This document shows positions 1-32,000 of a DNA stretch of 32,000 bases, in pieces (the stretch's first letter is position 1; the number at the start of each line of letters is the position of its first letter). The notes below the pieces were generated by a model. The model did no database searches, was not told the DNA's origin, and was given only the letters and a program-made list of their open reading frames with translations. Source of the DNA: Bacillota bacterium. GTDB lineage: Bacteria > Bacillota > Desulfotomaculia > Desulfotomaculales > Desulfocucumaceae. The position numbers were made by a program, and so were the translations under genes. The stretch spans positions 39,232-71,231 of the forward strand of contig JBMOPD010000007.1 in assembly GCA_049323615.1 (NCBI GenBank). The letters run 5' to 3'.

Positions 1-519
1 AAAGCCGAGGGAAGTCAGGATGGCCCCGGGGAATGCCAACAGGTAACGGGAAGCAATTTCGGCAACACCAAGCCATTCCGCTGGCGGAGTTGAGTCGGTC
101 GGGTACCTAAAGATAAAAATCCAGATCCACAAACCAAATAAAGAAGCAGGCAACCACCGCAACCATCGCGGCCAACCCCGGATGCTGACCAGGAGGGTAC
201 TGCCAAAAGTAAAAAGAAAAGCAAAAGAAACGGCAATCAGGATTGCATGACTGCCGTTTAATACAGCGCCCCTAAGAGTTTCCCATCCTCCCACTTCCAA
301 GCTGGGGGGAAAAAAAATATAAGCCCATTCAGCGATACCGTGGATTAGGCCAAAGCCAGCCAGAAACGGCAGGTGCCGGCCCAGGTGGAAGGTGCTGGGG
401 CGCCTGACATGAAAGGCAATACTAAAACCCATAAGAAAAAAGGCCAGGCCATAGATAAAAAAAACAAGAAACCAGTTATGACTTAAAAAACTCCGTACGG
501 CACCTTCCAATGTCTTCAC
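1..519 (-). CDS. N-terminal multi-TM region of a membrane sensor/histidine-kinase-like protein, running off the left edge
   Basis: Manual minus-strand translation from GTG at 519 is open to base 1: VKTLEGAVRSFLSHNWFLVFFIYGLAFFLMGFSIAFHVRRPSTFHLGRHLPFLAGFGLIHGIAEWAYIFFPPSLEVGGWETLRGAVLNGSHAILIAVSFAFLFTFGSTLLV... EIASRYLLAFPGAILTSLGF. Missing from the supplied track because it has no stop in the window. Confidence 0.6.
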   Translation of the reverse strand, partial: MKTLEGAVRSFLSHNWFLVFFIYGLAFFLMGFSIAFHVRRPSTFHLGRHLPFLAGFGLIHGIAEWAYIFFPPSLEVGGWETLRGAVLNGSHAILIAVSFAFLFTFGSTLLVSIRGWPRWLRWLPASLFGLWIWIFIFRYPTDSTPPAEWLGVAEIASRYLLAFPGAILTSLGF

Positions 520-754
520 CCCCAAGATTTGCTTCTCCCGCTTCGATACTTGACCTATGAATCTTCGGCAGACAAATACCCCAGAGGCTGAAGTTTAACA
601 ATAGTTTAGTCAAATCTGTATTTTCCGTCAATTACCGGAGGCCAAGTTCTGTTATCGGACTTTGGTTCCTATGTCTAAAGGGCGCTGGTTGTTCATCTCT
701 CCCCACTTGCCCGGGGGCTTCCGACGAGGGCGTATCCGAACCTGGTGTTGTAAA

Positions 755-2353
755 TCAAAGGGATGCATCTGGGGCCGGGCCGCCCCCTTTGCTACCCTGG
801 TTCATCAGGTGGGCGTACCTGGCCTTTTCTTTCTGCCTGGCCTCCTCCACCTTTTTCCTGGAAAGCGGGAGAATAAGCGGAATGGTTAAAAAAGCGATCA
901 GGGCGCTGACCAGCAGGGCGTCCGCGATGCCCATGACCATGGCCTGCTTCTGCACCACCATGTTCATGTACCCCAGCGCCGCGGCGTCACCGTTTCCGGG
1001 ACCGGTAAAGGTGTTGGCCAGGGAATTGAGCCGGTGGTAGGTCTCCACCGCCGCCGGGGAAGTCCAGTTTACCCCGTCGGCCAGCCAGGCCGCGTGATAG
1101 ACCTGCCTGTTCAGCATGACATAGGTCATGTAGGCAATCCCCAGGGAGGCCGAGATCTGCCTGACCAGGTTGTTAATGGCCGATGCCTGGCCCACCAGCA
1201 GCGGCGGAATGGTGTTCATGCCGGCGGTGGATATGGGCATCATGCCCAGGCCCAGGCCAACCGCCCTCAGCACCAGCAGGATCTGCAGGGAACGGTAGCT
1301 GGTCTCCAGGGTGATAAAACTCAGCATGTAGGTGAAGAAGCCGGCTATGGCTATTCCCACCAGGCCCAGGGGCAGGGCGCCGATCTTGTCAAACAGCCGG
1401 CCGCTGATGGGCATCATAAAGCCGGTGACCAGGGCCATGGGCATTATTAAAAGGCCGGTCTGCATGGGGGTAAGTCCCTGCAGGCTCTGGCAATACAGGG
1501 GCACCAGGAATATGGCGGCAAACATGGCGATAGTTAAAAAACTGGTGGCGGCGATGCTGGCGCTGAAGACCGGGTTTTTAAAAAGCTTGATATCCAGCAT
1601 GGGATAGGGGACTTGCAGTTCCCAGAGGCAGAAAAGGAGCAGAAAAAAACCGGCCAGGGTAAACAGGGTGACTATATACTGGGAAGTCCAGCCCTCCTTT
1701 TGTCCCTGACTTAAAGCCAGCAGGAGGGAAAAAAGCCCGGCGCTGGACAGTATGCTGCCCAGAACATCAAATTTCAGGCCTTTAATCAACGGAGTCTCGT
1801 CAATCATGGCATATGAAAGAATAACGGCAATGATTCCCACCGGTATGTTGATGGTGAAAATAAGGTGCCAGCTGTAATGGTCCACCAGGTAACCGCCCAG
1901 GGTGGGACCGACGGCAGGGGCCATGGTGGCGGCAATGCCCCACATGCCCATGGCCATCCCCATTTTCTGCCGGGGTACCATCCTGAAAATAATGGACATG
2001 CTCAGTGGAATGAGCATTCCCCCGCCCAGGGCCTGGACCACCCGGAAAGCCACCAGGGAGTCGTTGTTCCAGGCTATACCGCAGAGGGCCGATCCCAGTG
2101 TGAAGGCTATCAGGGCATATATGTATACCCTCTTGTAGCCGAACCTGTCTCCCAGGTAGCCCGTGACGGGCACCACGACCCCGGAGGTAAGCAGGTAGGC
2201 CGTCATCACCCACTGGATATCGTCCGGGGTTACCCCGAAAATGGACATCAGCCTGGGCAGGGCCACATTGACAATGCTTCCGTCCAGTATGGCCATAAAA
2301 GCCCCGAACACCAGCACAAACAGTCCTGCCCAGGGAAAGGGGCGGTCATTCAT
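755..2353 (-). CDS. DHA2-family MFS multidrug transporter (EmrB/QacA type)
   Basis: 532 aa, MNDRPFPWAGLFVLVFGAFMAILDGSIVNVALPRLM; LDxSIVNVALP and GYLGDRFGYKRVYI motifs, about 14 TM segments. Confidence 0.93.
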   Translation of the reverse strand: MNDRPFPWAGLFVLVFGAFMAILDGSIVNVALPRLMSIFGVTPDDIQWVMTAYLLTSGVVVPVTGYLGDRFGYKRVYIYALIAFTLGSALCGIAWNNDSLVAFRVVQALGGGMLIPLSMSIIFRMVPRQKMGMAMGMWGIAATMAPAVGPTLGGYLVDHYSWHLIFTINIPVGIIAVILSYAMIDETPLIKGLKFDVLGSILSSAGLFSLLLALSQGQKEGWTSQYIVTLFTLAGFFLLLFCLWELQVPYPMLDIKLFKNPVFSASIAATSFLTIAMFAAIFLVPLYCQSLQGLTPMQTGLLIMPMALVTGFMMPISGRLFDKIGALPLGLVGIAIAGFFTYMLSFITLETSYRSLQILLVLRAVGLGLGMMPISTAGMNTIPPLLVGQASAINNLVRQISASLGIAYMTYVMLNRQVYHAAWLADGVNWTSPAAVETYHRLNSLANTFTGPGNGDAAALGYMNMVVQKQAMVMGIADALLVSALIAFLTIPLILPLSRKKVEEARQKEKARYAHLMNQGSKGGGPAPDASL

Positions 2354-3021
2354 TAACCAACCACCTGCTTGATGTATATTTTTACAAAGGCGTTGGTGCC
2401 GTACAAAAACTGACGGCCTTTAAAATCTTTCACCACTATCTTGACCGGAATCCTCTGCACCACCTTGGTGAAGTTGCCGGATGTATTGGTGGCGGGAAGA
2501 AGTGAAAAGGTTGACAGGGACGCCTCGCCTATTTTCTCCACCCGGCCGGCAAATTTTTGGCCGGGTATGGCGTCCACCGTTACATCCACCTTTTGTCCGG
2601 GCCTGACTGAAGCAAGCTTTGTTTCTTCCACGTTGGCCGTTATATAAAGGCTGAAGGGGTCAATGATCATCAGCATGGTCTGGCCCGGCACGGCCATTTC
2701 CCCTGGATTGGCAATCTTTTTGATCACCACCCCGTCCGCCGGAGCCCTGGCCACCGCCAGGTCGGGGTTGGTTCCCGGCGGCAACAGGGTGTCGTCCAGC
2801 CTGACCAGCGCCTGGCCGGCCACAACCTTGTCTCCCTCTTCAACGTTGATACTGATTATCCTGCCTGACACCTGGGGGCTGACCCTGACAATGGCCCCGT
2901 CCACCCTGGCATCCTCGGTTTTTACATAATAGGCGTTGTTATACCAGTAATAAACGGTTATACCCAGCAGGGTGACCGCCATCAGCGCCAGGACTATATA
3001 TATTTTCTTCTTGTTATTCAC
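2353..3021 (-). CDS. HlyD/EmrA-family adaptor, short form without a long coiled-coil hairpin
   Basis: 222 aa; one N-terminal TM, then VKTEDARVDGAIVRVSPQVSGRIISINVEEGDKV; directly upstream of the MFS pump. Confidence 0.87.
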   Translation of the reverse strand: MNNKKKIYIVLALMAVTLLGITVYYWYNNAYYVKTEDARVDGAIVRVSPQVSGRIISINVEEGDKVVAGQALVRLDDTLLPPGTNPDLAVARAPADGVVIKKIANPGEMAVPGQTMLMIIDPFSLYITANVEETKLASVRPGQKVDVTVDAIPGQKFAGRVEKIGEASLSTFSLLPATNTSGNFTKVVQRIPVKIVVKDFKGRQFLYGTNAFVKIYIKQVVG

Positions 3022-4127
3022 GCAGCATCACCTTTTATTAATTTAACGGTCATTCCGTCCTCCAGCCTACCGCTGCTGTACACCACCAGGTCCTGCCCCT
3101 CGCTTATTCCGTCCCTGACCACGGCGAACTTGTCGCTTATTTTTTCAACCTGCACGGGCACTTTGGACACCTTGCCCTGGTTGTATATAAATACTGAATA
3201 ATTGCCATTTTCGTCCACCAGTGCGGTCCTGGAAATAACGAACCGCTTTACCGCTCCTCCATCGGTATACACCCGGGCGAACATTCCGGGCTTTACCGAC
3301 AGGTCGGCGCCCGCCAGCTGGAATTTTACCTGGTATCCCCTGGTGGCCGGGTCAACGGTATAAGATATGGTTTTAACCCCGGCCTCCAGCATCCTGTCCA
3401 CCGAATCCACATTCACGGCAACCTTCTGCCCCACTTTCAGGGAATTAACCTTTTTCTCATCCACGTAGGCCACCACCGCCACCCTGTCCAAATCGGCCAC
3501 AAAGAATACCGCCTTGGTGGGTGAACAGACCTCGCCGGGGTTGATATACCTGGCGGTGACCACCCCGTCTATGGGGGAGGTAATGACGCTGTTGGCGTAG
3601 TTGGCCTCCACCGACTGCAGGGCGGCCCTGGCCTGGGCAAGCTTGTGGGGAGCCGTTTCCTCGGCCTGGATCCTGGCCAGTTCGTAAGGCGCGGCATACT
3701 TGTTGTCAAAGTCGGCCTTTGAAAGGGCGCCGCTCTTGTACAGGGCCAACCCCCTCTCGTAGTTATCCCTGGCGGTGGCCAGGTCGATCCGGGCCTTTTT
3801 GACGCCGGCCTCGGCGTCTTTCACCGCCGCCATGTTTTGATCCCTGGCAGCCTCGATATCCGGCATGTCGATCCTCATCAGCACCTGTCCGGCCTTTACC
3901 CGGCTGCCCACTTCAACCGCGACCTCAGAGACCTTACCCCCTACCTTCGGCAAAACGGTTACCGAATCAAGAGCCTCAGTCTTCCCGGCAATATAATCGG
4001 TTCCGGCCGGAGTGCTGATCCTGACTTTTTCCGTGGCCACCTGTACGCCGGCCTCCCTGCCGACGCAGCCCTGAATAAAAAAAGATGCCAAAATCAGCAC
4101 CACCGGAATATACCGCCCCAGTTTCAT
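3018..4127 (-). CDS. Efflux periplasmic-adaptor-type lipoprotein (HlyD/AcrA family)
   Basis: 369 aa; lipobox-like FFIQGC; biotinyl-lipoyl-like and beta-barrel regions; RBS-like GGAGGGG upstream; overlaps the next gene by 4 nt. Confidence 0.9.
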   Translation of the reverse strand: MKLGRYIPVVLILASFFIQGCVGREAGVQVATEKVRISTPAGTDYIAGKTEALDSVTVLPKVGGKVSEVAVEVGSRVKAGQVLMRIDMPDIEAARDQNMAAVKDAEAGVKKARIDLATARDNYERGLALYKSGALSKADFDNKYAAPYELARIQAEETAPHKLAQARAALQSVEANYANSVITSPIDGVVTARYINPGEVCSPTKAVFFVADLDRVAVVAYVDEKKVNSLKVGQKVAVNVDSVDRMLEAGVKTISYTVDPATRGYQVKFQLAGADLSVKPGMFARVYTDGGAVKRFVISRTALVDENGNYSVFIYNQGKVSKVPVQVEKISDKFAVVRDGISEGQDLVVYSSGRLEDGMTVKLIKGDAA

Positions 4128-4161
4128 GCATATGTCCCCTCCTGCCCTTACAACATTGTTA

Positions 4162-4190
4162 AGTATATGATTAAAAAATTAGGCTGTCAA
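4162..4190 (-). promoter_or_regulatory. SigA-type promoter (TTGACA-N17-TATACT) of the adaptor-EmrA-EmrB-like unit
   Basis: Minus-strand TTGACA is complement 4185-4190, TATACT is complement 4162-4167, spacer exactly 17; conserved with 8776-8804. Confidence 0.75.
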
Positions 4191-4202
4191 TATGAAACCT
4201 CT

Positions 4203-7200
4203 CTATCCTATTCCGTCTACTGCTTTCCATGCCCGGTAGCGGTCCATGGCCCTGCGGCCCCAGTCGTCAAATATGGTATAAACCACCGGTACCACCACCA
4301 GGGTAAGGACGGTGGAGACCAGCAGCCCCCCGATAACCACCGTGGCCATGGGCGCCTGCATCTGGGTGCCCTCACCCATGCCCAGGGCCAGGGGAAGCAT
4401 GGCGAATATGGTGGTGGACGCAGTCATCAGTATGGGCCGCAGCCTTACCGGCCCGGCCTGGACAATGGCCTCGTCCCTGGGCAGTCCCCTGTTTTTCAGC
4501 TGCTTTATGTAGTCCACCAGCACGATGGCGTTGTTCACCACTATACCGCACATCATGATCAGCCCGATGAAGGCCGGGACGCTGAAGGGCCTGCCGGTCA
4601 GTACCAGGCTCAATACCACCCCGGTTATTGAAACCGGTATGGAGAACATGATCACGAAGGGGTAAAGAAGCGACTCAAACTGTCCGGCCATCACCATGTA
4701 AACCAGCAGTATGGCCAGTATCAGTGCCGGGCCCAGGTCTCCGAAGGACTCGGACATGTCCTGGCTCTGGCCGCCGATAATAAAGGTGTAACCGGGGGGA
4801 AGGGGGATGGCGTCCAGCTTTTGCTGAATGTCAGCAATAACGCTGCCCAGGTCGCGCCCCGTATAGTCCCCATATATATATGCCACCCTGGAGTTACCCG
4901 CTCTTTCCACGTTGCGAGGCCCCTCTCCCTCCACCATGTCCACCACTTCCGCGATGGGAATTTTTGCCCCGTTGGAGGCCGTGAAGCTCAGATTGGCCAG
5001 GGCGGCGGTATCCTTTCTTGACTCGGGGTCCAGTATCAGCCTGACGTCGGTCAGGGTCCCACCCTGGTCAATGCTGGTGACCACCTGCCCCTCGCCGGCG
5101 ACTTTGATGGCCGACGTCACCTGGGACGAAGAAATGCCGTAGTGGGCCAGCTTGTCCCGGTTAATCAGCATCTGCAGCTCCGGGCTGCCGGAGGTCATGC
5201 TCTGGGCCACGTGGGTGGTCCCGGGAACCTCTTCAACTGCTTTCTTCATTTGCCCGGCAAGATTTTTCAGGGTATCCAGGTCGTTGCCCTGCAGTGTAAT
5301 CTCTATGGCCCGTCCTGATACGGCCCGGCTCAACATATTGCCAGAACCGGAAGAAATTCTCACGTTCACCCCGGGGAAGCCCATCACCTTGGGGCGCAGA
5401 TCGTTTATAACTTCATCCGTGGACCGCCGGCGGTCATCCTTCAGCCTGACATTGAGCTGGCCCCGGTCGCCCCCGCTGGCGCCCATGGGGCCTCCCCCCC
5501 CGCCAACGCTGGTCAGCACCGACTCCACCTCGGGGACCTTCTGCACCTGCTTGCGAATTGCCTCCACCACCTTGCCGGTTTCCGAAAGGGTGGTGGCCAC
5601 CGGCATCTCGACACTGATGTTAATCTGCCCGGCGTCCTGGGCGGGCATGAACTCCATACCGATAAAGCGCACCAGCAGAAGGCTTGCAAAGGTAACCAGG
5701 GCTGCCGTGATAACTACCTTGGCCCTCCGGCCCAGGGACCATTTAAGCAGGCTGCGGTATTTTTCGTCCAGGGTGTGGTACCACAGCTCGCTTTTCCTGA
5801 AAATTTTATTCCACCAGCTTTTCCCGTCGCCCAGACCTTCCATCTGCCCCAGTATGCGTGAACAGATGAGAGGGACCAGGGTCAGCGCCACAAAAAGCGC
5901 CGCCAGCTGGGAAAAGGCCACGGTCAGGGCAAACTGCCTGAAAAGCTGGCCGGCGAGCCCCTTGACAAACACCATGGGCAGGAACACCACCGCCACTGTA
6001 AGGGCCGAGGCCGTAACGGCCATGCCCACCTCGGCCGCTCCCTTCCTGGCGGCCTCCTTCGGTTCCAGGCCCTGGTAGCGGTGGCGGTATATGCTCTCCA
6101 GCACCACTATGGCATAGTCCACCATGTGCCCCACGCCCAGGGAAAGCCCGGCCATGGACATCATGTTCAGGGTCATGTTGTTGAAATACATAAGTGAAAA
6201 TGTGGTGATCACCGCAAAGGGGATGGTGGTGGCGATAACCACCGTGGTGCGCAGGTTTCTTAAGAAAAGCAGCAGCACCAGCACCGCCAGGCCGCCCCCC
6301 AGAATAATGCTGCGGGTAATATCGTTTATCGAGTCCTTTACAGTCTTGGACTGGTCAAAAACAGTGGCAAACTCTATTTCGCCGGGAAGTTCCTTTTTAA
6401 GCCTGTCCATTTCCTGCTTGACCCGCTCGGCCACGTCCACGGTGTTGGAACCGCTCTGCTTGTTTATGGACATGCTGATGGCCGGCCTGTCGTTCAGGAG
6501 GGCGTAGCTGTTCACGGTGGCAAAGGTGTCCTCCACGTCGGCCAGGTCTCCCAGGCGGACGCTGCCTCCGCCGGGCAGCTGCACCGGCAGGGCCTTCAGC
6601 TCGTCTACTGTATTGTAGCGCCCCAGGGCCCTGACCACGTAGTCCTTTTGGCCCTTGCGCAACACCCCTCCGGACACGTCAACGTTTTCTCCCTGCATCG
6701 ACTGGGTCAGCTGCGCCACCGTTAGCCCGTACTGCTGGAGCCTGCCCGGATCGATACGCACCTGTACCTCCCGGGACAGTCCCCCCGCCACACTCACGCC
6801 GGCCACCCCCGGCACCCTCTCCAGGGCAGGCTGTATATTGTCCTCCACCATCTTCTTTAACGCGTACTGATCGCTGAGGCCCGACACGGCTACGGCCAGT
6901 ATGGGCATCATGGAGGTGTCGAACTTGTAAACGGCGAGGTTTTCCACCTCGTCGGGCAGCCTGCGCTTGTACATCTCAAGCCTGGCCCTGACGTCGGCCT
7001 GGGCGGTGTCCATGTTTGTGCCCCAGGCAAACTGGACCCTCACCTGGCACGACCCCACCCTGCTGTTGGAGGTTATCTTTTCCACGTTGCTGACCGTACC
7101 CACCGCGGCCTCGATTACCCGGGCCACGTCCTTTTCAACCTCTTCGGGGCCGGCCCCGGGATAAGAGGCTGAAACGGTGAGGGTGGGGTTGGTTATCTCC

Positions 7201-7313
7201 GGGAGCAGGTCGATGGAAAGATAGCTTAAGGCCGTGAATCCCAGTACCAGCAAGCCGACAATGACCATCACCATGGTCACCGGCCGCTCCACCGAAAAAT
7301 CGGTTATTTTCAT
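4203..7313 (-). CDS. RND-family efflux transporter permease (AcrB/HAE1-like)
   Basis: 1036 aa, MKITDFSVERPVTMVMVIVGLLVLGFTALSYLSIDLLPEI; GxxxGHMVDYAIVVLESI and C-terminal GIVVNNAIVLVDYI motifs. Confidence 0.96.
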   Translation of the reverse strand: MKITDFSVERPVTMVMVIVGLLVLGFTALSYLSIDLLPEITNPTLTVSASYPGAGPEEVEKDVARVIEAAVGTVSNVEKITSNSRVGSCQVRVQFAWGTNMDTAQADVRARLEMYKRRLPDEVENLAVYKFDTSMMPILAVAVSGLSDQYALKKMVEDNIQPALERVPGVAGVSVAGGLSREVQVRIDPGRLQQYGLTVAQLTQSMQGENVDVSGGVLRKGQKDYVVRALGRYNTVDELKALPVQLPGGGSVRLGDLADVEDTFATVNSYALLNDRPAISMSINKQSGSNTVDVAERVKQEMDRLKKELPGEIEFATVFDQSKTVKDSINDITRSIILGGGLAVLVLLLFLRNLRTTVVIATTIPFAVITTFSLMYFNNMTLNMMSMAGLSLGVGHMVDYAIVVLESIYRHRYQGLEPKEAARKGAAEVGMAVTASALTVAVVFLPMVFVKGLAGQLFRQFALTVAFSQLAALFVALTLVPLICSRILGQMEGLGDGKSWWNKIFRKSELWYHTLDEKYRSLLKWSLGRRAKVVITAALVTFASLLLVRFIGMEFMPAQDAGQINISVEMPVATTLSETGKVVEAIRKQVQKVPEVESVLTSVGGGGGPMGASGGDRGQLNVRLKDDRRRSTDEVINDLRPKVMGFPGVNVRISSGSGNMLSRAVSGRAIEITLQGNDLDTLKNLAGQMKKAVEEVPGTTHVAQSMTSGSPELQMLINRDKLAHYGISSSQVTSAIKVAGEGQVVTSIDQGGTLTDVRLILDPESRKDTAALANLSFTASNGAKIPIAEVVDMVEGEGPRNVERAGNSRVAYIYGDYTGRDLGSVIADIQQKLDAIPLPPGYTFIIGGQSQDMSESFGDLGPALILAILLVYMVMAGQFESLLYPFVIMFSIPVSITGVVLSLVLTGRPFSVPAFIGLIMMCGIVVNNAIVLVDYIKQLKNRGLPRDEAIVQAGPVRLRPILMTASTTIFAMLPLALGMGEGTQMQAPMATVVIGGLLVSTVLTLVVVPVVYTIFDDWGRRAMDRYRAWKAVDGIG

Positions 7314-8578
7314 CTGCCGCTACCTCCCGTGACCCCTTCCCCCGCCGGGGCGCCCTTGCCGCTTTCCCCTGCAGGGGGCTTTCCGGAGGCGCCCCCCGGG
7401 GGCTTCCCGCCTTCAGTGCCCGCCCCCTGGGCTCCGGGTTTTGCCTCTTGGGCGATCCTGACGGGCATGCCGTTGACAAGGGACTGCTGGCCCAGGGTCA
7501 CCACCAGGTCCCCGGGCTTCAAACCTTCCCCCGACACCTCTGTCTTATTGCCCTCGGCCACGCCGGTCTCCACTTTGCATTCCTTGGCCTTTCCGTTTTC
7601 CACCACAAACAGGTACTTGCCGTCGGGCCGGTTGATTACCGCGTCAACGGGCACCACCATGACATTCTTGCTCTCCATGACAGGAATCCGGGCCCTGGCG
7701 AACATGCCCTGCTTTATAAGACCGTCGGGGTTGGCCAGCTCAATCTCCACCGGGTAGCCCCTGGCTATGCTGTCCACCGCGGGGCTTGAGGCGATTATTT
7801 TTCCGGTGAAGGGTTCCTTTCTCACGTCCGGTATTTCCACGTCCACCTGCTGCCCGGCGGACAGCCTGTTTATGTGCTGGTCCCCCACAAATACCTTCAC
7901 CTTAACGGTGCTTATATCCACCACCCCCACGGCCTGGGTGGCGGTGGTCACATTCTGCCCCACCTCAACGCCGACGAAGGAAACAACGCCGTCTACGGGG
8001 GACCTGACCGTTGAACCTTCCAGCAGGCTCTGCTGGTAGTTCAGGCTGGCCTCGCTTTTGGCCACGGCGGCCTCATACTCTCCCGACATGGCCTGCTCGT
8101 ATTTAAGTTCCATTTCGTCGTATTTATCCTTGGAAACGGCCCCGGCCTCGTACAGCTTTTTGTAGTTGTCCAGGGCGTTTCGGTAATATTCCCTGTTTTT
8201 GCGGGCCATCTCCAGCCTGGCCCTGGACATGGCCAGGTCCGCCTCCTGGGTCCTGACCTGGGCGGAGATCTCAGACGTATCCAGGGTAAACAGCACGTCT
8301 CCCTTTTTCACCCGGTCGCCCATGCGCACCGCCACCGAGGCCACCCGGCCGGCCACCTTGGGCGCCAGCACCGCGGACCTGGCGGGCTGCACCTGGCCGT
8401 TGAAAAATTTAATGTCCCTTACATCGGCCACTGCCAGCGGGGAGGTGGCCACCGCCACGGCATTCACACCGGTGCCCGGACCTCCTTTACCGGCATTTCC
8501 GGACTTGCTCCCGCAGCCGGCTGAAACCATCAGGATAATTAAAAAAATTACGAAAAAAACAGGCCTTAATCTCATCAT
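7310..8578 (-). CDS. RND efflux adaptor lipoprotein
   Basis: 422 aa; lipobox-like MVSAGC; HlyD-type lipoyl/hairpin/barrel; 4-nt overlap with the RND gene. Confidence 0.9.
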   Translation of the reverse strand: MMRLRPVFFVIFLIILMVSAGCGSKSGNAGKGGPGTGVNAVAVATSPLAVADVRDIKFFNGQVQPARSAVLAPKVAGRVASVAVRMGDRVKKGDVLFTLDTSEISAQVRTQEADLAMSRARLEMARKNREYYRNALDNYKKLYEAGAVSKDKYDEMELKYEQAMSGEYEAAVAKSEASLNYQQSLLEGSTVRSPVDGVVSFVGVEVGQNVTTATQAVGVVDISTVKVKVFVGDQHINRLSAGQQVDVEIPDVRKEPFTGKIIASSPAVDSIARGYPVEIELANPDGLIKQGMFARARIPVMESKNVMVVPVDAVINRPDGKYLFVVENGKAKECKVETGVAEGNKTEVSGEGLKPGDLVVTLGQQSLVNGMPVRIAQEAKPGAQGAGTEGGKPPGGASGKPPAGESGKGAPAGEGVTGGSGR

Positions 8579-8775
8579 TCATCCTCCATCCATGTGGTCC
8601 GGAGTTTTATTACTCTTACCGGGTAATAAGCATGTCCGGCAGGCGGACATAGAAAAAGGACACCGGTCAACAACCCCCGGCATCCCATTTTCAGGTCTTT
8701 ATCCATCCCACGATAACGGCGGCATTTAAAGACACTCCTGCTTATAGTTAATCATTTAAAAGGTTTACATTGTTG

Positions 8776-8804
8776 AGTATATGACTAATTGGAATGACTG
8801 TCAA
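8776..8804 (-). promoter_or_regulatory. SigA-type promoter (TTGACA-N17-TATACT) of the adaptor-RND unit
   Basis: Minus-strand TTGACA is complement 8799-8804, TATACT is complement 8776-8781; gap-free match to the promoter at 4162-4190. Confidence 0.75.
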
Positions 8805-8847
8805 TACTTAGTGAATAAAGAAAAGATCGGTCAATAAACCCGGCAGG

Positions 8848-9909
8848 CTACTCTTCCAGGGCTTCCAGGATTGCCTGCCAGTTGCAGTACTCCACTATAT
8901 TCTCCAGTGTTATCCTTACTCCCGCCTTGTCTCCGGGAGTTATATGCCTGGATATCCTGGAAATCTTGTCGATGGTGGTATACGTGTCGTAATGGACCAG
9001 GATTACCGGCACGCCCTTCTCTTCGGCCCTGGCCAGCACCTTGACGTCGGGGTAAAGCCCGCCGGTCAGGATCAGCGCCGATGTGCTGGTTTCCAGGGCG
9101 GCCAGCGCCAGGTCGGCCCTGTCCCCGCCGAGAACAACGGCCTTATCGGCGGAGCGGCGCAGGTACCTGATGGCTCCGTCCAGGGTCATGGCCCCCACCA
9201 TGATATCCTCCACCAGCAGGCCCAGCCGGTCATGGCCGGCCAGTATTTCCCCGCCCAGTTCCTTGTAAAATTCCTCCACCGTGGGGGCTGCTATCTCCGG
9301 GCGCCTGGGGATTACGCCCAGGGTCTTAAACCCCCGCTCTTCCAGGATGGGGGCGAAGATCCCCTTTGTCTTGGAGACCAGGGGCCAGGGGATGTTGTTG
9401 AACAGGTTGCCCACCACGGACACAGTTTTAGCCTCCAGGTGCTCGTTCAGGAAAAGGGCCTGGTCAACGCTGAAGTCATTTTCTATCTTTATGGTCACCA
9501 GCACCTTGGCTCCCAGCTTAAGGGCCAGGGCAACGTCGCACAGTCCCCAGCTCTTATAAATATAAGGCTTGACGGCACCATCGATAAGCACTATATCCGC
9601 GCCCCGGGCCACCCTCTGGTAGGAGCTTATAATGGCTTCCACCGATTCCCTCTTTTTGCCCCCGGAAAGGTACGACTGCCCGGCCCGGCAGGGCACGATG
9701 TCGCTGATGGGACTTTCCATGTTGAGGATCTCCTTCATCAGCACGGCATCCTCGTCTTCCTGGCCGTTGGCCCGCAGGGGAGCCCCCACGGGCTTAAAAT
9801 AAGCAACCTTTTTGCCTTCCCGCTGAAATTTGAGGGCCAGCCCCAAAACCACCATTGTCTTGCCGCTGCCGGGATAACCGATGACATACAAATTTTTCAT
9901 TTTATTCAC
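8848..9909 (-). CDS. Phosphotransacetylase-family regulatory-type protein (BioD-like P-loop plus DRTGG-like domain)
   Basis: 353 aa, NLYVIGYPGSGKTMVVLGLALKFQREGKKVAYFKP; C-terminal DRLGLLVEDIMVGAMTLDGAIRYL... AVVLGGDRADLALAAL; abuts the acyl-CoA synthetase. Confidence 0.8.
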   Translation of the reverse strand: MNKMKNLYVIGYPGSGKTMVVLGLALKFQREGKKVAYFKPVGAPLRANGQEDEDAVLMKEILNMESPISDIVPCRAGQSYLSGGKKRESVEAIISSYQRVARGADIVLIDGAVKPYIYKSWGLCDVALALKLGAKVLVTIKIENDFSVDQALFLNEHLEAKTVSVVGNLFNNIPWPLVSKTKGIFAPILEERGFKTLGVIPRRPEIAAPTVEEFYKELGGEILAGHDRLGLLVEDIMVGAMTLDGAIRYLRRSADKAVVLGGDRADLALAALETSTSALILTGGLYPDVKVLARAEEKGVPVILVHYDTYTTIDKISRISRHITPGDKAGVRITLENIVEYCNWQAILEALEE

Positions 9910-9910
9910 C

Positions 9911-12016
9911 TCACGAAACCGAAATGGTAATTTTTATATCGAGGGCGCTTAAACCTTCCGCATAGGCAAAAACCGGGTTGACGTCGATTTCAGTGATTTC
10001 CGGAAAGTCCATGGCCAGGCAGGCGACACGCCCCACCGCATCCACCAGGGCACTTATGTCCCTGGGCTTTTCACCCCGGTAACCCCTCAGAAGAGTATAC
10101 GCCTTGGTCTCGGTAAGCATCTTTTCAATTTCCCTGCGGGAAAGCCTCCTGGCCAGGCGGAAAGACACGTCTTTAAGCAGGTTTACATAAATTCCGCCCA
10201 GCCCCACCGCGATCATGGGGCCGAACTGGACATCCCTGGTCATCCCGATGATCAGTTCGGTCCCTTTGGGCATCATCTTCTGCACCTCGACCCCGTAGAT
10301 ATCGGCCTGGGGCATGTATCGGTAGGAATTTTCCATTATTTCCAGGAAGCCGCTGTACACCTCCTCCGCTGTGTTCAGCCCCACCTTCACTCCGCCCACA
10401 TCGGTCTTGTGCAGTATTTTCGGCGAGGCCACCTTGAGCACCACCGGATACCCCAGTTTACCGGCCTCCTCTACTGCCTCCTCGGGGTTGGCGGCCAGCA
10501 CTATGGGCGCCGCCGGTATCCCGTAGGCCCGGGCCACGTCGGCCGCCTCGCTGCCCAGCAAAACCAGGCGGTTGTCCCTGAGCACATCGTAAAACACCGC
10601 TTTTACCGCCTTCTTGTCGATATCGGCAAACTTGACTGTCCCGCCGGTATCCGGAGAATTCCTGTATTCATTGTACCGGACCATCTCGCTGATGGAGGCG
10701 ATTACGGGCTCGGGAAAAGTATAGCAGGGAATCCCGGCCTCTTTTAATATATTCTTGCCCTCGGCCATGGAGGGCCCGCCGATGTAAGTCACGTAAAACA
10801 CCTTGTCCGGGTATTTATTCTTCATGTCTATAACCACCCTGGAAGTTTCCGATGGGTTGTTGGTGGCCGTGGGACAGGCAATCACCACCACGCTGTCCAC
10901 ATTGGGATCGCTGCACACCTTATCTATGGCAAACTGGTACCGGTCGGCCATGGCGTCCCCCAACACGTCCACCGGGTTGTAAATACCGGCCTCGGCCGGC
11001 AGGCCACCCCTCAGGGCATCCAGTGTCTCCTTGGTGAAACGGGACATGGTCAGCCCCTTAAGCTCGATGTTATCTGAAGTAATAATGCCGGGGCCTCCGG
11101 AATTGGTCACAATGGCCACTTTGGGCCCTTTGGGCACCGGCGACTTGGCAAAGGCTACGGCCAGGTCGAACAGCTCGGTAATGGTGCGCGCCCGGATCAC
11201 CCCGCACTGCCTGAATGCAATATCGTACGCCAGGTCGCTCCCGGCCAGGGCGCCGGTATGGGATGAGGCGGCCTGGGCACCGGCCTGGCTGGTCCCCGAC
11301 TTGTATATAATTACGGGCTTCTTCCGGGCGGCCTGGCTGACCACGTCCAGAAACCGGGGGCCGTCGGTGACATCCTCGATGTAACACAAAATAACCCTGG
11401 TATAGGGGTCGTCAGCGGCCTCCTGGATAAAGTCCATCTCCGAGAGGTCGGCCTTGTTTCCCAGGCTCACAATCTTTGAAAAACCCAGCCCCACCTCGTG
11501 GCTCCAGTCCAGTATAGCCACCAGCATGGCCCCGCTCTGGGAGAAAAAGGCCATATCCCCCTTTAAGGGGAAACCCTTGACAAAGGTTGTATTGATGGGC
11601 ACGTGGGTATCCATCATACCGGCGCAGTTTGGCCCCAGCATTCTCATGCCGTACTGCCGGCACAGGGCCAGCAGCTTTTTTTCCATATCCAGGCCTTCCC
11701 TGCCGATTTCCTTAAAGCCCGCGGTAATGGTCACCAGATTCTTGACCCCGTTCTCGCCGCACTCCCCGGCCACCTCCAGCACCCTGGCGGCAGGCACCAC
11801 TATCACCGCCACATCAACTTTTTCCGGCAGGCCGCTGATCGAAGGGTATGCCTTTAAGTTCTCAATTTCACTTTCTTTTGGATTAATGGGGTAAATTCTT
11901 CCTCCGTACCCTGATGAAATCAGGTTTCTGACTATGGCATTGCTTATTTTTCCCGGCGATCTGGATGCCCCTATAACGGCCACGGACGCCGCATCAAAGA
12001 AGCTTTTGATGCTCAT
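9911..12016 (-). CDS. Fused ADP-forming acetyl/acyl-CoA synthetase (alpha-beta)
   Basis: 701 aa; CoA-binding FDAASVAVIGASRSPGKISNAIVRNL, succinyl-CoA-ligase-like middle, C-terminal ATP-grasp GYPVVLKVASPKILHKTDVGGVKVGL. Confidence 0.93.
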   Translation of the reverse strand: MSIKSFFDAASVAVIGASRSPGKISNAIVRNLISSGYGGRIYPINPKESEIENLKAYPSISGLPEKVDVAVIVVPAARVLEVAGECGENGVKNLVTITAGFKEIGREGLDMEKKLLALCRQYGMRMLGPNCAGMMDTHVPINTTFVKGFPLKGDMAFFSQSGAMLVAILDWSHEVGLGFSKIVSLGNKADLSEMDFIQEAADDPYTRVILCYIEDVTDGPRFLDVVSQAARKKPVIIYKSGTSQAGAQAASSHTGALAGSDLAYDIAFRQCGVIRARTITELFDLAVAFAKSPVPKGPKVAIVTNSGGPGIITSDNIELKGLTMSRFTKETLDALRGGLPAEAGIYNPVDVLGDAMADRYQFAIDKVCSDPNVDSVVVIACPTATNNPSETSRVVIDMKNKYPDKVFYVTYIGGPSMAEGKNILKEAGIPCYTFPEPVIASISEMVRYNEYRNSPDTGGTVKFADIDKKAVKAVFYDVLRDNRLVLLGSEAADVARAYGIPAAPIVLAANPEEAVEEAGKLGYPVVLKVASPKILHKTDVGGVKVGLNTAEEVYSGFLEIMENSYRYMPQADIYGVEVQKMMPKGTELIIGMTRDVQFGPMIAVGLGGIYVNLLKDVSFRLARRLSRREIEKMLTETKAYTLLRGYRGEKPRDISALVDAVGRVACLAMDFPEITEIDVNPVFAYAEGLSALDIKITISVS

Positions 12017-12220
12017 TGGATCACCCCTTTTATCCTCAAAGTCCGGCTGTCATGGTTTTTCCGGAATATAGCAAGACTAATATTTTTAATTATAAATCGG
12101 CTGTTATATCAAGTAAATAGCTAATTAGCGAGTTTGTGCATAATAGTACTATTTTCAATTTAGTGATAATTTAGCTTATCCAGAAAATATTATGGGTCAG
12201 TGGGAGTCCGGTTATTTTTA

Positions 12221-12532
12221 ATGACCTTCAGGCAGAATATATTGACAGGAAAAGCAAGGGAGGTGTATGACTTGTCTTTTGAGATCCTGACCAGGGTTGA
12301 CCGGGACCTTTCGGTGGAACCCAGTTACATAGTCAGGTACCAGGTATTCGAGGACGGCCATTTTCTGGGGGACGGGGTGGTGCAGTACCACAGGCTGGCG
12401 GAAGCCAACGATTTTGCCATACCCGGCACAATCCGCCGGAAGGACGGAAGGCCCCTCCCCGTTGAAGCCAGGGGCAAGATTATCCGGAGCATACACGATG
12501 CCGTCAAACCATATATAACAGCCGGCCACTAA
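12221..12532 (+). CDS. Conserved-looking hypothetical protein of unknown function
   Basis: MTFRQNILTGKAREVYDLSFEILTRVDRDLSVEPSYIVRYQVFEDGHFLGDGVVQYHRLAEAND...; GGGAG-like site upstream; GTG at 12200 is an alternative start. Confidence 0.55.
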   Translation: MTFRQNILTGKAREVYDLSFEILTRVDRDLSVEPSYIVRYQVFEDGHFLGDGVVQYHRLAEANDFAIPGTIRRKDGRPLPVEARGKIIRSIHDAVKPYITAGH

Positions 12533-12544
12533 AAACAGGGCGGC

Positions 12545-12961
12545 CTATACTATCCTGGCAACCCTTGAGTAGGGGTGCCCCTTGGCGTTGATCTCCAGGG
12601 TGTTGAACCAGCCAAAGGGCGTGCGCAAGGCATCAAACCCCTTTTGTTTTAAAATTTCTTTTACCCCGTCCATAATCTCCAGGGAGGACTCCGGGGGCCC
12701 CAGCCTGGCAAAAAGGTGGGCAAAGGGGTGCAGCACGATGGTGTTCACCTTCAGGTTGCGGGCGTTCTTTTCTATCTCGGCAGCCGCCCTTGCCGCAACT
12801 TCTTCCGGTCTTTCCTCGTCGCCGGCCTCAACACTCAGCAGCACCACCACCGACTCCCCGACGCTGGTTTCCCGGGGTTCCGGCGGCTCCACCACTTTGG
12901 ACCGCCCCTTTTCGGTTATGCAGCTGCGGAAGCTGTTGACGTGCATCATTATAAATCGCAT
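12545..12961 (-). CDS. Free-standing archaeal-type threonyl-tRNA synthetase editing domain
   Basis: 138 aa; TIVLHPFAHLFARLGPPESSLEIM, TPFGWFNTLEINAKGHPYSRVAR, matching the PYAHL / PFGWYK / KGHP motifs of archaeal ThrRS N-terminal editing domains. Confidence 0.85.
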   Translation of the reverse strand: MRFIMMHVNSFRSCITEKGRSKVVEPPEPRETSVGESVVVLLSVEAGDEERPEEVAARAAAEIEKNARNLKVNTIVLHPFAHLFARLGPPESSLEIMDGVKEILKQKGFDALRTPFGWFNTLEINAKGHPYSRVARIV

Positions 12962-13041
12962 GAATGACCTCCTTTTCTATCCTGCATTCTTAATTCAGGC
13001 AGTCTTCCAGATATAATTTATTGCTAATATTTTCATCAACA

Positions 13042-13062
13042 CTCCTGTCTCCTGTCTTCTGT
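13042..13062. repeat. 7-bp-period tandem repeat (CTCCTGT CTCCTGT CTTCTGT)
   Basis: Three heptamer units read directly. Confidence 0.9.
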
Positions 13063-13074
13063 CTCCCAATTTCC

Positions 13075-13896
13075 CTAATCTGTTCCCTCCATGATTAATC
13101 TGCTTTTAGTCCTGGGCACCCGGGGCAGGGTGCGGGGCCAGAGATTTTCCAGGTCCGCACCCTGCAGGGCCGAAAGCACCTTTTCCCTCAGGTCGGGATA
13201 CTTTGACTTAAGCCCTTTTACCACGGCCTTTATCTCTTCCCGCTTGGTGAAACCGCTGACCGGGCAGGGATTCTCAATTACCGGCACCTTCTCCATGACA
13301 GCCAGCTCCCTTATGGTTTCCTGGCCCAGGTAGACCAGGGGCCTGATCATGTACAGTCCGGTCCTGTCCAAAAAGGTGTTGGGAGAAAAGGTCCTGAACT
13401 GCCCGGTATAAAAAAGACTCATAAAGAAGGTGTCCACCACGTCGTCCAGGTGGTGGCCCAGGGCTACCCTGTTGCACCCCAGTTTCAGGGCCAGTTCGTT
13501 CAGCGCCCCCCGCCTGAGGGTGGAACAAAGGGCGCAGGGATTTTTTTCGTTCCTCACGTCAAAAACTATCTGCCCGATGTCGGTGGCCTGGTAAATAAAA
13601 TCTATCTCCATCCGCCGGCAGTATTCCTCAAGCGGTGTGATGTCCATACCAAACCCCAGGTCCAGGTAAATACCGTGTATCGCGAATTTAACGGGGGCTG
13701 TCCGCCTGACCGCGTCCAGGGCGTACAAAAGCACGCCGCTGTCCTTTCCCCCGGACAGTCCCACCGCCAGGCGGTCACCGCCGGCGATCATGCCGTAATC
13801 GACAATGGCCCTTTTTACTTTGGCCAGGGCCCACCGCCGGAAATCCTTCTTCCCCATGGGCTGCTCCTTTAATTTGTCACGCACCCTGTTTAACAT
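13075..13896 (-). CDS. PP-loop ATPase, TtcA-like tRNA thiolation family
   Basis: 273 aa; AVGLSGGKDSGVLLYAL PP-loop; NPCALCSTLRRGALNELALKLG; GHHLDDVVDTFFMSLFYTG. Confidence 0.82.
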   Translation of the reverse strand: MLNRVRDKLKEQPMGKKDFRRWALAKVKRAIVDYGMIAGGDRLAVGLSGGKDSGVLLYALDAVRRTAPVKFAIHGIYLDLGFGMDITPLEEYCRRMEIDFIYQATDIGQIVFDVRNEKNPCALCSTLRRGALNELALKLGCNRVALGHHLDDVVDTFFMSLFYTGQFRTFSPNTFLDRTGLYMIRPLVYLGQETIRELAVMEKVPVIENPCPVSGFTKREEIKAVVKGLKSKYPDLREKVLSALQGADLENLWPRTLPRVPRTKSRLIMEGTD

Positions 13897-13988
13897 AAAA
13901 TATCCCCGAAAACAGGAATTAAAACCGTCTACGGAATAATTTGCGGAAGGCAGTACCAGATTATCGCCAGGCGGACCCAGCAGAGAGA

Positions 13989-15023
13989 TTAAAAGCGCCA
14001 GTATCTTCCGAGCCTGGATACCACCCGGGCGATTACCGCGGCGGTGCCAGCCCCTGCGGCTTCATTTCTTTTCGCTCTTTTTTCCTCCCCGGGGCCGGAG
14101 AACGACTTCAGCACTTCCACCGTGCACCGGGCCAGGCCCCCCAGGGCATACCCGCCCTCGAGGGCGGCCACCAAACGCCCGCCGCATACCTGCCGGGCCA
14201 GCCCGGCCACAACGGCCCCCAGCCGGCCGAAGCCCTCGGTGCTCAGCCCCATTCCGCCGATAGGGTCCCCCCGCCAGGCGTCCTGCCCGGCGGCCACCAT
14301 GATCATGTCCGGCCGGTACTGCCTGCAGACCGGAACCAGCACCCTGTCGAATACCTCAAGGTAATCCGGGTCCCCGGCGCCGCCGGGCAAAGGCACGTTT
14401 ATGTTGTAACCCGCACCGGGGCCCTCTCCGACATCCTCCGGCCACCCGGTACCCGGGTAGCCCATGGCCCGGTGCACCGAAAAATACAGCACGGCGGGAT
14501 CATTGTAAAAAATCCGCTCGATTCCGTTGCCGTGGTGGGCGTCCCAGTCCACCACCAGCACCCTTTCCAGCCCCCGCCCCAGGACGTGACGGGCGGCCAC
14601 GGCCAGGTTGTTGAAAAAGCAGAACCCCATTCCCAGCGACGGTTTGGCGTGGTGCCCCGGCGGCCTGACCAGGGCGAAACAATTCTCCACCTCACCGTTT
14701 AAAACCGCCTCCACGGCCGTGATCGCCCCGCCGGCCGCCAGAACGGCCGCCTCAAAGGTACGGGAGGACCCCACGTTGCCGCCCATGAAGGAACCCCCGC
14801 CCCGGCGCGAAAACTCCTCCACTTTCTCTATGTATTCCATGTGGTGGACCAGGGTCAGTTCCCCCACAGTGGCCGGGCGGGGTTCGATAATTTTCAGGCT
14901 GCTCTTGATACCGGCCGCTGCTATCCCTTCCATAATCGTCTTTAGCCGGTCCGGCCTCTCCACGTGACTACCGGTATCGTGTTCCAGGTATGCGTCGTGA
15001 TAAACCAGGCCGGTCACAGCCAC
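13989..15023 (-). CDS. Class II-type histone deacetylase / AcuC-like deacetylase family protein
   Basis: 344 aa; FALVRPPGHHAKPSLGMGFCFFNNLAVAA, VLVVDWDAHHGNGIERIFY, YNINVPLPGGAGD. Confidence 0.93.
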   Translation of the reverse strand: MAVTGLVYHDAYLEHDTGSHVERPDRLKTIMEGIAAAGIKSSLKIIEPRPATVGELTLVHHMEYIEKVEEFSRRGGGSFMGGNVGSSRTFEAAVLAAGGAITAVEAVLNGEVENCFALVRPPGHHAKPSLGMGFCFFNNLAVAARHVLGRGLERVLVVDWDAHHGNGIERIFYNDPAVLYFSVHRAMGYPGTGWPEDVGEGPGAGYNINVPLPGGAGDPDYLEVFDRVLVPVCRQYRPDMIMVAAGQDAWRGDPIGGMGLSTEGFGRLGAVVAGLARQVCGGRLVAALEGGYALGGLARCTVEVLKSFSGPGEEKRAKRNEAAGAGTAAVIARVVSRLGRYWRF

Positions 15024-15052
15024 TTATCATCCATCCCGTGAAGCTTTTTCGT

Positions 15053-15073
15053 CAGAATCCAGAATTCAGAAGT
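15053..15073. repeat. Heptamer repeat (CAGAATC CAGAATT CAGAAGT)
   Basis: Three 7-nt units read directly. Confidence 0.8.
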
Positions 15074-15261
15074 TAAAAAGACCAATCCCCGAAAAGTTTG
15101 CCTGCTCCGGTATTAATTTTACAGTGTCCGCCAAATTTAGGCAACTGTATAGGGTACCCACCCGTCACTGTCCCTTTTCCTCCCCCAAAATAAAAGACAC
15201 CCCTTCCGGGATGTCCCTAAAGGCTTACCCTGAAAATCTTTCCCGTCAGAATCCAAAAAGC

Positions 15262-15275
15262 CAGAATACAGAATA
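15262..15275. repeat. Heptamer repeat (CAGAATA)x2
   Basis: Exact adjacent copies; another CAGAATC lies at 15247. Confidence 0.75.
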
Positions 15276-15289
15276 GATGCACTGTACTT

Positions 15290-15922
15290 TTATTCTGAAT
15301 TCTGACTGCTGGCGGCTGATTGCTGACAGCCGACTGCTATTTTCAAGAAAACTTTCCTTTCCTCAAGGCCCATCCAGCGCTTGAAAAGTCCGTGGGGGAC
15401 CCCTACCAGGTCCAGGGCCTTCCCCACCGTCTGGTTGATTACATCGTCCAGCTGTTTGGGCTGGTGGTAAAAGGCCGGAACCGGAGGCATCAGTATCCCG
15501 CCGGCCATGGTGACCTGCTCCATCAGCCTGATGTGCCCCAGGTGCAGCGGGGTTTCCCGCAACAGCAGGACCAGCCTCCTTCTTTCCTTGAGCACCACAT
15601 CGGCGGCCCTGGCCATCAGGTTGTCGTTGTAAGAACAGGCTATGGCCGAAAGGGTCTTAACAGAACAGGGAGCGATGATCATGCCGGCGGTCTGAAAAGA
15701 TCCGCTGGCGATTGAAGCCCCGACGTTTTCCATGTCGTATGTCCTGTGGGCCAGTCCCCTGACATAATTTAAATCGTAGGATGTCTCATGGGTTATGGTT
15801 ATTTCGGCCACCCTGGATATAATCAGGTGGGTTTCAATATTTTTTTCGGACGCCAGCACCTCCAGCAACCGGATGCCGTAAATGGCCCCGCTGGCGCCGC
15901 TTATGCCGACGATAATTCTCAT
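15290..15922 (-). CDS. ubiX: UbiX-family flavin prenyltransferase
   Basis: 210 aa; MRIIVGISGASGAIYGIRLLEVL; ASGSFQTAGMIIAPCSVKTLSAIA; RRRLVLLLRETPLHLGHIRLM; MPPVPAFY. Confidence 0.95.
   Translation of the reverse strand: MRIIVGISGASGAIYGIRLLEVLASEKNIETHLIISRVAEITITHETSYDLNYVRGLAHRTYDMENVGASIASGSFQTAGMIIAPCSVKTLSAIACSYNDNLMARAADVVLKERRRLVLLLRETPLHLGHIRLMEQVTMAGGILMPPVPAFYHQPKQLDDVINQTVGKALDLVGVPHGLFKRWMGLEERKVFLKIAVGCQQSAASSQNSE
15292..15340. repeat. Degenerate 7-bp-period array overlapping the 3' end of ubiX
   Basis: ATTCTGA ATTCTGA CTGCTGG CGGCTGA TTGCTGA CAGCCGA CTGCTAT, seven units in register. Confidence 0.7.
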
Positions 15923-15986
15923 CGGAAACCCTCTTTCTTCAAAAAATGGGGCTGCCTCCGGGTACGCCGGGGGCTGTTGGTTTTCA

Positions 15987-17642
15987 TTATTGTATTTTGC
16001 CTTCTTCCTTCAGTTTGTCGGTCACCATCTGCCTCAAGGCCACCTTGTTGATCTTGGAATCCCCGGCCAACGGGAAACTGTCCACCAGTTCCAGCCTTTC
16101 GGGCAGCTTATACATGGCCAGCTTTTTGGTCTTCAGGTAGCCCACCATCTCCTCAAAGGTCAGGGGCTCCGCCGAAGAGGCCGGAATTACAAAGGCGCAG
16201 GCCTTCTCACCCATCACCGGGTCGGGCATGGCGACGACGGCGGCGTTGGAAACCTTGGGATGGGCGATGAGCAGGCTTTCGATTTCACCGGGGTAAATAT
16301 TCTGGCCCCCCCGGATGATAATATCCTTTTTCCGGCCGGCAATCACTATATAGCCGTCCTCGTCAATCTTGGCCAGGTCCCCCGGGCAGGCCCAGCCCTC
16401 GGCGTCAACGGCCTCGGTAAAGGTTTTTTCGGGATCCCGGTAGTACCCGCTGGAGCTTTGGGGGCCTCTGAAGTAGAGAAGGCCCACTTCACCGCGGGGA
16501 ACTTCCTGCCCGCTGTCGTCCACCAGCTTGATCTCGTTGCCTACAAGCGGCCTGCCCACCGTTGAGCGCCTTTTTTCCGGGGAATCCCCGGTGGAGGTGC
16601 CGGAAATGGACCCGGTATCCTGGGAGCCGTAGGTGCTTAAAATGGGGCATCCCATTTTTCTTTCCACTTCCTCGGCCAGGGTTGGGGAAAGGTAGCCGCC
16701 GCTGCACCTGATTATCCTCAGGGAGGACAGGTCGTACTTCTCCAGGGGTTCTTGGATCATGGCGGCCAGTTGGGCCGGGACCACACAGGGAACGGTGACC
16801 CTTTCCTTTTCAAAGAACTCCAGGGCTCCCACCGGGGTATATTCGTGCAGCAGCGCAATTTTCGCTCCCACCTGGGGCGCCACAAAATAGGTGGGTGTTC
16901 CGCCGGGCGCCCCGGGCCAGGGGGCAACGGCGCAGACCACATCGTCGGCGCTTAGTTTCCAGTTTTGAGCATGGGTTTTGGAGCTCCACAGGCGGGCCGC
17001 GATGGTCCACTCAACTATTTTGGGCAGGCCGGTGGTGCCCGTGGTGCTGGTCAGAAATCCCACCTCGGTGGCCTTGAGCCTTCTGGAGAGCAGGTATTCC
17101 CCGCTGTATTTTTCCACCGGGGCCTTTTGAACCATTTCGGAGTATGAAGCCGCCCCATCCGGGACTTCATCTCCGACCACAATGACGTGCTTCAGCTTGG
17201 GTAAACCGGGGCGGACCTCCCGGATCATTTCAAAATAATCAAAATTCCTGTATTTCCACGGTATTATCACCGCCGAGGCCTCAATCCGCCCCAGGATTTC
17301 GGTCAGCTCCGAGTGCCGGTATACATGCATCAGAGCTATGGAAATCAGCCCGGCCTTTTCGGCGGCCACCCTGGCGATAAATCCCTCCACCCGGTTGGGC
17401 AGCTGGATGGCAATGCGGTCGTCCTTTCCCAGTCCCAGCTCGATCAGCCCCACCGCAAGCCGGTCTATCTGCTGTTTGGCCTGGGACCAGGTAAGCCTGT
17501 TCCCTATTGAATCTATCAGGGCTTCCTTGTCGGGAAATTTGCGGGCATTCTCCTCCCAGTAGTCGGAGATAACCTCGCCGGTCCAGTAGCCCTGTTGGCT
17601 AAATTCCTCAGCTTCCTTTTCATTGAACCTTACCGGTATCAA
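15987..17642 (-). CDS. AMP-forming acyl/aryl ligase (candidate 4-hydroxybenzoate-CoA ligase)
   Basis: 551 aa; FLTSTTGTTGLPKIVEW, GWACPGDLAKIDEDGYIVIAGRKKDIIIRGGQNIYPGEIE, DSKINKVAL; EntE/DhbE-like N-terminus GYWTGEVISDYWEENARKFPD. Confidence 0.87.
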   Translation of the reverse strand: MIPVRFNEKEAEEFSQQGYWTGEVISDYWEENARKFPDKEALIDSIGNRLTWSQAKQQIDRLAVGLIELGLGKDDRIAIQLPNRVEGFIARVAAEKAGLISIALMHVYRHSELTEILGRIEASAVIIPWKYRNFDYFEMIREVRPGLPKLKHVIVVGDEVPDGAASYSEMVQKAPVEKYSGEYLLSRRLKATEVGFLTSTTGTTGLPKIVEWTIAARLWSSKTHAQNWKLSADDVVCAVAPWPGAPGGTPTYFVAPQVGAKIALLHEYTPVGALEFFEKERVTVPCVVPAQLAAMIQEPLEKYDLSSLRIIRCSGGYLSPTLAEEVERKMGCPILSTYGSQDTGSISGTSTGDSPEKRRSTVGRPLVGNEIKLVDDSGQEVPRGEVGLLYFRGPQSSSGYYRDPEKTFTEAVDAEGWACPGDLAKIDEDGYIVIAGRKKDIIIRGGQNIYPGEIESLLIAHPKVSNAAVVAMPDPVMGEKACAFVIPASSAEPLTFEEMVGYLKTKKLAMYKLPERLELVDSFPLAGDSKINKVALRQMVTDKLKEEGKIQ

Positions 17643-17664
17643 ACGGGAATCCCCCTTTCGTTAT

Positions 17665-18939
17665 TCAGCCAGCTGAATTGTGATTGGCCGGTTCGGCGGC
17701 CGGCGCCGCCCCGGCCATTACTTCCCGGAAGGCCGCCACCACCGCCCGGGCAAATTCCGGGTCTTCCAAATTGGCGTCAATCTCCCTTATTTCAATGGCA
17801 CTTTTTAACCGCCTCTTCAGCTCATCGACAAAGATGCGGTCGGTATCGGGGTCGTAAAGAACCGTGGAAGCGCCGTCAATGGCGGACCAGCCCCTGAGCG
17901 GGACAAGGAACTTGACCGGGCCCCGGGCCAGGTTGAGCTTCTCGGCGAAAACCCCGGCCACCGTCACCAGCTCGTCGGGGGCCACCCGGAGAAAGGTGCG
18001 GTGGGCATCCAGGTCATACCTCTTCCGGTTATAATAGTCGGGCTTGTATTTGCTTTTCGGGGGCGTCATCAGGTTGACACAGCAGGGAGCGATCACCTGG
18101 GGCAGGCCCATCTTACCCGCAGCCTCCAGCCTGTTGGGACCGGCCGCCCTGGTCCCGCCCAGGATCTCTTCCCCCACCCCGCCGGGGGCCAGGTCAATTA
18201 CGGCCTCAAACATGCCCTCCCTTTCAATAAGCTCCTCCATTGCCTTGTCGGCCACGCCGGTGGCCGAAAAGCCCACCACCTGGCACCCCTCCCTTTCCAG
18301 CTGGTCCCGCACCATTGAGGCGCACTTCTCGCACATGTTCAATTGAGTCATGGCCACCAGGGCCTTGCCTTTTTGTTTTTTCTTCAGTACTTCCGCGCCG
18401 CTGCGGCCACCCCCGGCCATTCCGGTGATGGACCCGGCCGCCCGGTCCAGGATGCTGCGCATCAGGTCGTTCAGCCCGGTAAAGTCTACCACCGAATGCA
18501 TAATATCAATGTCCGCCGTGCCGAAATACCTGCTGGTCAGCCCCCTGGCCGCGGCCACGCTGGAAACCATCAGCTTCGGCACACCGAAGGGCAGGGCCTT
18601 CATCACGCCGGTGCCCAGCAGGGTTCCGGTGGCGCCCCCGATGCCGACAATTCCGTCCAGCCTGCCCGAACGGTACAGTTCCTTCACCTTTCTGCCCGCC
18701 CCGTCGGACACGGCCTGGATCAGCGCCGGCCGGCCGGCGTTGACAGCATCCGCCCCGGGCTCCCCGGCGGCGGCCAGGACCTCTTCCCTGGTTATGTCGG
18801 CCTCAATAGTGGGGCAACCCTTTGTGCCCACGTCTATGACTATTGTCTGAAAACCCTCTTTTTCTATTTGCTCCTTCAGGTAAATGGTTTCAGCCCCCTT
18901 GGTGTCCAGCGTGCTGACGATGACTATGGTTTTACCCAT
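17665..18939 (-). CDS. Tm-1-like ATP-binding domain protein (UPF0261)
   Basis: MGKTIVIVSTLDTKGAETIYLKEQIEKEGFQTIVIDVGTKGCPT... IVGIGGATGTLLGTGVMKALPFGVPKLMVSS... GTADIDIMHSVVDFTGLN; start moved to 18939 on RBS GAGGTGG. Confidence 0.88.
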   Translation of the reverse strand: MGKTIVIVSTLDTKGAETIYLKEQIEKEGFQTIVIDVGTKGCPTIEADITREEVLAAAGEPGADAVNAGRPALIQAVSDGAGRKVKELYRSGRLDGIVGIGGATGTLLGTGVMKALPFGVPKLMVSSVAAARGLTSRYFGTADIDIMHSVVDFTGLNDLMRSILDRAAGSITGMAGGGRSGAEVLKKKQKGKALVAMTQLNMCEKCASMVRDQLEREGCQVVGFSATGVADKAMEELIEREGMFEAVIDLAPGGVGEEILGGTRAAGPNRLEAAGKMGLPQVIAPCCVNLMTPPKSKYKPDYYNRKRYDLDAHRTFLRVAPDELVTVAGVFAEKLNLARGPVKFLVPLRGWSAIDGASTVLYDPDTDRIFVDELKRRLKSAIEIREIDANLEDPEFARAVVAAFREVMAGAAPAAEPANHNSAG

Positions 18940-19164
18940 AAAACCACCTCTTCTGTGGACTACGGCCCTTAAACTTTTTGCCTGCACACCTATCGGGGAT
19001 TGTGAAATTAATAACATGAATGACGCCCCGGGTGTCACGCTGCGGAGCCGGTCTGCCGTACAGACAAAGACAAAAGGCATTTACATTAATTTGCCTCTTT
19101 TACGCCGGCCCAGTCCGGGCGCCCCTGGCCAGGGGGCCCGGACTGTCCGGGTTAATCCCGCCCC

Positions 19165-20580
19165 TTAATCCTCAAAGCCGTAGTCCTTCCACTTGCTTAA
19201 CACTGTCTTGACCATGTCTCCGTCCAGCTGGATTTCTATGGGCTTGCGCTCCCACTCGTGCGGAATGCAGGCGTCCATGATAATCCGCGAGCAGATATCC
19301 CGGTTATTGATGGGGAGGGAGGGATCCAGGGGCGTGGACCGCCCCCGCTTGATCAGCTCGGTGGACCGGTAGGGGTCGTAACGCACGCTGAGCGCCCACA
19401 TAACCTTGTTCCAGTCATCGGCCGGGATATCGTCGTCCACCACGATCACGCCCTTGAGGCCGTAGTGGCCGGTAGTGGTGGAAACAACGGCGGTGCCCAC
19501 ATGCATGGAGTGGCCGGGATACATTTGTTTTACCGAGACTATGGCCCAGAACCGGCCGGTGGACTCGGGGGGAATGTAGACCGACTTGATGCCGGGAACC
19601 CTCATGTTCTCCAGGTCGGTCCACAGGGTGGCAGTGCGGTTCAGGGACTGGATCATGTGGGTGTCGGTAATCGGTTTACCCACCGAGGTGGCCCACAAAA
19701 TGGGGTTGTTGCGGTGCAGCACCCTCTTCACCCTGATAAAGGGCTTCGGCCACTCCTCGCTCTTCTTGCCGGAATAATACCCCGTGTATTCCCCGAAGGG
19801 ACCTTCCTCCCGGCGCTCCACCGGGTCGATTTCACCCTCCAGGATTATTTCTGCCGTGGCCGGCAGGGGCAGCCCGGTCAGGTCGCTGATAATCACCTCG
19901 GCCGGTTCGCCCCGCAGCGCCCCGATCACATCGTATTCCGATGTCCCGGCCGAAACCAGGGTACTGCCCACCAGGAAGTTCAGGGGGTCGCCCCCGATCA
20001 CCGCCGCGGCGGGCATCGGCTTGTTCAGGGCGATGTATTTGTTGAGGTGGAAGTCGGCGTGCTTGCCCTTGATGATTTGCACGCCCACGGATTTTTCATC
20101 CAGGATCTGCATGCGGTAGGTGCCCAGGTTCACCCATCCCGAATCCGGGTCCCTGGTAATGAGGGCCACCGCCGTGCCGATGAACCGCCCCCCGTCCATG
20201 GGGTAAAACTTCGGGGTGGGGAAATCGAAGAGATTTACCCCGCCGCCTTCCACTATGTTTTCCATCACCGGGCCGGTGGAAACCTCCCGGGGAGGAATCA
20301 GCTGCTTGATGGACAGCTCCATCCAGTGCCGGGCCAGGTTGCACATGCTGGTGTGCACCGGCATGTCGAGGGCCACGGCCAGCCTTTTGGAGGTGGTGAA
20401 GGCGCTGGTAAACACCGGAATGTCATACCCCTTGGGCTTCTGGAAAAGGAGCGCCGGCCCCTTTCTTTCCTCGTTTATCTTGGCGATGTGCGAAAGTTCC
20501 AGGTTCCAGTCCACTTCCGCCTCTATTCTTTTCAGCTCTCCTATTTCATCGCATTTCTTGATGAAATCCCTTAAATCCAT
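19165..20580 (-). CDS. UbiD-family prFMN-dependent decarboxylase/carboxylase (candidate phenylphosphate carboxylase)
   Basis: 471 aa; MDLRDFIKKCDEIGELKRIEAEVDWNLELSHI; active-site-like EEGPFGEYTGYYSG. Confidence 0.92.
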   Translation of the reverse strand: MDLRDFIKKCDEIGELKRIEAEVDWNLELSHIAKINEERKGPALLFQKPKGYDIPVFTSAFTTSKRLAVALDMPVHTSMCNLARHWMELSIKQLIPPREVSTGPVMENIVEGGGVNLFDFPTPKFYPMDGGRFIGTAVALITRDPDSGWVNLGTYRMQILDEKSVGVQIIKGKHADFHLNKYIALNKPMPAAAVIGGDPLNFLVGSTLVSAGTSEYDVIGALRGEPAEVIISDLTGLPLPATAEIILEGEIDPVERREEGPFGEYTGYYSGKKSEEWPKPFIRVKRVLHRNNPILWATSVGKPITDTHMIQSLNRTATLWTDLENMRVPGIKSVYIPPESTGRFWAIVSVKQMYPGHSMHVGTAVVSTTTGHYGLKGVIVVDDDIPADDWNKVMWALSVRYDPYRSTELIKRGRSTPLDPSLPINNRDICSRIIMDACIPHEWERKPIEIQLDGDMVKTVLSKWKDYGFED

Positions 20581-20616
20581 ACTCCGACCTCCATCTGTTA
20601 AGCAATTTTATTAAAC

Positions 20617-21702
20617 TCAGCTGTCCGGCTCCCGGGGAAAAAATTTCTTGCCGGCCAGCAGGGTGCTGGCGATATGTTCCAGGGCGCTGGACTTGGGCTT
20701 TACCACCGGCTCGGCCTTTTTCCTGGACCAGACGGTTTCCGGCCTGGTCTGGAGCAGTATTATATTGCCGGGAGGGGGCAAATCGCTGTCCACGGCCCAT
20801 TCCAGGTCCTGGGGGACGCCGTAGTGCCGCTCCACCATTTTCCCCAGCTTGGCCAGCTGCACAACTTCACTGTCCTCCAGGCAGGGCAGGTTAACTTCCT
20901 CCGGGGGAACATCCACCGCCTGGATGCTTCCGCCGGGGCCGTACACCATTTTCATCTTCTTGGAACAGATGACCCGCCTGGTGATCTGCAGGGTTACCTT
21001 GTCAACGGTGTATTTGTCCGGCGTGACCTGGCCGCTGACCAGGCTTTCCCCCAGCCCCCAGCTGCCTTCGATAAATATTCTTGAAGGGTCGCCGTTCAGC
21101 GGGTCCAGGGTGAACATGACCCCGGACGACCTGGCATTGACCATTTTAAGCACGGCCACCCCGATGGGCGAACTTTCCACCCGCATCCCGCGCTGCATCC
21201 GGTAGGCAATGGCCCGGGCGTTAAAGGAGCTGGCCCATACCCTCTTAACGTGGGCCAATACTTCCTCCGGGCCGTTTATATTGAGAAAGGTATCGAACTG
21301 CCCCGGCATGCTCACCGGGCCGCTGGACCGGATGGCCACACTGACGCCGGGAGCCCCGCATCTTTTCCCAAGCTCATGGTAGTGTTCAAGTATAACCTCC
21401 CTGATATCCCCGGGCACCGGCTGCGACTCCACCAGCCCGCCGATGTGCCGGCCGGCCTCCTCAAAAGCGCCCACGTCTTCCTTCATCCTGTCGATATTAT
21501 CGTCAAAATACTGGCGGATGGACCGGCCAACCCCGGTTTCGTCTATGAACGTTTCGTAAGCCTTCAGTGATACGGCGAATCCGGGGGGTACCGGCAGGCC
21601 GGACCTCAGCATCTCACCGAGGCCGCAGCACTTTCTGCCGGCCAGAAAAAGGTCATCCCTGTCCAGGTCCTCCAGCCAGTATACGTATTTATTGTCTTCC
21701 AC
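20617..21702 (-). CDS. Pyruvate/PEP-binding (PEP-synthase N-terminal-like) subunit, candidate phenylphosphate synthase subunit B
   Basis: 361 aa; GRKCCGLGEMLRSGLPVPPGFAVSLKAYETFI; VAIRSSGPVSMPGQFDTFLN; RIFIEGSWGLGESLVSGQVTPD; ILLQTRPETVW. Confidence 0.85.
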   Translation of the reverse strand: MEDNKYVYWLEDLDRDDLFLAGRKCCGLGEMLRSGLPVPPGFAVSLKAYETFIDETGVGRSIRQYFDDNIDRMKEDVGAFEEAGRHIGGLVESQPVPGDIREVILEHYHELGKRCGAPGVSVAIRSSGPVSMPGQFDTFLNINGPEEVLAHVKRVWASSFNARAIAYRMQRGMRVESSPIGVAVLKMVNARSSGVMFTLDPLNGDPSRIFIEGSWGLGESLVSGQVTPDKYTVDKVTLQITRRVICSKKMKMVYGPGGSIQAVDVPPEEVNLPCLEDSEVVQLAKLGKMVERHYGVPQDLEWAVDSDLPPPGNIILLQTRPETVWSRKKAEPVVKPKSSALEHIASTLLAGKKFFPREPDS

Positions 21703-21744
21703 GGGTTGCCCCCCTTTTTTCCAGGAAAAGAACCCGGCGGTGGG

Positions 21745-23580
21745 TTACAGGATGGTAACGATACCCCTGTTCCCGTTCACCCTGATTCTCATGCCTGTTT
21801 TTATGGCCGCTGTGGCGTATCCCGCGCCGACCACCGACGGCAGGCCATACTCCCGGCAGACAATGGCAGCATGGGACATTATGCCGCCAACGTCGGTAAC
21901 CACGGCAGAGACCTTGGAGAATATGGGCGCCCAGCTGGGAGAGGTGGTAGGCGCCACAAGAATTTCGCCTTCCTGCAGCGTGGTCAGCTCTGACGGGCCG
22001 CGAACCACCCTGGCCACTCCTTCGATTACCCCAGGGGCCCCGGCGAAACCTTTCAGCTGGGAAATATCCTCCACCTTGGTCTTGTCGGCGTCCAGCCAGG
22101 CTTCCAGCCGTTCGGTGGTAATACCCCAGAGGATGATGGTAAAGGGTTCATTGACAGTTTCCGGCGGGATCCCCAGGGCCGGCGGGGGGGGATTTTCCCT
22201 GAATTTTTTCAACACATCCTTGCGCCACTCTATCTCCCGGGGCCAGTAGGACGGTCCCCTGGCCTTTACGCCGGTGGCCCAGGCGCATACCAGGTCGTAG
22301 AGCGCCTGCTGTATTTCAAAGCGGTTTAAGTACCAGATATCTTCCACATCGTTGAAGAACCCGTGTTTCACGAAAACCCCGGAAAGCTCCCTCACCTTCA
22401 TGTAGAACCTGGTGTGGAACCAGTGTTCCACATAAAACAGGTGCTCTTCCACGTAGGGATACACCGTCTGGGATATCCCCAGGAGCTGCCGGAAGGTCTG
22501 GCGGTCCTCATCGGTGCGCAGCAGGGAGGCGTATTCCTCCACGATGCGGTCCCGTTCCCGGCGCGTTTCCTCCACCGGCCGCTCCAGGCTCTCGCCCTTT
22601 TCCACCAAGTCAATGTAGGCGCGTATGGACATAAAGGGTATCTCCGGGCGGTCGTACCAGCTCCAGTGGTCGTGGTACCAGCCGGTGCCGGAGGAAGTGT
22701 AAAACCACGGCTCCTTGGACTCTTCCAGTTGCTCCAGCCATTTCCGGCCGGGATCCGAATCGGCCAGTTTTTTAACCAGCTCGCCGGGTTCCACGGTAGA
22801 CTTGATGACCTCGGCCACCCCCAGGCTGACCGCCGATTTGGCCAGCCCCTTTAGCTTCCGGTCGGGCTCGAACAGGATCACGTCTATCCCGGAAACCATT
22901 TTGGTAATGGCCCCGTCCTCGATACCCTGGAACGCCCTGCGGCAGAAACCGGCGAAGGTGACGTAAGCCGCGTAGCCCAGGTTGAGGAATTCAAAGTGGT
23001 ACTGCCAGGCCTTCAGGGCCAGGCTGATCAGCCGGTCGTACTTGTTGATCAGGTGGTAGCCGCTGCTCATGCCCACCCCGTCCATAACCACCGATATGTC
23101 TTCCATGTCCGGCAAATCGGCAATGTCAATGCTGTCAACTTCCCCGATTATTTCCTCCATCTTGACTTTCCACCGGCCGTAAAGACGGTCCCAGTTCTCG
23201 TAATAATAGCCGGCCCGCTGCATGAAATGCTGTACCCGCTCTTCCACAATCTTGGGGTCGGTCACGGGAACAGGGGTGATGTACACGTAGCCGTTTTTAA
23301 TGCGGTGGTCAACGCCATAGGCGGGAGGCACCATAAATATCCGGGTGTTGTTCTGGGAGAGGGCCAGAAACCAGGCCTCATCCCAGATCAGGTCGAAGGG
23401 GTACATCGCTTCCGGGTAGTGCAGCCCGTCATAAAACCAAAGCATGCTGTTTTCGTATTCTTCTCTTTCTTTATCATCCCGGGAAAAAATGTAATAATAT
23501 GGGTACATTCTTTCCCAACCCTCTGTCCCGGGAATTTCCGGGACATCCCCTGGCTTCATAAATTGGCGCTGCGCGGACAT
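21745..23580 (-). CDS. PEP-utilizing mobile-domain protein, candidate phenylphosphate synthase subunit A
   Basis: 611 aa; IPGTEGWERMYPYYYIFSRDDKEREEYENSMLWFYDGLHYPEAMYPFDLIWDEAWFLALSQ; C-terminal phospho-His motif VTDVGGIMSHAAIVCREYGLPSVVG; RBS AAAGGAGG. Confidence 0.85.
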   Translation of the reverse strand: MSAQRQFMKPGDVPEIPGTEGWERMYPYYYIFSRDDKEREEYENSMLWFYDGLHYPEAMYPFDLIWDEAWFLALSQNNTRIFMVPPAYGVDHRIKNGYVYITPVPVTDPKIVEERVQHFMQRAGYYYENWDRLYGRWKVKMEEIIGEVDSIDIADLPDMEDISVVMDGVGMSSGYHLINKYDRLISLALKAWQYHFEFLNLGYAAYVTFAGFCRRAFQGIEDGAITKMVSGIDVILFEPDRKLKGLAKSAVSLGVAEVIKSTVEPGELVKKLADSDPGRKWLEQLEESKEPWFYTSSGTGWYHDHWSWYDRPEIPFMSIRAYIDLVEKGESLERPVEETRRERDRIVEEYASLLRTDEDRQTFRQLLGISQTVYPYVEEHLFYVEHWFHTRFYMKVRELSGVFVKHGFFNDVEDIWYLNRFEIQQALYDLVCAWATGVKARGPSYWPREIEWRKDVLKKFRENPPPPALGIPPETVNEPFTIILWGITTERLEAWLDADKTKVEDISQLKGFAGAPGVIEGVARVVRGPSELTTLQEGEILVAPTTSPSWAPIFSKVSAVVTDVGGIMSHAAIVCREYGLPSVVGAGYATAAIKTGMRIRVNGNRGIVTIL

Positions 23581-23746
23581 GGCCCGCCTCCTTTTACTAC
23601 ATTTTTTTCTCTTTATAAAACTTATAAAACGGTGCGCTGCTGCGGGCGGCGATCACTTCCTTCCCGGGTCTTAAAACGGCAGTCCACAAAAAGTTTGACG
23701 GGCCTCTTTTCTTGACATAGGCCGGCTTACTCTGTAAATTGAAAAC

Positions 23747-23854
23747 ATAAAAGTCACTGTAAACACGGCTTGCCAGGCCGGCGTTTTACAGTGTCACCCC
23801 GCCACTGCCGGCCTGTTTACTTGACCGGGGAGGACCGGCAGTGGCGATTTTTTT
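23747..23854 (+). ncRNA. Candidate small RNA with its own promoter and intrinsic terminator
   Basis: Plus-strand TTGACA (23712-23717)-N17-TAAATT (23735-23740); terminator-like GCCACTGCCGG (23801-23811) / CCGGCAGTGGC (23835-23845) followed by T7 (23848-23854). Confidence 0.3.
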
Positions 23855-23863
23855 GGCTTTGCC

Positions 23864-26302
23864 TTACCTCATTCCCTCAATCATCTTTAGGGCCAGCTGC
23901 ACCTGCAGATTGGTCTCGGGGTGGCTTAAATTTATTCCGGCTATTTCGGATATACGCCTCAGCCTGTATTTCATGGTGCTGGAATTCATGAACCCGTTGC
24001 GGGCCGCTTTCTGAATGTTGCAGTTGTTGTTGAAATAAAGCATCAGGGTCTGCACCAGGTGGGAATTGTGTTTTTCGTCGTATTTCAACAGGGGGCCGAT
24101 GACGCGGTCAATAAACTTTTTAAACTGTTCCGCGTTGATATTGAGCAGGCCGAAAACACCAAGCAACTCGTGGGCCTGGCATTTGTTCCGGTAGTTCAGC
24201 GACTTGATTATATCAATGGTTATGCAGGCCTCCTGGTACGAGGCGGCAAACCCGGACACGCCCCGGCAGGGCGAACTGATGCCCGCCCGCCAGATGTAAT
24301 CCGGAAAAATGTCGTTGAATCTTCTCTCCATTTCCCCGGTCATGTTCCGCAAGTGGGTGGCCGCCTGTTTTTCCCGGGTTTCATCCAGAATTAAAAGGCC
24401 AATTATGTTTACCTTTTTCCCGATAACCACTATATTGGGGGATACCTGGCTGACCACCCGGTCCACAGCCTGAAAGAGGCTTTTCCCTTTACAGTAGCTC
24501 TCCGGCGGGGCAACGGCGGCTTTGGGAATAAAATCGATGGCCACCACCCTGAAAGTCCCGGTCAGGTCCAGCCCCAATTTCTCGGCCCGGCGGATAATCA
24601 CTTCCTCGTTATCAAGCTTCCCTTCCAGCAATTCTTCCAAAAAGTCTTTCTTAAGCCTCCTTTCGGTCTCAAAGGAGGCCTTCTGTTTGAGCAAATCCAG
24701 GGCAATGACGGTCCCGGCATGCTCAACGGCCATGCAGTCCAGCTGGCTGAGAGGCCGGTTGCCCTCCAGGGTGGCGACAAAGCCCAGGTTATCACTGCCG
24801 GCCATTATGGAGGCCACCACCAGGTTAGACTGGGGATTTGATTTCTTTGCCGCCGCAATATTGATTAAACGTTTCTCGGCAAAAAGAGTGGCCATTTTTT
24901 CCCTGAACCGGGCCTCCTGTATGGTGTCCTGCCAGACCTGCCCGATATCCCCCGCGCCGCCCCCGGGAACCGAGCTTGATATGATATTGAAGAACTGGTC
25001 TGCGATAATCACCGGGCGGGATAAAATAACGGCCAGGTTGCGGCCTATTTCCTCCAGGCCGTGGCCCTCCAGCACCAGGGAGGTAAGCCGGTTGTGAATG
25101 TGCGTGGATTTTTGCAGCGCCTCGTGCTCGGCCAAAAGCAGGCTGTTGACCCGGTACAGCTCGGCGATATTCTCCTGCAGCTTTTGATTGGTGTGCTCAT
25201 AAACCCGGGCATTGCCCAGGGCTACGGCGGAATGGGCCCCCAGAAACCCGAGTATTTCCCTGTCATGCTGGGAAAATTGCCCCCCGCCGCTTTTATTGAT
25301 CACAATCAGGGCGCCGATCAGCTCTTTCCTCAAATAAAGGGGAATCCCCAGCAGGCCTTTTATCTCAATATCCAGTCCCTGGATGGCCCGGGGAACACCG
25401 TAGCTTTCCACCGGCTCCCGGCTTTCCAATATGGAAGTGACCAGGCCCGAGGATTCGGTGAGCACCCGGGTGTTTATTTTCTCCCGGCCCATCGTTTCAT
25501 AAAGCAGTATCCTTTTTTTCCTTTCGGTGACCACGGCCATAACCGCCTTTTGGGCCCGCAGCAGTTTTTGCGCGTAATCCACCGTTTTTACCGGCATGTT
25601 GCTGGAGCTGAGATTGGTGCTGATGTCAATTATGGCCTGGTTCATGGCCTGCCATGTTTTTGCCCTCTCCCGCTCCTCCTCCAGCAGGGTCTGAAAATTT
25701 TTGAGCACCGTATTTCTATTTAAATCCTTTATATTGCGGGCCGCCTGCCCGTTCCATTCCTCCAGGGACCTCATTTCATAGCGGCAGTATGGGTCTCCCA
25801 TGCCCCGGCACATGGTCTCCACACAAACCACATCCCGCCCCATAAAACCGGACCCGAAACCGCTGGTATACCCGGTAAGGGTCCAGCAGACGGGTTCTTT
25901 TGCCCGGCCGTACTTAAGCAGGTAATTTTCGGCCTCATATGAATTTCGCCAGATCCCGCGCATGAGAAAGGCGCCGCTTTGGCGGTCAAACTTCAGCTCG
26001 TCACAGGTGGCGTGCACCATGCCCTCCAGGGTATGCATCATGGGCCCCGCCAGCATCCAATCGGCATCGCTTTTAAAAGTGAAGAATTCCCGGGAGGCCA
26101 TCACGTCAAAGTGTCCGCAGCGGTATCCAAAACGGGTAAGGATATTGCGGGCCATATCTTCTCCCAGGTTCCTCACCAGTTCTTCCCTTAACCGGAACAG
26201 GGAATCGGCCCGGAAAAGCAGCATCCGGTTGCCGCGCAGGCTTATTATCCCCTCATCCGGATTTATGTCAAGGAGTTCCGTCACCACAAAATCTGGAACC
26301 AC
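23864..26302 (-). CDS. Transcriptional regulator: XylR_N + V4R (DmpR/MopR-type aromatic sensor) - GAF - PucR/CdaR-type C-terminal HTH
   Basis: 812 aa; LAGPMMHTLEGMVHA, FLMRGIWRNSYEAENYL, EPVCWTLTGYTSGFGSGFMGRDVVCVETMCRGMGDPYCRYE; C-terminal LMLYFNNNCNIQKAARNGFMNSSTMKYRLRRISEIAGINLSHPETNLQVQLALKM; no AAA+ Walker motifs. Confidence 0.9.
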   Translation of the reverse strand: MVPDFVVTELLDINPDEGIISLRGNRMLLFRADSLFRLREELVRNLGEDMARNILTRFGYRCGHFDVMASREFFTFKSDADWMLAGPMMHTLEGMVHATCDELKFDRQSGAFLMRGIWRNSYEAENYLLKYGRAKEPVCWTLTGYTSGFGSGFMGRDVVCVETMCRGMGDPYCRYEMRSLEEWNGQAARNIKDLNRNTVLKNFQTLLEEERERAKTWQAMNQAIIDISTNLSSSNMPVKTVDYAQKLLRAQKAVMAVVTERKKRILLYETMGREKINTRVLTESSGLVTSILESREPVESYGVPRAIQGLDIEIKGLLGIPLYLRKELIGALIVINKSGGGQFSQHDREILGFLGAHSAVALGNARVYEHTNQKLQENIAELYRVNSLLLAEHEALQKSTHIHNRLTSLVLEGHGLEEIGRNLAVILSRPVIIADQFFNIISSSVPGGGAGDIGQVWQDTIQEARFREKMATLFAEKRLINIAAAKKSNPQSNLVVASIMAGSDNLGFVATLEGNRPLSQLDCMAVEHAGTVIALDLLKQKASFETERRLKKDFLEELLEGKLDNEEVIIRRAEKLGLDLTGTFRVVAIDFIPKAAVAPPESYCKGKSLFQAVDRVVSQVSPNIVVIGKKVNIIGLLILDETREKQAATHLRNMTGEMERRFNDIFPDYIWRAGISSPCRGVSGFAASYQEACITIDIIKSLNYRNKCQAHELLGVFGLLNINAEQFKKFIDRVIGPLLKYDEKHNSHLVQTLMLYFNNNCNIQKAARNGFMNSSTMKYRLRRISEIAGINLSHPETNLQVQLALKMIEGMR

Positions 26303-26433
26303 GGAACTACCCCCCTATAAATTTACTGAACTGTCTGAATTTTAAGGTTATTTTAGCACGGCAGCGGGAAACTGCCTATCCCCCGTACAGGTTGAAAATT
26401 TATAATGACAATTTAGCCACAATGGACAAATAT

Positions 26434-27044
26434 TTATTTAACCGTACGGTTGATACGGTAGTAGCGGCTGCCCTCCCTGGCCATCCGGTCAACAAGAGAG
26501 GAAGGATTTCTCCCGGCGATCACCTGGAGATGAGGGTGAATCATCGACCCGCCGGCATAGGGCATGTAGTTCCAGTTAACCGTCCCGTAGCGGGCGTTGT
26601 CCGGGTCTTTACGGGCGGCTATCCGCAGGAATTCCAGTGCGGCACTGAGGCTTTGCTCCAGCATTGCCGGTGTCATTTCCCCCATGCCGACAAAATGGTC
26701 CGGGCCCATCACCACAACCCCGTTGTATGATTCGTACACACTGAGGTTGGGTACCACCACCGCCTGACCCGACCGGAGCCTGCCGGTGGGGATAAATTCC
26801 TCCAAAAACCGGGGCGTTGTATTTTCTATATTTTCCGGGCAAAAGGGACAAAGGCGGCTGTCGTATCCGGCCACAAAGGGTCTCCAGTCATGCCTGTCCA
26901 GCTTAAACGTCTTGGAATGAAAAATCCGTGACAGCTGGCTGGCGGGTCATACCTGATCTCGCTGTGGAATTGGGTAATCTCAAAATTATCCCTGGGGTTA
27001 TGAAATACAGATTTTACTATACTCCTTTTGAAGTTGAACTTCAT
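26434..27044 (-). pseudogene. GalT-like (galactose-1-phosphate uridylyltransferase family) remnant, frameshifted and C-terminally truncated
   Basis: N-terminal MKFNFKRSIVKSVFHNPRDNFEITQFHSEIRYDP in one frame, continuing in another as SRIFHSKTFKLDRHDWRPFVAGYDSRLCPFCPENIENTTPRF... NWNYMPYAGGSMIHPHLQVIAG... RYYRINRTVK*; frame change near 26935-26945. Confidence 0.75.
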
Positions 27045-27365
27045 GAAACCCTCCTTCACATTTTAATACCGGAAAATAAAGTTAGTGTTTTGTATTAATT
27101 GTAACAAGGAAAAATAAAAAACCCTGTCGAAAGGGTTTCGGCCAAAGATTATATTCTCTTATTTTTTGTTTTCAGCCCCGGGGCGAAATACATCTGGTAA
27201 CTCCAAAAGCGGTTTAATCTCCACAGCAACCACCCGGTAAGATAATACCACCTTTTTCCCTGCCTATTTTATCAAAAAATAAATAGATAACACAGCGCCC
27301 TGGGGGATTGTAAAAGGATCCGGCATCCCTGCATAGAATAAATTATCTATAAAGGAGAGGTTGAC

Positions 27366-27707
27366 ATGAAGTGGCTTTTATTCCTGGCTATAAACGCGGC
27401 GGCCCTCCTGGCGGCCGACTGGGTGCTGGCCGGCATCCATATCTCCGGGTTGATCCCGGCACTAATCGCGGCCTTTGCCCTGGGGGTGGTGAACACCCTG
27501 ATCAGGCCGGTGCTGGTGCTGATTACCCTCCCCATCACCGTTGTCACCCTGGGGCTTTTTATCTTTGTGGTCAACGCCCTGTCCTTCGCCCTGGCGGCAT
27601 TCCTGGTCCCCGGCTTCCACGTGTACAGCTTCGGGGGGGCCTTCTGGGGAGCCATAATCACCAGCCTGGTCAGCTGGGCCCTCAGCCGGCTGGCCGAGTC
27701 AAAATAA
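27366..27707 (+). CDS. YvlD/phage-holin-4_2-like small membrane protein
   Basis: 113 aa; MKWLLFLAINAAALLAADWVLAGIHISG... FALGVVNTLIRPVLVLITLPITVVTLGLFIFVVNALSFALAAFLVPGFHVYSFGGAFWGAIITSLV; RBS AAGGAGAG. Confidence 0.88.
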   Translation: MKWLLFLAINAAALLAADWVLAGIHISGLIPALIAAFALGVVNTLIRPVLVLITLPITVVTLGLFIFVVNALSFALAAFLVPGFHVYSFGGAFWGAIITSLVSWALSRLAESK

Positions 27708-27831
27708 CTGATCAATTAAAAATTGCCCTTGGCGCTGAGGCCGGGTACCCCGGCTTCTTCCATTTGAAATATTAATTGACATACTAAACGCCCAAACCGC
27801 CGGGAAACATAGTTTTCAAGGGGGTGGAAAA

Positions 27832-27972
27832 TTGAAAAAGGAAAAAAAGGAAATTAACAAGACGCCCATGACCACCAAGACCGGCGGCAAAGACGACAAG
27901 TCCCCGTCCACCATCAAGGAACCCCCGTACCACGACCTGCCCATCGACCTGACCGGGCCGGTGCGGGGGTGA
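27832..27972 (+). CDS. Possible 46-aa hydrophilic small protein (TTG start)
   Basis: MKKEKKEINKTPMTTKTGGKDDKSPSTIKEPPYHDLPIDLTGPVRG*; GGGGTGG site upstream; not in the supplied ORF track. Confidence 0.35.
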   Translation: MKKEKKEINKTPMTTKTGGKDDKSPSTIKEPPYHDLPIDLTGPVRG

Positions 27973-28265
27973 TAGTTCCAGATTATAAACCCACCGGTAC
28001 GGTGGGTTTATATGTTTTGGCACAGGCAGTATAATTCAAAATATTTAATCTCTGCTGCATTAAGAAAAAGACCTGGAAAATTGGCTGGAGGAGATGCCGG
28101 AGATTCAAAACAAGTACTGGAAAAATGCTGGTGGGAAAAGGGCCCCGGATTGAATAGGGGTCCTGTGTTTTTTGTTGGATTGTTATGTCAGAAAAAAGGA
28201 ATATTCCACCAGATATAGAAAGGGATTAATGTGAATCCTTAAAGAAGTTAGCGGAGGGAACAAAA

Positions 28266-29840
28266 TTGGCCCCGTCCTTACTTATGCAATACCAGCAGCT
28301 GGGCAAGCTGGAATCGCTGTGCATCGCCTTTTTCGACCTGGTGGATTCAACCTACCTTAAAAAGAAATTGGGCCAGACCCGGGGAGTGGACCTGGCGGTA
28401 AGCCACAACAGGCTGGCGGCCGGTATCTGCCAGCAATTCAGGGGCAGGGTGGTCAAGCATATCGGAGATTCCATAATGGTGGTCTTCGATACCCCCCTGG
28501 AGGGCATGCTGGCCGCCCTGGAATTTATAAGCTCGATAAACAAGGACCGGTTGCCCTTCCGCACCAAGGCGGGGCTGACTCACGGCATCGTCACCCGGGT
28601 GGATATTGACGGCGCCGATTACCTCGGGCAGGCGGTGGACCGCAGCGCCCGCCTGACCGGCCAGGCCCTGCCCAACCAGGTGCTGACGGATGAAACGACC
28701 ATGGACATAATCAAGCCCTTCATGGGGGATTTCAGCCAGATAATCTCCCGCTTCCTCGGAGTGCGTGATTTAAAGGGGATTGGCAAAGTTCCGGTCTACG
28801 AGGTGGCCCCGGCGGACTCCGGCTTTATCAACGAGGACGACCCGGTTGTGGAAGTGCAGGTGGGGTCCCCGGAGCCCGTAAAAAGCAGGCCGGCGCCAGC
28901 AGCCGCTTCCGATGCCCGGCTCCGGCTGCCGCCGCTGGCGGTGCCGCAGCCGGCCGGGCCGCTGGTGGTTGATGAGCCGCTGGGAAAAGTACTGGAATGC
29001 TGTACAATGTCCAGGGCCGAATTGGACTCGGTGGCCATCGGCTACCAGAACCTCAGCCACCTGCTGGAAAAGGCCCACGATATGCATATCCGCCAGGTGG
29101 TCTTAAGCGGGTCCTTTGCCCGGGGAACCATGGTCCGGCCGCTGGCGCCGGTTGACGTGATTGCGGTGATGGCACCCCCGGCGGACCAGCAGCAGGGGGT
29201 TAAGGAGACCTTACAGCATCTGGATCAGTATTTATCCAGGGTATACCCCGGTTCCACGTCCATTCAATCAGAGCGGTGCGTCAACCTCTCCATGGAGGGG
29301 ATAGAGTTTTCGGTTATCCCGGTTTTGGCCGTGATTGAAAACGGGCAGGGCCGGCTGCTGACCCCCAGCCAGTCGGGAGGATTCTGGGTGCCCCGCAACC
29401 CGGCGCTGCCCGAGCAGTGGCTGGAACAGGCGGTGAAACGCAACGGGCCCGTCTTTTTACCCTTCCTGCTGCTGATCAAGGCGTGGCAGAGGATTAATTG
29501 CAATTACATCAATTCTTTCCACCTGGAATTGCTTACTGATTTGATTGCCTCCCAAACCGGCCTGGAATTGTCCTTTGCATCGCTACACCAGTGGTTTCAG
29601 TATGCATACCAGTACCTGAGCCAAAATAAAAAGCCTTTTATCAAGGAACCCGGCCAGTCAAATCTATACATCGATGACTACATGTATGCCAACAGCCTGA
29701 CTTTCAACAGGTTCAGCCGCATACTGACCGAGTCCTACAACCTGGCCAGGCAGGGCATTGCCTATCTTAAAGCCGGGGAGCCCAAAACAGCCATGACCAG
29801 GTGGAAAGCGCTGTTTGGGCCGTATATGGAGGAGGTGTAG
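28266..29840 (+). CDS. Class III adenylate/guanylate cyclase domain fused to a CD-NTase/OAS-like nucleotidyltransferase fold
   Basis: 524 aa, TTG start with GCGGAGGG upstream. N-terminal CIAFFDLVDSTYLKKK... GRVVKHIGDSIMVVF... FRTKAGLTHG... GADYLGQAVDRSARLTG; C-terminal VVLSGSFARGTMVRPLAPVDVIAVM... GIEFSVIPVLAV... FLLLIKAWQRINCNYINSFHLELLTDLI... YLKAGEPKTAMTRWKALFGPYME. Confidence 0.8.
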   Translation: MAPSLLMQYQQLGKLESLCIAFFDLVDSTYLKKKLGQTRGVDLAVSHNRLAAGICQQFRGRVVKHIGDSIMVVFDTPLEGMLAALEFISSINKDRLPFRTKAGLTHGIVTRVDIDGADYLGQAVDRSARLTGQALPNQVLTDETTMDIIKPFMGDFSQIISRFLGVRDLKGIGKVPVYEVAPADSGFINEDDPVVEVQVGSPEPVKSRPAPAAASDARLRLPPLAVPQPAGPLVVDEPLGKVLECCTMSRAELDSVAIGYQNLSHLLEKAHDMHIRQVVLSGSFARGTMVRPLAPVDVIAVMAPPADQQQGVKETLQHLDQYLSRVYPGSTSIQSERCVNLSMEGIEFSVIPVLAVIENGQGRLLTPSQSGGFWVPRNPALPEQWLEQAVKRNGPVFLPFLLLIKAWQRINCNYINSFHLELLTDLIASQTGLELSFASLHQWFQYAYQYLSQNKKPFIKEPGQSNLYIDDYMYANSLTFNRFSRILTESYNLARQGIAYLKAGEPKTAMTRWKALFGPYMEEV

Positions 29841-29852
29841 GCGGGACAGGGA

Positions 29853-31346
29853 TTAGGGGTTGGAGGTCAGGGCCAGGGGGAGTATAATGGCGAATATGCT
29901 GCCCGCCCCCACGGCGCTGGCCAGTTCTATCCGCCCTCCGTGTTTTTGCACGATCCACTGGGCAATGGACAGTCCCAGCCCGGAGCCGCTCCTGCCCCGG
30001 GCGGCCGTTCCCCTGTAAAAGCGCTTGAATATTTCCGGCCTGTCCTCCTCCGGGATACCCGGCCCGGTATCTTTTACGTATATGGCCACCTGCCCCGGTT
30101 CCACCCGGATCGGTCCAATGCCCCCGGTGGAACCTGGTTGCCCTTCTCCGATCACGCTTTCCCCCAGGGCTACGCCCAGGCATATTTCACCCTCCTCCGG
30201 GGTATACTTGACGGCGTTGTCAACCAGTATGCTGACGGCCTGTACCATCAAATCGGGGTTTACATCCACCTTCAGGTCTTCAGCAAGCCCGCTTGTACCC
30301 TCCGTCCGTATCTCCCTGCCGGTAAGAAACTTCAGCCCGCCGGATACCCGGCCCATCAGTTCAGGCAGCGGCACCAGGCCGGTTTCTATACCCTGGCCGG
30401 CATCCGCCCTGGCCAGGTACAGCAGGTTGGACACCAGGCCGGTCAGCCTCTCGGCCTCCCCGGCGATGTCGGCCAGGGCCTCGGCCCTGGTGGCGGGGTC
30501 CCGGTCACCCATCCTGATCAGCAGTTCGGCATTTCCCCTGATGGTGGTCAGCGGTGTGCGCAGCTCATGGGATGCGTCGGCCACAAAGCGCCTCTGGGCC
30601 TCGTTTATTTCCTCCAGCCTGCTGTACAGGTTTTCCAGCCTTTCCAGCATCCCGTTGAGGGTCTCCACCAGTTTGTACAGTTCGTCCCTCGGCCCCCGGT
30701 ACTGGATGCGCCTTTTTAAATCACTGCCCTGCTGAATTGAAGCCGCCGCTTCAATGATCTTTTCCACGGGCTTAAAGGCCGCCCCGGCCAGGGACCAGCC
30801 CAGAAATCCGGCGGCCAGAACGGTCACCAGGCCGCCCAGCAATATCATCAGCCTCAGGCGGCTCAACACCGTTTCCACCTGGAAAAGGGACCGCCCCACC
30901 TGCAGGATGCCGATCAGCTGCCCGTCCAGGATCAGGGGGTAATTATAGATCCTGATTACCTGCCGGCCGTAGCGGACATTCTCGTAAAACTCCCTTCCGG
31001 CGGCCGCAGTCCGGAGGGTGTCCTCACTCATGGGCAGGAACTGGAGGCCCAGGTTGCCCGACCTGGTAACCAGCCTCCCCCCGGCGTCCAGCACCTGGAG
31101 GTATGTTCCCGGAGAAGAGAATACATCAACATCGGGCAAAATGACCTCACGCAGGTCAAAGGAAGCCCTGGAAATTTTAGTGGACTTTACCACCGAGGCG
31201 GCCATGGTGGAAATGCTGCGGTCAACCTCGGCGCGCAAGATCCCGTACATTGTAAAATAGACGATAAAGCCGAAGATCGCCAGGGTCAGCCCCAGCACCA
31301 CGGTATAAAGAAAGGTCAGCCTCAGCCGTACGGACATTTCTTTCAC
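29853..31346 (-). CDS. Sensor histidine kinase (2 TM, HAMP, HisKA, HATPase_c)
   Basis: 497 aa; RRFVADASHELRTPLTTIRGNAELL H-box; NPDLMVQAVSILVDNAVKYTPEEG; VKDTGPGIPEEDRPEIFKRFYRG; GSGLGLSIAQWIVQKHGG. Confidence 0.95.
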   Translation of the reverse strand: MKEMSVRLRLTFLYTVVLGLTLAIFGFIVYFTMYGILRAEVDRSISTMAASVVKSTKISRASFDLREVILPDVDVFSSPGTYLQVLDAGGRLVTRSGNLGLQFLPMSEDTLRTAAAGREFYENVRYGRQVIRIYNYPLILDGQLIGILQVGRSLFQVETVLSRLRLMILLGGLVTVLAAGFLGWSLAGAAFKPVEKIIEAAASIQQGSDLKRRIQYRGPRDELYKLVETLNGMLERLENLYSRLEEINEAQRRFVADASHELRTPLTTIRGNAELLIRMGDRDPATRAEALADIAGEAERLTGLVSNLLYLARADAGQGIETGLVPLPELMGRVSGGLKFLTGREIRTEGTSGLAEDLKVDVNPDLMVQAVSILVDNAVKYTPEEGEICLGVALGESVIGEGQPGSTGGIGPIRVEPGQVAIYVKDTGPGIPEEDRPEIFKRFYRGTAARGRSGSGLGLSIAQWIVQKHGGRIELASAVGAGSIFAIILPLALTSNP

Positions 31347-31370
31347 ACCTTACCGCATTGAATTCATGAT

Positions 31371-31412
<42 letters not shown>

Positions 31413-31507
31413 AAAATAACCAATTCCTTGCCGAAGTGTACGGAGGGGGGAGGACCTTTCAGGCCGGGCAATAAATAGTCGCAAGTCGTCTGACGTCGGA
31501 CTTCGGA

Positions 31508-31542
31508 ACTGAAGACTGAAGACTGATGACCGACGACCAATT
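31508..31542. repeat. Heptamer array ACTGAAG ACTGAAG ACTGATG ACCGACG ACCAATT
   Basis: Degenerating 7-nt period read directly. Confidence 0.75.
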
Positions 31543-31608
31543 TAACGCACCCCCGGCCACAGATTTTCATTATCTGTGGTGCCGTATTTATACGGCATGA
31601 GGGTCTGA

Positions 31609-31636
31609 ATTCTGGATTCTGGATTCTGGATTCTGA
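31609..31636. repeat. Heptamer array (ATTCTGG)x3-ATTCTGA abutting the response-regulator stop codon
   Basis: Four consecutive 7-nt units read directly. Confidence 0.95.
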
Positions 31637-31638
31637 CC

Positions 31639-32000
31639 CTAGGGCATTTCTTTTAAGACATAGCCAACCCCCCGGACGGTATGTAGCAGCCTTCTTTCTC
31701 CGCCCTCTTCCAGCTTCTGCCTGATCATGCCCACGTATACCTCCAGCACGTTTGACTCGCCGCTGTAGTCGTACCCCCATACCCTGTCCATCAGCGTGTC
31801 CCTGGTCAGCACCTGTCTGGGGTGCTCCATGAAAATCAGCAGCATGTCAAATTCCCTGGCCGTCAGCCGTATTTCCCGCTCTCCCCTGAATACCTCCCGG
31901 GTCCCGGTGTCCAGGGTCAGATCCGCAAAGGATAATCTGCGCTTCCCCTCTGCGGCGGGTTTCTGGCGGCGCAGCAGGGCCCTTACCCTGGCCAAAAACT
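31639..32000 (-). CDS. OmpR/PhoB-family response regulator, C-terminal part, running off the right edge
   Basis: Winged-helix LSFADLTLDTGTREVFRGEREIRLTAREFDMLLIFMEHPRQVLTRDTLMDRVWGYDYSGESNVLEVYVGMIRQKLEEGGERRLLHTVRGVGYVLKEMP*. Confidence 0.93.
   Translation of the reverse strand, partial: FLARVRALLRRQKPAAEGKRRLSFADLTLDTGTREVFRGEREIRLTAREFDMLLIFMEHPRQVLTRDTLMDRVWGYDYSGESNVLEVYVGMIRQKLEEGGERRLLHTVRGVGYVLKEMP

What the first reader, a model, noticed from the sequence alone, without database searches (positions are those of the whole stretch)
23864..26302. Aromatic sensor of the DmpR/MopR type transplanted onto a PucR-type regulator
Seen in sequence: the N-terminus is XylR_N plus V4R. Counting in this ORF gives H90, W118, C139, E162, C165 and C173. 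Known (recalled; numbering should be verified): MopR binds phenol through H106 and W134, and zinc through C155, E178, C181 and C189. All six are matched with one constant offset of 16 and no indels. The protein then continues into GAF and a CdaR/PucR-type HTH, with no AAA+ (GAFTGA/Walker) module or Fis-type HTH. Inference: phenol sensing in a monoderm host was decoupled from sigma54 and rewired to a different output.
Basis: partly seen in the sequence, partly recalled or inferred. Interest (0 to 1): 0.75.

Follow-up and report, generated by a model that had tools for sequence, protein, structure and literature searches.

The report
Sigma54-free phenol sensor-regulator of Firmicutes
This gene encodes an uncharacterised regulator that joins the phenol-binding sensor domain known from sigma-54 activators (MopR/DmpR/PoxR) to a GAF plus PucR/CdaR DNA-binding body, and it sits directly in front of the genes for anaerobic phenol breakdown, so it is very probably the phenol switch of that pathway in a Gram-positive anaerobe.

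Summary
An 812-aa ORF on the minus strand (26302..23864) has XylR_N, V4R, GAF, a second GAF-like domain, GGDEF_2 and a PucR-type HTH_30. It has no AAA+/sigma-54 module. It aligns without gaps to MopR at a constant offset of 16, so H90, W118, C139, E162, C165 and C173 match MopR's phenol anchors and zinc ligands.

These six residues are kept in almost all 120 nearest homologues, whatever their output domain.

The next genes on the same strand are ppsA, ppsB, phenylphosphate carboxylase beta, UPF0261, an aryl-CoA ligase and ubiX. This order recurs next to homologues that are only 46-69% identical. Paralogues sit beside cresol-type gene clusters instead.

No sigma-54 promoter is present in the intergenic region. 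The architecture is already in databases, including cultured Desulfoscipio gibsoniae, but I found no paper describing it. I rate it a new variant of a known kind.

In passing I found a conserved ~105-nt candidate small RNA (23745-23855, + strand). It has its own promoter and terminator and is transcribed divergently from the regulated operon.

The parts
23864..26302 (-). Regulator gene, 812 aa: XylR_N-V4R sensor, GAF, GAF-like domain, GGDEF_2, HTH_30 (PucR/CdaR type)
   Evidence: The identical protein is in NCBI as MFZ5631418.1, 'MAG: XylR N-terminal domain-containing protein [Bacillota bacterium]'.
25775..26281 (-). Sensor (A) domain, residues 8-176: XylR_N plus V4R. It carries H90/W118 (OH anchors), C139/E162/C165/C173 (zinc site), G132 (MopR G148 hinge) and W183 (MopR W199 linker).
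   Evidence: Literature.
25217..25585 (-). GAF domain, residues 240-362, flanked by long helices 198-229 and 345-412
   Evidence: Pfam; DevS GAF hit at 9.4e-07; model; tandem-GAF and phytochrome-like Foldseek matches
24743..25060 (-). Second GAF-like (CodY-GAF-like) domain, about residues 415-520, followed by helix 520-560
   Evidence: Weak CodY hit, stronger in homologues; alpha/beta domain in the model
23885..24610 (-). PucR-type output, residues 565-806: GGDEF_2 (565-697) and HTH_30 (749-806)
   Evidence: Pfam. NCBIfam AdeR and CdaR partial matches, below their cutoffs.
26350..26378 (-). Candidate sigma-A promoter of the regulator gene (TAGGCA-17-TAAAAT with TG extension)
   Evidence: Consensus scan only; not tested
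23581..23711 (-). Region that must hold the ppsA promoter and operator. It has no recognisable -35, only -10-like TATAAG/TATAAA, and no sigma-54 -24/-12 element.
   Evidence: No operator could be defined.
23712..23740 (+). Conserved sigma-70-type promoter (TTGACA-17-TAAATT) pointing away from ppsA
   Evidence: The hexamers are conserved and the spacer varies across homologous loci.
23745..23855 (+). Candidate ~105-nt small RNA: two hairpins, the second a terminator followed by U7
21745..23580 (-). ppsA-like gene (611 aa, PEP-utilizers mobile domain), first gene of the presumed target operon
   Evidence: Pfam; NCBIfam NF006152, 883 bits against a cutoff of 723
20617..21702 (-). ppsB-like gene (361 aa, PPDK_N ATP-binding domain)
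19165..20580 (-). Phenylphosphate carboxylase beta subunit (UbiD family)
   Evidence: TIGR02724 equivalog, 643.9 bits against a cutoff of 468.95; Pfam UbiD
17665..19080 (-). UPF0261 protein, conserved within these clusters
15987..17642 (-). Aryl-CoA ligase (probably for 4-hydroxybenzoate)
   Evidence: Substrate is inferred from the pathway.
15290..15922 (-). UbiX flavin prenyltransferase (makes the cofactor for the UbiD enzyme)

Best explanation
The gene encodes a one-component, sigma-54-independent transcription factor that senses phenol (or a very close phenolic compound) and controls the anaerobic phenol operon immediately downstream (ppsAB, ppcB, UPF0261, CoA ligase, ubiX).

Shown by sequence and structure comparison:
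- The N-terminal 185 residues are a MopR/PoxR/DmpR-type A-domain. The OH-anchoring His/Trp pair, the Cys-Glu-Cys-Cys zinc site and the relay residues (G132 = MopR G148 hinge; W183 = MopR W199 linker) are all intact.
- The rest of the protein is helix, GAF, long helix, GAF-like domain, helix, GGDEF_2 and HTH_30.

Inferred:
- The protein is a parallel dimer.
- Phenol binds the buried pocket. The change is passed down the helical linkers and through the two GAF-type domains, as in tandem-GAF phosphodiesterases and phytochrome-diguanylate cyclases. This re-sets the PucR-type HTH pair.
- The HTH pair then activates a sigma-A promoter with a poor -35 in front of ppsA. In MopR/DmpR the same sensor instead releases an AAA+ ATPase that remodels sigma-54 polymerase.
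- Paralogues with altered pocket-lining residues do the same job for cresol (hydroxybenzylsuccinate) pathways.
For: Architecture and residue equivalence.

Literature on residue roles: H106/W134 anchor the OH and H106Y switches MopR from phenols to benzenes.

[quoted passage not shown] The other three are A98 for Val, T146 for Ala and F149 for Tyr.

Target genes: ppcB passes its NCBIfam equivalog cutoff, and ppsA passes NF006152.

Synteny: regulator-ppsA-ppsB-ubiD-UPF0261-ligase recurs in L004 (55% identical regulator), L005 (69%), L087 (68%), and L009 and L010 (46-47%). Partial versions occur in L091, L092, L011 and L002.

Sensor conservation: within the 32-member alignment, W118, C139, E162, C165 and C173 are invariant and H90 is present in 31 of 32.

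Paralogues next to Bss/Hbs-type glycyl-radical and bhs beta-oxidation genes differ at pocket-lining positions 83, 100, 114, 116, 160 and 175. This parallels PheR, PcrS and EtpR in Aromatoleum (PMC10715001).

No AAA+ motifs. No sigma-54 promoter in 23581-23863.

PheR, a sigma-54 regulator with the same sensor type, is experimentally required for ppsA expression in Aromatoleum, so this sensor-pathway pairing has a precedent.
Against: - No binding or expression data exist for any member of the family.
- Several pocket-lining residues differ from MopR: F99->M83, F132->G116, Y176->C160, S166->G150, I191->Y175. In MopR, F132A and Y176F enlarge the cavity, so the exact ligand is uncertain.
- The six hallmark residues do not discriminate. 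They are kept in nearly all homologues of every output class.
- Relatives nested in the same clade have lost the XylR sensor yet still flank pps/ubiD genes (L008, L012, L013, L014). This shows the GAF-PucR body can serve the cluster without the sensor.
- No operator and no clear ppsA promoter could be identified.
- Whether the protein activates or represses is not known.
Confidence: 0.7

Rival explanations
1. The effector is a phenolic compound other than phenol itself, for example a cresol, catechol, hydroquinone or 4-hydroxybenzoate. The His/Trp anchor only specifies an aromatic OH, and the rest of the pocket differs from MopR.
For: Pocket-lining substitutions are of the kind that enlarge the MopR cavity (G116 for F132, C160 for Y176). 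Sister paralogues serve cresol-type clusters. In L004 the pps-linked regulator lies directly after an hbs-like cluster.
Against: The first genes downstream are phenylphosphate synthase and phenylphosphate carboxylase beta, which act on phenol and phenylphosphate. The pps-linked and bhs-linked paralogues have different pocket signatures. Y175 replaces MopR I191 and may refill the space left by G116 (inference).
Confidence: 0.2
2. The main pathway signal enters through the GAF or GAF-like domains, for example phenylphosphate, 4-hydroxybenzoate/-CoA or a metabolic-state signal. The XylR-type domain would then be an accessory or second input, or mainly a dimerisation module.
For: GAF-PucR proteins with no XylR_N/V4R sit next to ppsA/ubiD in L008, L012, L013 and L014, with no separate sensor gene in the held flanks. 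In the C-terminal tree they nest inside the sensor-bearing clade. Many other N-terminal domains are fused to the same GAF-PucR body.
Against: Forms that lost the GAF but kept the XylR sensor also sit in front of the full pps cluster (L009, L010), so the GAF is equally dispensable. The sensor's pocket, zinc site and relay residues are under strong conservation. The tree is a neighbour-joining tree without support values.
Confidence: 0.15
3. The protein is a phenol-released repressor, or a dual regulator that also controls the divergent small-RNA promoter. It would not be a simple activator.
For: PucR-family proteins are known to both activate and repress (established knowledge of B. subtilis PucR). 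EtpR, with the same sensor type, is labelled a repressor in PMC10715001. A strong conserved promoter faces the other way, 130 bp upstream of ppsA.
Against: The ppsA upstream region has no good -35 element, which is typical of activator-dependent promoters. Most characterised PucR-type relatives matched here (AdeR, CdaR) are named activators.
Confidence: 0.25

Closest known systems
MopR (Acinetobacter), DmpR/CapR (Pseudomonas), PoxR (Ralstonia): sigma-54 dependent phenol-responsive enhancer-binding proteins
   Same: The N-terminal XylR_N+V4R A-domain is shared: 31-32% identity, ungapped alignment, E 1e-29 to 1e-35, model TM about 0.8. The His/Trp OH anchors, the Cys-Glu-Cys-Cys zinc site, the G-hinge and the linker Trp are all conserved.
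   Different: This protein has no AAA+ sigma-54 activation domain, no GAFTGA motif, no Fis-type HTH and no -24/-12 target promoter. Its output is GAF, GAF-like, GGDEF_2 and HTH_30. Its targets are anaerobic phenol carboxylation genes, whereas these proteins control aerobic phenol hydroxylase. Several pocket-lining residues differ.
PheR of Aromatoleum aromaticum EbN1 (with its paralogues PcrS and EtpR)
   Same: PheR uses the same sensor type and is shown genetically to be needed for ppsA expression from a pps-ppc cluster that its gene directly flanks. [quoted passage not shown] The family here shows the same split between pps-linked and cresol-linked paralogues.
   Different: PheR and EtpR are sigma-54 dependent one-component systems, and PcrS is a histidine kinase feeding a sigma-54 activator. 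Here the output is a PucR-type HTH in Firmicutes. The cresol route nearby is fumarate addition (Hbs/Bhs), where Aromatoleum uses methyl hydroxylation.
PucR/CdaR family regulators (B. subtilis PucR and AdeR, E. coli CdaR, mycobacterial Rv1453 and Rv2242)
   Same: The C-terminal GGDEF_2 and HTH_30 domains are shared. There are partial NCBIfam matches to AdeR (96 bits) and CdaR (46 bits), and a weak PDB match to Rv2242.
   Different: All scores are far below the equivalog cutoffs (700 and 612). The usual N-terminal PucR or diacid-recognition domain is replaced by XylR_N-V4R, GAF and a GAF-like domain. None of the named members is linked to aromatic compounds.
Tandem-GAF signalling proteins (PDE2/5/6 regulatory segments, phytochrome-linked diguanylate cyclases)
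   Same: In the model, GAF-type domains are joined by long helices in series ahead of a GGDEF-fold domain (Foldseek E 1e-10 to 1e-11).
   Different: The resemblance is in fold and topology only (8-18% identity). There is no GGDEF active-site motif, and no cyclic-nucleotide or bilin binding is implied.

Membership tests
XylR/DmpR/MopR subfamily of NtrC-type sigma-54 enhancer-binding proteins | N-terminal effector-binding A-domain (XylR_N + V4R) | tested here: met
   Pfam 98.8 and 48.3 bits; PDB E 1e-29 to 1e-35; Foldseek TM about 0.8
XylR/DmpR/MopR subfamily of NtrC-type sigma-54 enhancer-binding proteins | Structural zinc site Cys-Glu-Cys-Cys and, for phenol sensors, the His/Trp hydroxyl anchors | tested here: met
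   C139/E162/C165/C173 and H90/W118 lie at equivalent alignment positions. This is sequence evidence only; metal and ligand binding were not testable.
XylR/DmpR/MopR subfamily of NtrC-type sigma-54 enhancer-binding proteins | Central AAA+ sigma-54 interaction domain with GAFTGA loop and Walker motifs | tested here: not met
   No Sigma54_activat hit; no GAFTGA or Walker A motif
XylR/DmpR/MopR subfamily of NtrC-type sigma-54 enhancer-binding proteins | C-terminal Fis-type HTH (HTH_8) and a -24/-12 promoter at the target operon | tested here: not met
   The HTH is HTH_30. TGGCAC-N5-TTGCW with up to 2 mismatches gives 16 matches in the window against 16.6 expected, and none lies in 23581-23863.
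PucR/CdaR family transcription factors | C-terminal PucR-type HTH (HTH_30) | tested here: met
   60.5 bits against a cutoff of 27, full-length match 1-58 of 59
PucR/CdaR family transcription factors | GGDEF-like middle domain (GGDEF_2) preceding the HTH | tested here: met
   63.4 bits against a cutoff of 24.5
PucR/CdaR family transcription factors | Family-typical N-terminal domain (PucR N-terminal or sugar-diacid recognition), or equivalog-level match to a named member | tested here: not met
   Neither domain was found. AdeR scores 96 against 700, CdaR 46 against 612, Rv1453 37 against 600.
Anaerobic phenol (phenylphosphate) pathway gene cluster as the regulated target | Two-subunit phenylphosphate synthase (about 70 kDa PEP-utilizer-domain protein plus about 40 kDa PPDK_N protein) and a UbiD-type phenylphosphate carboxylase with UbiX | tested here: met
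   ppsA-like protein of 611 aa (NF006152, 883 against 723); ppsB-like protein of 361 aa; TIGR02724 phenyl_P_beta 643.9 against 468.95; UbiX. The alpha, gamma and delta carboxylase subunits of the Thauera type were not found in the window.
Anaerobic phenol (phenylphosphate) pathway gene cluster as the regulated target | Phenol-dependent expression controlled by the adjacent regulator | not testable with these tools
   Only conserved adjacency is available.

The most novel reading that the evidence does not exclude
Firmicute anaerobes control phenol and cresol catabolism with a regulatory unit that has not been described. It consists of a sigma-54-independent switch, in which a MopR-type phenol pocket drives a PucR HTH through a relay of two GAF-type domains, together with a conserved ~105-nt small RNA. 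The RNA is transcribed back-to-back with the regulated operon, and its promoter is co-controlled by the same protein or feeds back on the circuit.
Probability: 0.3. Interest if true: 0.7.

Novelty: new variant of a known kind. Interest (0 to 1): 0.55.

Why it matters
The XylR/DmpR/MopR sensor is the textbook aromatic-pollutant sensor and the basis of many biosensors. Every characterised case acts through sigma-54, directly or through a two-component partner.

A natural version wired to an ordinary sigma-A type HTH would show how the same ligand-induced change can drive a completely different output. It would also give a phenol or cresol switch usable in hosts or promoters without sigma-54 machinery.

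It names a concrete candidate for the unknown regulator of anaerobic phenol and cresol degradation in Desulfotomaculum/Pelotomaculum-type bacteria, which matter in methanogenic and sulfate-reducing clean-up of aromatics. One member is in a cultured, sequenced strain (Desulfoscipio gibsoniae Desgi_0640, annotated in GenBank as 'regulator of polyketide synthase expression'), so the hypothesis is directly testable.

The natural domain-loss variants (sensor only, GAF only, both) are a ready-made dissection of the signalling relay.

Tried and rejected
- **Sigma-54 promoter search** in the window. Matches are at chance level and none is in the ppsA upstream region.
- **Rfam**, with E-value threshold on 23400-24000 and gathering threshold on the whole window. 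No known RNA family was found.
- **Search for a shared operator** between the small-RNA promoter and the operon start in nine loci. Only the ribosome-binding site and the small-RNA -35 box were recovered. A local AGGARGTGAT motif is shared by four loci but has no clear meaning.
- **TTTACAG/CTGTAAA repeats as a regulator binding site.** They are the arms of small-RNA hairpin 1 and part of its -10 region. The arms covary instead of staying constant, so I do not read them as an operator.
- **Neighbour-joining tree of the sensor domain** to find the donor class. The 39 core PucR-type sensors form one pure group. The nearest non-PucR sensors (HK/GGDEF types at distance 0.53-0.56, sigma-54 types at 0.57-0.58) are too close to call, and four distant PucR-type proteins fall elsewhere.
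- **Exact-pattern scan of metagenome contigs** for small-RNA hairpin 1. It gave one unrelated hit (L089).
- **Genomic context of Desgi_0640.** Only a 6-kb contig was retrievable.
- **Literature searches** for PucR with phenylphosphate synthase, XylR_N/V4R with PucR, PucR with phenol and anaerobic, and XylR N-terminal with Peptococcaceae. No paper describes this architecture. The D. gibsoniae genome paper and a Peptococcaceae benzene-consortium paper do not mention the regulator.
- **Lack of sigma-54 in the host as the reason for rewiring.** A sigma-54 activator gene lies next to paralogues in L085, so I rejected this idea.
Full report
**1. The observation**

The ORF at 23864-26302 lies on the minus strand. 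It starts with GTG at 26302, behind a GGGGGG ribosome-binding site, and encodes 812 residues.

Pfam gives these domains, all above their gathering scores:

| Domain | Residues |
|---|---|
| XylR_N | 8-106 |
| V4R | 118-176 |
| GAF | 240-362 |
| GGDEF_2 | 565-697 |
| HTH_30 | 749-806 |

Nothing matches the sigma-54 activation domain or a Fis-type HTH. A regex finds no GAFTGA or Walker A motif.

Against the PDB, the first 206 residues match three phenol-sensor structures:
- DmpR/CapR 6iy8, E 3.9e-35.
- MopR 5kbe, E 6.5e-30, query 15-185 on chain 31-201 with no gap.
- PoxR 5fru, E 2.9e-29, query 16-186 on chain 28-198.

The offset to MopR is therefore exactly 16 and the offset to PoxR is 12.

The recalled MopR numbering is right. 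H106 and W134 hydrogen-bond the phenol OH, and C155, C181 and C189 are the zinc cysteines (PMC9556785). The fourth zinc ligand is the Glu equivalent to XylR E172. H90 falls on PoxR His102, whose change to Tyr abolishes the phenol response (bioRxiv 10.1101/2021.01.17.427014). An AlphaFold model built from a 32-sequence alignment (mean pLDDT 77.7) superposes its N-terminal domain on PoxR and MopR crystal structures at target TM 0.78-0.84.

**2. How much the six residues prove**

I took the 120 best homologues from the 5.8-billion-protein search and classified them by output domain:
- 43 PucR type.
- About 50 sigma-54 type.
- The remainder histidine kinases, PAS-GGDEF/EAL proteins and others.

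In this set, W, C, E, C and C are invariant and His is present in 118 of 120. The set of six is therefore a signature of this sensor family as a whole. It says the pocket and zinc site are intact. Only the His carries ligand information, because His versus Tyr separates phenol sensors from toluene or benzene sensors and H106Y converts MopR.

Other pocket-lining residues differ from MopR: F99->M83, F132->G116, S166->G150, Y176->C160, I191->Y175. [quoted passage not shown] The other three positions carry A98, T146 and F149. Two residues of the MopR allosteric relay are invariant in the family: the G148 hinge (G132 here) and the W199 linker (W183 here).

**3. The stronger evidence is context**

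The genes that follow on the same strand are:

| Coordinates | Product |
|---|---|
| 23580-21745 | 611-aa protein with a PEP-utilizer mobile domain; NF006152, 883 bits against cutoff 723 |
| 21702-20617 | 361-aa PPDK_N protein |
| 20580-19165 | UbiD protein passing the phenylphosphate carboxylase beta equivalog; TIGR02724, 643.9 against 468.95 |
| 19080-17665 | UPF0261 protein |
| 17642-15987 | Aryl-CoA ligase |
| 15922-15290 | UbiX |

The 70-kDa plus 40-kDa split of a PEP-synthase-like enzyme is the known make-up of phenylphosphate synthase (established knowledge of the Thauera enzyme). This is the anaerobic phenol pathway.

The same order, regulator-ppsA-ppsB-ubiD-UPF0261-ligase, follows homologous regulators in several loci:
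- L004, regulator 55% identical.
- L005, a Bacillota MAG, 69%.
- L087, 68%.
- L009 and L010, 46-47%.

Rearranged versions occur in L091, L092, Peptococcaceae CEB3 (L011) and Desulfosporosinus lacus (L002, with two paralogues).

A sister group of paralogues is instead followed by bhs-type beta-oxidation genes and/or preceded by Bss/Hbs-type glycyl-radical enzyme genes. That is the fumarate-addition route for cresols. The members and loci are:
- P0010, with its tandem partner P0014: L085.
- P0011: L086.
- P0012: L093.
- P0018: L090.
- D. gibsoniae Desgi_0640: L094.

These paralogues differ from the pps-linked ones at pocket-lining positions 83, 100, 114, 116, 160 and 175. The pattern mirrors the PheR (phenol), PcrS (p-cresol) and EtpR (p-ethylphenol) set of Aromatoleum aromaticum. 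There, PheR has the same sensor type but a sigma-54 output, and it is genetically required for ppsA expression (PMC10715001).

**4. Sigma-54 independence**

Three results are consistent with sigma-54 independence. The protein has no AAA+ module. The 283-bp region between the regulator and ppsA holds no -24/-12 element, and window-wide matches (16) equal the shuffled expectation (16.6). The ppsA-proximal part has -10-like boxes but no -35 box, as expected for an activator-dependent sigma-A promoter.

The rewiring is not explained by absence of sigma-54 in these organisms. On contig L085 a PAS-sigma54 activator gene lies directly beside two XylR_N-PucR paralogues.

The XylR_N-V4R module is also not tied to sigma-54 elsewhere. 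It is fused to histidine kinases, PAS-GGDEF/EAL proteins and others, and PcrS is a characterised kinase example.

**5. Anatomy of the rest of the protein and its evolution**

The model shows the following order of elements:
1. The sensor, residues 1-185.
2. A helix, 198-229.
3. GAF, 235-345.
4. A 68-residue helix, 345-412.
5. A second alpha/beta GAF-like domain, 415-520. Its CodY-GAF match is weak here but clearer in homologues.
6. A helix, 520-560.
7. The GGDEF-fold domain, which has no GGDEF motif.
8. The HTH.

Foldseek matches the middle part to tandem-GAF regulatory segments of phosphodiesterases and to phytochrome-diguanylate cyclases. From this I infer a parallel dimer that relays the signal along coiled-coil linkers.

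Three architectures occur in front of phenol clusters:
- Sensor-GAF-PucR, about 812 aa.
- Sensor-PucR without the first GAF, about 665 aa (L009, L010).
- GAF-PucR without the sensor, 611-650 aa (L008, L012, L013, L014).

In a neighbour-joining tree of the C-terminal body, the second and third forms are nested inside the first (no support values). This suggests secondary losses. No separate sensor gene is present near the sensor-less forms. This is the main reason to keep open that the GAF-type domains carry a second input.

In the library of 1.84 billion representatives at 50% identity, 587 proteins match at E<=1e-30. By my reading of the best 150:
- Roughly 55-60 combine the N-terminal sensor with the PucR body: up to about 15 clusters with the long form and about 44 with the short form.
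- Many others carry different N-terminal domains on the same GAF-PucR body.

More distant short-form members in Pelotomaculum and Desulfosporosinus lie next to other UbiD/UbiX genes. The wider family therefore seems tied to aromatic (de)carboxylase clusters.

**6. What is known**

The exact protein is in NCBI as MFZ5631418.1, 'MAG: XylR N-terminal domain-containing protein [Bacillota bacterium]'. Relatives carry automatic names such as 'PucR family transcriptional regulator/predicted hydrocarbon binding protein', 'sugar diacid utilization regulator', 'CdaR' or, for D. gibsoniae AGL00195.1, 'regulator of polyketide synthase expression'.

Four full-text searches found no paper that describes or tests this architecture. 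The D. gibsoniae genome paper lists the phenol and cresol genes but does not mention the regulator.

The protein fails the membership test for sigma-54 enhancer-binding proteins because it has no AAA+ domain, no HTH_8 and no -24/-12 promoter. It is a PucR/CdaR-family member by its output domains only. I classify it as a new variant of a known kind: known sensor, known output, an uncharacterised combination, and a well-supported target.

**7. Most likely mechanism**

My confidence in this mechanism is about 0.7. Phenol enters the buried A-domain pocket and is anchored by H90 and W118. The conformational change that in MopR/DmpR releases the AAA+ domain is here passed through the helix-GAF-helix-GAF-like relay to the PucR HTH pair. 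The HTH pair then activates the sigma-A promoter of the pps operon.

The steps shown are domain identity, residue equivalence, the target cluster and its conservation. The steps inferred are the ligand, the dimer relay, the sign of regulation and the binding site.

The rivals are:
- A different phenolic ligand.
- Signal input through the GAF domains.
- Repressor or dual control.

**8. Found in passing: a candidate small RNA**

A small transcription unit lies on the opposite (+) strand, between the regulator's stop codon and ppsA. Its parts are:
- A promoter, TTGACA-17-TAAATT (23712-23740).
- A ~105-nt sequence with two hairpins (23753-23794 and 23800-23846).
- A U7 run. The MFE is -52.1 kcal/mol, z -4.9.

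The -35 and -10 hexamers, the T-run and both hairpins are conserved in homologous loci while the promoter spacer varies.

I built a covariance model from six sequences. It found three members it was not trained on:
- L037: 33 bits, E 7e-8.
- L092: 60 bits.
- L093: 42 bits.

On the nine-sequence alignment:
- 87% of cells pair, against 31-48% when partners are slid.
- 11 of 28 pairs show compensatory changes.
- No shuffle out of 500 reaches the observed values.

Several conserved U-G pairs mean the inner helix forms only on this strand. Rfam has no match, and no start codon with a ribosome-binding site is apparent by eye.

In every case the unit lies just upstream of the regulated operon and is transcribed away from it. 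This holds in L037, where the regulator is on the other side, and in L093, where the operon is the cresol-type bhs cluster. It is therefore linked to the regulated promoter region, and I could not determine its role. The fragment 23581-23863 contains this outward-facing promoter and a terminator, so the ppsA promoter must be sought in 23581-23711.

**9. Verdict**

It is supported more by gene context than by the residue argument. The architecture is recurrent in anaerobic Firmicutes and already deposited, but uncharacterised. Interest is moderate to good (0.55). It gives a directly testable candidate for the phenol and cresol switches of Gram-positive anaerobes, a natural sigma-54-free version of a widely used biosensor domain, and an associated conserved small RNA.

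Noticed in passing
window 23712-23855 (+); also L004 12609-12713(-), L005 10498-10607(-), L087 3819-3928(-), L009 10013-10119(-), L010 2456-2561(-), L092 10426-10535(-), L093 3035-3142(-), L037 7073-7179(+): Conserved candidate small RNA of about 105 nt with its own sigma-70-type promoter, two covarying hairpins and a U-run terminator. It is always transcribed divergently from the regulated phenol (ppsA) or cresol (bhs) operon. It has no Rfam match and no ORF apparent by eye.
   Followed up: yes
L008 3631-5580, L013 7977-9812, L012 414-2357, L014 2838-4790; L009 7983-9989, L010 450-2453: Natural domain-loss variants of the regulator sit next to pps/ubiD genes. The first four are GAF-PucR without the XylR sensor (Spirochaetia, Desulfovibrio, Syntrophomonadaceae and Bacillota MAGs). 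The last two are XylR-PucR without the first GAF. Both kinds nest inside the full-architecture clade in a neighbour-joining tree.
   Followed up: partly
L086 7729-10185, L093 581-3022, L090 8001-10421, L085 5297-10478, L094 3425-5878: Paralogues of the regulator flank Bss/Hbs-type glycyl-radical enzyme genes and bhs-type beta-oxidation genes (cresol route). They carry different pocket-lining residues. The D. gibsoniae member (Desgi_0640, AGL00195.1) is annotated 'regulator of polyketide synthase expression'.
   Followed up: partly
L085 3279-4988: A PAS-sigma54 activator gene lies directly beside two tandem XylR_N-PucR paralogues, so sigma-54 dependent regulation coexists with this family in related organisms.
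   Followed up: no
window 28266-29840 (+), with 27366-27707 (+): A 524-aa protein joins an N-terminal class-III nucleotidyl-cyclase-like domain to a CBASS-type oligonucleotide cyclase (SMODS; PADLOC Cyclase, 1.1e-31). A small holin-like membrane protein (Phage_holin_4_2) lies upstream. This may be a small anti-phage signalling module.
   Followed up: partly
window 17665-19080 (-): A UPF0261 protein is conserved between ppcB and the CoA ligase in nearly all of these phenol clusters, and D. lacus has two copies. Its function is unknown. The Pfam match starts at residue 50 and homologues are 414-446 aa, so the listed ATG start is probably about 48 codons too early.
   Followed up: no
window 755-8578 (-): An AcrB-type RND pump (1036 aa) with three HlyD-type membrane-fusion genes and an MFS transporter lies downstream on the same strand as the phenol genes. 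It could be a solvent or phenol efflux system.
   Followed up: no
window 8848-15023 (-): Between the phenol genes and the pump lie an ADP-forming acyl-CoA synthetase (701 aa), a DRTGG/AAA_26 protein, a TtcA-like PP-loop protein and a histone-deacetylase-family protein. Their relation to the pathway is unknown.
   Followed up: no
L054, L058, L081, L021 (Pelotomaculum spp.), L072 (Desulfosporosinus): More distant short-form XylR_N-V4R-PucR regulators lie next to other UbiD/UbiX genes (28-32% identical to ppcB). This suggests the wider family controls various aromatic (de)carboxylase clusters.
   Followed up: no
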